Part shown: positions 1 to 64,000 of the stretch, in pieces
How positions within the stretch are numbered: the first letter of the stretch is position 1
Layout: each line of letters starts with the position of its first letter
Source: Nemertoderma westbladi
Taxonomy: Eukaryota; Animalia; Xenacoelomorpha
Assembly: GCA_032718475.1 (NCBI GenBank)
Contig: JAUCBJ010006956.1
Coordinates: forward strand, 1-64,000
Direction: 5' to 3'
DNA length: 64,000 nt
The notes under the pieces: generated by a model
What the model saw: only the letters and a program-made list of their open reading frames with translations
Databases searched by the model: none
Told to the model about the DNA's origin: nothing
Made by a program: the position numbers and the translations under genes

Positions 1-372
1 TGGTGACAGCCGTGGTAGAGTTGGCGATCGAATCGATATAATAGGGTAGTGTGGGGCTAGCCACACGATGAGAGGTTTGGGTACGCGAAGATGAATATGC
101 TATGGTTGGTTGATGCAACGACACGAACCAATACGCGCGGGTGGTAACAGCTGTAGGAGTAAGGAGGGCATCGTGAGGTTAGGCTACGCGTAGGTGATAG
201 GCAGCGATTGGTTGAAGGCAACGAGGCGAATCAATATTGATGGTGACAGATGGTCATTAAACACCTCGATTTAGCACCGGAATTTGGCATTTTTTAATTG
301 CCTCCGAGATGTGGCCCGTAGCCCAGGCTAGGGAGGAGTGAGTGGAGGGCTATGCTTCTCCTACTACTACTA

Positions 373-1479
373 TACTGTATGTCTCTGTGACGGGTGCGAC
401 CCGGCACACAATAGAAGCATCTCAATAATCGAAACATTGCTTCTATGATACGAAAATATACACTGCTACATAAGCTTTTGTAAGCAAAATACTCATAATG
501 TAAATAAATATACAGTACTGTAAATCCAAGATAAAGTGTGCAATAGCAATGCAACAGTTGTCTCGTTTGCCAAGAACATTGACAGAGTCTAGGATCAGCT
601 AAGTTGCCTAAGTTTGCCATGGTTTAAGACAATCTTGGTCGTTTTTGTGGTCATTCAAGGTCGATAAAATGCGGACCAGTTGACTTACTTGGGGCAAAAC
701 TTGGGAAAGGAGAAGCGCCCACCCACCCCCACCTTCGGGTTGCAGCAATTGAAAGAGGAGAATTCGGGACGCCTCCATCCTCGGCCGACTGTTAGCTTGA
801 TATTCTATACAGTAGTGTATCTTCATTGAGTTCATTCCGTTTGGATTATTGCTTAGAGAGCTACTACTACGATCGGCATGCTGCATTGCAGCTGCATTAT
901 ATATATTACATATATATTAAGAATGCTGTTCAGGTTTGTCGACAGAATTGCCCCGCCACAACTCCCTTTCACCCATGACATTTGTGTAATGGCTCCTTGG
1001 CACGATAAGCTCCTAAAACGGATTTGAATCTCAAAAAGGTTCCAGGTTTTACTAAGCGAGGCTTTACCTCGCTTAGTGTTTTGGTTTTCCGGCTAACGTA
1101 AAATATTTTCCGCTAGAACATGGTCCTTCAATGACTTGTTATTTACGGACATCCACAACATTTTAGTATAGTACAAAAACACAGTGATTTTCTGTTCTTC
1201 CCAAGTAGTACTGTATATTGCTTCCTTCTGACATATAAAAAATAGTGTACTGTAACACCATAGAAAAACCTCTGGGATGAGAAAAAGGTAGAAACCGGGT
1301 GCTTTGGGTCCGTTTAGCGAAGTATACATTATGGGACAAATCCAAGTTTAATAAAGTAAAAATTAAATAATAATGAATGACCAGGACGTAGGAACCATTA
1401 TTAACATATTTTTGTGAAAGTATCACTTACACACAATAAAATCCATCAACATAGTTTAATATTAACTTAACATACAGTA
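373..1479. repeat. ~1.1-kb direct repeat, copy 1 (copy 2 at 3912-5028), bounded by 10-bp inverted ends TACTGTATGT/ACATACAGTA
   Basis: Near-identical to 3912-5028 apart from a ~10-bp indel at ~990 vs ~4531; the ORF track shows the same spurious ORFs in both copies. Confidence 0.9.
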
Positions 1480-3911
1480 CCCTGCAAACAATTTACTTTC
1501 GAGGAATGTCAGAAAAACATCATTAATTTGTTATAAATGTTGATAAATGTCATTCCCTTGTTTGATAGAATATTTAGATGTTCAATATATGTTATTTTAA
1601 CATTACTCTATAATGTCTTTGTCAGACATTAAATAAATGATAACTGTTGATGTTAGAAAAACGTAATTTTAATGTGAGAACATAAACATTAGTCAAAAAT
1701 GTTTTATAAGTGTTTAGTTCTAACATTTTAAGAACATGGTTTGTTACATATCAGAACAATGTTATTTTGTCACATAAAATAAACATTATGCGATAGACGC
1801 TGCTGTCACTTCTATTATCTAATCTGAGATTGATGATTGGCTAATTTTAAAATTGGCGGTAATGGAGGAATTTTCCACATGTAAAATAGTATACAGTATG
1901 GCATGTTGTACAATACTCATTCTGGCATGCCTGTATTCAATGTTTATTGTGTATATGTATTGTTATACTGCTGTACTGCAAGGCCTATCTCTATATTACT
2001 GTAGTGATGTAGTGTAGTTACTGCAGGCCTACTGCACTGTACAGTAGCTTATATTTTTGGTTTTATAGTCTTGGTTTTGTGATTTATTTAACCTGAACTC
2101 ATAAATAAAACATATCTACCTGAATGCGAGTTCGCCTTTACCCTCTGGATTCACACATTACTGCATTAGACCTACCAATTACAGAATTCAAGTCTGCCAG
2201 GACCAGGAAGTCCCCTTAAACCAGCACTGACAGGTGGAGGATTGACTTATTTGTCTGTACTGATGGTGGATTTCAACAGCCGAGGACTAAAGATTGGAAT
2301 TCTTATTATTGGGAGGTCCCAGTTTTCAGTTGAAGGGGCAGGGCACAGGGACAGCATTACTACAACACTTTGAAAACTTCACATTAACTGTTATTTCAAA
2401 CTATTTATTGTTTCAGTTTTTAGATTGTACTTTTGTAGGGCCTAGGCCTATTGATTTATTTTTACAGTTTAATAAATGAAGCTCACTCAGCTATAATTAT
2501 AATTAACATTTAATTTTTTAAATATGATTTGTTCAGATAGGGAGGATTTGCGATGCAATCAAAATCATCCCTCTCCAGGGAGATATCGATTCAAATAAGT
2601 ACTGATTACTCTCCCAGAAATAAATCTGTAAAATCTGTATATGTGCCTCTGTAGCCAACTGTAACCTGCTCCTTTTAATAAATTTAACATTGTTGTGAGG
2701 TATTATTTATTAAACCCACTATATGTACATGTATATGTATATGTATCTTTTTCAATGGTAATATGGATAATATTGAACAAATGTGTAGGTATATAGAGTC
2801 AGTAATGTCTGTATATTAAGCGTAGGTTATTACCATTCACTAGATATTCCGGTTTATTATGTCGGTTTGTTTGTTATTTTTGTGTTAAATTACGTTGAAA
2901 TAATTTTAGTATTCGCTAAAGTTCTCAAGACAAAATAGACAGTTTCAAAAATCTACTGGACAATTTATATAACTGTGTCAATAACTAATTATCGTAAAGG
3001 TTTTGTGCAGTATTATATTTGATATTATTTGTACCGCATATGTAAATTGTCAATAAACATATCTATCTATCTACATTATTTTATATAGACTACAAATCAG
3101 ATCTATAAATCTAGTGAATAATATTAACTCAAAGTATTTTAATTGATGCAATTCATTACGTTGTTATCACTTATTATTACGTCATAAACATATTCTTTTT
3201 AAGTCTGTGATTAACTTTAACCGAAATATCAAAACCATTTACATAATGGGCCATACAGCCATATATTTGTTGTTTACTTATTCTGTGATATTTTACTTTG
3301 ATTTTACTGTTTATTTCATTATTTGTTCCTGACTGGTCATTATACAAAAAATTCAATTCATGTTATACGTTTTAATTGTTATTAATTTGCATACAATTGC
3401 CTACAACAAAATTGTATTCAATCAAACTGTGTTAGAGATTGTAGCCTGCCACTACCATATCAACATGCGTAGGGAAATTATTAATTAATTATTCAATAAA
3501 GGGTTTGGCAATTACAAAGAACGATAATAAAGAACGGCAATGGAGGGGGATTATTAGTTTGAGAGCAAGCGAACCATAAAACATGAGAGAAGGGCTTAAT
3601 TGCACGTAAATTTAATGTTACGTTTTTAGCAAACAATATTTTTATGTTAAGAAATAACATAACAGTAACGATCTAAATAAACATTATGCCGTTGTTATTT
3701 TAATGTCAATAAAAATACAATAATAATGATAAGGAATAACATAAAAGTAATGATATATGTAACCATCCTGGCTTTGTTATTTTAATGTTATTAAAAACGA
3801 AATAATAACGTTAGTATATAACGTCATATTTCTTGGCCAATTTACAGTTTTTTTATCATTAATCTAACAATTTGAAATAATGTTATCTATGTCATTAAAT
3901 AACATTTTAGT

Positions 3912-5028
3912 AACTGTATGTCTCTGTGACGGGTGCGACCCGGCACACAATAGAAGCATCTCAATAATCGAAACATTGCTTCTATGATACGAAAATATAC
4001 ACTGCTACATAAGCTTTTGTAAGCAAAATACTCATAATGTAAATAAATATACAGTACTGTAAATCCAAGATAAAGTGTGCAATAGCAATGCAACAGTTGT
4101 CTCGTTTGCCAAGAACATTGACAGAGTCTAGGATCAGCTAAGTTGCCTAAGTTTGCCATGGTTTAAGACAATCTTGGTCGTTTTTGTGGTCATTCAAGGT
4201 CGATAAAATGCGGACCAGTTGACTTACTTGGGGCAAAACTTGGGAAAGGAGAAGCGCCCACCCACCCCCACCTTCGGGTTGCAGCAATTGAAAGAGGAGA
4301 ATTCGGGACGCCTCCATCCTCGGCCGACTGTTAGCTTGATATTCTATACAGTAGTGTATCTTCATTGAGTTCATTCCGTTTGGATTATTGCTTAGAGAGC
4401 TACTACTACGATCGGCATGCTGCATTGCAGCTGCATTATATATATTACATATATATTAAGAATGCTGTTCAGGTTTGTCGACAGAATTGCCCCGCCACAA
4501 CTCCCTTTCACCCATGACATTTGTGTAATGGATTTCTCGTGCTCCTTGGCACGATAAGCTCCTAAAACGGATTTGAATCTCAAAAAGGTTCCAGGTTTTA
4601 CTAAGCGAGGCTTTACCTCGCTTAGTGTTTTGGTTTTCCGGCTAACGTAAAATATTTTCCGCTAGAACATGGTCCTTCAATGACTTGTTATTTACGGACA
4701 TCCACAACATTTTAGTATAGTACAAAAACACAGTGATTTTCTGTTCTTCCCAAGTAGTACTGTATATTGCTTCCTTCTGACATATAAAAAATAGTGTACT
4801 GTAACACCATAGAAAAACCTCTGGGATGAGAAAAAGGTAGAAACCGGGTGCTTTGGGTCCGTTTAGCGAAGTATACATTATGGGACAAATCCAAGTTTAA
4901 TAAAGTAAAAATTAAATAATAATGAATGACCAGGACGTAGGAACCATTATTAACATATTTTTGTGAAAGTATCACTTACACACAATAAAATCCATCAACA
5001 TAGTTTAATATTAACTTAACATACAGTA
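3912..5028. repeat. ~1.1-kb direct repeat, copy 2
   Basis: Matches 373-1479; ends ACATACAGTA. Confidence 0.9.
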
Positions 5029-5645
5029 TACACGATATAAAACAAGTCCAATATCAATTAATTACAATATTAGTAAATATGTACTGAAAGTATGCAATAT
5101 ACTGATATACAATGTAAAATAAGTACCTAGAATAGTGATCGTAAAATACACAAAATAAATTAAAATAAGTGTGTAGGATAGAGTTACCACATCGGTCCAA
5201 ATCGATACCACATCGGATCCAACCGGGTTCACATCGAACCTAATCGCTACCACATCAGACCCGGTCAGACCTAATCGATACCGCACATGATCCAGAGATC
5301 CCAGACGACTCCACAGTCCATTCCGATTGGTGGAAGAATATGTTGCATGATTGAATCCTCGGATCGCATATGGTGTTACTACAATGTCTCTTTCGATTGA
5401 CAGTTAGATGTTCGGTGATAAAACTCCATGGCATTCATAAACCATACAGTGTATTGGGAATTCAAATGTCATCAAGAGTACAAAATACTCTTCTCCTAGA
5501 TGTTGATATTTTTTGGGTATTACAGTATATCATTATGCCAAATTATTAAACATTAATAAACTGACAAATAAACAAAATAAAGTAAAAGAACAGGTTGCGC
5601 TTACAGTTACATGTATGCTGCATTAACCAAAATAATAAGAAAATC

Positions 5646-6297
5646 AGTACCACATCGGACCCAATCGGTACCACATTGGTACCACATTGTACCAAATCGG
5701 TACCACATCGGACCTTATGGGTACCACATCGGACCCAATCGGTACCACATCGGACCCAATCGGTACCACATCGGTACGACATTGGAACAAATCGGCACCA
5801 CATCGGACCCAATCGGTACCAAATCGGACCAAATCGGTATCACATCGGACCTTATGGGTACCACATCGGACCCAATCGGTACCACATCGGACCCAATCGG
5901 CACCACATCGGACCCAATCGGTACCAAATCGGTATCACATCGGACCTTATGGGTACCACATCGGACCCAATCGGTACCACATCGGACCCAATCGGTACCA
6001 CATCAGTACCACATCGGACCAAATCGGTACCACATTGGACCAAATCGGTACCACATCGGTACCACATTGGACCAAATCGGTACCACATCGGACCTTATGG
6101 GTACCACATCGGACCCAATCGGTACCACATCGGACCCAATCGGTACCACATCGGTACGACATTGGAACAAATCGGCACCACATCGGACCCAATCGGACCA
6201 AATCGGTATCACATCGGACCTTATGGGTACCGGGCATCGGACCCAATCGGTACCACATCGGACCCAATCGGTACCACATCGGACCACATCGGGGCCA
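5646..6297 (+). repeat. Minisatellite built from 10/11-bp subunits (GGTACCACATC/GGACCCAATC)
   Basis: Tandem GGTACCACATCGGACCCAATC-type units; a degenerate copy at ~5185-5285 and an inverted copy at ~6799-6903. Confidence 0.95.
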
Positions 6298-6798
6298 CTG
6301 CAACCTGCTCCTTTCCCTAAATTGAGAATATAACATTGAGGCGGGATATTAATTCGCCAAGATGGGATTTGCGTCCAGTCCCCCCCCCCCCCCCCCCCCC
6401 CGTTTCAAATTATTTCAAACAATGCATTTGATAACGTTTTCTCTTTCAAACTTCTTGCCTTCCCTTCCGCAGACTGGAGAACTGAAGATTGTCTCTAGTG
6501 CATGTGTTATATATCAGTCAGTCAGTATATAGTACAGTATAGTATAGTATAATTATACAAATACAATAACTGCCAAGCTCATTGTGTATACCTGCAGACG
6601 GGTACAGTACTGTATAAGTAGGGGCAATAGTCTCTGCATTAGATATTGTAGTATCTAGTACCTACTGCAGTGCAGTACCGGTTACCAGCCTGACATGTTG
6701 TCAGAAAGACTAACAATTACTGAATTACTGATACGAGTTTGGTCAGTTGGCTGGTTGGTGCTGGAACTTGTTATTTACATCCTAAATTGCTATTTTAT

Positions 6799-6918
6799 GG
6801 CCGATGTGGCTCCGATGTGGCCCCGATGTGGTCCGATGTGGCCCCGATGTGGTCCGATGTGGTCCGATTTGGTCCGATGTGGTACCGATTGGGTCCGATG
6901 TGGCTTTTAGACGGACCC
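6799..6918 (-). repeat. Inverted copy of the 5646-6297 minisatellite, possibly the subterminal arm of a non-autonomous DNA transposon
   Basis: CCGATGTGG units are the reverse complement of CCACATCGG. Confidence 0.75.
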
Positions 6919-7115
6919 ACCTACACCCATCAAGCCTAACTTACCAAGCAGAATTTCGTGATCTACAGTATCGAAAGCCTTTTGTAGGTCCAACATTACC
7001 ATACCAGTATATAAACCCTTTGCGTTATTACATCTAATTGTATCAGTTAAGTTAATAAGGCAGGTGTCTGTAGAATATGATTTACGAAAACCGGACTGAA
7101 GTTCATAGATCAGAT

Positions 7116-7615
7116 TTAGCCTACTAAGCTGCTAAGATGTGCCTCCAGCTGTAGAAAAACAGAACGTTCTAGAATTTTAGATACAATACTTAAGATACTA
7201 ACAGGTCTGTAATTACAGGGTTCTACTTTACTATTCTTTTTATACAGAGGAACAACCTTAGCTAATTTCAGTTCGTCTGGTACTACATTATCTACGATAG
7301 AGTAATTAATAATAAAAGTAATAGGCACTTTAAGTACTTCAGCCCCATCCTTAAGAAAACGGGCAGGTATTAGATCTAGACCGGTACTTTTTGAGGCTGA
7401 TAGGCTAAGTAGATTTTTAAAAACGAAATCCTCAGAAACGGGTTTTAAAAATAACTTTTCTGAATTTTGTAACTTTTCTAAATAAAAATTATTTAGAGTT
7501 TCGGACCCTATACTATATTTATTACTTGATAACGGTAATTTCTTAACTAAATTAGAGGCAACATTAGTAAAATAATTATTAAATAAATTACTAACTAGAG
7601 TATGATCATGAATCA
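7116..7615 (-). pseudogene. Fragment of a non-LTR retrotransposon (CR1/L2-like) ORF2, pre-RT/RT N-terminal region
   Basis: FNNYFTNV...KSTGLDLIPARFLK...VPDELKLAKVVPLYKK...NYRPVSILSIVSKILE motifs typical of LINE RTs. Confidence 0.85.
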
Positions 7616-8162
7616 GCTCACCGTAAAGGCCTAGGCCTATAGCAGTATATTGAGGGTAGGGGTCGATTCGCCCCTCAGCCCCTCGACCTTTTCGCCCCAA
7701 GTCGATTCGCCCCACATTTTAGGCTGTTAGGGGCATATGCCGCATATGGACCTGGGGCGAATCGTCTTTGACAGTTGACTGATTCTCCCCACCCACTGCT
7801 ACTGCTGCACTGCTGCACTGCCCACCCTCCAAGTCCATTCGCCCCAGACAGCCAGACATGCCAGATGATAATATTGAATGTTTTAGGCCTACTTCTTTTT
7901 AGGTAGAATGATATTACAGTATTAGAAAGTGCAATATTTAAGCGCTCCACGCTCCGCACATTGAAACAATTTTGAAGAGCGCCATGCCAATGCAATTTTA
8001 ATTTTGAAGAGCGCCACGCCAATGCAATTTCAATTTTGAAGAGCGCCTGCGCCACGCCTATCACCAACTGACCAATGCAATTTCAATTTCTGAATTTTGA
8101 AGGAGTGTAACCACTCGGCCAATGTGCAATGTGCAATGCAGTACCTCATATGTCATACCGGT

Positions 8163-11100
8163 CAGTAAGGGAAAATACCCCGAATCGGGGCATAGAGGCA
8201 AACCCCGATTCTGGGTTTTGTAATGCCCCGATTCTGGGGTCTCCCATAGACATTTTTTCTCCTTAATTTCCGCATGTGAAGATTTTAATTCCGCAATTTC
8301 GTTTTAACATATTCGAATACACATTTATATGTTCTACAAATAAGAAAACTTTGGAGTAATAATGAAATCTTCCGGCTTCAATATTGTACCGGAAAATCTA
8401 ATGTAAATTGTACCCCGAATCAGGGTATCCAGGACTCCCTGTACCCCGAATCGGGGCTTGCGATATTTTCATACAGCCTGCAGAGCACCGATTCGGGGTC
8501 AATATTTTCTAGTACACCGATTCAGGAATTCAATTTTCTAGAAAATACACCGAATCGGCTCTTTTTTTCCACTCAGACACCGATTCGGTGTATATTTTCT
8601 AGTCGTTATTTATATTATCTATGTGGCGGGCTGGAGGGCCTTGTTTGTCCACAAAATGGCTTGGCCGCACGAGCATTTAATGAAACACTGTGAAACAGGT
8701 ATCGAATGAAATGTTCTCTAGTTGGTGAAAAAAAAAGTTTGAAAATCTTAGACCAAAGGGTGTCGAGAAATTGACATGTATTGGCTTTTTGCACAAAATA
8801 CTCATTTCAGCTGATTTTTAGCGGTTCTACAAGTGGGAACTAATTATTTTACATGGTAAGAATAACTTATTCTTATATAAATATTAAATTGCTAGAGTCT
8901 CTAATCTCTATAACCCATTCCATCAAAGTCTTTAATTAATTTAAGAAATTAATGTTAAGAATGCATGTTTTTAATTGATTGAAATGATTTAAGTGATATT
9001 TATTGTTGAATTATCCACGCTGGACACATATTTCCATAGACCACTATTATAGGTAGATTAGCCTTCTTAATTCAGCCTAGCTAGAACTCCATCTTGCTTG
9101 CTTCCATCCAATCACAGACTAATAACTGAATAACTACCTACTATTATCTACTGAATATGAATAATGTATTGACAATAGATATCATATTGCCGGCAGGTTC
9201 AACGAACTGTGTTTATTACACGAACGGATTACGTGGTAAGCATTAAACAACTGTAACATAGTGTATGGATGATAGAAATCAAATATAATATTGAGGGTCT
9301 TTCTGTCTTTAGCTGGTTTATATTATATTAATTAAAGATAACACTAGTAAACGTTTTCAACGGTTTCTGCATCAGACTATTATCTTTCTGTCTTTAATTA
9401 ATACAATAAACCAGCTAAAGACCCTCAATATTTTATTTCATTTCTATCATCCATACACTGTGTTTATTACCTGATTTATTTGTAAGCTATTTCCCACGGT
9501 GTTAGTTGATCAGAGTGGCTATTGGGACGAGCCATAAAGGCAGCCAAGACGCATTTACAATTAGCATAATGGTTATTCCTCGGGCCGAGCCGCAAACGGT
9601 GTTGCGAGACATTAGCAAAAAAAATAAATTGAAAAATAAAATTAAAATTAAAAAAAAAATAAAATAAGATTTAAAAAAATATTTTTTTTTATTTATTACA
9701 AATACATTATAATAATTAAAAAGGGTAATAAATTTCGCTATTTAAGAAAGCCGTATCGATCCGATCAAGCCGAGTCGAACTGATGGAGCCGAGTCGAACC
9801 TATCGAGCTGAGTTGAACCTATCGAGCTGAGACAAACCTATCGAGCCAAGTTGAACCTATCGAACCGAGTCGAACCCATCAAGCCGAGTCACACCAATTG
9901 AGCCAGATCAAGATGAGTCGGACCGTTTGAGCCGAGCCGAACCTATTGAGCCAAGTCGAACCTATTGAGCCGTGTCGAACCCATTGAGCAGAGTCGAACT
10001 GATTGAGCCGGATCATGCCGTCTTGGACCGATTGAGCTGGAACGAACCTGTCGAGTGGGACTGATAGAGCCGAACCTATCGAGCTGAGTCGAACTTATCG
10101 AGCCGTGTCAAACCTATCGAGCCGAGTCAAACCTAAGGAGCCGAGTCGAACTGATCGAACCAAGTCGAACCGAGTCAAACTGATCGAGCCAGATCAAACC
10201 GATTGAGCCTGATGGAACCAATCGAGCGGAGACGAACCAATTGAGCTGAATCGAACCGATCAAGCCATGTCGAACCAATCAAGCCAAGTTGAACCATGAT
10301 CGAGCCGAGTCGAACCAATCGAGCCGAGTTGAACTGATTGAGCCGAGTCGAACTGATTGAGCCGAGTAAGTAGGCTTATGTAAGTATGTATGTGCACAAT
10401 ATTGGCTGTATGTATGTACATATTGACATTGGCCCTAGCACCTAGCTGATAGCAGGACAGGCCATTAGAGTTTGTAATAGGCTTCCAGTAATGATTGGAA
10501 CCTAGATATTGTCTGCATGCTGGTGCCACCCATACCAGGGCAATAGATTTGTCTGCATGGTCACTCAGGGTACTAGTTTGATGGGCAGGTCCGTTTAAAG
10601 CCAGCTTGCTGGCCTTCTAGTTGAGTTGATGTAAAGGACAAGGCTATACATGGCAATAATAATAAGATCAATTTGTATTCAATTTATTTTAGTTAGATTA
10701 CCCATAGCCTCGTTTAACATTGCTGCCTAGTTGAATTAATCTGCCGCCCAACCTCAACAGCCACGCCGAGTAAAGCCAGGAAATCAGGAATGCTTATAAA
10801 TTTAATCAAAAGTCTAAATAAAACAAAATATAAAAGCAGAAGCAATATTCCATTCCAATATTGGATTCCAACGCAAACAAAAAGGTTCAAAGCAAGAATG
10901 ACTTTCATCAACCAAACAAACTGCTTCCCGTCTAACTGTGTAATGTAATGTAATACACAGTCGTCTAAGCTACTAAGCATACAAATCACAACCACAATTA
11001 TTAGTGTGATGTCGATGTGTGAAATGTTATCCTATTTGCAAACCTGGGAAACGGCCCTAAAGAGAGGTTTATTCTGCTAAGACCAGAAGACAGTAAGAAG

Positions 11101-11679
11101 AGTAACAGGAAATACAAATATGTAATAATAATAATATAATTTTTTTAGATAGTTTTTCTAATTAATTATTATTTACTTTTAATTTTTATGAATTGCTTTG
11201 ATAACATACACTACCCAGAGGTACACAATAATTAATTAATCTATAAAGTCGTAAAATGAAATTAACTCAGGATTGATTTTATTTTACAACACTTTTAGTG
11301 ACAAGAGTCATTTATTAGAATCGTATGTTAAAATCAACACCAGGAATTGCGCCATAATATTACAGTATTATATGTACACAAACACAATATAGCGCCAATC
11401 GGCACTCAGTCAGCCAGTGCCAATGAAGAATAGCCATTGCAATCATAATATGATTGATTGACAGGTTCCACTTGACAGATTTCACAGGGAACTAAATAAC
11501 TCCTATACCCCGATTCGGGGTATACCTAATTTTTTCCGCTGCCTGGAGATTTTCTAGTAGAACACCAATTCGGGGTATAGCTTTCTACTGAAAATCTCGA
11601 ATCGGTGTCACTATTTTCCACTATAACACCGATTCTGGGTATAGAGCTGTACCCCAATTCGGGGTATTTTCCCTTACTG
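8163..11679. mobile_element. Non-autonomous DNA transposon with TIRs CAGTAAGGGAAAATACCCCGAAT and subterminal palindromic CCCCGA(A/T)TCGGGG repeats
   Basis: 8163-8190 is the reverse complement of ~11652-11679; ACCCCGAATCGGGG-like motifs are clustered at 8176-8590 and 11505-11665. Confidence 0.7.
9755..10365. repeat. Degenerate ~20-bp minisatellite (ATCGAGCCGAGTCGAACCT-like)
   Basis: About 30 imperfect tandem units. Confidence 0.9.
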
Positions 11680-13194
11680 CCGGTACAGCAGTTGAACAGT
11701 CTGACAGTACTGCAGTAGCCTAACCAAGTAGTGCACACTGAACGACTGAACCATACAACAGAAAAAAGGAGCGAAGCGAGCCGAAATTTTTGAACAGCTA
11801 ATGCAGTACCGGGTAATGCAATTTCTAACAGTCTACTGGTCTAAGGCACTTCCGTCGTCCGTAATTGTTAAACTAACAAATCGGCGCTGGTTTTTATTTT
11901 TTACAATATATAAAAAAACACAAAAATACACAAAAAAAATACAAAAAATTACACAAAAAAACACAATATTACCCAAAAAAAACTACCGGTACCCAAAAAG
12001 ACAAAAAAAAATGTTTTTCATAAACAATGTAGGCCTATCTACGATACGATTTAGGTTAATTGTAAGAAGAGTTTTACTTTTCAGTTTTCAATTTTCACTT
12101 TTTTCAAAATATTAAATTTTGTTCATTTGAAGATTCCTTTTTAATGACCTACTGCCAGTGCCACCGGTTTACCGGTAAGCCTACGCCTACCCACCCATAC
12201 TGCCAGACAGCATACAAAATCAGATTTCTTAATTAATGGAAAGGAGCAGGTTACAGTGACAGTAGCAGGCTTTTTTTCTAACCAAAACAATAAACGATAA
12301 CCAAAGAACACAGGTTACAGTCTTATTTTTCCAGACCCTATCAGCCTATAGGATATAAATTATTTTTGTCTTTTTGGGTAAGTTTTTTGGGTAATATTGT
12401 GTTTTTTTGTGTATTTTTGTGTTTTTTTGGGTACCGGTAATTCGTAGGACCGGATTAATCCAGCGCAAAGTGTATGGATTCCAGTCAGCCAGTCTGGCCT
12501 CGATCTGTCAATTACGCGTAATATTTTCTCAAGATAATGTGTCAGATAATGTGAAACAAATTTATAAGGTCAGAAGGTAAATCAAGCAAATCCAAATGTT
12601 GTTTCTGTCTACTTTCCTTTTAAGCTTCAATATATCTGTATATTGCAGTATTGAATCACGTGACTCACATGAAACAGTTGCAACTCTCATAGGCAGATAG
12701 GCAACTCTTGTCAGCTTGTGGCTCGGCAAGGGTACGAACCCGCGGGACCTTGAAGCATAGGCCTACATACATAATGAATTACATGTGAAACAAATTGATA
12801 TGGTCTGATGGTGTTCCTCTGGTCATCATCTGGTACTTCTGCACTTCCTAATATTCTAGGCCTACCTAAAAATAATATTAGTACTGGCAGACTGGTAAAA
12901 CATTCAATAATATCATCTGGGGCGAATGGACTTTGAAGGTGGGGCGATTGTCCTTTATCTGATCTGATCTGACTGTCTGACGGCATCTGATCCTATAACC
13001 AATCATTGCCCTGCTAGGTCTGTAGGTACAGCAACGCTTTCAAATAACGTCCTATTGGATCCTAATAGGATCCTAATACTGTACTATAATACTGTAATAG
13101 GAACCTAATAATAGGAAATAAATAACCTTTCTACTACTAGGCCTACTCTGCTACTACGGGCTGACGGGTCCAACGAATCTGTACAAAAAAGTAC

Positions 13195-13770
13195 AAACAA
13201 ATACAATATACTACAATATACTACAAAAGAGTACATTAAAGTGCAAAAATAGTACAAAAGAGTGCAAAAATAGTACAAACGAGTGAGAAACGCTTGCAAA
13301 ACGTGTAGGCCTACCGGTATACAAGAGTGTAGTTCAAATCGTGTAGAGGGGCGCACATGATGTGCAAAATAAAACAAAGCAACAAAGCATTGTGGGGGCG
13401 AGCAACGAGTCTCAGTTATACGAGTTTATATCTACCCAACCCACTGCATAATGTATTGCATTATAAAGTTACATTGTATTATACGAACTGTAGCCTACTT
13501 CTACTGTATGCCAGTCAAAATCTACATGAATCAAAGTTCTGTCAATCACTTCATACTTGACCACAGAACCAAAAGGTGCAAGGCCGCTATTGACATTATT
13601 GTACCGGTGCATATTTCGGTGCCTGAGTGCCGTTGCATTTGCATACAATTAATTATATGTGTATACAAGTGTAGCATTTGTAGTGTATTCTGTATACTAC
13701 CTGACTACACTAGTATACACGTTTTACATGCGTTTCTCACTCGTTTATACTATTTTTGCACTTTATTGTA
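13195..13770. mobile_element. Small inverted-repeat element (MITE-like) just upstream of the PPP4R3 start
   Basis: AGTGCAAAAATAGTACAAACGAGTGAGAAACGC (~13261-13292) is inverted at ~13730-13762. Confidence 0.55.
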
Positions 13771-13965
13771 CCGGTAGGCCTATTCCAAAAGTTGAATTTT
13801 AATAAAAAGTTGAATTTTAAAAAATAAAGTTGAAATTTCAACTCAGTTGAAATTGTAACTTCCCCCGACAAGATAGGTAGGTTCTATATTACTACAGTTA
13901 CTCAGTTTGTTTAGTTACCTGCCTGCCTGCTGGTTTGTTGGTCGCCTAGTTTTTTTTTACCTCAA

Positions 13966-14988
13966 ATGGTTTTGTTAACAAACTCTGATGTCGTTACGGA
14001 CATGGACGCGCCAACGACACGACGTCGAGTGAAACTCTATACGTTAAACGACGAGCGACAATGGGAGGACTGCGGAACGGGACACGTGTCCTCCGTGTAC
14101 GTGGAACGACTGAAAGGCATGTCGATGCTGGTCCGTTCCGAAACAGACGGGAAAATGTTACTCGAGACGAAAATACACCCGGACATTTGCTACCAGAAGC
14201 AACAGGACACTCTGATAGTATGGTCGGAGGGGGAGCATTATGATCTCGCCTTGAGCTTTCAAGAGAAGGTTGGCTGCGACGAGATCTGGGCGAAAATCTG
14301 CAACGTCCAGGGGAAGGACCCATCGGTGGAGATGACACAGGATATGGTGGATGAATCTGAGGAAGAACGTTTCGACGAGATACCGGAAGCCGTGTCCTCC
14401 GCTCCCATTAAACTGCCCCCCGCAGATATGGCGCATTTGGAAGACATTCTAGAACTCACAGTCAACTGCCTCCCTGCGTTGGCGCACAGAGAGAAGTTGG
14501 CCGTCGCCTTGGAGACTAATAACTATATCCCGAAACTCTTGGACGTGTTTAAGATGTGCGAAGACGTTGAGAATTTAACCGGTTTGCGGCAGTTGCACGA
14601 TATAGTGAAGAACCTATTCCTCCTTAATAAATTCTCTTTGTTGGAGATTATGCTGAAGGACGACTTCGTTTGGGAGGTTATCGGCTGTCTGGAGTACGAC
14701 TCCCCTAGCGGCCCCAAGAAGCATCGGGAATATCTGCGCGGCTCCGCTAAGTTCCGCGAGGTGGTGCCCATTACCAACGCGGATCTTATGGCCAAGATCC
14801 ACCAGACCTACAGGATCCAATACATCCAGGACGTCATCCTCCCGACACCCTCCCTTTTCGAGGAGAACATGCTCTCCACACTTAGTAGCTACATTTTCTT
14901 CAACAAGGTCGAAATCGTTCAAAACATACAGGAGGACACAAACTTCCTGCAGGAGGTCTTCCACCAGCTCTCTGAGGACACCACAGAG
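13966..14988 (+). CDS. PPP4R3: Serine/threonine-protein phosphatase 4 regulatory subunit 3 (SMEK/falafel/Psy2), coding exon 1; start may be ATG 14002
   Basis: EVH1-like N-terminus [24 protein letters not shown]...[11 protein letters not shown]...[15 protein letters not shown] and SMK-1 region [17 protein letters not shown]; phase-0 donor GAG|GTAGGT at 14988/14989. Confidence 0.95.
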
Positions 14989-15269
14989 GTAGGTAAATGT
15001 TATGGGAAGGCACTGTACACCAGTGAGGTAGGTTAATGTTATGGGAAGGCACGGCACACCACAGAGGTACGGTAGGTAAATTTTATGGGAAGGCATACCC
15101 ATACATACATACAACAGTGGTAGGTTGTAGGGGGGCAGCACCCCTAAATTTAACCTCACATTTTGGTGTCTATGTACCGGTACCCTAAAATTGGTTGAAA
15201 ATTATGTTTTGTGCTACTAAACATCGTATGGACTGTTTAAGTATAGCCAACAAACCAATATTTTTAAAT

Positions 15270-15620
15270 TTGGCCCCAAAATGGCTCTGTAATCGCCAAA
15301 AGTGCCTTTTTGCGCCAAAGGCTATTTATCCACCAATATTTGTTGGAATTTGTCGAAATTTGGAATATATGTTCAGAAGACCCCTGCATCCAATTCTTCT
15401 GAACAAATTTTGCCTCAAATGCTAGGAGCCTTTTAGAACAAAAAAGACCCAAAAATGGGCTTTTGTTGGGCCTTTTTGATATAAAAAGCCTCCAGGGCAC
15501 TTCCAGCCAAATTTGTTCAGAAGAAATATGGACAAAGGTATTCTGAACAAGTGTACCGTATCAAATTTCAACACATTTCAATTAAAATTAGGGGATAAAT
15601 AGCCTTTTTCAATGAAAAAA
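15270..15620. repeat. Degenerate long palindrome in the PPP4R3 intron
   Basis: GGCTATTTATCC...TGTTCAGAAG...TTCTTCTGAACAAATTT is mirrored by AAATTTGTTCAGAAGAA...TTCTGAACA...GGATAAATAGCC. Confidence 0.6.
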
Positions 15621-16117
15621 ACGTCATTCTGAGCTAAAGGTGTTTAAAGTTTAAGGAACAATTCAAACATTCTCGATGTTTTAGATAATACCGCAAATTT
15701 TTTTGTTCAATAATAACTTTGTCAAGAATGATTTAAATTCAACGAAATTTGACATCCTTGCTAAACATTAACTAATAAAACAACGTTTTAACAATTGTAT
15801 TCGTATCTGTACGGTGAGAGCCTTTTTTATGAAAAGGGCCTCTTCTATAGTAAAATATAGTGCTGCAAAAATCAGATTGTCAAAAATCAGACTACGCTCT
15901 TACGTTTTAGGTAATAACTTGAGTTTGAGAAACTGACTTTCTGTTCTTTTTTTTTGACTGCTTGCAGATTTGAAATCTCCATTAAATTCGGAAAATGAAT
16001 GATAAAAAAAAGTTTTTTGACAATTTCCAAAATTGGATGGGGGGGGGGGGGGGTGCTACTCCCTCCTTAAACTAGAATATCTTCAATAGATAGTTATTGT
16101 TAAATGTTAAATATATA

Positions 16118-17244
16118 CACCATGACCCGTAATATAGTGTCATTTTCTGATGACACGGACCCCCCCCCCCCCCCCCCCCCAAATTTTTCTACAAATCTTT
16201 ATCATATTGCTTGAAATTTGAAACACAACTAGTTCAACTCACCGTCGATGACCCCATGAAGCCGGAATTTTCACCGCACCCTCTGTATCCCGCAGAAATC
16301 GCACCCTCTGTATCATTGCCATTCTTCACTTTAGTCGTAATTTTTTCACATCAATAGAAAGCTTGCGTTGAAAGGATTCCAAATATGTAGCAATATCTGA
16401 ATTTCATTGAGAAACAGCTGAGAAATAGGCGTTCAAATATTGCAAGAATTATTGTTCACTGCAGGCCATTTATTCTATTTAATGAATACACAAAATTCTA
16501 GAACGTGTTATTTATTTTATGAGTTGGTTGGCAACAGTCGTATGCCTATACAATATCTATATTGCGTAGCTAATCATACATATAATACATCTTTAATCAT
16601 TCTATTAATAATACACTGGTTTATTTAAGGATATACATAATACAAGAATAGGAAAGTATATATATGATAATAATTAAAGTATTAATATATCGGAATAATT
16701 AAATAACCATGTGTTTACTGTATATGCTCTGGTTTAGAGTTTATAACTACTTTGTAAAAAATGTAAACATTAACTCAAAACAACATTAATAGTTTAAGGT
16801 GAAATAAAGTCTAATCAGCTAATCATACATAAACAAATTGTTCCAGAATATTGTGTATTTATTAAATAGAATAAATGGCCGGCTGCGAACAATAATTCTT
16901 GCAATATTTGAACGCTTATTTCTCAGCTGTTTCTCAATGAAATTCAGATATTGCTACATATTTGGAATCCTTTCAAAGCAAGCTTTCTATTGATGTGAAA
17001 AAATTACGACTAAAGTGAAGAATGGCAATGATACAGAGGGTGCGATTTCGCAAAAGACATTTTTTCAAAACGCTTATAAATAAAATTTAAAGGTGAAATC
17101 GAAAATGCCGGCTTCATGGTAACAACTACGGTGAGTTGAACTAGTTGTGTTTCAAATTTCAAACAATATGATAAAGATTTGTAGAAAAATTTGGGGGGGG
17201 GGTCCGTGTCATCAGAAAATGACACTATATTACGGGTCATGGTG
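16118..17244. mobile_element. Foldback/MITE with ~400-bp TIRs at a TA site in the PPP4R3 intron
   Basis: CACCATGACCCGTAATATAGTGTC at 16118 is the reverse complement of GACACTATATTACGGGTCATGGTG ending at 17244; arms extend to ~16500 and from ~16840; TATATA on both flanks. Confidence 0.9.
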
Positions 17245-17483
17245 TATATACGTTTATCGTTTTGATTTTAATTAATTATCTGTCAGTTTCAAGTACAATT
17301 TTAAATTTTTCCTGTACTGCTTTGGCTTGGGCCGCCAATACGGTGACCTAATTCCCGGGTGGGAATTCTGACTGACCTATAACCCGCCAAAGACCCTGCA
17401 GGTAGGTTAATGAGGATATTAATGGGTTTCAATTTAAATTTTCCATTAATCTCGATTTCTTGACTTTTTTTCAATATTTCCAG

Positions 17484-19088
17484 GACATCCGACGGAAGGA
17501 ACTCGTCGGCTTCTTAAAGGAGTTCTGCTCCTTCTCCCAAACTCTACAGCAACACGCTCGGGAGAACTTCTTCAAGACTCTTTCCACCATGGGTGTGCTC
17601 CCCGCCCTGGAGGTCTGTCTGGCCACTGACTCGGACCACGAGGTCCAATCGGCGGCCGTGGATATCTTCTGCTACGTGGTCGAGTTCAGCCCCTCGATGG
17701 TCCGCGAGTTCATGATGAACGAGACGAACGGGGGCGGCGAGACGGACGATCTGCTGCTGTTTAACGTCGTGGTCGAGTTGATGACCGGCGATCCAGACGA
17801 GGAGTTGGGCACCGCCGTGCAACTCCTCGCCTTGCTAAAGATCTTACTCGACCCCGAGAACATGTTGGCCTCCTTCCAACGCACCGAGAAAACCGAGTTC
17901 CTCAGCTTCTTCTACAAACACTGTATGCATCTAATAACCGCCCCCCTTCTCGCCAATACCATCGACGACCGTATCGCAAAGGACGAGTACCACACGGCCA
18001 ACCTCCACTCCCTTCTCCTCGACCTCCTCGCCTTCTGCGTCGAACACCACACTTACCACGTCCGTAACTACGTCATCAGTAAGGACCTCCTGCGACGCAT
18101 CCTCGTACTCACTCGCTCGCGGCATTCCTTCCTCGTTCTCTCGGCCTTGCGGTTCCTCAGGAAGATGGTCGGCCTCAAGGACGACTTCTACAACCGCTAC
18201 ATCATCCGCGGCGGGTTGTTGCAACCCGTTGTCGCGCGGTTTCTCGCCAACGGGGTTCGGTACAACCTGCTCAACTCGGCTATCCTCGAGTTCTTCGAGT
18301 TTATTCGGATGGAGGATGTCAAGTCGCTAGTCGGGCATATAGTGGAGGTTTACGGGGAGTCGTTGCGCGGCGTGGATTACGTGCAGACCTTCCGTGGGTT
18401 GCAACTGCGGTACGAGCAGTACGCGGAGCGGGGCGCCGTGGGCGTGTCGACGCCCCCGTTCCCGACGGCGACGACGCGCGTCGGCGGCCGCTTCCGACGA
18501 GACGAGCGATCGTTGGACGAGGAGGAGGAGTTGTGGTTCGAGTCGGAGGACTCGCCGGCCTCTTCCGGGGCCGTGGGACCGCCGGACTCGCTGTACAGCG
18601 CCCCCGTGCGTGCTCTCGGAAACCGGGCTGTCGTCTCGTCGACGACCCGAGACTACGAGGATAAGGAATCCGGCGGGTTGGTCGGTAGTACCACCGGCGT
18701 GGACTGTAGGGCGGAAGCGGTAGGAGTGCGTGGTGGTCCGGTTAGCGGGAGTCCGGACAGCGGCGGTCCGGATACCGGCCGTCCGGACAGCAACCCCCCG
18801 GATACCGGCCGCCCGGACAGCAACCCCCCGGACACCAGCTGTCCGGACAGCGCCACGCTCGAGGCCAGCCACCCAGACAGTCTCCCCGGCGCCTCCCAGA
18901 CTCTATCCCTAGAGAACGGCGTCTCAGACTCAAGCAGCGCGACCCGCCCAACCAACTCGATCGATTCCTCCGCCTCAAAGAGCCGGAAGTGCCTCGTGGA
19001 TTACGGTTCGGACAGTGAAGAGGACGAGGAACCAGCGACTCTGTCGAACAAAGACTCGCCAGCGAAACGACCTCGGTTGTCGATATAA
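17484..19088 (+). CDS. PPP4R3: PP4R3/SMEK coding exon 2
   Basis: Acceptor TTTCCAG|GAC at 17483/17484 in frame with exon 1; conserved FLKEFCSFSQTLQ, FCVEHHTYH, RYNLLNSAILEFFEFIR, DEEEELWF and C-terminal LVDY motifs; stop at 19086-19088. Confidence 0.95.
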   Translation, partial: DIRRKELVGFLKEFCSFSQTLQQHARENFFKTLSTMGVLPALEVCLATDSDHEVQSAAVDIFCYVVEFSPSMVREFMMNETNGGGETDDLLLFNVVVELMTGDPDEELGTAVQLLALLKILLDPENMLASFQRTEKTEFLSFFYKHCMHLITAPLLANTIDDRIAKDEYHTANLHSLLLDLLAFCVEHHTYHVRNYVISKDLLRRILVLTRSRHSFLVLSALRFLRKMVGLKDDFYNRYIIRGGLLQPVVARFLANGVRYNLLNSAILEFFEFIRMEDVKSLVGHIVEVYGESLRGVDYVQTFRGLQLRYEQYAERGAVGVSTPPFPTATTRVGGRFRRDERSLDEEEELWFESEDSPASSGAVGPPDSLYSAPVRALGNRAVVSSTTRDYEDKESGGLVGSTTGVDCRAEAVGVRGGPVSGSPDSGGPDTGRPDSNPPDTGRPDSNPPDTSCPDSATLEASHPDSLPGASQTLSLENGVSDSSSATRPTNSIDSSASKSRKCLVDYGSDSEEDEEPATLSNKDSPAKRPRLSI

Positions 19089-22000
19089 TCGGTATCGGCA
19101 ACCCAATAATGGGTCTCTCGAGCATTACGGGATCAATTGAGGATCCTCTACTTGTTAAACGTTTTGTCTATTTTTTTATTTAATTTTGGTTTTAGATTCT
19201 GCCAAAATGTGTCCAGGTTGACTTTTAAGTTTTACTACTGACGGGAAGTTGAGGCAATTGTATCGATTAGTCAACAATTTATTTAGAATAACAGAGCCAG
19301 GCCATCTATTTTAGCAGTTGATGTTGTCCGTGATGGATTGTTTTTTTTTAAGTATGGTTTCATTCAAAAAGTACGTTACACAATATTCGGGGAAATTGTC
19401 ATGCCATTGTCTGCTCTGCACCCCACTGTCACACAAGCTCCAACCCGCCCAGCACTCCGTTAGGGGTCCTTAACAACATTGTGACCTCACTCACTGCAAA
19501 TATGTGAGACAAGCCGAAGTTTGAGCCTTTTATGCGTGCAAGATGACAGTAGGATCATAATTCTATGTATTATTTGAATGGCAACCATCTTTCTTTCTAT
19601 GTATATTATTATTCGTGCGAAATACGTCTTTTTGGTATTTTATTTTTTTTTACCTTAAGTGTTAGCAAATATTTGTAAATTCGCGTTCATGGTTCATTGT
19701 CGTTCCCGGATCATCAACTATCATAACGATATTATTATAGCAATAAATAGTTAAGTTTGCGGTCTTATTTCATTCTTCAACTACTGAAAATGGTTTTATG
19801 GTCCCATTGAATTATACCCAAGATTCTGTGGATGTCAAGCAATACAGTTTCAGTTTCAGCATATCTTTATTAGTTTTCAAGTTATAAATAATTTGTACTC
19901 AATTCCGAAATGTTCAAAAAGGTTCGTTTAAAAAGTCCCAAATACAACAGCGTTTATTTTAACATCCAAAAACCAAAACTGATTTTTACCAAATGTACCT
20001 AAATTGACACTGGCATTCTTTGCGCGTGGGTTTGTTATAATACTGCGATAAGCGTTTAAACCACGTTGGATTTTTAATGTTACGTCACAAAACATCACAA
20101 GTTGTCATTGGAATTAGAAATAAGGAAAATATATTTCTATGGAACTATATATATATATATTTGGGATTTTGGGATTTTCAAAATCTCTTTTTCATTAAAT
20201 AAAGTCAAAGGCTAATAATGTCCCGAATAAATAAATAAATAAATTTAAATAAAATTTAAATTTTAAAAAATATATTTTTTGCAAATGCAAATTTTTGCAT
20301 TTTTTTAATATATATTTTATATTTATTTGCTCGGCTTCGATATTATTTGATCAACCGATGTGATCAAACTTGTTTCATGAATTCCTATTTCCGGGTTTTC
20401 GCTTATAATTATTATAATATGTTTGTAAGTCGTACTTTAAGGTTTTCTTTTTCAACAGGTTGCTTCAAAATTAGATATAGACAATCAAACTATTTTAATT
20501 TATTCTGGAATTCGCTGGTGTTGGTGGATTAAACACCGATTCTGGATACGGCGCAGATGTTATAAGATCATAATATAATACCCAATGGTAGATGGAGGCT
20601 GGCTATAAAGGGTGAATGGCACTCCGTTTCAATGAATGGCTGATTTTTAGGTCACCGTTTCAAAATCAAGATTATACACCATTTTTGGATCATTCAAACC
20701 GACCGATTAGTTGGGGGTAGATAGGGCGTACTCCGTTTTTTACACTTTTTCAATTTCTTTATTATCACTTGTAATCAATACACAACATGATTCGCGTGAA
20801 ATCAACCTGAATGATTAATTGACGATAAATTGAGGTCATGAACGAGGGAAGGGGGGCAAAACAAGAAGTCAGTTAAACCTGAAATGTATGCAATAAATAG
20901 CGGTAAATTATGTAAAACCTATTCACGTTCTTTATTGGAAAACAAATTATGATGATTAAATTAAAATGAACAATAAAATATCAGAAACGTAGACATAGGA
21001 AAACCAATATTATCAGAATTCATCACTGTGAAGTCCATATCACCAAGGCCTGGTCCATCCCTAGGCATATCCAATCCCACTCTTATATAAAACAAGTCAA
21101 GTCTATAAAACATACCCAATAGTCGTTTTACATAATTTAGAAGGATCTCGGGCGTAAAATCAGAATTTTGAGACTCGACCCTAAATAGCCTACATCTAGC
21201 AGTGTGGTGGACGAGCCACATAAGTCCAGGTGAGCCTTAGTGTTGGGGTATAATTATAGTTGACCCATCTGTCGTCGTCGTCGGTCAATCTTTGATGAAA
21301 TAGAACCAAACTTGGTACACATGTAGTTTATAAAAAGTTTAGAAATTCTATACACAGACATACTTCTATAGTTCATCTGTCGACCGCTAGGGGGCGAATA
21401 TCTAGGTCCGCTAATTGTACCTCTACGGAAAAGCTCACTCATCTGGACTTACGTGTGCGCGAAGGTCCCATGAACGTGTTAACTGGGGACTTATTATTAG
21501 AAGATAACTTGTATTGGTATTGTGAGAATGTTTAATGAACTCAGTGTAAATTATACGCCGACAACCCTGGCCGACAATGACAAATATCAAATATCGGGAT
21601 CTTTTAATAATTAATAATGGTTGCCGGTTGCCCCCCCCCAATTCGATCTCTGCACCCCAAACACATTGGCAAGAATTACTTGAATAGTTTTAGTTTCTGT
21701 ATTATATTTGTGTGTTTTTGTTGTTTATTTGACACAACCCCCCACCCCGCACCACTTTATCTGAGTCTACATTGGAGCCTTTTGTGAGTAACTTTTAAGT
21801 GTTATTGTTGAAATTGTAATGTAGTTGGTTTTTTCCCCTGGGTTTTGTATTAACTAATGCCTCTTTTAGTTTTGTTTTAACATAAATAAAAGTAGGTTAT
21901 TTTAGTAGAAATGTATCTATATCGCTTGCTTAAATTCTATTGGTTGTTATATATTTCACAATTCGTCAGTCAGTTTATTGTCTTCTGTAAATATATTTTG

Positions 22001-22425
22001 GAAATATTACCAATTGGTTTCCAATTTTTATTGTTTCCAATAATGAAACCAATTAATTTTTAGTGTATATTTTATTTAGCAGGTATGGGCCATTAATTAT
22101 CCGTTTTTTTCCATACACTATTCCCAATTATATCGCTTTTTGTCTTCGCTACGTTGGTTTTGGTAGTAACGCATATTTACATTATGGAACACATCTTGCT
22201 TTGTATCAATTATTATTCATATTATATCGGAGCTTATAATTTGGTACAAGTAAGCCTAACGTATATGAATAACTAACTACAAAGTGATAACAATAAAAAG
22301 GTATGATAAAGTTCTTATAGTTCAGACTAGAGTTACAACTGGTACATAGATTTATCTTACAACCTTTTGTTACATTATGTATTATTTACTAAATATATTA
22401 TTATTAAAATAATAATACTGTTTAC

Positions 22426-22596
22426 TGTAAAACTGATTTTTATCTATACTTTGTTCCTATACCGTTATTCCTATACTGGTATTCCTATACTGCTGTACCT
22501 GATCTATTACCACCTCAATTATTGAACTTTCTGACATTTTGATATAAACTTATTGTTTTCATTATTTATTTGGAAAGGGGTATTTTGGCTGGAACA
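22426..22596 (+). repeat. 5' LTR of element 1 (171 bp)
   Basis: Identical to 28285-28455 by eye. Confidence 0.97.
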
Positions 22597-22611
22597 TTCT
22601 TCGAACCGGAT
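22597..22611 (+). promoter_or_regulatory. Primer-binding site, tRNA-Tyr-like (lacks the TGG)
   Basis: TTCTTCGAACCGGAT resembles TGGTCCTTCGAGCCGGAT, the complement of the eukaryotic tRNA-Tyr 3' end. Confidence 0.6.
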
Positions 22612-22922
22612 AACTAAAAAAATGCCTAATGGAACGGATGCGAAAAGGAAATAGTATACCTTCGACGTTGTGACATCCAGACATCACTGCAATCTGCAAA
22701 TAATAAATTGTCTTCGGTACCGGTCTTGACGGCACTGGTATGTTCTACTAAAATATAGGCTACTGTCATACCATACTGTAACAATTAAATAATACCGGTC
22801 ACCAGTCTGCCAGTACCGGTATCTAACCGATAAATTACCGGTACGGTACCAGTACGGTACTGGCCCTACGGTCCAAAGTTGTACAAACTAGACCTACCCG
22901 GCCTTCCGGTACCTGCCAAACT

Positions 22923-25900
22923 ATGTCACTGCCTGGATCCCCTACTCGGAATCGTGGGGGTAAGGCAGCCATTGGTGATGATAATGAGATTCGACGTCGA
23001 ATTGAATTTCTGAAGAGAAACCGAACTACTGAGCGAACAAAAGCCCAAAAGTTGATAACAGATATTAAGGTTTTCTGGGATCAAAGCGAAGTGGATATCG
23101 ATGCTGATGAACTGGCTTACAATATTGAGGTTGCTGAGCAATACCGTAAAAACTTAAATACTATTGACTCTGAATTAATAGAGCTTGGATACTCTGTTGA
23201 AACTTCCTCCTATGACCGCGACCTCCATAAGACTATTTTCAAATCAACCCGTGTGTTAAATCGTGTGGAACGCGCAGAACAACACACCCACTCTACAACC
23301 AGTGAGAAATCCCAAAGTGATTCTGGAGGTGGAGCAGGAACCAAAGGTTTACCAAAAATATCTGTACCAACTTTTGATGGTGACTACTTGCTTTGGCGCC
23401 CATTCTGGGACCAATTCGAAGCATTAATACACAATCGCACCAGTTTAACAAATATTGAAAGATTTGTGTATTTAAGGAGCTGTTTAGTTGGTGATGCTAA
23501 AGATTCTCTAGGTGGCTTATCCCTAACAGCCACTAATTATGAAAATGCTATAGCATTACTAAAACGACGTTATGGAAACCCTCATTTATTGATTGGTATG
23601 TATGCCAGTCGATTATGTGCTCTACCTATTATACAGTCCAATGATCTTAAGGGTTTCCGGGGAATTATTGATTCCTTTGAAGCTGCTCTTCGAGAAATAC
23701 AACAATTAGCTATAGAAATAACATCACCAAAGTCTGATGGAGAGATGCTATCTACTGATAAAGGTAAGTCAAATGATCTAACTTCACTGCTACTTGCCCC
23801 ATTATTATTACAAAAGTTGCCTGTTGATATGGTTTTAACTTGGAACCGTTCTCATGCAGTTGAGCGTTTCAACTTGGAACCACTGTTATTATTTATAAAC
23901 ACTGAACTGGAATCACTAGAATCTGTTGCTTATGGTTCTTCTAATTCTTATACATCGACGGTAGGTACTACTGTTCGCTCTTCAACACACTTTAACCGAA
24001 AGAATGCCTCTGGTTCAGTTGCTTCTACTACCGCATTATATACTAGTACCATGGAAACTTCTAAAAAAATAGTGACTAAATGCCCTGCTTGTAAGAGTTC
24101 TCCTGTACACAGTTTACGGAATTGTGTTGGCTTTCTGAGTAAGGATATTGACCAACGATGTAACATAGTCAAATTGACAAAACTCTGTAAAAACTGTTTG
24201 GGTCCCCACCCTACTCATTTATGCACTTCTGAAGGAACATGCAGTAACTGTGGAAAAAAACACCATACATTACTGTGTTTCAGGTCGAAGGGTTTAATAC
24301 CAACAAACAAGGATTCTGTTGGTGAAAGTGCTTCAAATAAACTCCCCCCTTCAACCTCCGCTTCCAAGCAAGCTTCTAATGATTTTACAGCAAAAAAATC
24401 ATTTTCTCCAAAAGGTCCTACTAACTTTTATAATAATCCTTCTAATAGCTGTGTTGATACTTCAAAAATCAATAACTCCCGAAATAACCCCATTTTTATT
24501 AAACTGGCTTTGGGTTATATTACTCCCCCTGACTCTACAGAAGGGTATTTGATACATATTTATTTGGATGATGGCTCGAAAAGATCCTATATTAGAGAGG
24601 ATCTGTCTACTTCTTTATCATTACCAAGCCAAGATACTCATATTATGACTACTGGATCATTTGGGGGTTATTACACTACCCAAGAAGCAGACCATGTTAA
24701 TTTTAAACTTTATAGCCAGTTTAATTCAGAGCCTATTGACCTATCTGCTTGGACTACTGAGACACTTTGCCCCCCAATGCAGCAGGAATATTTTCACTCA
24801 CTTCCTCCACAATTGACTCATATCCAACAATGGGCTGATATTTTTGATGGAGGTGAAAGAACTGTATCATTGATTATTGGTGCTGATTATATCTGGCAGG
24901 TCACTAATTTCATAAGAACTTGTCCAAATATGCCTGCCATCATTGATACCTTTTTTGGTACAGTACTTTCGGGTCCTGCCATTGGACAACAATACAATAC
25001 CCCAACTAGCACTGATAATGTCTCTATGTTAATTACTGAGCCAATTGAAGTTACTAACTTGTGGAATTTAGAGGCAGTAGGTGTTAAGGGTGAGGAATTG
25101 TATTGTGACCCATATATTCCCCCTGAACGGTCTATTGAAGACCCTACACACTATAGAGTTCGACTACCTTTTAAAGGAACTAAACGGCCAATTTCCAACT
25201 ATAAAATTATTTGCAGGCAACAATATCATACTATGTCAAAACTTAATATTTCTGAAGCTGAGATTTACACTACTAAAATGGACAAACTATGGTCTGATGA
25301 TATTATTGAACTGGCTACAAGTTCACATGAAGAAGGTTTTTATTTACCTCATCATCTTGCACGTAGGGACACTAAACCACGAGTTGTATTTAATGGTTCC
25401 TCTTGTGACTCTGCTGGGATCAGTCTTAACTCATGCTTAGATTCTGGTCCTAACTTACTCTCCAATTTAGTTGATATTCTACTTCGTATGCGCTTCTATT
25501 CCCATATTATTACTGCAGATATAGCGGCAGCTTATCACCAAGTGGAAGTGCACCCTGAGGACCGAATGTGGTTGAAATTTTTATGGAAAACCAACACATA
25601 CCAGTTTGTTAGGGTCCCTTTTGGCATAACTCCTAGTGGTTTTCTTTTACACTCAACAATTCAACACCATGTCAATACATATGGCAATACTGAATTTGTC
25701 CGTGAATTTATGGAGTCATTATATAGTGATGATGTCATGAAAAGTAGTAATAATAGACATGAACTCAACCATTTTTTACAAAGTGCTATTGAATTACTCC
25801 AAGGAGCAGGTATGGAACTGAAACCTGTATTAAACCCTAAGAAAATCTTAGGCGTATGCCTAAACAATAATAATGATACTTTCTCTATTGATCTATCTAA

Positions 25901-28265
25901 GCTCTATATACCAGCCAAGCTTACCCGTCGTGAGCTCTTGAGGGTCATTTCCTTTGTATTTGACCCTTTAGGATTAATTTGCCCTTGGACTTTGAGAGGG
26001 AGACTCCTATTACAAGATTCATGGAAATCAGGGAAGGGATGGAATACTCTGGTAGAACCAGAAATTGAACATTCCTTTAAATTATGGGTCAATGAATCCT
26101 TAACTACTAATGTTGTTGAGTTTCCACGTTGTATTAACTTAAGTCCAACTACTACCTTACATATTTTCTGTGATGCTTCTATTCTTGCTTATGGCTTCTT
26201 GATCTATGTTGTTAATCCAAACTCTATACCTTTGCTATTCTATGGCAAATCTCGTGCAACGCCTTTAAAACATAGACCATCAATCCCAAGATTGGAACTA
26301 TTGGCTTGCTTGCTTGGTGCACGATTTGCTAATCATATTGTTATGAAACTTTTCAAACCATTTAACACATTCTTTTGGAGTGATTCCTGTTGCGTACTAC
26401 AATGGATACGTAAAGGACCTACAAAAAAGGATATCTTTGTCCACCGGCGAATTGAGGAAATTAATGGAATTGTTGACCCAGGACAATGGCGCTATGTTTC
26501 TACTCTTGAAAATCCTGCCGATATTCCTTCAAGGGGATCAAATTTATTACCCCTGTTATCTAACAAACTCTACCATCATGGCCCACCATTCCTATCTAAG
26601 GCAATAGATGAATGGCCAAAGGAACCATCACCTCCTCCTCAATTAATTATTATTGAAGCACCTCCAGCTTTGGATCTTGATGGATGTCTAGATATTAGAA
26701 AATATTCTAATTTTGTGACATTAGTTAATATAGTTTCATGGCTTTTACGATTTGTCAACAACTGCCGTAAACCTATTACGTCCCATAAGGAGTGCCTTTC
26801 ATTCGCCGAAACTAATTATGCGCTATTATTATTAATTAAGTCTGAACAATGGAAATGTTACAGGAGTGAATTTATGCATCTTCAGGAGCATTCCTATCTC
26901 CCTAGAACTTCTACACTCTGGCGATTTCATGCAGTAATTAACGATGGGATTTTGGTAATGTGTCCCCGCACCGGTGATTCGACACTCCCTATACTCCCTA
27001 AATCAAGCTATCTAACTCGTTTAATTATCCAATATTATCACAGTAGCCTGATGCATCAAGGCCCTGAAGCTACATTAGCTCTGATTCGTCAAAAATATTG
27101 GATTCCAAAAGGACGATCACTTGTTCGACACATAATACATGATTGCTATAGATGTAAACGCTATCAAGCTCAACCCTGCCAACCACGTGAGTCTCACCTT
27201 CATCCCTTTAGGATTACTGCTACAATGCCATTCTTATGTACGGGAGTGGATTTTTTCGGACCACTATACTTGTTTGATGGTGAAAAGGTATATGGTCTAC
27301 TTTTCACTTGTTCTTCCACACGTGCAATACACTTGGAGGTTGTTGAGGAAGCTAGCGCAAAACATACCCATCTTGCTTTTCGAAGATTCTTAGGTCGACG
27401 TCTCCCACCTATGTGGCATGTCAAGTTCTACTCAGATAATGCAAAAACTTTTTTAAAACTTTCAACTATGCGCTTTCCTTCCCACTCCATAACATTTACT
27501 TTCATACCCGTTCGATCTCCACACTGGGGCGGCTGGTGGGAAAGGATGGTAGGCATAGTAAAGAAATGTTTAAAAATAACTTGTCATAATCAAGCTTTTA
27601 CTCTCATTCAGTTGGTGACTGTATTTGTGGAAATTGAATCAGCTGTTAACAGCCGGCCAATTACGGCATTGTCCAGCGATCTGGATGATTCCAAACCATT
27701 AACACCATCTCATTTCCTGTTCTGTCATACTTCCGATACTGATAGTATTGACCCTGCAGCGACTAATTGTCCTGATAACCTACGTAAGGCTCTCTTACTT
27801 CGAGATAAGGTTTCACGATCTATTTGGAAACTATGGTCTACTGAATACCTTGCGTCACTAAAATGTTGGAGAACTCCCAGTCGAGGGACTAGTAATATAC
27901 CTGAAGTAGGTCATGTGGTATTGGTGAAACAAACTGGCAAAGTCCCAATTCCGCGAGGTAAATGGCCACTAGCACGTATATTGGCTTTACATCCAGGACG
28001 GGATGGATCAACATATTCAGCTGATATACTACTTAATGGTAAGAAGACGAACCGTGCACTAAACTACCTCATTCCTTTGGAATGTGATGTAACCTTTAAT
28101 GACACCCCTAAAGTTAATGATAGTGGCATACCCAATGTTATGGTTAGTGTCCCAGATCAACAAACTCGAAAGGACAAAACTGAAAATAACCTTAATTCTA
28201 AAGACAATAGGACTTATTATATTTCGAGATATGGGCGACGAGTAAATCATTTCAAAAACCCATAG
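22923..28265 (+). CDS. BEL/Pao gag-pol polyprotein (1780 aa)
   Basis: DUF1759-like PTFDGDYLLWRPFWDQF; Cys-His knuckles ending KKHHTLLC; protease YLDDGS; RT LYSDD; RNase H HIFCDAS...PRLELLA; integrase GVDFFGP/SDNAKTF/WWERMV; C-terminal WPLARILALHPGRDG. Confidence 0.97.
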   Translation: MSLPGSPTRNRGGKAAIGDDNEIRRRIEFLKRNRTTERTKAQKLITDIKVFWDQSEVDIDADELAYNIEVAEQYRKNLNTIDSELIELGYSVETSSYDRDLHKTIFKSTRVLNRVERAEQHTHSTTSEKSQSDSGGGAGTKGLPKISVPTFDGDYLLWRPFWDQFEALIHNRTSLTNIERFVYLRSCLVGDAKDSLGGLSLTATNYENAIALLKRRYGNPHLLIGMYASRLCALPIIQSNDLKGFRGIIDSFEAALREIQQLAIEITSPKSDGEMLSTDKGKSNDLTSLLLAPLLLQKLPVDMVLTWNRSHAVERFNLEPLLLFINTELESLESVAYGSSNSYTSTVGTTVRSSTHFNRKNASGSVASTTALYTSTMETSKKIVTKCPACKSSPVHSLRNCVGFLSKDIDQRCNIVKLTKLCKNCLGPHPTHLCTSEGTCSNCGKKHHTLLCFRSKGLIPTNKDSVGESASNKLPPSTSASKQASNDFTAKKSFSPKGPTNFYNNPSNSCVDTSKINNSRNNPIFIKLALGYITPPDSTEGYLIHIYLDDGSKRSYIREDLSTSLSLPSQDTHIMTTGSFGGYYTTQEADHVNFKLYSQFNSEPIDLSAWTTETLCPPMQQEYFHSLPPQLTHIQQWADIFDGGERTVSLIIGADYIWQVTNFIRTCPNMPAIIDTFFGTVLSGPAIGQQYNTPTSTDNVSMLITEPIEVTNLWNLEAVGVKGEELYCDPYIPPERSIEDPTHYRVRLPFKGTKRPISNYKIICRQQYHTMSKLNISEAEIYTTKMDKLWSDDIIELATSSHEEGFYLPHHLARRDTKPRVVFNGSSCDSAGISLNSCLDSGPNLLSNLVDILLRMRFYSHIITADIAAAYHQVEVHPEDRMWLKFLWKTNTYQFVRVPFGITPSGFLLHSTIQHHVNTYGNTEFVREFMESLYSDDVMKSSNNRHELNHFLQSAIELLQGAGMELKPVLNPKKILGVCLNNNNDTFSIDLSKLYIPAKLTRRELLRVISFVFDPLGLICPWTLRGRLLLQDSWKSGKGWNTLVEPEIEHSFKLWVNESLTTNVVEFPRCINLSPTTTLHIFCDASILAYGFLIYVVNPNSIPLLFYGKSRATPLKHRPSIPRLELLACLLGARFANHIVMKLFKPFNTFFWSDSCCVLQWIRKGPTKKDIFVHRRIEEINGIVDPGQWRYVSTLENPADIPSRGSNLLPLLSNKLYHHGPPFLSKAIDEWPKEPSPPPQLIIIEAPPALDLDGCLDIRKYSNFVTLVNIVSWLLRFVNNCRKPITSHKECLSFAETNYALLLLIKSEQWKCYRSEFMHLQEHSYLPRTSTLWRFHAVINDGILVMCPRTGDSTLPILPKSSYLTRLIIQYYHSSLMHQGPEATLALIRQKYWIPKGRSLVRHIIHDCYRCKRYQAQPCQPRESHLHPFRITATMPFLCTGVDFFGPLYLFDGEKVYGLLFTCSSTRAIHLEVVEEASAKHTHLAFRRFLGRRLPPMWHVKFYSDNAKTFLKLSTMRFPSHSITFTFIPVRSPHWGGWWERMVGIVKKCLKITCHNQAFTLIQLVTVFVEIESAVNSRPITALSSDLDDSKPLTPSHFLFCHTSDTDSIDPAATNCPDNLRKALLLRDKVSRSIWKLWSTEYLASLKCWRTPSRGTSNIPEVGHVVLVKQTGKVPIPRGKWPLARILALHPGRDGSTYSADILLNGKKTNRALNYLIPLECDVTFNDTPKVNDSGIPNVMVSVPDQQTRKDKTENNLNSKDNRTYYISRYGRRVNHFKNP

Positions 28266-28284
28266 TGTTTTCGACGTGGGGGTA

Positions 28285-28455
28285 TGTAAAACTGATTTTT
28301 ATCTATACTTTGTTCCTATACCGTTATTCCTATACTGGTATTCCTATACTGCTGTACCTGATCTATTACCACCTCAATTATTGAACTTTCTGACATTTTG
28401 ATATAAACTTATTGTTTTCATTATTTATTTGGAAAGGGGTATTTTGGCTGGAACA
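28285..28455 (+). repeat. 3' LTR of element 1, preceded by a short G-rich PPT (GTGGGGGTA, 28276-28284)
   Basis: Identical to the 5' LTR; followed by TSD TTTAC. Confidence 0.97.
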
Positions 28456-28589
28456 TTTACTATTATTAGCTTATTTCGCATTTATTGATAAAGGGGGATG
28501 ATGATGGCTAGGGTGACATAAGTATCTGAGTGTGTGCTCTGTGCACAGATATCCCCATTGGTGACATTGCATCCTTTGCTTAAATCAAG

Positions 28590-29710
28590 ACTGCGGGAAG
28601 GAGCATCAAGACCAATCGTGCCAGTGGAGTATTTAGCGTGCCCCCTGATGTGTTAAAATTCCTGAGTGTTTGGAGCTCATTCACCCAATTGTTGTGGACA
28701 TGTCTAGGACAAAGAGAGTCCCTCACGAACTGAAAATAAATAAGTTGGTCCCAGCCCCAAAGAAGCGCTACCTAACAACCCGTGGGTCTTTTCGTTAATC
28801 TTGATTGCTGCAGAGCATACAACAGAATTCTATAAAATCGCATAAGGGATTCTGTTGAGAGACTGTTACGTGCGATCTAAAATGGGTTCCGTAAAGGTCG
28901 CGGGACCATGGAGACCATTCTGGCACTTTTTAGAAGGATACTCAAAGAGTTATCAACCTGGCTATATTATTTTCTTTATTGATTTCTCTAGTTCCTTCGA
29001 CTCAGCAGTCTCTCGACCACGTATGTTCAGCATACTTCCAGCATATGGGATTCCTTAGGAAATTATTACAGCGATCAGATCACTCTATGATGGTTCCACC
29101 ACATTATGACAGTGAACCTTGACAGCTCTCAAGAAATGTCTGATCGTAAGGGCATAAGCTCCAGGGATGGCTTGCTTGAGCATGTGGCGGATGACTCCCT
29201 GCTGGGTTCATGTATCGGGAAGTCAGATGAAGAATGCCTTCGGATACGTAAGACTGCTGCCCATGCATGGACAGCATTGAATAGTCTGTTCAGGATTTGG
29301 AAGTCCCATAGAATAAAACGGAAGCTAAAGATTCGATTATTTATGGCAGCACTAGTACCAGTATTCTTATATGGGAGACCATGCTGGGCTCTAACTGCAG
29401 AGGATCACAAAAATACTGCGCCGGGTTCATTGTGTCAAGTACAATGAACACATATCCAACTATCTATACACCAATGGAGAGGTGTTTCATTAATCTCCCG
29501 TGCTTGACACTTGAACGGAACCGCCTCGCTTGGCAGGACATTGCTTTCCCCGTGAGAACCAGCCAGTGCATAGTCCGTGCTTTTTTTGAGGCTTCATGGA
29601 GTGAATAAGCATGGTGGACAGCCCATGACTTTCTTGTGATTTATCTTAAAAGGACACTGGCCTTGAAGATGCCGATGATCTAGCAAATGTCATGGGTGAT
29701 AGTGAGTTGT
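28590..29710 (+). pseudogene. Decayed RTE-like non-LTR retrotransposon fragment
   Basis: FIDFSSSFDS...RMFSILPAYGIP and RKLKIRLFMAALVPVFLYG motifs; same family as 60690-61890. Confidence 0.75.
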
Positions 29711-30379
29711 GGCAGTTCAATTTTGTCGAGAAGCCAGCACAGCATTCTTAATATATATGTAATACATATATATACAGCATGCTGTTAGTATTAGTAGTAG
29801 GGGTGATATTGTTATATAAAGTGAGCTGATGTTTGTTTGTGTTTTAATTAAATATTTGTGTAACCAGTTGGTACTATAAAGTGTCTGTGTTTGACACTTG
29901 ATCTGGTTGTTTAGCACTGCGTGAACCACAGAATCCACTACGTGTAATGCGTGAATCCACGAACTATAACCAACAAAATCATAACCCATTCGTGGGGTCT
30001 TCGCGCAGCACGAGGCTCAATTATGAGACACAAATTTAAATTGAGCCATTCTATTACAAAATCTGTTTTTAAGAAATTTAACAAAATTGCCACTCAATAA
30101 AAGTAAGGGGGACAGGCAGTACCTCCCCTTTTAATTTGCACCCCAACCCATACGGGGCAGACAGTACTAGTAGGTGTTAGTTGTAGTAGTAGTAGGTATA
30201 TGTTGTCAGTGAATTTGTGTTTTATAATTAAGATTGTGGCTGTGGCGTCTCAATTTGTCAGAAATGTAAAAAATATCTTATGCCAATGTCGATGTACAGT
30301 AGTAGGCCTAATTATATTGAAATATAATTAAATGAATTTACCTTGTTAAAGTCTCAGTGTAAAATGCATAAAGTGTATA

Positions 30380-30790
30380 ATGGTAAGTGTCCCAATCATC
30401 CAAAAGAAAAATTCACCAGAGTGGCGATAAACACTCTTACAGTACCAGAGCTAGTGCTTCAAACTTCTACCTCCCGAATTGTAAATCCTTTGAATCTGAT
30501 ACTTTCTTTTTTAACGGCATTAAAAATTGGAACGCTCTGTCTAATGAAATTAAAAACCTAGATAATCAAAATTATTTTAAATCTGCAGTTAAATCTCACC
30601 TCCGTGTGCAATGTAAAAATAGGTACAATAGTCCTACAGTAAGTTATTAGTTTATTAATTAGTTACTATTTATAATGTAATTACGTTTTATAATAAATTG
30701 TTCTGTGCATAGTTCCATCTTTATCGTTGAGTCAGAGTATTGTCTCGCTCTCGGTAAAGTTGTACGTAGTTTAATTTCGTTTTATAATAA
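30380..30790 (+). pseudogene. 3' end remnant of a CR1/L2-like LINE
   Basis: TFFFNGIKNWNALSNEIK...FKSAVKSHL resembles LINE ORF2 C-termini; 30693-30790 recurs at ~46590-46690. Confidence 0.55.
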
Positions 30791-30809
30791 GTTGTACTGT
30801 TAGATTGAA

Positions 30810-31496
30810 TCTTAGGAGGCGACTTCAATGCAAGGCAAGATATTGACGGCAACGACAAAACAACAGCGCTTAACGAAGTCTTGGAAAATTATGATTTATC
30901 ACACTTCAGTCTAACCCAGTAGTAGAACCAACCTATATCAGTGACAACGGTAACAGCACAATCGATTTAGTTTATGCGAACAAATTGCCCGAGATTGTCC
31001 GAGGTTCTCGCATTAAACAGCACGGCAAAGGCCGTTCAATCGGTAAGAGTGGCTCTGGGCGTCTCCAAGCGACAATATAAGAATCGCCTTAGTGATAAAC
31101 TAGAAAATATCAACGGCAATCGGAGGAGAAACTCATAGGAACGGCAGAAAATGAACCGTATAAATGTTGCAAGAAAAATAAACAGCAAACAAGCTGCCCT
31201 ATAACTCTGAAAACATGGGAAGACCATTTTAGTTTACTTTTATCGTCTAATGATATTCCTACAGACCAACTAGATGATAATTTAGTAGACGAATTCGAGA
31301 CGACAATCTCGTCTCGAGTTTCCTTATGAGTTCCCCCCGTTTACTGGGGAAGAGGTACAATCAATTATTAATGATAAGCCGATAGGAAAGTCTGGGGGAC
31401 CGGATTATGTCCCACATGAGCTGCTGAAGGCTGCACTACCAGCTACCCCGTGGACCACCTTATTTAATATCTGTTTATCAACTGTCACTTTAGTAT
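30810..31496 (+). pseudogene. LINE remnant, left part, interrupted by BEL element 2
   Basis: GDFNA endonuclease-like motif near 30820, STIDLV near 30955, and GPDYVPHELLKAA...WTTLFNICL directly before the LTR. Confidence 0.7.
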
Positions 31497-33102
31497 TGTT
31501 GCCGTTATCCCAACACCAGGGGGGAAAAACGCCGATGCTGGAGACGTGACTTTACAGACCACTGAGCCCCGGCCAGTCACCGGATATTGATTTTGGAGAA
31601 GGAATGATTTCTGAGATGCAGGGTTGCGGTTGAGAAAAAGCTGCATTAGTTGGATATACTCTTTAATGTAACTGAACTCTGTTGAACCTTGTTGAAACCC
31701 TGATTAAGAATAATTTTGGGCTTCCCCAAATCAATATACACCAAATATTCACAATAATTATACACGATAATATAAATCCCTACAGTATATTATTTAATTA
31801 CCCACTGTTCGCTCAGATTTTAGCCTACCTAATGTTCCCCAGATTTTCCCTCGGTCCTAGTCTTAGTGCCGTAGTGTCGGTGTCGGTCGACCCTGTCGCG
31901 TGTCCGTTCCACCCCTCACGAACCCCGAAGGGAACGATCATCGAGAACCAGCACGGCTTGGCTAAGGGTCGGTCCAGTCGGTAGACTCTGTCGCGTATCC
32001 GTACCACCCCTCTCGAACCCCGAAGGGTTCGGTCATCGAGAACCAGTACGGCTTGGCTAGGAGTCTGCCGTGTCGGTGGACCCGTTCGCGTGTCCGTTCC
32101 ACCCCTCACGAACCCCGAAGGGTTCGATCATCGAGAACCAGAACGGCTTGGCTAGGGGTCCGTCGTTTCATCACAGAAACCCAACCACCTAGGCTTTCCG
32201 AGTCCCTTTCAGGCTCGTAGTCGCTTCGGCAGCCGAGAAACTGCTCCGAACAGTCGGTAGGCCAGTAGAGTCTAGTCGAGTCTAGTCCTTTGTCTTTCGA
32301 CCCCATCGCGTGTCCGTTCCACCCCTCACGAACCCCGAAGGGAACGATCATCGAGAACCAGTACGGCTTGGCTAAGGGGTCTGTCGTCGGTTCCCGTCGC
32401 AAATCCCAGTACAAGCAGTCAGCGTTCCGAGTTCTTTTCAGTCTCGTAGTAGCTGCCGTTGACCAGAGACCGCTAAGGGTAGTTCTCGTCAAACCCGTCC
32501 TGTGGCCAGCCCTTTCGCATGTCCGTCCCACCCCTCGCGAACCCCGAAGGGATCGGTCATCGAGAACCAGTACGACTTAGCTCAGGGGGCAGTCGTTAGT
32601 TGGCCACCCATTCGCGTGTCCGCTCCACCCCTCACGAACCCCGAAGGGAACGATCATCGAGAACCAGAACGGCTTGGCTACTAAGGGGCCGTCGTTTCCC
32701 GTCGCAAATCCCTGACACAAGCAGTCAGCGGTCCGAGTTCTTTTCAGTCTCGTAATGGCTGCTGTTGGCCAGGGACCGCTAAGGGCAGTCCTTGTCCTTT
32801 AGGCCTGGCGCATTACCAAATCCACCCCTACAGGCAGCAGGAAGTTGGCCAGGGCCTAATAGTACTCAGGCTAACCTGAATACTGCTTGCATTTTCCACC
32901 CCCCCCCCCCTGGCCCTTATAACTATGAAATTATTCCCGTACCCTGTAAGTTGCCCCAAAGTTCGCCCATAAATCGCCCCCAGTTTATTGAATGTGCCCA
33001 AAACCCATGGTCCCGCACCCAGTAGTAATATCGGAATAATCAATTTTAATAAAATACAAAAATATTCAACTCGCGTTATGGAAAGTTGAAATACCGCGAA
33101 CA
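31497..33102 (-). repeat. 3' LTR of element 2 (1606 bp)
   Basis: Matches 44251-45806 with about eight substitutions and indels of 1, 6, 39 and 4 bp. Confidence 0.97.
31889..32690 (-). ncRNA. Array of six ~82-89-nt structured RNA modules (kink-turn capped by a cUUCGg hairpin) in the LTR
   Basis: Conserved core TTCTCGATGAYCGWWCCCTTCGGGGTTCGHGAGGGG on the minus strand; each copy is closed by a different complementary basal stem. Confidence 0.7.
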
Positions 33103-33111
33103 GTCCCCCCC
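33103..33111 (-). promoter_or_regulatory. Polypurine tract of element 2
   Basis: GGGGGGGAC directly before the TG of the 3' LTR on the minus strand. Confidence 0.8.
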
Positions 33112-33267
33112 AATGACCTTCGTGAAGTCTGTCGGTCGATTGAGTTTGCGTAGGTCATTCCCAATATAAAAAACCCAAATTTAATATTGCATAGTTTTTA
33201 ATTAATTTGGCCTAGAGTTTGTATAAAAATAAATGTTCGATAAATGTTCCTGGAATATCCCGATCCA

Positions 33268-35868
33268 CTATTTCTTTCTCTGATACGCCTTTCGTCTCTT
33301 CGCCCGTCGACTCTCATCGATCGCTATGGCTGGTAGAGGAGCGTCCACATCCATCGTGAGTAACGCTTCGGCTTGTCTCCTGGCGGCTCTTCCTTTCGAT
33401 GGCATAGGGATCATGTCGGTTCGTCTTTCCAACTCAGACTTGCGTGTCTCTAGGAACCACTCTCCGTCACCGAACTCCTCTTTATACGAGTATAATCGTC
33501 TAATGACTTCAAATGGACCGAATAATCCGGCGCTCAGTAGCAGATCCACGTAATGGAAAGGTAGCGTGGCCGACGTGTGAAGGCGTTCCGGGAAGGAGAA
33601 ATATCCGCACGCCATCTCCTGCGCGATATTCCGAGCGTTTCTCCGAACCTTGGTCTTTAAGTGGCTGTTTGCGTATGTTTCAAACATGACCATATTTCCC
33701 ATAGCGGTAACGTCTTTGGTTGGACATTTGATATAGCAGCGGGGGCTAGATGAATGTCCACGGAAACCGCACGTGGTGCAGAGGTTATAAAGGATCGGAC
33801 AGACGGAAACATCGTGGCCCGATGTCGCGCAGTATGGGCAATAGAGTATCCCGAGGAGCTGGAGGCATGAATCGGTAACCCGATTCCTTCTGCCGCGTGG
33901 GCACTGCTCCGAACCACAGTCGCCGCATACCTCCAACTGCATCTCTCGACCAGGAAATATCGGAATCGGGACGCCGACGTAGTATTCGAGTCGTCGGTCG
34001 CTCTTCGGAATATTCTCGGTGGTCGGTAGCCCGCGGAATGCTAGGCTTTTGCGTAGTAGGTTCTCGCTCCGATAACCTTCTTTGTGTCCCGCTGGTCTTA
34101 ACTCGGATGACCGTTTCTGGTGGTGGATCCATTCAGTTTGCTCGGCGTACCAACGGGTTAGTCGCATAGGGTCCTGAGGAATGGCGGGTGTAGTAGCCAC
34201 CGCTGGTCGGCGAAGAGGTGCCGGGGTTTTAGACGGAGGGATACCGAGGAGATCGTCGGGGGTCGGCGCATCGCTGGGGCCCTCCTCGATCAGTATCGCT
34301 GCGCGGGTCCGTTGGTGGCTGGTACTCGGAATCTCCGACGACCAATCTTCGCCACCCGGGAAAGGATACGGGGATAACCGTTGGCATATGTCGCCGAAGT
34401 CGCTCAATGCAGCTGTAGTGGCTACCTCCCTCGCGGGGCTACCGGAGCCGCGTGGGGTGTAAACGCCTGCTCTCTTCATCGGTTCGGCTGAGGCAACCCG
34501 TTTGGCGGCCGGTCCATACGCGGCCTCCGGCTCGAGTTGTCGCTTCGGGGTGGAGAGTAGAACACCCTCGTTTAGCCATATCTCTTCCCCTTCCGAGGAG
34601 ATCAGAGGCTCCTCCGCACCGAGAAGTTCGGTAATCGTAGGGATGTCGTAAGGTCCGCTCTCGTCCCAGGAATCGATAACGGCGAGCGTTTTAGTCTCTC
34701 CCGGTGCGATGTTCTCGACCGCTTTGAATGCGTGGTGTATGACCTCGTTCCAGTCGTAGTCGACGAAGGAAAGGGGGACCGCCGTAATAAGGTTATCGAG
34801 AGTTCTACAGATAAACTTAGCGACGGTGTAGCATTCCATAACGACGTAAACGTAGTTCCGTCGATCGGGATTCTCCCATCTTTGGTGTATCGTCCACTTC
34901 CGATCAACGTCCTTCCATCGACCCTCTCGCTCGCTCTTTATTTCTAATCCCGGGTATCCACCGTATATTTTATTATAGTCCCGGAATTTCTGGGGTTTGA
35001 AGTCGATACCGCCGTTGAGCACAGCGAGGTAGCCGATCCCTGATTTCGTCGGTCTCACCTCTTGGAATCCTCGCATGAACTCGGCGAATCGTAACCAGGC
35101 TAGTAGCGTTTGAGTGTCAATGCAATGGCTAAGGGCGTTGAGGTCGTCTCGTCGGTTTCTTCCTGCAGGAGCGTTCGCGTAGTCGTTCCGGACGTCCGCC
35201 TTGATATCCGACCCGATTTTAATGACGTCGAAGTCGAAGAGGATCTTTTGGATTTCCGGAGGCAGCAACCAGATCGCTCCGGCTGCCTGCACTTCCTGTC
35301 TGGGTGTCGGGAATATTCGGCACACCAGTACCAAACCGTCCAGGGTTCCGAGGACGACGACTAAGGATCGACCGTATTCTTTCGCCCCGTACTTTTCCTG
35401 GTAGTCGTCGCGGTTTTGGATAATCGATACGCGTTCCTCTCGAAGCGTCGCCGTACACTCCGACAGGTTTCCCCAGTGGGCGAGGTACGTACTCTTGTCG
35501 TCGACGAAACTTTGACATCTCGCCAACGTAATCGCTTTCGAGGTGGGCGTCGCGTTTCCCTCGTTGTCGTAGATCAAACATCGGGATCTGTAGACGCTCT
35601 GCCGGAACGTTTCCCAAAACGACGAATCGTCCCCTCCGGTTGCCTTTGCGTTCCGAGTTCTTTTCAGTCTCGTACTAGCATCGGCTAACCGGAGGGCTCG
35701 TAGATTCTTAGAATCCGGTCCCTCTCGCCCGGTGAATTTAATGACTCGCACGTTCTCATTTAGCAGGGTGCTCCAATTTGTATCGAAGTCAGGGGATCCG
35801 GGTTGCGAATATTCCAGTAGATCTGTCGTGTTACGTAATTCGCCGATAATTTGGCGATTTGGGTCCAT
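33268..35868 (-). CDS. Accessory ORF2 (866 aa): DEDDy-type 3'-5' exonuclease-like domain, low-complexity linker, CCHC zinc knuckles, basic C-terminus
   Basis: ExoI-like IYD101NE103; LPPEIQKILFDFDVIKIGSDIKAD225 (ExoII); CIDTQ; ExoIII-like RWENP...Y341VVME345; CPYCATSGHDVSVC and CTTCGFRGHSSSPRC; RRAKRRKAYQRKK. Confidence 0.8.
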   Translation of the reverse strand: MDPNRQIIGELRNTTDLLEYSQPGSPDFDTNWSTLLNENVRVIKFTGREGPDSKNLRALRLADASTRLKRTRNAKATGGDDSSFWETFRQSVYRSRCLIYDNEGNATPTSKAITLARCQSFVDDKSTYLAHWGNLSECTATLREERVSIIQNRDDYQEKYGAKEYGRSLVVVLGTLDGLVLVCRIFPTPRQEVQAAGAIWLLPPEIQKILFDFDVIKIGSDIKADVRNDYANAPAGRNRRDDLNALSHCIDTQTLLAWLRFAEFMRGFQEVRPTKSGIGYLAVLNGGIDFKPQKFRDYNKIYGGYPGLEIKSEREGRWKDVDRKWTIHQRWENPDRRNYVYVVMECYTVAKFICRTLDNLITAVPLSFVDYDWNEVIHHAFKAVENIAPGETKTLAVIDSWDESGPYDIPTITELLGAEEPLISSEGEEIWLNEGVLLSTPKRQLEPEAAYGPAAKRVASAEPMKRAGVYTPRGSGSPAREVATTAALSDFGDICQRLSPYPFPGGEDWSSEIPSTSHQRTRAAILIEEGPSDAPTPDDLLGIPPSKTPAPLRRPAVATTPAIPQDPMRLTRWYAEQTEWIHHQKRSSELRPAGHKEGYRSENLLRKSLAFRGLPTTENIPKSDRRLEYYVGVPIPIFPGREMQLEVCGDCGSEQCPRGRRNRVTDSCLQLLGILYCPYCATSGHDVSVCPILYNLCTTCGFRGHSSSPRCYIKCPTKDVTAMGNMVMFETYANSHLKTKVRRNARNIAQEMACGYFSFPERLHTSATLPFHYVDLLLSAGLFGPFEVIRRLYSYKEEFGDGEWFLETRKSELERRTDMIPMPSKGRAARRQAEALLTMDVDAPLPAIAIDESRRAKRRKAYQRKK

Positions 35869-36416
35869 ATTTACGATTATATCCGTTACAAATTAGTTCA
35901 GTTAATTATAAGTCCAGAAAGTCTGAAACTATAGCGATAGCAGAATAATTCAGTTTTTTATTTAATTCAGTTTATTAATAACATTGCTATATAGGCATCT
36001 ATCATCTTATTGCTAATACATTCAGCATTTACAGTTACTATAGCTATACATTAATATCCAACCAGTTTTTTATGACTTTTTTGTCCTTTTCTTTTTTCTA
36101 ATTCTTTTCTTTAGACCTTTTTATACCTTTTTTTTTTCTTTTTTCATTTCATTATTATTTCATCTCATTTAATTTATTTCCACATATTTCAACACATTTA
36201 TTTCCACCATTTATTTCACATTTATTTATTTCCACATCATCATTGGGTTTATAGCCCCCCGGCTATCATCATTGGTTATAAGCGCAGCACCAGGGTGCGC
36301 ATCATTTCATTTTCATCAGCATACGCGTCATCATTCAGGTTTATAGCAGAGTTGTCTGATCCTTTTCATCGTTTCCAACTATATTCAATCATTTTCTTTG
36401 GTTAATCTTTGTCGTG

Positions 36417-36842
36417 GAAGGGGTGTTACGCGGCAATCTGGGATCTACAGCTGGACTCGTTACACCGCCTACGCCCCAAACTGCGCACGTAACGGACAAT
36501 GAAGACGCTGGGAGTGAAGTCACGTGGATGCACCAGGGACCCACCAGAATAACACTCCCAACAACATAAAGCTCAGTCGACGAAGTCATGTGGGATGGGG
36601 TTACGCAACATTCTGGGATCTACAGCTGGACTTGTTACACCGCCTACGCCCCAAAATCCACGCAACGGTCCCACCAGAATAACGCGACTGAGAACATAAA
36701 ACCCTCTATCGTCGAAGTCATGTGGATGCACCATGGACCCACCAGAATAACGGGATAGAGGGGGTGTTGCGCGGCAATCCAGGATCTACAGCTGGACTCG
36801 TTACACCGCCTACGCCCCGAACTGCGCACGCAACGGACAACA
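36417..36842. repeat. Three ~80-bp internal direct repeats between pol and ORF2
   Basis: GGATCTACAGCTGGACTYGTTACACCGCCTACGCCCC core in copies at ~36420, ~36597 and ~36761. Confidence 0.85.
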
Positions 36843-37111
36843 TAACATACTGCAATGAATACAATGAATTCCACTTCAAATCTTTTCCATTTCCAATAAT
36901 CCAATATCGTAGGTCCTGATGACCAAAATCAGGGTAAACAATGCATAAACGACCCTGCGTCAGTCGAAACATCTGCAGGGTGACGCTGGACTCCACATAA
37001 CACACGAGGAAACACAAATACCATTGCGTGGTTACAGTTGGTTTAAGGGGGTCCATAATTCGTTGTCGATAAATCACAGTTTAAAAGAGTTTGTCAACAT
37101 GATGAGAAGGG

Positions 37112-37330
37112 TTACACGGGTTTGTAATTGTCACCAATGTCCACAGCAGGATCTTGAGTAGGGATCTTATCACCTCTCGTAGAATCACCGCTATCATTGC
37201 CTTCAAGAAGGCACAGCCTCTGGATAGGGCGTTGGTAGTGGCCCTTTGCCGTTCGTATCGTCACAGTCCTCGCAAGTCCGTCTTTGCTTGGGTGTATGGT
37301 CACGACCCGCGCCACAGGCCAGTGAACGCG
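37112..37330 (-). CDS. Frameshifted C-terminus of element 2 pol (integrase C-terminal DUF5641-like region)
   Basis: Alternative frame reads HWPVARVVTIHPSKDGLARTVTIRTAKGHYQRPIQRLCLLE, the canonical BEL pol end. Confidence 0.85.
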   Translation of the reverse strand, partial: RVHWPVARVVTIHPSKDGLARTVTIRTAKGHYQRPIQRLCLLEGNDSGDSTRGDKIPTQDPAVDIGDNYKPV

Positions 37331-40300
37331 TCTTTGAGATCTTCTTTAACTAGTACCATGTCGCCAATTGCGACGTTCCGGTAGGTGTTGTTCCATTTCC
37401 TCCTGGTCCGGAGGGTTATGAGGTACTCATGGGCCCAAATTCTCCACCAATGCGCTGCCAACGCTTGGGCCTTTTTCCAGTTTGTATGTTTTGTGATCTC
37501 GTTGGGATCCGGGAACATGGTTTCCGGGAGAACGTGGGTTTTGGGTCTCCCCAGTAAGTGGTTAGGAGTGAGGGGCTCCAGGTCTGTGGGGTCGTCGCGG
37601 ATAGGGACAATAGGTCGGTTGTTCAGGGTAGCCGTGATCTCGCAGAATGTTGTGCGGAGGGTGTCATGGGTTACCCGGGTATCGCCTAGAGCGACGCGCA
37701 TGGATCGTTTCACTAGGTCGATCAGTTTCTCCCATACCCCGCTCCTATGGGGTGCTAAGGGGGTCTGGAAGTGCCACTGTATCTGGTGTTCCTTCCAGAC
37801 TTGGGATGCGGTGTTATCGGTAAACCATCCCTCGATCGCCTCTCTAAGTTCTCTTTCTCCTCCCACAAAGTTTGTACCATTATCGGAATACATGTGGCGG
37901 CATGTCCCGTTGTTCGCCACGAACCGACGCAGAGCGTTGATGAATGCGTGTTGTGTCAGATTTACCACGATATCTAGGTAAATTGCCCTAGACCTTAGGC
38001 AGGTGAAGATGGCTCCCCAGCATTTGATGTTGGATCGTCGTTCAATAACCGTGAACGGTCCGAAACAGTCCACTCCGGTGACGTAGAATGGTGGGGAATC
38101 CGCTTGTAGACGGGTGGCTGGTAAGTTGGCCATCTTTTGGGTGATTGGTGGCGCTAGGTAACGTCTGCAGGTGAAGCAACGTTTCAACACTTTCCGGATC
38201 AGTGGCTGGATGTGGGTGATCCAATATCTTTGTCTTATATTAGCTATAATCCAATTCTGTCCTGCGTGGTGGTTGTCCTCGTGACATTGTAGAATTAATA
38301 GCTTAGCTAGTGTCGACGTTCCGGGCAGAAGCGCCGGGTATTTAACCTCATATTCGACCGGGGCGTTTGCCATCCGGGTATTCAGTCGGATCAGTCCGTC
38401 CTCTCCCATCATTGGTCTCAGTTGGTAGACTGGGCTGTCCGGTTTCAACGTTTTGCCCGCACTAAGTTGTTCCCATTCATCGGGGAAACTTTCTTTCTGG
38501 ACATATCTAACAATACACTTCTCCGCGATAATGAGTTCTTGTATATTCCGTTGAACTATCGGTTTGTTGTTTTTCCACCGTAGGAAGTTGCGAAGTGTTA
38601 TAACGTGGTGGACGAGCCGTCTCATGGATGAAGTTCGCTCGATCAACCGATGTAAAGATGCCGCTAGTTGAGTGATCGTCGCGACGTTATAGTGCCTGCC
38701 CGAGTCCTTTGCAGGCTCAGTCAGACAACTATAAATTTCCACCGCGTTGCTTCGATGGATTTTACGGATCTCTATATCGTCCTCGGAGTATTTTCCGCTA
38801 TCGAGCTCGGGGTCGAATCGGGTACTCCATGTTAACTGTGGCTGCCGTAGGAATTCCGGGCCTGTAAGCCAGAGTTTACTTTTACCGAGTTGTTTTGGGG
38901 TGGCGCCTCGGCTTGATAAGTCCGCTGGGTTTTCCTTCCCGTTCACGTGATGCCACTGTTCTCGGCCGGTACACTGTTTAATCTCCGTGGCTCGGTTTGC
39001 AACAAATGTGGTGTGACGCCGTGATGGAGAGTGGAGATAATAGAGAACTATACTCGAATCTACCCAGAAGTGTTGAGATTCTATGGGGATCCGTAGATTC
39101 CGCATGACCATGCGATTCTGTCTTACTGCCCAAACTGCAGCTTGTAGCTCGAGTCTCGGGATCGTTGCTACGAATTCCCCGGATACTGTCTTTGCTTTGG
39201 AGAATAAGAAGCTTGTATCGCTGTTTCCATCGTTACTTAGTCTCCGTAGGAAGGTGACTACGCCAATTCCGGTATTCGAAGCATCCGAAAATGTGTGGAG
39301 CTGGAAGATATCGGTGGGCAATTTATCGAGGAAGAACGGTCTAGGTATCCGCATAAGATGTAGGTGTTCGAGCTGCTCCGTCCATTTTCTCCATTTGACG
39401 CTGAGGTATGGGGGGAGCTCTTCGTCCCATCCCAGTCCTTCTATCCACATTTCCTTAATCAGGTTCATTCCGGCCAAGGTTACTGGAGATATGAAATTTA
39501 GTGGGTCGAAGATGGCGCTTTTTAACGACAAACATCCCCTTTTTGTCATAGGCTTGGGTAGGGGTTTATATTTGAAGATGAATTCGTCTGATTCTATGTC
39601 CCATTCAATCCCAAGTACACGATGTTCCACATCCTCCGAATACATTTTGTTATTTTCCAGCCGGATGTCCTCCGGAAACTTTTCCATAAGTGTTTTGTCG
39701 TGGGATCTGAACTTCACGAGCGGAAACCCTCCTTTCTTCAGACATTCTACCATCCCCATTGCTAGCCGATATGCCTCATCCACATTATCCGCGGCGGCGC
39801 ATCCGTCGTCCACATAGAAGCATCGTTGAATGGTTTCTATGACGGTTGGAGGGAACTCGTTTTCGCACATAGTTGCTGTCCTCTTTAGCATGTCACTGCA
39901 TGCTACCGGCGAGTCCTTAGCGCCGAAGATCCTGACGACCATACGCATTACGTCTACGTCCTTGATCGTGAGTTGGCTAATCTCCTGTTGAGTAAGCGTT
40001 TTATCCGTCCATAGGATACGTAGACAGTCCGAGTCTCTTGGTAACGTACGAACTTGATGAAACATGGCCTTGATGTCACAGGTGAATGCTACCCGGTTTT
40101 CCCTGAACCTGATCAATACGCCGATGAGTGTACTATATATGTTGGGTCCCGTGTAAAGCTGACTGTTTAGGGATTCGCCCTGGTACATAGCGGCAGCATC
40201 ATTTACCACTCGGATTTTCCCACCTTTGCGGGCTTCTACTACATAGTGGGTTGGGAGATAATATGTTCTTTCACCACCTTGCAGTTCATTCCGTGGTACC

Positions 40301-43300
40301 ATTTCTGCTAATCCATCATCGAGATATCCTTGGATTACGGTATTATATTTCTCCTTTATCTCGGGTTGGTCATTCAGCCGGCGTAGAATCCCTTTAAGTC
40401 GCCTAAGTGCCATGCTGGCGTTGTTTGCCATTGGTTTGTTTGGATCCTTCCATAACATAGGTGAACACCAATGTCCGTCTTTAAACGTGGCCTGGTCGAG
40501 AACGTCCATACAATATTGGTCCTCTTCGGATGGGTTTTCGTCCTTTTCCGCGAACTCCTGGGTCTCCAAATTAAAATATTTCGTCATCTCTCGTTGGGTT
40601 TTCTCGGTTTCCAGAAACAAATCCTCGTCAAGATCCGAAGCTGAGCAATAACCCACAGAGGTTACATTCTCTTTAATCTGACATTTAGGAAGGTAGGTAT
40701 AGGTGTCCGTAGTTTCCTCCTTAATGCCGCAGAGTGTCCATCCCATTATTGTTCGTTCAGCATAAAATCCATCATCCTGGTTTATAGATCGAGCGATATC
40801 TCCGGTGGGGATGTGTAGTTCCGGTGTATCAAGTCCGATCAGTAGGGTGATACGGTTCACGTCCAACTGCGGACACCTCAGGTCTACATCGTCTCGGTCC
40901 AATTGTATGAGGGGGGCGTACTCGGCTGATTGTCGGAACCGCACCCGGAGGTCTGTGTGTACCAAGGCGTTCTTGATGGTTAACTTAGCCGTTTCGTAGC
41001 CCTTCATCACTCCTTCCATCTGGAGTTGTACCTCCCCGGACTCTACTTCTCTGTTATCGGTGATGGTTTGTATGGGCCGTTTACAAGGTTCATATTCTAG
41101 GCCGAGTTGCTCGAGGAAATCCCGGTCGATGATGGTTCCGTCAGACCCGTTATCGAGGAACGCGAGTGTCGTCAAAGATTTGCCGACTCCTTGGATCCTT
41201 ACTGGGATTACCTTTGCGAAAACCATGTAGCGGCGATTTATAAGATTAATCGTGGCCGAAATATTGGTTATTTGTGGTGTATCGGTGGAGATTTTAAACG
41301 GGTTGGTTTCTCTCCGTTGGGTTGTCCGGGTTCCTTTGAAGATGTGGTTTGTTTCTCCTCTTCGCCTGGCTTCGATCCGAAAGGGGAGGGTAGTAAAATC
41401 GAAGTTCGCGGGGATGTGGAGGAGCGTGTGATGGCGTTGGTCGTTACAGACAGCACAGCATGATCTTTGGTCGCACTCCCGAACATAGTGACCTGTTCCA
41501 AGACACCGGAAGCATCCTCGGTGTTTCATTATCGCCTCGAAGCGTGGGACGAGTTCGGCGAACTGAAACTTTCTGCAGAATTCCACTTTATGTTTCTCCC
41601 CACAGAAGAGACAGAGTAGGGAATTTGTGGTGCCTTCCCTTTCGGGTGCCCAACTCGCGAGATAACATGCCCATTCCTCGGCGGATGTCGGTTCCTCGTA
41701 GTCTTCGTCGTTGGAATCCTCGGCCATGGTGATGGCCATCGTACTCACTGGTGGGGGGCGGAATCTCGGTTTCGGAGGGGTTATCTTACTCCTGGAGTTG
41801 CTCTCTATTCCGTCCAACTTTGCGAGACTCTGTTTTGAAAACATCGAGTCATTCATGGCTTCGGAGATATCGTCCAGGAATGCCGACATTTCAAGGAAGC
41901 TAGGATCTCGATCTGGATGTCTGCGCCGGAGATCTACACATTTATAAGCCCACTTACTTTGTAGCCATCCGGGGAACTTCTTGGCGATCTGTCGGAGGTT
42001 TAGAATGTTGTTCACCTGGTCCTCCTTATTTAAGGGTTTCAGAGTATAGTAGGCATCCTTCATAGAGTCGGAGAATTCCTGTATGTTCTGTGGGTCCCCT
42101 AGTGATCCCGCGTCCTGTATCAGTCTCTCTAGAGTTTTATTAATTATAGTTCCGGTATTTCCGTATCTTTTATCCAGAGTTTTCCATGCGTCATAGTATG
42201 CCTCATGAGAACCTCCTTCAAAACATGCAATAATTCTGCGTGGTTTGTCACCCAGGTATTGCGATAAATATACCAATTTCTGTGCGTCGGCTATGTCCGT
42301 TGATCCGATCTGCGCAAAGAACCGTTTCTTGAATCTGAGGTAATCGACGGGATCTCCTTCGAAGGTGCGAATCTCCATCTTAGGCATGGCAAGGCGGTTC
42401 TCCAAAGCCCGGATGATGCTGACGTCGTCTGAACTGGAGTGACTCGGAGGGTTATAGTTATTGGCACTCACTCCCATACTTGATGGATCAATAATAGGTG
42501 GAGTTTTAATAATGACGCGGCTACGAGTTTGTGGTGTTGATGTAAATGGGTTGTTCGATCGGGGAGTGGCGTCCCGTTCCGAGTCCTTTTCAGGCTCGTA
42601 CTTGGGTACACTCGCTGTCGTGGTGTTGGATGGGAAATAAGGTTCCTCATTCTTTAGCGTAGCCGGTGGGGGATGGAACACCGGGGCTTGTGCCGATAGC
42701 GTAGACTGTTTGGTAGGCGGGATCTCGGGTTTCGGAGGTTTCGCCGCTGTTGGTGTAAATGACTTTTCTAACTCCGGTACCGGAATTGGTTCATATTCCT
42801 GATCTATATCCCTTTCCCAGTCCTCGTAGAGTTGAATATCTCGTTCTATAAGTGCGGCTTCATATTCTGCGAGTTTTGCAATATCCGCATTCTTTTTGTG
42901 GATGAGAATTGCTTGGGCCTCGGCGTGTTGTTTACGCATTTCCGCTTCCCATTTACGTTGTTCGATCTCTCGTTCGGCCTCTCGTCCGCGTTGTTCGGCC
43001 TCCTGTTTGCGTTGTTCGGCCTGTCGTTCGTCCTCTCGTCTATGTTGTTCGGCCTGCCGTTCGGCCTCCTGTTTACGTTGTTCGGCCTGCCGTTCGGCCT
43101 CTCGTCTATGTTGTTCGGCCTCCTGTTCGCGTTGTTCGGCCTGCCGTTCGGCCGCTTGTTCGGCCTCTCGCTTTTGTGTTTCGGCGGCTAATACATCTTG
43201 CTCGGCTTGCAGTTGAATATACTCATCTTCCATCCGAGCTTTGAGGGCTAATGCCTTCCGTTCTCGCAGTTGGTCTCGGAGTGGCGGCGCCCCTTGAGAA

Positions 43301-43812
43301 CTGCGCGCTGAGCCGGATATCTCGCTCCTAGCGCTGGAGTGCTGATTTCTAACGGACCCCGTTCTCTTTCGATGTACTGCTGTCCTGATGCTGGAGGATC
43401 GTACTGATTCCGCGTCTGTTCTTTCAGCCCTCTTGTAATACTGTTCCTCATAGCCTCTCACAAGGCTGAGGGTCCTCCGGTGTTGTTTGCGGAACCCATC
43501 TAGATGTACAACGTGTTCTTCCAACTTGGGGTAGTTTTCCAGATCGGTGGGGGGAACGAGCTCTTGGTACGCCTGTATCATTCTTTCGTACCGCTGTAGG
43601 ATATTTCGGATACTTTGAAGCTGAGTTTGTACCTCATTGAGGGGGGTTTTGACTCCCTTGAGTTGTTTCTCCATCCGTTGATACGCTCGGGTTACTCCGC
43701 CTTTAAGAGCCCCTAACCGACGGGTCATGTTCTTGACGTTTGGTACCTCGTCGTCTTCCGAGTCTGTGTGGTGATCCATCTCGTCGGTATCGGATACGTT
43801 ATTTGTTGTCAT
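37300..43812 (-). CDS. BEL/Pao gag-pol polyprotein (2170 aa to the premature stop)
   Basis: Gag with EQ/R-rich coiled-coil repeats and three Cys-His knuckles (CLFCGEKHKVEFC, CFRCLGTGHYVREC, CAVCNDQRHHTLLH); protease FLDNGS; RT FYVDD; RNase H FSDAS...PRLELQA; integrase GVDCFGP/SDNGTNF/VWEKLI. Confidence 0.97.
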   Translation of the reverse strand: MTTNNVSDTDEMDHHTDSEDDEVPNVKNMTRRLGALKGGVTRAYQRMEKQLKGVKTPLNEVQTQLQSIRNILQRYERMIQAYQELVPPTDLENYPKLEEHVVHLDGFRKQHRRTLSLVRGYEEQYYKRAERTDAESVRSSSIRTAVHRKRTGSVRNQHSSARSEISGSARSSQGAPPLRDQLRERKALALKARMEDEYIQLQAEQDVLAAETQKREAEQAAERQAEQREQEAEQHRREAERQAEQRKQEAERQAEQHRREDERQAEQRKQEAEQRGREAEREIEQRKWEAEMRKQHAEAQAILIHKKNADIAKLAEYEAALIERDIQLYEDWERDIDQEYEPIPVPELEKSFTPTAAKPPKPEIPPTKQSTLSAQAPVFHPPPATLKNEEPYFPSNTTTASVPKYEPEKDSERDATPRSNNPFTSTPQTRSRVIIKTPPIIDPSSMGVSANNYNPPSHSSSDDVSIIRALENRLAMPKMEIRTFEGDPVDYLRFKKRFFAQIGSTDIADAQKLVYLSQYLGDKPRRIIACFEGGSHEAYYDAWKTLDKRYGNTGTIINKTLERLIQDAGSLGDPQNIQEFSDSMKDAYYTLKPLNKEDQVNNILNLRQIAKKFPGWLQSKWAYKCVDLRRRHPDRDPSFLEMSAFLDDISEAMNDSMFSKQSLAKLDGIESNSRSKITPPKPRFRPPPVSTMAITMAEDSNDEDYEEPTSAEEWACYLASWAPEREGTTNSLLCLFCGEKHKVEFCRKFQFAELVPRFEAIMKHRGCFRCLGTGHYVRECDQRSCCAVCNDQRHHTLLHIPANFDFTTLPFRIEARRRGETNHIFKGTRTTQRRETNPFKISTDTPQITNISATINLINRRYMVFAKVIPVRIQGVGKSLTTLAFLDNGSDGTIIDRDFLEQLGLEYEPCKRPIQTITDNREVESGEVQLQMEGVMKGYETAKLTIKNALVHTDLRVRFRQSAEYAPLIQLDRDDVDLRCPQLDVNRITLLIGLDTPELHIPTGDIARSINQDDGFYAERTIMGWTLCGIKEETTDTYTYLPKCQIKENVTSVGYCSASDLDEDLFLETEKTQREMTKYFNLETQEFAEKDENPSEEDQYCMDVLDQATFKDGHWCSPMLWKDPNKPMANNASMALRRLKGILRRLNDQPEIKEKYNTVIQGYLDDGLAEMVPRNELQGGERTYYLPTHYVVEARKGGKIRVVNDAAAMYQGESLNSQLYTGPNIYSTLIGVLIRFRENRVAFTCDIKAMFHQVRTLPRDSDCLRILWTDKTLTQQEISQLTIKDVDVMRMVVRIFGAKDSPVACSDMLKRTATMCENEFPPTVIETIQRCFYVDDGCAAADNVDEAYRLAMGMVECLKKGGFPLVKFRSHDKTLMEKFPEDIRLENNKMYSEDVEHRVLGIEWDIESDEFIFKYKPLPKPMTKRGCLSLKSAIFDPLNFISPVTLAGMNLIKEMWIEGLGWDEELPPYLSVKWRKWTEQLEHLHLMRIPRPFFLDKLPTDIFQLHTFSDASNTGIGVVTFLRRLSNDGNSDTSFLFSKAKTVSGEFVATIPRLELQAAVWAVRQNRMVMRNLRIPIESQHFWVDSSIVLYYLHSPSRRHTTFVANRATEIKQCTGREQWHHVNGKENPADLSSRGATPKQLGKSKLWLTGPEFLRQPQLTWSTRFDPELDSGKYSEDDIEIRKIHRSNAVEIYSCLTEPAKDSGRHYNVATITQLAASLHRLIERTSSMRRLVHHVITLRNFLRWKNNKPIVQRNIQELIIAEKCIVRYVQKESFPDEWEQLSAGKTLKPDSPVYQLRPMMGEDGLIRLNTRMANAPVEYEVKYPALLPGTSTLAKLLILQCHEDNHHAGQNWIIANIRQRYWITHIQPLIRKVLKRCFTCRRYLAPPITQKMANLPATRLQADSPPFYVTGVDCFGPFTVIERRSNIKCWGAIFTCLRSRAIYLDIVVNLTQHAFINALRRFVANNGTCRHMYSDNGTNFVGGERELREAIEGWFTDNTASQVWKEHQIQWHFQTPLAPHRSGVWEKLIDLVKRSMRVALGDTRVTHDTLRTTFCEITATLNNRPIVPIRDDPTDLEPLTPNHLLGRPKTHVLPETMFPDPNEITKHTNWKKAQALAAHWWRIWAHEYLITLRTRRKWNNTYRNVAIGDMVLVKEDLKDAFTGLWRGS

Positions 43813-44000
43813 TGTAACGCCTCGTCGATGGCTAGATACGCGATGTCGTAAAACAGTTCCCCGTAGGTATTGTACTCAGCTTGGACCACCCGAACAGTAA
43901 TCCTGAATCGTCCGACGTTCGTTCCTTGTACTTCAACTTCGACGTGCCAGATTCCTGGCTCAACTTGAATTATATCAATGGGTGTGATCGATACTTCCAT
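43809..44000 (-). CDS. Small upstream ORF (63 aa) whose stop overlaps the gag start (ATGA)
   Basis: ATG start, protein-like composition, TGA overlapping the gag ATG at 43809-43812. Confidence 0.45.
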   Translation of the reverse strand: MEVSITPIDIIQVEPGIWHVEVEVQGTNVGRFRITVRVVQAEYNTYGELFYDIAYLAIDEALQ

Positions 44001-44250
44001 TCCCTGTTAACAACTCTCCAAATATGTGATCTGCCGACTACGAGTTGGTTAGATCGAGTTTGTTGATTAATTAAACCACGACTTTGTCTCAACTCAAATA
44101 CCAGAGTTTCCTCGTAGTGGGTGCTGGCAAGCACATAGAGAGTTTTGAAGAGTATTGAAGGATTCTCAACTTCCACCAGTTGAAGTTGACCGTAATTATT
44201 CTTAATTTTGACACCCTGTCAAAATTAACCGCATTAATTATTCTTAATTT

Positions 44251-45806
44251 TGTTGCCGTTATCCCAACACCAGGGGGGAAAAACGCCGATGCTGGAGACG
44301 TGACTTTACAGACCACTGAGCCCCGGCCAGTCACCGGATATTGATTTTGGAGAAGGAATGATTTCTGAGATGCAGGGTTGCGGTTGAGAAAAAGCTGCAT
44401 TAGTTGGATATACTCTTTAATGTAACTGAACTCTGTTGAACCTTGTTGAACCCTGATTAAGAATAATTTTGGGCTTCCCCAAATCAATATACACCAAATA
44501 TTCACAATAATTATACACGATAATATAAATCCCTACAGTATATTATTTAATTACCCACTGTTCGCTCAGATTTTAGCCTACCTAATGTTCCCCAGATTTT
44601 CCCTCGGTCCTAGTCTTAGTGCCGTAGTGTCGGTCGACCCTGTCGCGTGTCCGTTCCACCCCTCACGAACCCCGAAGGGAACGATCATCGAGAACCAGCA
44701 CGGCTTGGCTAAGGGTCGGTCCAGTCGGTAGACTCTGTCGCGTATCCGTACCACCCCTCTCGAACCCCGAAGGGTTCGGTCATCGAGAACCAGTACGGCT
44801 TGGCTAGGAGTCTGTCGTGTCGGTGGACCCGTTCGCGTGTCCGTTCCACCCCTCACGAACCCCGAAGGGTTCGATCATCGAGAACCAGAACGGCTTGGCT
44901 AGGGGTCCGTCGTTTCATCACAGAAACCCAACCACCTAGGCTTTCCGAGTCCCTTTCAGGCTCGTAGTCGCTTCGGCAGCCGAGAAACTGCTCCGAACAG
45001 TCGGTAGGCCAGTAGAGTCTAGTCGAGTCTAGTCCTTTGTCTTTCGACCCCATCGCGTGTCCGTTCCACCCCTCACGAACCCCGAAGGGATCGATCATCG
45101 AGAACCAGTACGGCTTGGCTAAGGGGTCTGTCGTCGGTTCCCGTCGCAAATCCCAGTACAAGCAGTCAGCGTTCCGAGTTCTTTTCAGTCTCGTAGTAGC
45201 TGCCGTTGACCAGAGACCGCTAAGGGCAGTTCTCGTCAAACCCATCCTGTGGCCAGCCCTTTCGCATGTCCGTCCCACCCCTCGCGAACCCCGAAGGGAT
45301 CGGTCATCGAGAACCAGTACGGCTTAGCTCAGGGGGCAGTCGTTAGTTGGCCACCCGTTCGCGTGTCCGCTCCACCCCTCACGAACCCCGAAGGGAACGA
45401 TCATCGAGAACCAGAACGGCTGACACAAGCAGTCAGCGGTCCGAGTTCTCTTCAGTCTCGTAATGGCTGCTGTTGGCCAGGGACCGCTAAGGGCAGTCCT
45501 TGTCCTTTAGGCCTGGCGCATTACCAAATCCACCCCTACAGGCAGCAGGAAGTTGGCCAGGGCCTAATAGTACTCAGGCTAACCTGAATACTGCTTGCAT
45601 TTTCCACCCCCCCCTGGCCCTTATAACTATGAAATTATTCCCGTACCCTGTAAGTTGCCCCAAAGTTCGGCCATAAATCGCCCCCAGTTTATTGAATGTG
45701 CCCAAAACCCATGGTCCCGCACCCAGTAGTAATATCGGAATAATCAATTTTAATAAAATACAAAAATATTCAACTCGCGTTATGGAAAGTTGAAATACCG
45801 CGAACA
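44251..45806 (-). repeat. 5' LTR of element 2 (1556 bp)
   Basis: Matches 31497-33102; module array at ~44636-45420 with one module truncated by a 39-bp deletion. Confidence 0.97.
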
Positions 45807-46215
45807 AGTATCATCTTGGAAAACAAGTATTATGCAAATTTTGTACAAGGGTAAAGGTTCGCGATCTGATCCCGATTGCTATAGAGGTATAGCTCTACTC
45901 TGCAATGCATTTAAAATACTAAGTAGTCTGGTAGAGAAACGTCTAAGCCATAACAATTTGGCTACATGCCCGGTTTATCTACAGCAACCCACAGCGCAAT
46001 GTATTAATCGTATATATAGCAACCTAACGTTGCCTAGACAACCACTATACGCGGTTTATATAGATTTCCGGAAAGCGTTCGATAGCGTTCCACGCTACTC
46101 CTGATAATCGAAGCGATTTTAAGTACAAATTACATACAAATCTATGACGGTTTAAACAAGTCTGAAATAATACAGCAAGTACGTGGTGTCCTCCAGGGGG
46201 ACAGTCTGAGCATCT
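45807..46215 (+). pseudogene. LINE RT remnant, right part, continuing 30810-31496
   Basis: SSWKTSIMQILYKGKGSRSDPDCYRGIALL...YIDFRKAFDSV and GVLQGDSLS motifs. Confidence 0.85.
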
Positions 46216-47510
46216 AACTACATCGCAGACATAATCATTTTGTTATTCGTACAGTTTGTACTAGATTCGCAGTACACTGCTTCCATTTCCGGATATGTTG
46301 CACCAAAAGATTTCACCAACCCCCACACAGCTGTATCTGTAACCTATGCGTCGAGGCCGCACCACTTTACCATCTTATCTTCTTTTCAAAAAATAGCAAA
46401 AGGTTATCAAACTGGGCTTCATCTTGATCCAAATATGTATTTTTTAAATAATTTTACTATTTATTCATAAAATGCGCTGTGCTATTATTGTAATGTTGTG
46501 TTTAAATTTTATTGGTTTGTACTGTAGTAAATGCCAACAACAGACTTAATAAATAAAATAAATAAAAAATAAAAATAAATAAATATAAATATAAATTGTA
46601 CTGTGCATAGTACCTTTACATCTTTATCATCGGTATTGTCACGCTCTTGGTAAAGTTGTACATGTACATAGTGTAATCACGTTTTATATTGGTTTTAGGT
46701 TAGCGTAGAGTAATATTGTATTTGTAACCAAGTAACATAAAGGACCCCCTTGGAAATAAGCTGCAAAGCTTTAGGGGTAATCCTATATGTTATGTTGGAC
46801 AATACCTTTATACCGGTACATTGTTTGGTGTATTTGTTATTGTTTTTACGTAATGTATAAATAAATCTATCTATCTAACAAGCTATAAATTGCGTCATTA
46901 TGACCACTACAAATGTGGCTAGTGGCAAAACGTCCTATCGTGACCTTACCTATGATCGCGATTGTAGTGGGATAACTTTGGTGACCTTGAGCACTGGGTA
47001 GACTTCAACCAAATTTTAAAAAATTTCCACCATTTGGCAAATTTTTTGGGCCAGCCTACATCGCATACCAAGCTAGTCTTGAACCCACGCCACCTGGCCA
47101 GCTCAGAATTAAAAATGCTCTTGTTTAGCTTTGTTCCACTGCGCTGTTTAAAGTACGTAAACATTTTTACAGTTACTAATAGAGAAAAGTATTTCTACCC
47201 ACAACCCCATCTGGCAAAGAAAGAATTGGATTTTCTTTCGACACGAAGGGGCTTGTAGTTTTGATGCGGACATACAATAATGGCTGGAGTGGTGGCGGGA
47301 TGTATGGTTCCTCTGTCGTTTTAAAATTTTATGAATATTAAGTAATTCTTAATAAATGTTGTTATTTTATTTGTTTTTATTATTCAAACCATTTTATAAT
47401 TAACTTTGAAAACACAAAGTACACGCACATTCATAGTAATACAATAATTATAAATAACAATAATAATTGTTCAGCCAGTAAAGTAAAATCCTGATAACCA
47501 ACGATTGAAC

Positions 47511-49088
<1,578 letters not shown>

Positions 49089-49917
49089 TTATGTTATGGT
49101 TTAACTCTGAATCATGTAACCGATACTCTGGGTACACCGGTACTGGTACTGCGTTACCAAAGTACCTAGGCTGCCACCAAACCTTACCAGACCCAGGAGT
49201 CACAGGACCATCAGCAGCCTATAATAAATCAGTAAATAGCGCAGTATTATTATTATTATTAGGTTTGGGATATACTGATATAGGACTGTAGGAGTGAACC
49301 AGGCACTGAACAGTCAGAAGTACAAGTATGAAAGTGATGACGTTGATGACGTTGATATGCCAGTTGCCGCAGGTTGCCAAATGGGAATGAGATTGTGTTT
49401 TATGATCTATTACTGTACGGTACCGTATAACCGTGGTATAACACACAATTAAATGTAGTTTATAAATCTGAAACCGGAAATTAAAAGTAAAAAACTGGTA
49501 TTTTTCTACAGGCGCTCTGCGCTACTATACTGAATAACTGAATTCTGATTAAGGCGAAAAGGGAAGTGATTTTTTATGTCCTTTTATTTGACTTTTTTTG
49601 TCATTTTTTTTTTACGAATTATGCATAATGACTTTTGTTGTCCATTTAATGACTTTTATTGTCCATTTAATGACTTTTTATGTATGTATTTCTTCAAACT
49701 GTCAGACTGCTGATTTCTGGACTGCCAGACAGTTGATTTCACTATGCCTGTGCCAAAACATTGCATGATTCCATGATTTATAGACTATGAGATAGATTTC
49801 CATATGCGCCTGTGGTAAAAAGACTATATTTAATAGTTTGTGGTTGTTGTCGATAATCGATTACCACATGACGTAGCAAAACACTCATTTTATTGCCAAA
49901 AACAATTACCAATTGAT

Positions 49918-50753
49918 GGAAAGGAGCAGGTTAAGGCCGAGTTTTCTAACCAAAACAATAAACAGTCACTTTACCAAATCAGGGAAAGGAGCAGGTTACA
50001 GAGACGGGATTTTCTAACCAAAACAATAAACGATCACTTAACTAATTGAGGGAAAGGAGCAGGTTACAGAGGCGGGATTTTCTAACCAAAACAATAAACG
50101 ATCACTTAACTTATTGAGGGAAAGGAGCAGGTTACAGAGGCGGGATTTTCTAACCAAAACGATAAACGATCATTTAACTAATTGAGGGAAAGGGACAGGT
50201 TACAGAGGCGGAATTTTCTAACCAAAACAATAAACGATCACTTAACTTATTGAGGGAAGGGAGCAGGTTACAGAGACGGGATTTTCTAACCAAAACAATA
50301 AACGATCACTTAACTAATTGAGGGAAAGGAGCAGGTTACAGAGGCGGGATTTTCTAACCAAAACAATAAACGATCACTTAACTTATTGAGGGAAAGGAGC
50401 AGGTTACAGAGGCGGGATTTTCTAACCAAAACAATAAACGATCACTTAACTAATTGAGGGAAATGAGCAGGTTACAGAGGCGGGATTTTCTAACCAAAAC
50501 AATAAACGATCATTTAACTAATTGAGGGAAAGGGGCAGGTTGCAGAGGCGGGCCTTTCTAACCAAAACAATAAACGGTCACTTTACCAATTCAGGGAAAG
50601 GAGCAGGTTACAGAGGCGGGATTTTCTAACCAAAACAATAAACGATCATTTAACTAATTGAGGGAAAGGGGCAGGTTACAGAGGCGGGATTTTCTAACCA
50701 AAACAATAAACGATCATTTAACTAATTGAGGGAAAGGAGCAGGTTACAGAGAC
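49918..50753 (+). repeat. 68-bp tandem satellite, ~12 copies
   Basis: GGGAAAGGAGCAGGTTACAGAGGCGGGATTTTCTAACCAAAACAATAAACGATCACTTAACTAATTGA units at 49982, 50050 and onward. Confidence 0.97.
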
Positions 50754-51152
50754 GATAAAACTAATACAGTAATAGGCCTAAATTATGTGAAAGGTATATC
50801 CACATTTTAAAAATCCTGCAATCCAGTTTGGCCTATCAATTATTTAAAATTTATTAGCACAACCGGTAGGCCTACCATTACCGTATTTAAATGGTAGGCT
50901 ACACAGTAGGCCAATAGCAGTACCGGTGCCGGTACCGGTACTAAAATACAGAAATACCTGCTTTATACCTTCATCTGTACATACAATACAGCAAAATAGT
51001 GCTATATATACTAATACCGGTACTGATAGCCTGAGAGAACAGCAGTAGAGAAACGAAAAAAAAGGACAAAAAAAGGATTTAAACGGACAATAACAATTAT
51101 TGCGGGCGAAAAGTTAGGGACAGAAAGGTCATGGCGGCCCGGGTGCACTTTT

Positions 51153-51183
<31 letters not shown>

Positions 51184-51579
51184 ACCCCACCCCACCCCCT
51201 GTTGTATCTGTGTTATGCATTGCTTATTTTATCAAATTACTGTATTTTAGTATATTAATATACAGTAATTATTGATTTACACCTGTGTAATTAATACATT
51301 GGAACTTTAATGGATATTATTAAATGGTGCGTCCCTGGCCTAACGGCCGAATAAAATTTACTTTGCTTAATTTATAAAATAAACCTACAACTCTACATAA
51401 ATTGAAGCGCCACCACGCGGCGGCTCATAATCATTTTTCCAAAAATTCGTATGGTAGTTATATTATTTCCTCACGGTTGCACTATTGTAAAAAAACGGCA
51501 TGTTAATTGACTATACATCACGATCACCGTGTCCATCGCAGCACTGACGTGTCGCCATTACCGTAGTAGTCGAAGGTGT

Positions 51580-52970
51580 CATGTTGGGAAGTGGGTTTGA
51601 TACGCCTAGAGTGTGGTACCTTGTTGGGAATTGGGTTTGGTACTCCTCGAGTGTGGCACCCTGCTGAGAAGTGTGTAACCCGGCTGAGAAGTGTGGAACT
51701 TTGATGGTGTGTGGCACAATTTTGAGAAATGGGTGTATGACTCATAGAGTGTGGTACCTTGTTGGGAAGTGGGATTGGTACTCCTAGAGTGTGGCACCTT
51801 GTTGGTAAGTGAGTGTGGGTCTCCGAGGTGGTACCTTGTTGGGAAGTGGGTTTGGTACTCCTAGAGTGTGGCACCCTGCTGAGAAGTGTGTAACCCGGCT
51901 GAGAAGTGTGGAACTTTGATGGTAAGTGTGGCACAATTTTGAGAAATGGGTGTATGACTCATAGAGTGTGGTACCTTGTTGGGAAGTGGGTTTGGTACTC
52001 CTAGAGTGTGGCACCTTGTTGGTAAGTGAGTGTGGGTCTCCGAGGTGGTACCTTGTTGGGAAGTGGGTTTGGTACTCCTAGAGTGTGGCGCCCTGCTGAG
52101 AAGTGTGTAACCCGGCTGAGAAGTGTGGAACTTTGATGGTAAGTGTGGCACAATTTTGAGAAATGGGTGTGTGACTCATAGAGTGTGGTACCTTGTTGGG
52201 AAGTGTGTTTGGTAATCCTAGAGTGTGGTACCTTGTTGGTAAGTGGGTGTGGGATTCCTAGAGTGTGGTACCTTCTTGGTAAGTGGGTTTGGTAATCCTA
52301 GAGTGTGGCACCCTGCTGAGAAGTGTATAACCCGGCTGAGAAGTGTGGAACTTTGATGGTAAGTGTGGCACAATTTTGAGAAATGGGTGTATGACTCATA
52401 GAGTGTGGTACCTTGTTGGGAAGTGTGTTTGGTAATCCTAGAGTGTGGTACCTTGTTGGTAAGTGGGTGTGGGATTCCTAGAGTGTGGTACCTTCTTGGT
52501 AATTGGGTTTGGTAATCCTAGAGTGTGGCACCCTGCTGAGAAGTGTGTAACCCGGCTGAGAAGTGTGGAACTTTGATGGTAAGTGTGGCGCAATTTTGAG
52601 AAATGGGTGTGGGACTCATGGAGTTTGGCACCTTGTTGGGAAGTGGGTTTGGTACTCCTAGAGTGTGGCACCTTGTTGGTAAGTGTGTGTGTGGGACTCC
52701 TAGAGTATGGCACCTTGTGAAGAAGTGGGTGTGGGACTCCTCTAGAGTGTGGCACCTTGTTGGAAAGTGTATGTGGGACTCCCAGAGTGTGGCTTCTTGT
52801 TGGGAAGTGCGTGTGGGACTCTTCGAGTGTGGCTGAGAAATTGGTGTGGGACTCCAAGAATGTGGCACCTTGTTGAGAAATGGGTGTGGAACTCCAAGAG
52901 TGTGGCACCTTGGTGGGAAGTGGGTGTTGGACTCCTAGAGTGTGGCACCTTGTTAGTATAGATATGTGGC
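51580..52970. repeat. GT-rich tandem repeat of ~40-bp units arranged in a ~215-220-bp higher-order repeat
   Basis: AGAGTGTGGYACCTTGTTGGKAAGTGGG...CCT units; the marker CCCTGCTGAGAAGTGTRTAACCCGGCTGAG recurs at ~51659, 51874, 52091, 52311 and 52531. Confidence 0.92.
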
Positions 52971-53100
52971 ACATTGATAGAAAGGGTGGTGCAAATAACA
53001 TTGAGTTAGAAATACTGTAAGATGTAGAATGACTATTCAAACTTTATTTATTATTAAGCAAAAATACATAAATTAATAAATAACATTATTATAACAATTG

Positions 53101-53324
53101 TTATCTCCCGATGTTAAGTTTTTCTCTTTCTTTTTTCAGCCGATTGCGTCTCTGCTCCAGTATAGACTCAACTTCTGGTGTAATCGCCATTTTGAATTTC
53201 AGTTCTCCAGACATCCCTAGGCCCTGATTGGTCCTCACTCTGTTTATCTTAGGGAGACTAGACGGCATGATTTTATGACTTCCACTTATAAAAAGAAGTC
53301 TGTCCACAAATTCAACGTGATCGC
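53101..53324 (-). CDS. Exon 4 of the methyltransferase-like gene
   Basis: Acceptor TTTGCAG|GC; GDHVEFVDRLLFISG...KLNIGR stop; the four exons sum to 1035 nt with consistent phases. Confidence 0.7.
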
Positions 53325-53439
53325 CTGCAAACGAAACGAAATTACTCAGCTGTGGTTGCAATTATAATTACTGGTGAAAGTATGCAGGCCTGCTGTGTAA
53401 AGATACCGTTATTTCTTGTTTATCTTTCCCCAGTCTTAC

Positions 53440-53525
53440 CTTCGTATTTTAGAATGCCCTCAGTTAGTTCCCTGACCCCATCAAGAATTTCTGAGTCATT
53501 GATTCTATTTAGTAGCGGAGTAAAC
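53440..53525 (-). CDS. Exon 3 of the methyltransferase-like gene (not in the ORF track)
   Basis: Acceptor TATAG|G and donor G|GTAAGA; encodes FTPLLNRINDSEILDGVRELTEGILKYE in frame. Confidence 0.7.
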
Positions 53526-53847
53526 CTATAAGAAATGATATCTATACATTACTAAACGTCGGAGACAGTTAGAAATACAATTTTGGCTTGTCTTGTTTTT
53601 TTGAATATTTGGCGCAATTTTCCATGTTATTAAGGAGTTTATTATTTTAAAATAATCGTTTTAACGATCAAAAATAAATGAACCGAACTAAAAAGGTAGC
53701 AAAAATGTTAAAAAATATGAGTAAAAATGACACAGAAAGACGTGAAAATTGAGGTTGAGAAGGAGGCAAGGGCAAGAGAAAATAGTCTTTTAGATCCAAT
53801 TGACTCATTAAATAAAAATATAAATGTTTAGATACAATAAAATCAAC

Positions 53848-54030
53848 CTCTGTTTCATCATGGCCAGCCATTTCAGTTTATCCATATGTATTGTTACTGT
53901 CTCAAGTTCCCATTCTACATCCGCCCCGGCTATCTGCAGTTGTTTCATAATATCTATGAAGGGCTTGTCTTCATTAACAAACCGTTCCACTGCGGTGGAA
54001 AAGAACGGAAGAGTGTTCAACTTTCCAGAT
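53848..54030 (-). CDS. Exon 2 of the methyltransferase-like gene
   Basis: Acceptor TTTAG|A and donor AG|GTTGAT; frame continues as RSGKLNTLPFF...KWLAMMKQR. Confidence 0.7.
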
Positions 54031-54240
54031 CTAAATGTGTTAAAGTTTGAATTTATATAATTTGAGTATAATAATTAAGAAAGGTATCACTAAGATGTAC
54101 TCATACTTGCTAACAAATTGTCCTGCTTATGGTGAACAATATCTTGTATAACAACAACTTGTAGATCATTAACACTTATAAATAACAAAGACTATGATGG
54201 CTATTACTTTGTCTTAGTCAGTATCTCCCTCGACTATTAC

Positions 54241-54782
54241 CTGTATATGATTAATATCTTCCCATTGGTCTCCAAACTCGCCATCATATTATTTAAAGTT
54301 CGCTGGGGGTCGTCCAGCTGTTCTATGCCATCTTTCACAATTATTCTGTCGTAGTTTTTATGGTTAGGATTTCCCGCATTTTCAACCATTTCTTGGAAGT
54401 ATCCATCTGCCCCGACCCAAGGAATCTCAATGGGAATCAATGCCTCTCTCGGTGTCTCCTCGATGTGAACGACTACCGGACTCACCTCGACTATGGGATG
54501 AATCAAATCAAACTGTTTCTCTAGAATTGGCGCGTAACTTCCTTTTCTATTCCCGATGTACGCGATCTTATCGTCAATCATGAACTCAACATGTCGGAAT
54601 ATTAGATCGCATATCGTTTTATCGTACTCCTCTCCGAAGGTCAGCTCCTCCGGTTCGTATACCGGAATATTGTATTCGTGACGATATGCCTCGGATATCA
54701 CGGAATACGGTGGTGGTTTACTCATTCGGCGATATCTTCCCCATACTGGCTCGTTCAAACTGCTCCTTTCAGATACCGCCAT
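54241..54782 (-). CDS. Exon 1 of a ~344-aa class I SAM-methyltransferase-fold-like protein
   Basis: ATG at 54782; KIAYIGNRKGS (motif I-like) and YDRIIVKDGIEQLDDPQRTLNNMMASLETNGKILII; donor AG|GTAATA. Confidence 0.75.
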
Positions 54783-57422
54783 TATAGAGAAGAGTTTGAA
54801 TAGTTCACATATAGTTAATAGAATTGAAATAGTTTTTATGTAAATTACCTATTGTATTGGGGAGAGCCACACATTATTATGTAATGCGTTTTATTAATTA
54901 GTCATAGGTGGTAACGGTAGCTTTGTGTCCGTCGTTTGCCAGTCTAATACACAAATAGTAAGTCCAAAATCAGCTTCACAAAATCTTTCAAAAAAATATT
55001 ACTTTCAAGTTTACCATTAACTTCAATTTTATAAAATAAATTATTAAAAGTAAACCAAAAAAACGCAGCTCCATTTCTTCGGTCGGGCTATACTACTGTA
55101 GCACCATTGCTACAGTATATCCCGGCTGCAGCAGTAAATAAATAAAGAATCTTATGTAGTGTAGTATGTATAAATGTGGAATTAATCTGATATCTTTATA
55201 TGGAAGTTATGAAAAAATGTTAAAAACTAATGTATTTATTGTTGAAACATCGGCCATTCGGCCATCCATAGGCCTCGCCTACAGTAATAATTGCTTTCCA
55301 TGCAATTTGCTAAATACAGTACAAATGGCCCCTCGTCAAACTACAGTATGAAAACGTTTTGCACATTTACGTGGTCCGTTCTTAATCTCTAGCAACCACA
55401 TGGGGGAGGAAAACTTTAACTTTGCTTTACTTTAACGTTGTCACGCACTCACATTCATCAATTTATTTCAAATGTCTGTCTATTTATTATTACAAATAAT
55501 CAGCAAATGCAAATGAAAACCAGCTGCGGGAATTAAGAATTTTTCCACAAAAATTATCCCAATCTTACAGTTAGTCTAATTTCTTTAATTTTTGGAACAA
55601 CATTTTTGGATTTGCAGCACCATTCCATTTCCAATGTCAGTTTTCACATGTAATGCTTGTGTCTCGCTGTTTGTCAATTACAGTATGAAGGGCAAACAGA
55701 CATAATAATTAAATATCGCTATACTGTAGGCCCTAAACATGGTAACAGAAATTAGAAATTAGATGAAGTATTTTATTTCTTATATTTTTGACCAGACACG
55801 ACGACACAGACAGATACGGAAAAATAGAAACAGTTCTAGCACGAGATCTGCTGAGGTAGATTTCATATTTAATATCAAATACTCATTTAAATGTCCTCAT
55901 TAAATTAAATTTAATAAATACATTACTATAGGCACTGCATAAACATACAGTACTTCTACTTGTATTTAATTACAATAATCATTCGTAAATTTCAAGACAA
56001 TCTGAATAAATATATTTCGTTATCACACAAGACAATAACGTATTGGCAAACAAGAAACTATTATTCACACGCTCAAGGGTGAATGGATTTACCTATTTTA
56101 TTTTCCAATTTTCGATATAAGATGAGCCAAATACCTCAATGTGGATCCTACACTGTTGTGTGAATCTTCTAAGCCCCACAATAGGAACCTTACTTAGCAA
56201 CCAATTCGTTTCCCGGACTCTACTTTACTTACCATTATATTGTTGGAGTTAAATTATTGATTGGCAAGTAAGTACTCTGTACATTAAGTTAGTTTATTGG
56301 GAATATGGCTAGGTTTTGGGAAGAGCCAATGAGTAATGAGTTAGAGCAGAGACGTGATTAAATGCTATCAAAAGTGTAGTGATTTATTGGGAGGTTCCGG
56401 GTTTAAACATATATTTTTAGCGAAAATTGAATTATTGCTGCCGAGATCTCAATAAAAACTGAAGCTACTGTATGTAGTGGCACAAAGTGACCGCACGTTA
56501 AAAAGAAAAAGTGATCTGCAGCTCAAATTTGACGCATCCAATACAAAGTTTCGTTTAATGTTTTCGTAAGATAACACTGCCACTGGAGGGGAACCTCCTG
56601 ACTTCCTAAAATTAACCCTAAGTATAAAATTACTCCCAAAGGGGTTTTCCGTGCCTTGTTTCGGTTCCCCTGAAAAGGTTATAGAGCCCCGTGTAGGGGT
56701 TGGATTATCTTGGGGTTGACTGAGTGGAAATTCAAGCCCTGATCAAAACCTTTTGCGTACCAACAGTGCTGCCGCCTTCAAAATTCTAACTAATTCAGGA
56801 CCATGTTCATTAAGGCGGCAGTGTGCCGCCTTTATATACATAATTATAACGTAAACCCCAGGGCGACAGATAGTGCCGCCTTTACATATTTTATCCTGAC
56901 CTGAACCACAGGACGGCACGGTGCCGCCTTTATATAATAAAATGTAATTTAATATTGCTTGAAGGGATTCCTATATTGTTTTGAGGGTATTTTAAGTTAC
57001 ATAATTTATGAAATTTAATTTCTATTTAGCCAATATTTATGTCACAAAATGATTAAGGCAGCAGTGTACCACCCAAAGCAAAGAAAACAGTCGGCCGAAG
57101 GAAGCCGGACGCGACCAAAAGGCTCCTCTTTCGATGCTACCCGAAGGTGGGCTACTCGGCTACTCCTACAGTATCCCATGATTTGCTCCCAGAAATTTAA
57201 CTGGTACTCATATTATCGACCACAGTGGATGAAAGTCTGAGTGGACCCTAGCGGGGCTGAACCTACAACCAATATCGCAGGTCAGAAAGATTTAAAATTT
57301 TCAAATAAAGGAGGCAGTGTGCGGGTGATTAGAAAACAAACTGTCAACAACTGCTTAACCCTGAACGGCATACCGTACCTGTGTAAGTCTACTGCTGCAG
57401 TGCTGTAATACATACAGTACTA

Positions 57423-58944
57423 CAGTCACGGTCTCCACCACAATACTTTTGTTCCACCTACTCCACCTAAAATCCACCTGAATCCACGTTAATGGCCACT
57501 TCCACCTGGTATCCACCCATAGTCCACGTACTCCACTCAACTTACATCTTAATGTTGTTTGTCTGTCAATAATGCAACAGTTCCCAATCGTAACAACTAT
57601 TATTCTAATTAACTTTATCTCGGTATCTGTTCAATTGTGGGGAATTCCTGTGAAATTTAGCCTGCAGTGGTTTGGAGTAATACAGAAGGGTTTCCAGACC
57701 CAAGCCAAGGTGCATATACCATTGAGAAGCAGTCTGGAGGGGGGCTGATAATAATCATACTACTACCATACAGCCATGCGCGTGCAGGCCTTTGTTTAAT
57801 GTTTGCCAATTAACATAAAACATACCGTGTTTCTATTAATCTTATACAGGTGATAGCCCATTTCGATCTGCTGTAGGTGGGTTTTCCTTGATGTAAGTAA
57901 TAATACTGTAACTCGGGATGCTCCCTGTATTAAGGATTATAGAAGCCCTGTAGGCATACTGTATAGAAAAAATATACAGCAATTCGAATTGCCGCTTTAA
58001 ATAAGCAGCAATTCGTCACTAACTGCTACAAATATACCAACTACTGTAATTTGATTGATTGACAGAGACTAACAATACGTAGTTTAGGTTAGAATGTTGA
58101 TACATTCTACATTCAATATAGATTTCAATGAATTATTTTTATTATATTCAAATTAAAGAATAATATGCATTAAATGCGATAATATAAAATGTCCAATCTC
58201 GGCAAATTAATAGCTGTTTTCAACACTAAATTATTAATTGATGGAAAGGGGCAGGTTCCGGAGGCACATTATTGTAACTAAATCAATAAACGAAAGTTCA
58301 TATAACAGGTTAGGTTATAGTTTTCTTTTTGAATGTTATGAGCTGTTATTTGCGTCGATTTTTTCCCATGAGAGCGATGAAGTTTCATTGTGTCAAGGTG
58401 CGTTTATTAACATATACCGTAATAATATAGCAGAATTTAGTTGACATTTTGTCTCTTTTACATCACTTCTAATATCCAACATCAAGGGGGATTATATTAC
58501 TATCACGGCCGGGGGCTATTCAAATTTATCCACCTAACAATAACTTCCGATTAAATCCACCTAGATCCACCTGTACATCTCCACCTAAATCCACCTACTG
58601 TAGATCCACCTGTACCTCTCCACCTAAACTCCACCTAGATCCACCTGTACCTCTCCACCTAAATCCACCTAGATCCACCTGTACCTCTCCACCTAAATCC
58701 ACCTAGATCCACCTGTACCTTTCCACCTAAATCCACGTAGATCCACCTGTACCTTTCCACCTAAACTCCATCTGACTTCCAGCCAGTCCACCGAGACGAT
58801 TTTTGTTGGAAATAGGGTTCCACCGTCACCTTGTTTCCACATGTTTTGTCTGCCGAAGCCAACAATTGGATCACTCGGATTTTTTTACTATGGACTCGGA
58901 TTCAGGTGGATAAACTGCATTGTGGTGGAGAGAGAGCGTGACTG
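57423..58944. mobile_element. TA-flanked non-autonomous DNA transposon with imperfect TIRs and internal TCCACCT repeats
   Basis: CAGTCACGGTCTCCACCACAAT at 57423 vs the reverse complement of ATTGTGGTGGAGAGAGAGCGTGACTG ending at 58944. Confidence 0.6.
58553..58790 (+). repeat. ~34-bp minisatellite (TCCACCTAGATCCACCTGTACCTCTCCACCTAAA)
   Basis: About six tandem copies. Confidence 0.9.
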
Positions 58945-58950
58945 TATGTA

Positions 58951-59707
58951 CGGTGGCTGAATCAGGCCAAATAAAACCAATTTTCTTAGTCATAAAATCA
59001 TATAAAACCACTTTTCTTAGACGTGGAAAAAGCATATAAAATACTTTTATGTACTGTGCGAGTTTTAAAAATTATATAAAACCATTTTTCAAGGTCCATT
59101 AAATATCATATAAAACCACTTTTCTTAGTCGACTTAAAATCATATAAAACCACTTTTGATGTTCTGTGCGAGTTTTAAAAAACATATAAAACCACTTTTC
59201 TCGGTCGAGTAAAATCATATGAAACCACTTTCTGACTTTTCTCTATCGCAATGAGGTACCGGTACCGGTCTTGATTTCATAATCTCCTTCAGCAGATACT
59301 GTGTGCAGTAATATATGATAATAATATGATTAAAATGATTTATGGTTTTATGATTTTTACTCGACTTGAGAGAAGTGGTTTTATATTACTGTAGTAATTA
59401 ATATTTAACAGACCTGGAAAAATGGTTTTATATGATATTTAATAGACCTGGAAAAATGGTTTTATATGATTTTTATTCGACTGAGAAAAGTGGTTTTAAT
59501 GTTTTTTAAAACTCGCACGGTACATAAAACTGTAAAAATGGTTTTATATGATTTTTATTCGACTGCGAAAAGTGGTTTTATATTATTTTTAAAATTCGCA
59601 CGGTAAATAAAAGTAGTTTCATATGATTTTTCCACGACTAAGAAAAGTGGATTTATATGATTTTATGACTAAGAAAATTGGTTTTATTTGGCCTGATTCA
59701 GCCACCG
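58951..59707. mobile_element. Foldback MITE with long TIRs, TA TSD and internal AAAATCATATAAAACCACTTTTC subrepeats
   Basis: CGGTGGCTGAATCAGGCCAAATAAAACCAATTTTCTTAGTC at 58951 is inverted at the end (59707); TA on both sides. Confidence 0.92.
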
Positions 59708-60689
59708 TACTGTCTGACTGTATGTACTGTACTACAACACAACACTGCAGCACTATAGCCTACATACAGTGTACAGTACTACTAACTGTACTGCCGGTTC
59801 TGTCTAAGTTCGTTTTACTTTACTACTTTCTGACTGTACTACAGTACTATACCAGTCTGCCAGTACTGCAGTATGCTGTACCTGTTGCCTGTAGGCCAAC
59901 TGCAGTACTGCATACCTGCCCTGCATACTGTTATCAAGTTGTTGCCTACTTCCAGACTTCTGTACTTCAGTCAGTCAGTACGCAGTAAGCTACCTACAGA
60001 CCTAGCAGCTAGTGGCTTGCACGCTATTTGTAGGTAGTCATCAGTCATCAGTAGGCAGTCACCGTCTGTTCGTGTCAACGTACGGTAACGGGTAACACCT
60101 GAACACCCAGCTGTGTACAGCTGTAGGTACGGTAACGGTACGATTACCGGATTACTGGATTATCATGGCTGATTATGGAGATAGGAAAATTAAAGATGCC
60201 CAAATGCGGGCTACTATCAACCAAAAACTAGTGGAAAGCGGCGAACGCGAAAGGTAAGAGAAGAAGGGGATTTTAATGAATTTTGGTTTATTCAGTTATT
60301 TTACGTCTCTAGGGCCTATTCCAGTATTCATTATTCAAGGCAAGACAAGATCATTACTGTACCGTCAGTCCATTTTTAACATCCTGCCATCTACAGTGTA
60401 CAGATCTATCCAGCCAGCCAGCTACCGGTACCCACCCGTGCCAGGGCTGTACAGCTGTAGTGGTGACAGCGTAGAGGTAGCATTGATCATTGAATACAGG
60501 AATAAGTCACATCGTGCATCGGCAACCAGTGTCGAGTCCTTCAAGCATCTCGTGAAAAATTACTACTTCGATCGTATTCGCACCACAGCCACAGACAACG
60601 ATCAGACGATGACCACGTACTACAGACGTAGGCTATGGTAAACTAAACACCACATTCAGACATTCATATATTTAACTATTCTGTTATCT

Positions 60690-61890
60690 TCGTTGACTTC
60701 CAACTTCTTCAAGGCCTTTGATTCAGTCTCTCGCTCACGTATGTTCAGCATACTTTCATTATATGGGATTCCTGATGAAATTATTGCAGCAATCAGATCA
60801 GTATACGATGGTTCGACAACATTTGGTTATCGTTCATATGCGTACCTCTGGCAAAAGAAGCAGGTTACAGTGGTGGTGTTTTCTAACCAAAACAATAAAC
60901 TAATCTCCATTACTTAATTAACGGAAAGGAGCAGGTTACAGTGGTGGGCTTTTCTAACCAAAACAATAAACAATATCTCAATAACATAGGGTATTTCATA
61001 CTTATAGTCTTATTTTTGCAATACGAAAATACCAGAGGTACGCATATGAACTATAACTCAACATTTGTGTCTACTGTTGACGGTGACACAGAACCATTTT
61101 AAGTGTTATGGGGCGTCCTCCAAGGAGACACACTTGCACCATTCTTGTTCATTATTGTGTTTGACTAATTGACTATGTTCTACGCATGTCCTTAGATCAT
61201 CATAATGATTATGGGGTGATGATAACTCTACCTACTGGCTCCAGAAGTCGAGGAAATCCTGCCAAGTACCTAACTGATCTAGACTTTGCTGATGACTTAG
61301 GAGTACTCTCAGAATCATTAGAGGGAGCCCAACGGCTCCTCAGCTCAATAGAATATGCTGCTTCTAGTGTTGGTCTTTTTATTAACTCCAGAAAGACCAA
61401 AATTTTGACAGTTAACTTTGAAAGTCCTCAGCAAGTCTTTGATTGGATGAGCATAAGCTCAAAGGATGGTATGCTTGAGCATGTGGACGACTTCTGTTGT
61501 TACCTGGGATCATGGATCCGAAAGTCAGGTGAGGACCTTCGAATACGTAAGGGAAAGGCATGGGCTGCCTTGAATAGGCTTTCCAGGATTTGTAAGTCAC
61601 CGAGAATTAATCGGAAACTTAAGGTCCGATTATTTAGAGCAGCAGTAGTTCCAGTACTCCTCTACGGGAGTCCATGCTGGGCTCTAACTGCTGAGGACAC
61701 CAAATCTCTGGATGGCACATTCACAAGAATGCTACGCCGGATTCATTGTGTCAAGTACAATGCACACATCTCCAACCAGACACTATATAACATTGGAGGT
61801 GTCTCATTGGTTCCCCCAAGCTTGACACTAGAACAAAATCGCCTCCGCTTTGCAGGACATTGCTTTCGCCGTGAGGACCAGTCAGGAGCC
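60690..61890 (+). pseudogene. RTE-like LINE reverse transcriptase fragment, interrupted by a MITE
   Basis: KAFDSVSR, GVLQGDTLAPFLF, DLDFADDL, YLGSWI, LLYGSPCW and RLRFAGHC motifs with stops and frameshifts. Confidence 0.88.
60826..61058. mobile_element. ~233-bp MITE with ~26-bp TIRs and a 9-bp TSD, carrying two monomers of the 68-bp satellite
   Basis: GTTATCGTTCATATGCGTACCTCTGG / CCAGAGGTACGCATATGAACTATAAC; CAACATTTG at 60817-60825 and 61059-61067. Confidence 0.85.
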
Positions 61891-64000
61891 GTCAGGACCA
61901 GTTTAAAGACCTATAACTATTTAAATGGCAGTTCAATTTTATTTTTAATATACTTTTTAACGAGGACCCCCTGGCTGCCTTTGAGCGAGGTCTTTACCTC
62001 AAGGGGTATTCCTCGAGGCTAATATACCGTACACAATATACACTATCAATAAAAAACGACAATATTGTTGTATTGTAATGCATACAATTTTAAATGATCA
62101 AGGTACGAGAGACATACATTTTAATCTACATACAATTTTTAAATTCATCTTGTGATTTTAATTAATTGGCACTATAAATTAAATATTTTCAGTGATTTTA
62201 ATGTGATTTTAAGCGTGATTTTAACTTAGCCTGCATAGATTCATAAATCTGTAAATTTGATTCGTTAACTAATTATATTTTGTGCCTTGTGTTAAATCAT
62301 TAATCTGTTAAATTAAAGTGTTAAATCTTTGGATATGAGGAGTAGCGCCACCCATACCCTCGGCTTCGGGTACGGTAACAGCTATCGACAGATAGAGCTG
62401 TCGAAAGAGGAGTTGCCTTCGGGTTACCTTCGGCTTTGGTCGGCTGTTTGCTTCACTTTGCTTTGCTGCTTTGGTACATATCCAGGCAACCTCAGCCAGT
62501 AGTGGTCTGGTATTAGTGCCGGTTTCGAATCGATTCACAGGATGGACAAGGAAGACAAAAGACGTCACAATACTGCTATGTCATGATTAAAGTAAAAAAA
62601 GCGTCACATATAAACCCTCGAAGCGGCAACTGGCGACAGCAAGACGCCCCGGAAAGCTTTAAGCCCATTGGACCACCAACAAAAACGAAGCAGGGAACTT
62701 CCAATAAACTAATTAATGGAATATCTTATTGGACAACTTTATATGTGTGTCTATTAATAGACCATTAGAATTTGAATACTTGAGATTTTAATTTGTAAAT
62801 AATATAATAACTTTGAACAGTTTATTATAAATATTTTATAGCGTGTTATAGCTAATTATAAGTATGCCTAAAACATTATTCAGGGTTTTTTTTTCTAAAT
62901 ATGTTAGTGAAATTTATTAATAAAAATTGTGATTTCTAAATTTTTAAAACTTGTTTAGAAATATTTCTAAAACTAAAAATTTAAAATAACAAATTTAAAA
63001 TTATCAATTTTACTATACAGTGATTCAAATAAGAACACAGCTACAAATCAGAATTTAACATTAGCCATATATAATTTTTGTTTGTTTATTGTTCATTCAC
63101 CCGAATCGAATCCTTGAATCTCCAAACTTCTATAACATGAAATACGCTTATTTGTGTGTTTTTAATTGTTTCAAAGTATATTGATATAGACTGTGTTACT
63201 CTAAGTCTAAGGGTGTTTTTTGTTGCACTGAACAGAATTCTCTCTTACGGAGGAAACAACCGAAAATGCATGGGACATTATCGTAAGAAAGGCGAATGTT
63301 TTTTTTAATTTTCGAATAGTATGAATTAGCTTCATAAAGGGATGGTGAGGTGGGTATGGCAATGGTTCGAATATAAAAAGGCATTTTTTTTTGTAATGCT
63401 TACTGCCCCAAAATACAAATAAGTAGAATTAAAGTGTAACATTCATTGTGGACTATATTGAAATTAAATTATTAAACAATTATTTTTTGTTGCAACTTAG
63501 TGGCCGCAGTCAGAATTCATATTTTTAACTTATTCATATTTTTTCTCAACCTGTTTTGTGGAATCACAATGGTGGATTACACATGAAAAATTCGAGTATC
63601 TCTATCACAATTTTCAAGGAAACTTATGAAAACTAATGGCTAATTTTAACAATGGTAATTTTAATTTGGTTTTTAGGTACAGTTACATTACAGTCAGTAA
63701 TACATTTAGTAGAAAGGGACCAAGTGCCAAGTGCGACTAATTAGTTCAACATTTTAATATATTATAGGTGCAGAATTTACCGTATGAAAAAATTAAGTAG
63801 AAAACAAGCAATACAACAGTATTTTCATGGCCTACTTTTCACTTTCAATTTTACTTTTCAATTCATTCACGCCATTTGGCATTGGGAAAATTATTTTGGT
63901 TTCCTAAACAAAATTCAATTTTTCTAAATTTTGTCTAAATGAATGATATCAGAAATCCCGTGTTGTACGGCACAAAAAAAGCTAAAGAAAATACCTGACC

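Follow-up and report, generated by a model that had tools for sequence, protein, structure and literature searches.

A bulged hairpin repeated in the LTRs and three coding linkers of a BEL/Pao retrotransposon from Nemertoderma westbladi

The window analysed here, i.e., the whole 64,000-nucleotide stretch of the Nemertoderma westbladi contig JAUCBJ010006956.1, carries an LTR retrotransposon of 14.3 kb on its minus strand (31497..45806; all features given below lie on this strand), which was delimited by LTR alignment and flanks and matches the Pfam families PF05380, PF03564, PF18701, and PF17921. The flank and LTR alignments place its ends at a 5-bp target-site duplication (AGTAT) and at LTRs of the form TG...CA. 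The 5′ LTR (44251..45806) was recognised by alignment with the 3′ LTR (31497..33102), which has a polypurine tract just before it (approximately 33103-33112); the two differ by 8 substitutions and 4 indels, one of them of 39 nt, and the retrotransposon is young. Between them lies a gag-pol ORF (37300..43812) with the domains DUF1759, Peptidase_A17, integrase H2C2, and DUF5641 in BEL/Pao order, and judged by this domain order together with the LTRs and their target-site duplication, the element is a member of BEL/Pao. This gag-pol copy is broken in the integrase tail, as the frame ends there and the DUF5641 match covers profile positions 2-50 of 94 only.

Downstream, ORF2 (33268..35868) encodes 866 amino acids that comprise a 3′-5′ exonuclease-like domain, a linker, a Cys/His finger module, and a basic tail. 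Profile comparison assigns to it an RNase D/EXD2-like domain (DEDD 3′-5′ exonuclease): the ORF2-family profile matched the solved structures of Egalitarian (Egl) and EXD2 at E values of about 1e-4, and an atlas lead pointed to PF01612, with a score of 0.92 and a share of 34 % among the members of that cluster. ORF2 alone had no match in Pfam or in the PDB, word-indexed searches gave 0 and 1 matches, and alignment-based scans of viral contigs gave no confirmed locus. One alignment places a D of an IYDNE motif, with a long insertion, at the first exonuclease motif, another shows this motif missing, and two AlphaFold models reached mean pLDDT values of 32 and 39. This exonuclease/zinc-finger ORF2 family also sits after BEL/Pao pol in other genomes and is little described; a literature search covering few subscription papers found nothing on an exonuclease ORF in BEL/Pao. 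Some nematode Cer elements have an exonuclease domain.

The LTRs furthermore carry arrays of K-turn-like units with a C(UUCG)G hairpin cap, six in the 3′ LTR (31890..32682; starts at 31890, 31985, 32080, 32300, 32509, and 32606) and the same six, found by sequence pattern, in the 5′ LTR (44637..45429). All 12 units show the K-turn sequence pattern (a 3-nt bulge followed by G·A and A·G pairs), with covariation no better than in shuffles (361/500), and the minimum-energy fold adopts a competing register. Standard box C/D-type K-turns (PMC5061560, PMC5689011) share, at the level of sequence pattern, the 3-nt bulge and the G·A and A·G pairs, as well as a non-Watson-Crick 3b·3n position such as that present in all six units, but differ from the units described here in that these form an LTR array, have a C helix with two G·U pairs, and are predicted to adopt the competing register. 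The unit is absent from the coding regions of the element, its exact pattern had no match in viral contigs, and a literature search covering few subscription papers found no report of K-turns in LTR retrotransposons.

A second repeated structure, which is the subject of this report, is a short hairpin that occurs nine times, always in sense orientation. Each LTR holds three copies, and gag, pol, and ORF2 hold a single copy apiece. By a 23-nt pattern and LTR comparison, the LTR copies were placed at 32197..32219 (copy a), 32426..32448 (b), and 32732..32754 (c) in the 3′ LTR, where two of them are interleaved with the K-turn-like units, and at 44944..44966 (a), 45173..45195 (b), and 45440..45462 (c, with the loop GAAG) in the 5′ LTR. 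The gag copy (42578..42600, codons 426-433) lies in a linker, the pol copy (38700..38718, approximately codons 1719-1726; long stem 38680-38745) in the linker between RNase H and integrase, and the ORF2 copy (35634..35694 with its long stem, core 35652-35674, codon 65) near the N-terminus; spacing over the internal region is about 3.9, 3.0, and 2.9 kb. The initial annotation had already noted the 27/27 identity between LTR 32422-32448 and ORF2 35648-35674, the 23/24 match between LTR 32196-32219 and gag 42577-42600, and a further LTR copy at 32732-32754, all of which hold; the last of these is identical to the 23-nt core. Its list is to be extended by the three 5′ LTR copies (44944, 45173, 45440) and the pol copy at 38700-38718, and the outer ORF2 stem that it placed at 35634-35693 is indeed present, with its end at 35694.

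Within the window, the 23-nt pattern has 8 matches (none in any of 100 shuffles), and a shorter apical pattern has 9, including the pol copy with 0 mismatches, against a chance mean of 0.03. A descriptor of the geometry only, which was composed after the copies were already known, gave 8 sense and 0 antisense matches (shuffle mean 0.15). The covariance-model scan that had been proposed at the outset, with a model built on seven of the nine copies, recovered all nine and no other match in the window below E 0.7. Outside the element, an Rfam search gave no convincing family (best E values 2.5 and 4.1), the exact pattern had no match in viral, metagenome, and prokaryote collections, and a literature search covering few subscription papers found nothing on the hairpin itself. 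The hairpin is lineage-limited, since it was absent from all five loci of distant relatives that share the ORF2 family.

The predicted fold consists of a 4-bp stem, a bulged A, an A·A or C-G position, a C-G pair, and a UGNAAN tip, the last in eight of nine copies, with GAAA changed to GCAA in pol. Beneath this apical hairpin, eight copies have a loop-E-like 5×4 internal loop, in place of which the pol copy has base pairs. The initial annotation had described the repeat as a loop-E/sarcin-ricin-like GAAA hairpin. This emphasis is borne out for the 5×4 loop and for the exact AGUA/GAA sequence with predicted flanking stems, which is, as it had stated, confined to the gag and ORF2 copies; it does not extend to the bulged G, which only these two of the nine copies have, so that by sequence and predicted stems the six LTR copies and the pol copy lack the bulged-G/loop E motif (AGUA opposite GAA between helices). 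In its three-dimensional form, the motif further involves non-canonical pairs and a base triple. According to these predicted folds, what the copies have in common is the apical bulged hairpin, and loop E is not invariant. In the sarcin-ricin loop (SRL), one base pair separates the bulged-G motif from the GNRA loop, whereas in the hairpin seven pair positions and one bulge separate internal loop and tip, and a scan for the sarcin-ricin geometry on both strands of the element gave 0 matches. The likeness to sarcin-ricin/loop E consists of AGUA/GAA in two of the nine copies and an S-turn-like 5×4 loop in eight. Viroids are among the RNAs described as carrying a loop E motif (PMC12382478).

Several observations suggest that it is the RNA on which selection acts. 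Across seven copies, 90 % of cells pair, and two of ten pairs changed on both sides and three on one side, counts that reflect few events given the common history of these paralogous copies; the shuffle figures of this comparison are not to be taken as probabilities. Each coding copy sits on an outer stem unrelated to those of the other two. Synonymous recodings that folded equally well numbered 0 of 3000 for the ORF2 site, 0 of 3000 for pol, and 91 of 3000 for gag. When 78-nt windows were ranked against synonymous recoding, the ORF2 site came first of 283, and the top three places of 433 all went to the sites in pol and gag. Shorter windows of 60 and 72 nt cut through the ORF2 site, which was then not among the ranked windows listed. 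For five of six sites, the sense strand gives the better fold, with a margin of 6-13 kcal/mol at four of these, while at the gag site the antisense fold was better under one window choice. Such predicted folding above codon-preserving controls supports selection on RNA structure. Among the variants listed (40 of 417), 32 map to ORF2; its hairpin contains none, but with an expectation of only about 0.8 this absence is uninformative.

In a comparison with 45 BEL/Pao homologues, identity amounts to 3-4 % and gaps to 64-67 % at the sites in gag and pol, the pol site being the lowest-conserved of 54 windows, and the ORF2 hairpin lies upstream of the portion that the homologue profile can match; going by these alignments, the coding copies are located in non-conserved protein linkers. 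A cause at the peptide level, namely the EPxKDS shared by gag and pol (found in one other of 136 stored proteins), was rejected, as the ORF2 copy is read in another frame. The peptides TRLKRTRN and YEPEKDSE that had been given for the ORF2 and gag copies are correct, and the third frame would hold a UGA stop; with two reading frames and non-coding DNA in use, a peptide cannot explain the repeat. The RNA-level signal originally put forward is favoured by sense bias, pair-preserving variation, unrelated outer stems, and folding beyond synonymous recoding in three linkers; of the roles first suggested for it, packaging, localisation, and ORF2 binding are all candidates.

As to what this signal may do, the reading that we prefer, at slightly less than even chances, is that a protein encoded by the element, most likely Gag, docks at the hairpins dispersed along the RNA, which would thereby be marked for packaging. 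Nine bulged stem-loops are predicted to fold on the sense RNA of the element; a protein of the element, presumably Gag, would bind them, and the RNA so bound would be marked for ribonucleoprotein assembly and packaging. The coding copies probably stem from the LTR motif, copied during reverse transcription, and may have been retained at protein-tolerant places. In several RNA viruses, dispersed stem-loops with a common protein-recognition motif are described as a packaging mechanism (PMC6281560), and multiple motif-sharing stem-loops are likewise found along this element. The examples in this source (MS2 TR-like signals, picornaviruses, HBV) resemble the present case in having stem-loops with a common tip and a bulged A genome-wide, coding regions included, but here the hairpins lie in an LTR retrotransposon, are few and closely similar in sequence, and capsid binding is only putative. 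In Ty1, on the other hand, the packaging region is reported to fall within the initial 580 nt, and localisation to require neither POL nor the 3′ UTR (PMC4974528), a layout that by analogy would count against packaging by dispersed hairpins. A subgenomic ORF2 RNA would also bear four copies, which fits packaging poorly. Further points against docking are the absence in the five relatives, the GAAG loop of 5′ LTR copy c, and a common family variant at 32206, present at 17 % of depth in X1, at 25 % in X3, and in the sole X4 contig, that appears to leave LTR copy a with a mismatch in place of the U·G pair closing its loop.

A clearly less probable but still appreciable alternative is that ORF2 or an adaptor of the host recognises the hairpin as a signal for transport or export, either of the Rev/RRE type or like the Egalitarian-bound signal of the I factor. 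Rev/RRE, Rex/RxRE, and Rec/RcRE are the export systems of complex retroviruses; they share with this element an accessory ORF and structured RNA in LTR and coding region, but each RNA is a single large multi-branched element, and ORF2 is unrelated to Rev-type proteins. Genomic RNA and ORF2 RNA would each hold several hairpins, and the ORF2 protein combines Cys/His fingers with a tail of basic character. The best solved structures for the ORF2-family profile are Egalitarian (E 5.7e-5) and EXD2 (E 1.2e-4), a match that reflects the common exonuclease fold only. The domains ED1, ED2, and XAD, which Egl signals use, were not seen in ORF2. In most relatives, the first exonuclease motif is occupied by either an acidic residue or DxE, which suggests an enzyme. 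The signals that Egl binds, among them the I factor ILS, are described as bent stem-loops with 3′-strand bulges, and one transcript uses two elements for Egl-BicD (PMC13186709). Like the ILS, the hairpin is a stem-loop with a 3′-strand bulge in retrotransposon coding sequence, and it too occurs more than once per RNA. According to the same source, these signals are variable in sequence and require a pair of A-form helices, each 6 bp or longer, around the bulge, with U-A pairs at two fixed places, whereas the hairpin is sequence-conserved, G+C-rich, and broken by its loop-E-like 5×4 loop, with 2-3 pairs above the bulged A in the predicted folds. In addition, ORF2 is kept in all five relative loci, yet the hairpin is missing there.

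It is rather unlikely that the hairpins are functionless by-products, i.e., that a stable LTR hairpin was spread by template switching and survived in tolerant linkers. The identity of the ORF2 and LTR copies over 27 nt suggests recent copying, every coding copy lies in an unconstrained linker, and LTR units have been gained or lost, as seen in the 39-nt LTR indel and in the X6 contig, which spans almost the whole LTR and skips 716 nt of the array. However, out of a 1.6-kb LTR it is one short segment that recurs at three coding places, and the commoner K-turn-like unit recurs at none; the outer stems of the coding copies are unrelated to one another, and the differences are mostly pair-preserving.

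Still less credit is given to RNA-RNA tertiary contacts of the GNRA-receptor or T-loop type, by which the hairpin tips would compact or dimerise the genome while the K-turn units bend the LTR array. The UGNAAN tip in eight of nine copies and the replacement of GAAA by GCAA in pol would suit such contacts, and the variable last loop base is compatible with the extruded nucleotide that T-loops have. Against this, the 11-nt GAAA receptor is made of two half sequences, which are nowhere adjacent in the element, and the loop lacks self-complementarity, so that a kissing dimer is not expected. A further point in favour is that K-turns often point a short stem-loop at a receptor (PMC5061560).

An improbable reading is that of a DNA site, in which inverted CGAG/CTCG half-sites 11 nt apart would bind a dimeric protein as an enhancer: three copies per LTR are a frequent pattern for enhancer repeats and the half-sites are inverted and spaced, but the spacer is conserved and paired, G·U pairs function on the sense strand only, the half-site change in pol retains an RNA wobble pair, and DNA binding has no need of long flanking stems. 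Least probable of all is a sarcin-ricin mimic acting as decoy or recruiter for elongation factors, the unlikely translation-factor decoy of the initial annotation, since, although in gag and ORF2 an exact AGUA/GAA loop lies below a tip resembling GNRA, the sarcin-ricin spacing is absent (the SRL geometry had 0 matches), the bulged G is missing from the six LTR copies and the loop from pol, and no Rfam family matched.

How LTR retrotransposons select and route their RNA depends on signals that, even in Ty1 and Ty3, are described as ill-defined (PMC4974528). A short, sharply bounded motif in three coding linkers and six LTR places offers a ready target for binding and probing, and it is accompanied by the ORF2 family, the arrays of K-turn-like units, and a candidate site for self-priming, all of which can be tested on short RNAs or domains. 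We regard it as a long shot that these form an RNA-handling system of the lineage's own, in which ORF2 would bind the hairpins, the K-turn arrays would recruit a host L7Ae-family protein, and Tf1-like self-priming would proceed without a tRNA; if true, the lineage would possess a system akin to Rev/RRE or a transport adaptor that it encodes itself, none of which was found described in BEL/Pao.

A tRNA primer-binding site after the 5′ LTR is typical, albeit not universal, for BEL/Pao. No TGG start of such a site was found after the 5′ LTR here, nor any tRNA gene in the 64-kb window; the relative L003 has a TGG primer site. A literature search covering few subscription papers found nothing on self-priming in BEL/Pao. 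At the primer-site position (44236..44248, +3 to +15 after the 5′ LTR), the sequence is the exact complement of LTR 44456-44468 and looks like a self-priming arrangement; this 13-nt complementarity was matched in 4 of 20,000 shuffles.

Nine sense-strand copies of one small hairpin are carried by the BEL/Pao LTR retrotransposon at 31497-45806 (minus strand), three in each LTR and one each in gag (42578..42600), pol (38700..38718) and ORF2 (core 35652-35674). The element is flanked by a 5-bp target-site duplication, and its two LTRs are 8 substitutions and 4 indels apart, which points to a young insertion. Its gag-pol ORF (37300..43812) contains DUF1759, Peptidase_A17, an H2C2 integrase domain and a partial DUF5641, the reading frame stopping within the integrase tail. 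The coordinates and identities that the initial annotation had given for copies in the LTR, ORF2 and gag were all borne out on re-examination, and a 23-nt hairpin pattern matched 8 times in the window and never in any of 100 shuffles. The pol copy, which had been missed, emerged both as a weak ninth match and as the highest-scoring window when gag-pol was scanned for folding in an unbiased way; it matches a shorter apical pattern exactly (0.03 expected by chance), and its folding z-score is -4.9 for the sense strand as against -2.4 for the opposite one. A covariance model built from seven copies retrieves all nine sites and no others below E 0.7. No Rfam family matches the hairpin and no description of it was found in the literature searched; as a kind, cis-acting stem-loops that recur within the RNAs of viruses and retroelements are known.

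Constant in all nine copies are GAG and CUG-N-A, parted by a position that varies, followed by G, a bulged A and CUCGG. In the seven aligned copies this position pairs C with G or sets A against A, with no mixed combination, and one contig of X4, a sequencing run holding variants of the family, shows the paired form in the context of LTR copy c, along with an extra base. Beneath eight of the nine copies lies an internal loop (5x4, type N-A-N-U-A / G-A-(A/C)-N); the outer stems further down are particular to each site and unrelated in sequence. Taken together, the readings in which a protein docks on the hairpin are probably correct. Within them we tentatively favour, by analogy with packaging-signal-mediated assembly as described in PMC6281560, a dispersed docking signal on the element RNA that Gag would recognise in RNP assembly and packaging.

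The next candidate after packaging by Gag, and in our view an unlikely one, is that ORF2 or a host adaptor reads the hairpin as a signal for transport or export. Searched against 1.84 billion representatives, ORF2 (33268..35868, 866 aa) gave 8 hits with E of 0.001 or less, which combine an exonuclease-like domain with a Cys/His module; the family has no significant Pfam match, and its profile finds Egalitarian and EXD2 as best matches, followed by a CCHC-containing protein and by zinc knuckles. The hairpin does not follow the Egl signal rules set out in PMC13186709 and is therefore not classed as an Egl signal. Among metagenome contigs, five of 46 pattern matches were confirmed as loci (L001-L005). 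The ORF2-like ORF comes after a BEL/Pao gag-pol in three of these (L003, L004 and L005); L001 is too short for a judgement, and none was seen ahead of the ORF in L002. In L003 the LTRs are short and there is a TGG primer site. The hairpin is absent from all five loci, so that ORF2 is both older and more widespread than the hairpin, which weakens the case for a fixed pairing of the two and leaves room for a recent one. The finger module is doubled in P0004 and in L001.

Neutral copying of the hairpin within the element appears doubtful. Whether selection acts at the RNA level was assessed at the coding copies. Those in ORF2 and gag were said to be read in differing frames, and two frames are indeed used by the coding copies, the third being closed by a stop. 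Of the 120 hits listed, 80 homologues reach 1700 aa; an alignment of 45 of them gave identities of 4.3% at the gag site (67% gaps) and 3.0% at the pol site (64% gaps), as compared to 26-49% in the main domains; the ORF2 site, at codon 65, precedes the stretch within reach of a homologue profile or BLAST. Given the peptide and the codon usage of the element, the hairpin core would arise by chance with a probability of 1.6e-5 in ORF2 and 1.1e-3 in gag, and synonymous recodings folded equally well in 0/3000 cases for ORF2, 0/3000 for pol and 91/3000 for gag. When each 78-nt window was compared with 20 recodings, the three sites came out best in their ORFs, the ORF2 site ranking first of 283 and the pol and gag sites taking the top three places of 433; windows of 72 and 60 nt cut the ORF2 hairpin, and its site is not among the windows listed at those lengths. 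As the copies are paralogues inside one element, they represent few independent events.

The predicted tip may be viewed as a GNRA loop with a U-A or U.G closing pair, which a variant at 32206 appears to break, although, with 40 of 417 variant rows listed, a change in the partner base is still conceivable; this variant accounts for 17% of depth in one run and 25% in another, and the sole contig of a third carries it. A six-base loop closed by C-G is compatible with every form observed. Tertiary RNA contacts are an improbable role for the hairpin, and a site acting as DNA is still less probable. The sense RNA folds better at five of six sites, at the ORF2 site by a marginal amount only, and the gag site folds better antisense in the folding window compared across strands. 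The definitions of sarcin-ricin, T-loop, receptor and Rev-type systems used here are general knowledge. The loop-E assignment of the initial annotation holds in part, as the defining G of the bulged-G motif is present in the gag and ORF2 copies and absent elsewhere, the pol copy having pairs instead, and a sarcin-ricin decoy is the least probable reading of all.

Interleaved with the hairpins in the LTRs are K-turn-like units, six per LTR (31890-32682 and 44637-45429), whose sequence is that of a standard K-turn as defined in PMC5061560, with a 3-nt GAU bulge, tandem G.A and A.G and a C(UUCG)G cap. Their 3b.3n position is U.U, C.C or C.A and never Watson-Crick; C at 3b is described as allowing ion-induced folding (PMC4382518), and box C/D K-turns as requiring protein in order to fold (PMC5689011). 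Covariation lends no support to these units and their minimum-energy fold takes a different register, and their identity as K-turns is thus a lead only. Like the hairpin, they are absent from L001-L005. In one contig of the run X6, 716 nt of the array are missing, so that a single K-turn-like unit and a single hairpin would remain.

No tRNA-type primer site occurs at the primer-site position after the 5' LTR. Starting 2 nt past the LTR end, 44236-44248 (+3 to +15) is an exact 13-nt complement of LTR 44456-44468, which lies 218 nt from the LTR end; composition shuffles produced such a match in 4 of 20,000 cases. ATTAAA follows about 50 nt downstream of the 13-nt LTR stretch, and TATAA lies close to the LTR start. 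By analogy with the self-priming known from Tf1/Sushi, Tcn1 and TAR elements (PMC6317226), a Tf1-like mechanism in a BEL/Pao element is possible. With such an arrangement the arrays would fall within U3 and therefore in the 3' UTR; the TATAA would put them in the leader instead. An 18-nt stretch containing the 13-nt complement is duplicated 42 nt further on (second copy within 44193-44210).

According to PMC3601003, BEL/Pao elements occur in metazoans exclusively. Many variants of the present family occur in DNA runs from three studies under one organism label, and part of the family also turns up in a fourth run, which bears a different label. The window holds a second, dissimilar BEL/Pao gag-pol ORF (22827-28265, plus strand, 1812 aa, open along its whole length), which neither the hairpin nor the K-turn-like model matches. 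Near the first element lies an intronless host gene, SRP54 (47511-49088, minus strand), very similar to the mammalian protein (E 1e-283); from this similarity and the metazoan restriction of BEL/Pao, the host is taken as an animal. Another host gene, PP4R3, is present as two open frames (13915-15036 and 17406-19088, plus strand) with an inverted-repeat element at about 16112-17250 between them. Sequences at 374-1291 and 3913-4840 form a near-identical pair about 3.5 kb apart; together with 5567-6322, 49798-50845, 51545-52998 and 58948-59710, these regions comprise several minisatellite arrays, with repeat units of 21, 68 and 40 nt, as well as a further inverted-repeat element. Within gag, tandem 21/33-nt repeats at 42940-43175 encode a charged, coiled-coil-like stretch. 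Between pol and ORF2, a third repeat family (36417-36840) consists of three 83-nt units with a nearly constant core and variable outer stems, which fold as long hairpins at -30 to -35 kcal/mol on the sense strand versus -20 to -28 kcal/mol on the other.

Follow-up and report, generated by a model that had tools for sequence, protein, structure and literature searches.

The window, a 64,000-nucleotide stretch of contig JAUCBJ010006956.1 from Nemertoderma westbladi, contains on its minus strand a 14.3-kb Bel/Pao element that is flanked by a 5-bp target-site duplication and carries a third gene, ORF3, between gag-pol and the 3′ LTR. The N-terminal domain of the ORF3 protein is likely to be an EXD2/WRN-type DEDDy 3′–5′ exonuclease, to judge from its sequence motifs; it is followed by a linker and a zinc-knuckle domain (Table 1). 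This arrangement is close to a retrotransposon precedent from rotifers; the Bel/Pao setting and the knuckle domain differ. That a second LTR superfamily has a DEDDy third gene, shaped independently, with its catalytic residues in place, a knuckle domain that is conserved and signs of selection, argues for a recurring adaptation and provides a concrete protein to assay.

Table 1. Features of the Bel/Pao element, in window coordinates
Feature	Position	Strand	Remark
Target-site duplication, downstream copy, 5 bp	31492..31496	.	same letters as 45807-45811
3′ LTR, 1,606 bp, TGT...ACA	31497..33102	-	
Six ~90-nt LTR repeats	31881..32684, also 44628-45431	-	each a predicted UUCG-capped hairpin, sense strand
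Polypurine tract G7A	33104..33111	-	one base before 3′ LTR
ORF3, 866 aa	33268..35868	-	single ATG-to-TAG frame; DEDDy-like exonuclease, linker, zinc-knuckle domain, basic tail
Basic C-terminal tail	33271..33321	-	
C-terminal zinc domain, residues ~648-790	33499..33927	-	Cys cluster, two knuckles, then conserved aromatic block
Pro/Glu/Ser/Thr-rich linker, residues ~411-625	33994..34638	-	38% P/E/S/T, 23% hydrophobic
Exonuclease-like domain, residues ~82-356	34801..35625	-	
ExoIII, Y341/E345	34848-34834	-	
ExoII, D225	35196-35194	-	
~50-residue insertion, within residues 104-160	35389..35559	-	ExoI to next strand; E-INS-i alignment
ExoI, D101/E103	35568-35560	-	
24-nt motif inside ORF3	35651..35674	-	predicted short stem-loop, GAAA loop, sense strand
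Non-coding spacer between pol and ORF3	35869..37299	-	degenerate tandem repeats 36414-36840 and AT-rich leader
gag-pol, 2,170 aa	37300..43812	-	one frame; Bel/Pao domains
Primer-binding position	44236..44248	-	2 nt after 5′ LTR; 13 nt perfect complement to LTR
5′ LTR, 1,556 bp	44251..45806	-	
Candidate self-primer in 5′ LTR, LTR position 1339	44456..44468	-	13-mer also in 3′ LTR at 31715-31703
Target-site duplication, upstream copy	45807..45811	.	

The element has the order PR–RT–RH–IN between its LTRs, together with the polypurine tract and the target-site duplication, as is characteristic of Belpaoviridae. Pfam matches in gag-pol include Peptidase_A17 (E 8e-38), DUF1759, Integrase_H2C2 and DUF5641; a YVDD motif is also present. 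This gene order, the Pao peptidase A17, DUF1759, DUF5641, the LTRs and the polypurine tract are shared with Belpaoviridae/Semotivirus, but members of that family are described as 4.2–10 kb long with LTRs of 0.2–1.2 kb (PMC8742986), whereas the present element measures 14.3 kb with LTRs of 1.6 kb. It also departs from the family profile in having a third gene that is not env-like and a primer site not complementary to a tRNA-type end. The two LTRs align with 1548 matches, 8 mismatches and 4 gaps (8 differences over 1,556 aligned bases). In the present copy, the gag-pol frame stops early within the integrase C-terminal region (DUF5641 positions 2–50 of 94), and the remainder of the DUF5641 motif lies in a different frame. 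The family carrying ORF3 is young and multi-copy. A third gene is missing from a second Bel/Pao element that lies nearby in the window, and ORF3 is therefore accessory. An Rfam search of the element returned zero families, and pol relatives were confirmed in none of 85 pattern matches from metagenome contigs and none of four from viral contigs.

As originally predicted, ORF3 is an intact, ATG-initiated frame downstream of pol and in the same orientation; its stop codon lies 165 nt short of the 3′ LTR. The predicted lack of env glycoprotein traits also held: neither a signal peptide nor a membrane anchor was found in ORF3, and sequence inspection revealed no hydrophobic signal segment at the N-terminus. 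The sole hydrophobic stretch, residues 168–186 (19-residue hydropathy peak of 2.08), is taken as core strands and not as a membrane helix, because it aligns to a conserved two-strand block of the relatives and forms a β-hairpin in both low-confidence structural models. The resulting layout, a third ORF after pol on the same strand, with no transmembrane segment or coiled coil, is that of the bdelloid elements. The linker is likely to be disordered. The knuckles, CX2CX4HX4C at residues 677–690 and CX2CX4HX5C at 697–711, are preceded by the Cys cluster (648/651/656/668); Lys and Arg constitute 25% of residues 791–866, and the basic tail may possibly serve as a nuclear localisation signal. The canonical and near-canonical knuckles, the cluster and the tail had all been anticipated.

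Only three relatives of ORF3 (P0006, P0007 and P0008) were found among 1.84 billion proteins. The acidic set D-x-E, D/E, Y-x3-D/E is present in all four family members at about 31% identity, which backs the earlier placement of D101, E103, D225, Y341 and E345, with Glu in place of the last Asp. Glu occupies the fourth acidic place in three of the four members (Asp in P0008) and is therefore a family trait and not decay of the present copy. D225 lies in the context IKIGSDIKAD, where the relatives have D, E and D. A gap-free 23-residue profile of the relatives' first D-x-E peaks at D101 with a score of 20.7, against −1.7 at the runner-up site, and this was equalled by one of 2000 shuffles; with the D and E columns removed, D101 was still the top site, but 95 of 2000 shuffles equalled its score. 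Loss of ExoI or its displacement to I150/N152 or D154/D155, as in a default MAFFT alignment, was rejected, those sites scoring −14 to −16 against 20.7 at D101; default MAFFT misplaces ExoI because of the insertion of about 50 residues after E103. This insertion, which the original prediction did not mention, is missing from all three relatives.

When a profile is made from the three relatives without ORF3, it matches ORF3 residues 161–356 with 73.7 bits. P0006 has the full layout of ORF3 (exonuclease, linker and knuckle domain), the linker sequence not being conserved, and its C-terminus is likewise a basic tail. The ORF3 zinc domain is 31% identical to P0006 residues 498–614 (pairwise E 3e-11), and the P0006 knuckles resemble retroviral NC (E 1e-4). 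An Atlas search with the ORF3 C-terminal domain gave a best score of 0.87 (DUF8363, zf-CCHC, AIR2-like), which is a lead. A recent origin of the ORF3 knuckles by copying from the gag knuckles of the same element was rejected (best E 0.32). Recent capture from the host found no support, since the nearest relatives, about 31% identical, form a deep family of their own. Within the length windows searched, a word-indexed homologue search confirmed none of 6819 candidates, and word-indexed searches with the family alignment and with the P0006 domain returned P0006 itself and nothing else; in metagenome contigs, none of 145 pattern matches was confirmed as a relative of ORF3.

Motifs, weak profile matches and a language-model search are the basis of the DnaQ assignment. 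In the Atlas language-model search with ORF3, 25 of 30 feature matches were PF01612 (DNA_pol_A_exo1) clusters, with a best score of 0.92, and the top three neighbours (0.93) were unnamed clusters; scores of at least 0.9 are also reached by 4–10% of shuffled proteins. P0006 matches PF01612 at E 0.038–0.2, under the curated cut-off, and the family profile is collinear with EXD2 (6k17) across ExoII and ExoIII (E 0.6, about 15–17% identity). The K-x-G context of ExoII in ORF3 fits EXD2. ORF3 has no PF01612 match in Pfam; a PDB sequence search with it found no nuclease match, and neither whole-length alignments nor P0007 produced a relevant match in PDB profile searches. An HRDC domain after the nuclease, the mark of Rrp6 and RNase D, was not matched in ORF3 by Pfam, a search that a divergent HRDC could escape. 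Two AlphaFold models are of low confidence (pLDDT 35.2 and 37.6). The input alignment of the second was trimmed to place D101 in register (4 of 42 trims did so, and 0 of 36 with whole relatives), and this model is therefore no independent test of that register. In a Foldseek-ranked set, EXD2 came first (Z 3.2, rmsd 4.9, 84 aligned), not above background; in a wide structural search an acetyltransferase was best (Z 3.0) and EXD2 third (Z 2.9), not above chance. Foldseek gave zero matches at E 0.001, and DnaQ-family chains made up 10 of the 38 rows in the second Foldseek-ranked comparison, every one with Z of at most 3.2. The original prediction of a WRN/EXD2/Nibbler-type domain is thus upheld by the relatives, the PF01612 neighbours and the weak EXD2 matches, but the Pfam, AlphaFold and Foldseek checks that it proposed did not confirm the fold (pLDDT 35–38). 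By its motifs, ORF3 would have a DnaQ fold and would use Glu as the fourth acidic ligand in catalysis; the insertion and the Asp-to-Glu swap could impair this activity.

Copies of the element were compared using reads over ORF3 and the 3′ LTR; the differences listed are the best-supported 40 of 357 variant sites, many from one contig. One read set (X6), which may be RNA, covers 17 of 30 bins. Among the listed differences, 21 of 32 in ORF3 are silent, against 24–28% expected (P 1e-6 to 3e-5), with a rough dN/dS of 0.16–0.2; all three in residues 93–350 are silent. As the differences are mostly silent, ORF3 is under purifying selection in other copies. Absence or disruption of the frame in those copies had been named in advance as grounds for abandoning the prediction; the frame is present there.

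DEDDy third ORFs have been published for the bdelloid Ty3/gypsy elements Juno1/2 and Vesta2/5, the pool being found also in Athena/Terminon (PMC5408684). Like the ORF3s of Juno and Vesta, the present gene is a stand-alone third ORF after pol, on the same strand, of DEDDy type, with no transmembrane part and with one acidic residue altered. Unlike them (DEED by description), it resides in a Bel/Pao host, has the motif DEDE and encodes 866 aa that include a long linker and a knuckle domain of retroviral-NC type; for the rotifer elements, knuckles are mentioned in gag and pol only, Vesta2/5 ORF3 being credited with a Cys-His-Cys motif (PMC5408684). ORF3 shares ExoII LP-x6-L-x-D-x3-K-x-G and ExoIII W-x9-11-Y-x3-acidic with EXD2, WRN-exo and Nibbler (PF01612), but differs from them in the insertion after ExoI, the Glu for the last Asp and the knuckle fusion, and has no Mut7-C, helicase or membrane anchor. 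Dada DNA transposons are also mobile elements that encode a DEDDy 3′–5′ exonuclease; there, however, it lies inside the DDE transposase, with DEDD intact and a proposed role in DNA-end processing (PMC3706591), whereas ORF3 is stand-alone with DEDE. Searches of the openly accessible journal literature found neither a Bel/Pao element that encodes an exonuclease nor one that is self-primed, and no precedent for the DEDE motif. To our knowledge, counter-silencing proteins have hardly ever been proven for animal transposons, and the function of the rotifer DEDDy third genes has gone untested since 2017.

Tentatively, we regard the ORF3 product as an RNA 3′ exonuclease that would trim or destroy host small silencing RNAs or their precursors. 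A separate subgenomic RNA would serve for the translation of ORF3, and the zinc knuckles would bring the exonuclease to RNA, its presumed substrate, with host small-RNA silencing as the presumed target. EXD2 and WRN act on DNA too, which counts against RNA as the substrate. Against counter-silencing stands the rotifer evidence, where DEDDy ORF3s have no clear link to copy number and the ORFs are still under small-RNA coverage (PMC5408684). In favour of it, Nibbler trims the 3′ ends of piRNA (PMC13269885). It is very unlikely that the N-terminal domain has some fold other than DnaQ, or that ORF3 is merely carried along and plays no part at present: the high Atlas scores of shuffled proteins would fit, as would the fact that Pfam, PDB-sequence and structural comparisons gave no significant match to ORF3 itself, but three motifs occur in four distant proteins in the correct order and at the correct spacing, several weak DEDD signals are concordant, and the frame of 866 codons is open, with silent-biased variation. 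Somewhat doubtful is a role as an RNA adaptor with little or no catalytic activity, like Egalitarian or retroviral Rev, that would bind the element's repeated stem-loops to export, localise or protect genomic RNA. The exonuclease-homology domain (ExoHD) of Egl is an EXD-type domain that recognises stem-loops, including the I-factor retrotransposon signal, with its catalytic residues dispensable (PMC13186709); the basic tail, the long linker and the insertion next to the active site would also suit an adaptor. Possible ligands are the six UUCG hairpins per LTR and the 24-nt GAAA-loop motif, which has eight copies (one in ORF3, one in gag at 42577–42600 and three in each LTR) in different reading frames, a number reached in 0 of 100 shuffles. 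However, the GAAA hairpins are weak (−2.6 kcal/mol in five of eight copies; z-scores −1.0 to +0.6), covariation in the LTR hairpins is not above shuffles (342/500), and the motifs could instead act as enhancer repeats at the DNA level. A K-turn register in the LTR hairpins was rejected: 91% of cells are paired, yet covariation is no higher than in shuffles. Egl, moreover, is a host protein and depends on LOTUS-like domains, XAD and BicD; Pfam detected none of these in ORF3. Every family member retains the Tyr and the four acidic positions; as Egl works with its catalytic residues dispensable and ORF3 has kept its acidic ones, catalysis is favoured.

Another reading, also on the unlikely side, is that the nuclease trims the 3′ end of the element RNA to the 13-nt primer-site duplex, making a tRNA-independent primer, or polishes cDNA ends, the knuckles aiding annealing. 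A tRNA-type site, including the 18-nt tRNA-Arg/Gly site of the ICTV description, was not found after the 5′ LTR, as judged by the absence of a TGG-led sequence; the window contains zero tRNA genes. A self-primer is defined by a complement of at least 10 nt starting 0–5 nt after the LTR (PMC6317226); here the perfect LTR complement is 13 nt and the spacer 2. The 13-nt sequence recurs once, 42 nt downstream; the complement was equalled in 2 of 5000 block shuffles, and pairing probabilities of the duplex in the folded putative leader are 0.75–1.0. The candidate self-primer lies 23 nt past the TATATT start and 47 nt ahead of ATTAAA, resembling Tf1, Tj1 and sushi, in which the primer site complements the element's own LTR segment just past a TATA-like box (PMC4600332, PMC6317226). 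The element is a candidate for Tf1-like self-priming. The Tf1-type self-primer is cleaved by RNase H. Processing of element RNA 3′ ends has been suggested for DEDDy ORFs (PMC5408684, PMC6431247), in line with primer maturation by ORF3. On the other hand, Tf1-type self-priming has been described in elements that encode gag and pol alone (Tj1 map, PMC4600332), among Ty3/gypsy chromoviruses and certain copia groups of plants, unlike the Bel/Pao element here; DEDDy third genes occur in Gypsy elements; and ORF3 is a separate gene with no apparent route into the particle. A broader scenario, distinctly improbable, is that this Bel/Pao lineage abandoned tRNA priming and that its exonuclease-plus-NC-like protein in the env slot cuts back the element's own RNA end and anneals it as the primer, with the stem-loops as docking sites. 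If ORF3 does mature the self-primer, this would constitute a new step of reverse transcription.

ORF3, the third open reading frame of a minus-strand Bel/Pao element, is a real gene under selection and is not an env. The ATG-initiated, intact frame downstream of pol was recovered as originally predicted, and the acidic residues, tyrosine, CCHC knuckles, cysteine cluster and basic tail named in that prediction were all found in the protein. Its sole hydrophobic stretch (residues 168–186, hydropathy 2.08) represents two conserved strands rather than a membrane anchor, in line with the predicted lack of a transmembrane segment.

The gag-pol domains and the YVDD motif identify the element as Bel/Pao. 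The LTRs are 1,556 and 1,606 bp long and align with 1548 matches, 8 mismatches and 4 gaps. The element is flanked by a target duplication of 5 bp and has a polypurine tract rich in G. The insertion site is a decayed non-LTR reverse transcriptase gene, the frame of which resumes on both sides (31196–31496 and 45812–46111). The gag-pol frame of the window copy ends prematurely within the integrase C-terminal region (37300–37330), despite 99.5% LTR identity and an intact ORF3 in the same copy; this copy is probably non-autonomous. A second, unrelated Bel/Pao element (22426–28457, plus strand; 25% identity) has identical 173-bp LTRs and an intact 1,812-codon frame, and lacks a third gene.

Features of the Bel/Pao element carrying ORF3
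Feature	Position	Strand	Details
LTR retrotransposon, 14,310 bp	45806 to 31497	minus	self-comparison and direct reading
gag-pol, single frame	43812–37300	minus	Peptidase_A17, DUF1759, Integrase_H2C2, DUF5641; YVDD motif
ORF3, 866 aa	first ATG 35868 to TAG 33268	minus	1.4 kb past pol, 165 nt ahead of 3′ LTR
Primer-site 13 nt / LTR complement	44236–44248 / 44456–44468	minus	13-nt perfect complementarity
24-nt motif, GAAA loop	32196, 32425, 32731, 35651, 42577, 44943, 45172, 45439	minus	differing frames in gag and ORF3
Six ~90-nt hairpin repeats per LTR	31881–32684, 44628–45431	minus	invariant UUCG loop

Copies were compared across DNA data of one organism, comprising three runs, each from a different study; one of the runs may be the source of the window. 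All 30 bins of ORF3 plus the 3′ LTR are covered by the runs (7466, 2976 and 122 contigs aligned), at identities from >99% down to <90%. Absence or disruption of ORF3 in other copies, which would have told against the original prediction, was not seen: none of the best-supported 12 of 38 indels falls in ORF3, and the best-supported 40 of 357 substitutions include 32 inside it (21 silent, 11 replacement), with no stops and no changes at motif residues. The expected silent share is 24–28% (P 1e-6 to 3e-5), and the dN/dS suggested as a check is roughly 0.16–0.2 in a sample biased toward well-supported sites and partly toward one contig. This excess of silent substitutions shows that purifying selection acts on the ORF3 protein. 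One contig of the run labelled X4 skips 1,158 bases at 33653–34812, a multiple of three; the gap, thinly supported by 29 letters on the short side in a single run, would drop the linker and knuckles and leave the nuclease.

An exhaustive phmmer search with ORF3 residues 57–406 against 1.84 billion representatives (E 0.001 or better) yielded three proteins, P0006 (E 1.3e-6), P0007 and P0008, with 31–32% identity to ORF3; each is an unnamed singleton from ENA assemblies. Additional homologue searches, metagenome contigs included, found no further family member. P0006 matches ORF3 pairwise in blocks 168–303 (E 6e-16) and 645–783 (E 3e-11), showing that the exonuclease–linker–knuckle layout has been conserved as a protein design. 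The canonical knuckle pair of P0006 is similar to HIV NC (E 1e-4), and its two members are spaced 20 residues apart, as in ORF3.

The predicted ExoI residues, D101/E103, are upheld by two approaches. Scored with a gap-free profile built on the 23 residues that lead up to and include D-x-E in the three relatives, D101 reaches 20.7 versus −1.7 for the next best position (1 of 2000 shuffles), and E-INS-i alignment also gives D101, with an insertion of ~50 residues after E103. The helix W/L-x2-F-x3-V upstream of D101 is in register with the relatives. Default MAFFT placed ExoI at residues 150–157, hinting at a dead enzyme; this was rejected, as the gap-free profile prefers D101. ExoII is D225 (D, E and D in the relatives) and ExoIII is Y341-x3-E345, where the relatives carry E, E and D at the fourth acidic position.

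The prediction of a WRN/EXD2-type DEDDy domain stands in part. The motif residues agree with it, as do three signals, each weak by itself, that are mutually consistent: the family profile is collinear with ExoII and ExoIII of EXD2 (E 0.6), PF01612 marginally matches the P0006 domain (E 0.038) and, among 30 feature neighbours in the Atlas, 25 are clusters of PF01612 (0.92). The nuclease part has no match in Pfam or the PDB, and AlphaFold models of ORF3 are poor (pLDDT 35.2 from the single sequence, 37.6 with four sequences). In structural searches EXD2 reached Z 3.2 and 2.9, scores no higher than background. A DnaQ fold is therefore what we infer for the nuclease part.

No TGG-led primer site is present in the element. 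The 13 nt starting 2 nt past the 5′ LTR perfectly complement LTR position 1339–1351 (a length that 2 of 5000 block shuffles reach; probabilities of pairing 0.75–1.0), which is preceded by TATATT and followed downstream by ATTAAA; the primer-site sequence is repeated 42 nt farther on, around a hairpin of 12 perfect base pairs. Such a complement counts as a self-primer in the accessible text of PMC6317226, and the arrangement resembles Tf1/Tj1 self-priming as outlined in that of PMC4600332. The ICTV profile of the Bel/Pao family gives tRNA-Arg or tRNA-Gly priming (PMC8742986).

The accessible text of PMC5408684 describes DEDDy ORF3s in two groups of bdelloid elements, Juno and Vesta, which gained them on two or more occasions and share them with Terminons; the motif of these ORF3s is DEED, their function is untested, and roles in 3′-end processing and in silencing are both discussed. 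Excerpts of two reviews restate these findings (PMC6431247, PMC6338049), and the accessible part of PMC3706591 reports a DEDDy domain in Dada DNA transposons. ORF3 probably works as the bdelloid proteins do and is a candidate for the same pool; its motif is DEDE, with an added insertion. The word ‘exonuclease’ is absent from surveys of BEL/Pao (PMC3118150) and env-carrying elements (PMC13524379), and no Bel/Pao element with an exonuclease gene was found in literature whose coverage leaves out most subscription journals and Repbase notes. The novel points are a Bel/Pao element as carrier, a DEDE motif accompanied by an insertion, conservation of the knuckle domain, and the co-occurrence of ORF3 with a candidate self-primer.

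Our leading, though tentative, reading is that ORF3 is an active EXD2/WRN-type 3′–5′ exonuclease, which its knuckles would guide and which would act on small silencing RNAs of the host or their precursors. The accessory position of ORF3 favours such a host-facing role. An adaptor binding stem-loops is a less probable role; residues equivalent to the catalytic set are dispensable in Egl, according to the accessible text of PMC13186709, so the retention of all acidic positions at 31% identity favours catalysis. About as improbable as the adaptor is a part for ORF3 in maturing a primer, or the 3′ end, of the element itself. Least probable is a protein that is not DnaQ or has no role.

The 24-nt motif occurs eight times across LTRs, gag and ORF3 (0 of 100 shuffles) and is possibly a packaging, export or enhancer signal. 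Every LTR hairpin repeat has GAU-GA facing GA, with an adjacent mismatch, a pattern that we take to fit the kink-turn consensus (an SNU13/L7Ae-type site). The predicted minimum for the repeat is a plain bulged hairpin, covariation in the repeats does not exceed shuffles, and Rfam has no family for either motif or repeats.

Elsewhere in the window, the host gene SRP54 (47511–49088, minus strand), which marks the host as an animal, is apparently intron-free and PP4R3/SMEK (13915–19088, plus strand) has few, large exons. Further long direct repeats, minisatellite arrays and inverted-repeat elements lie at 374–1291/3913–4840, 5567–6333, 9743–10367, 49798–52992 and 58553–59710; the minisatellite units are 21, 19, 68, 40 and 34 nt long.
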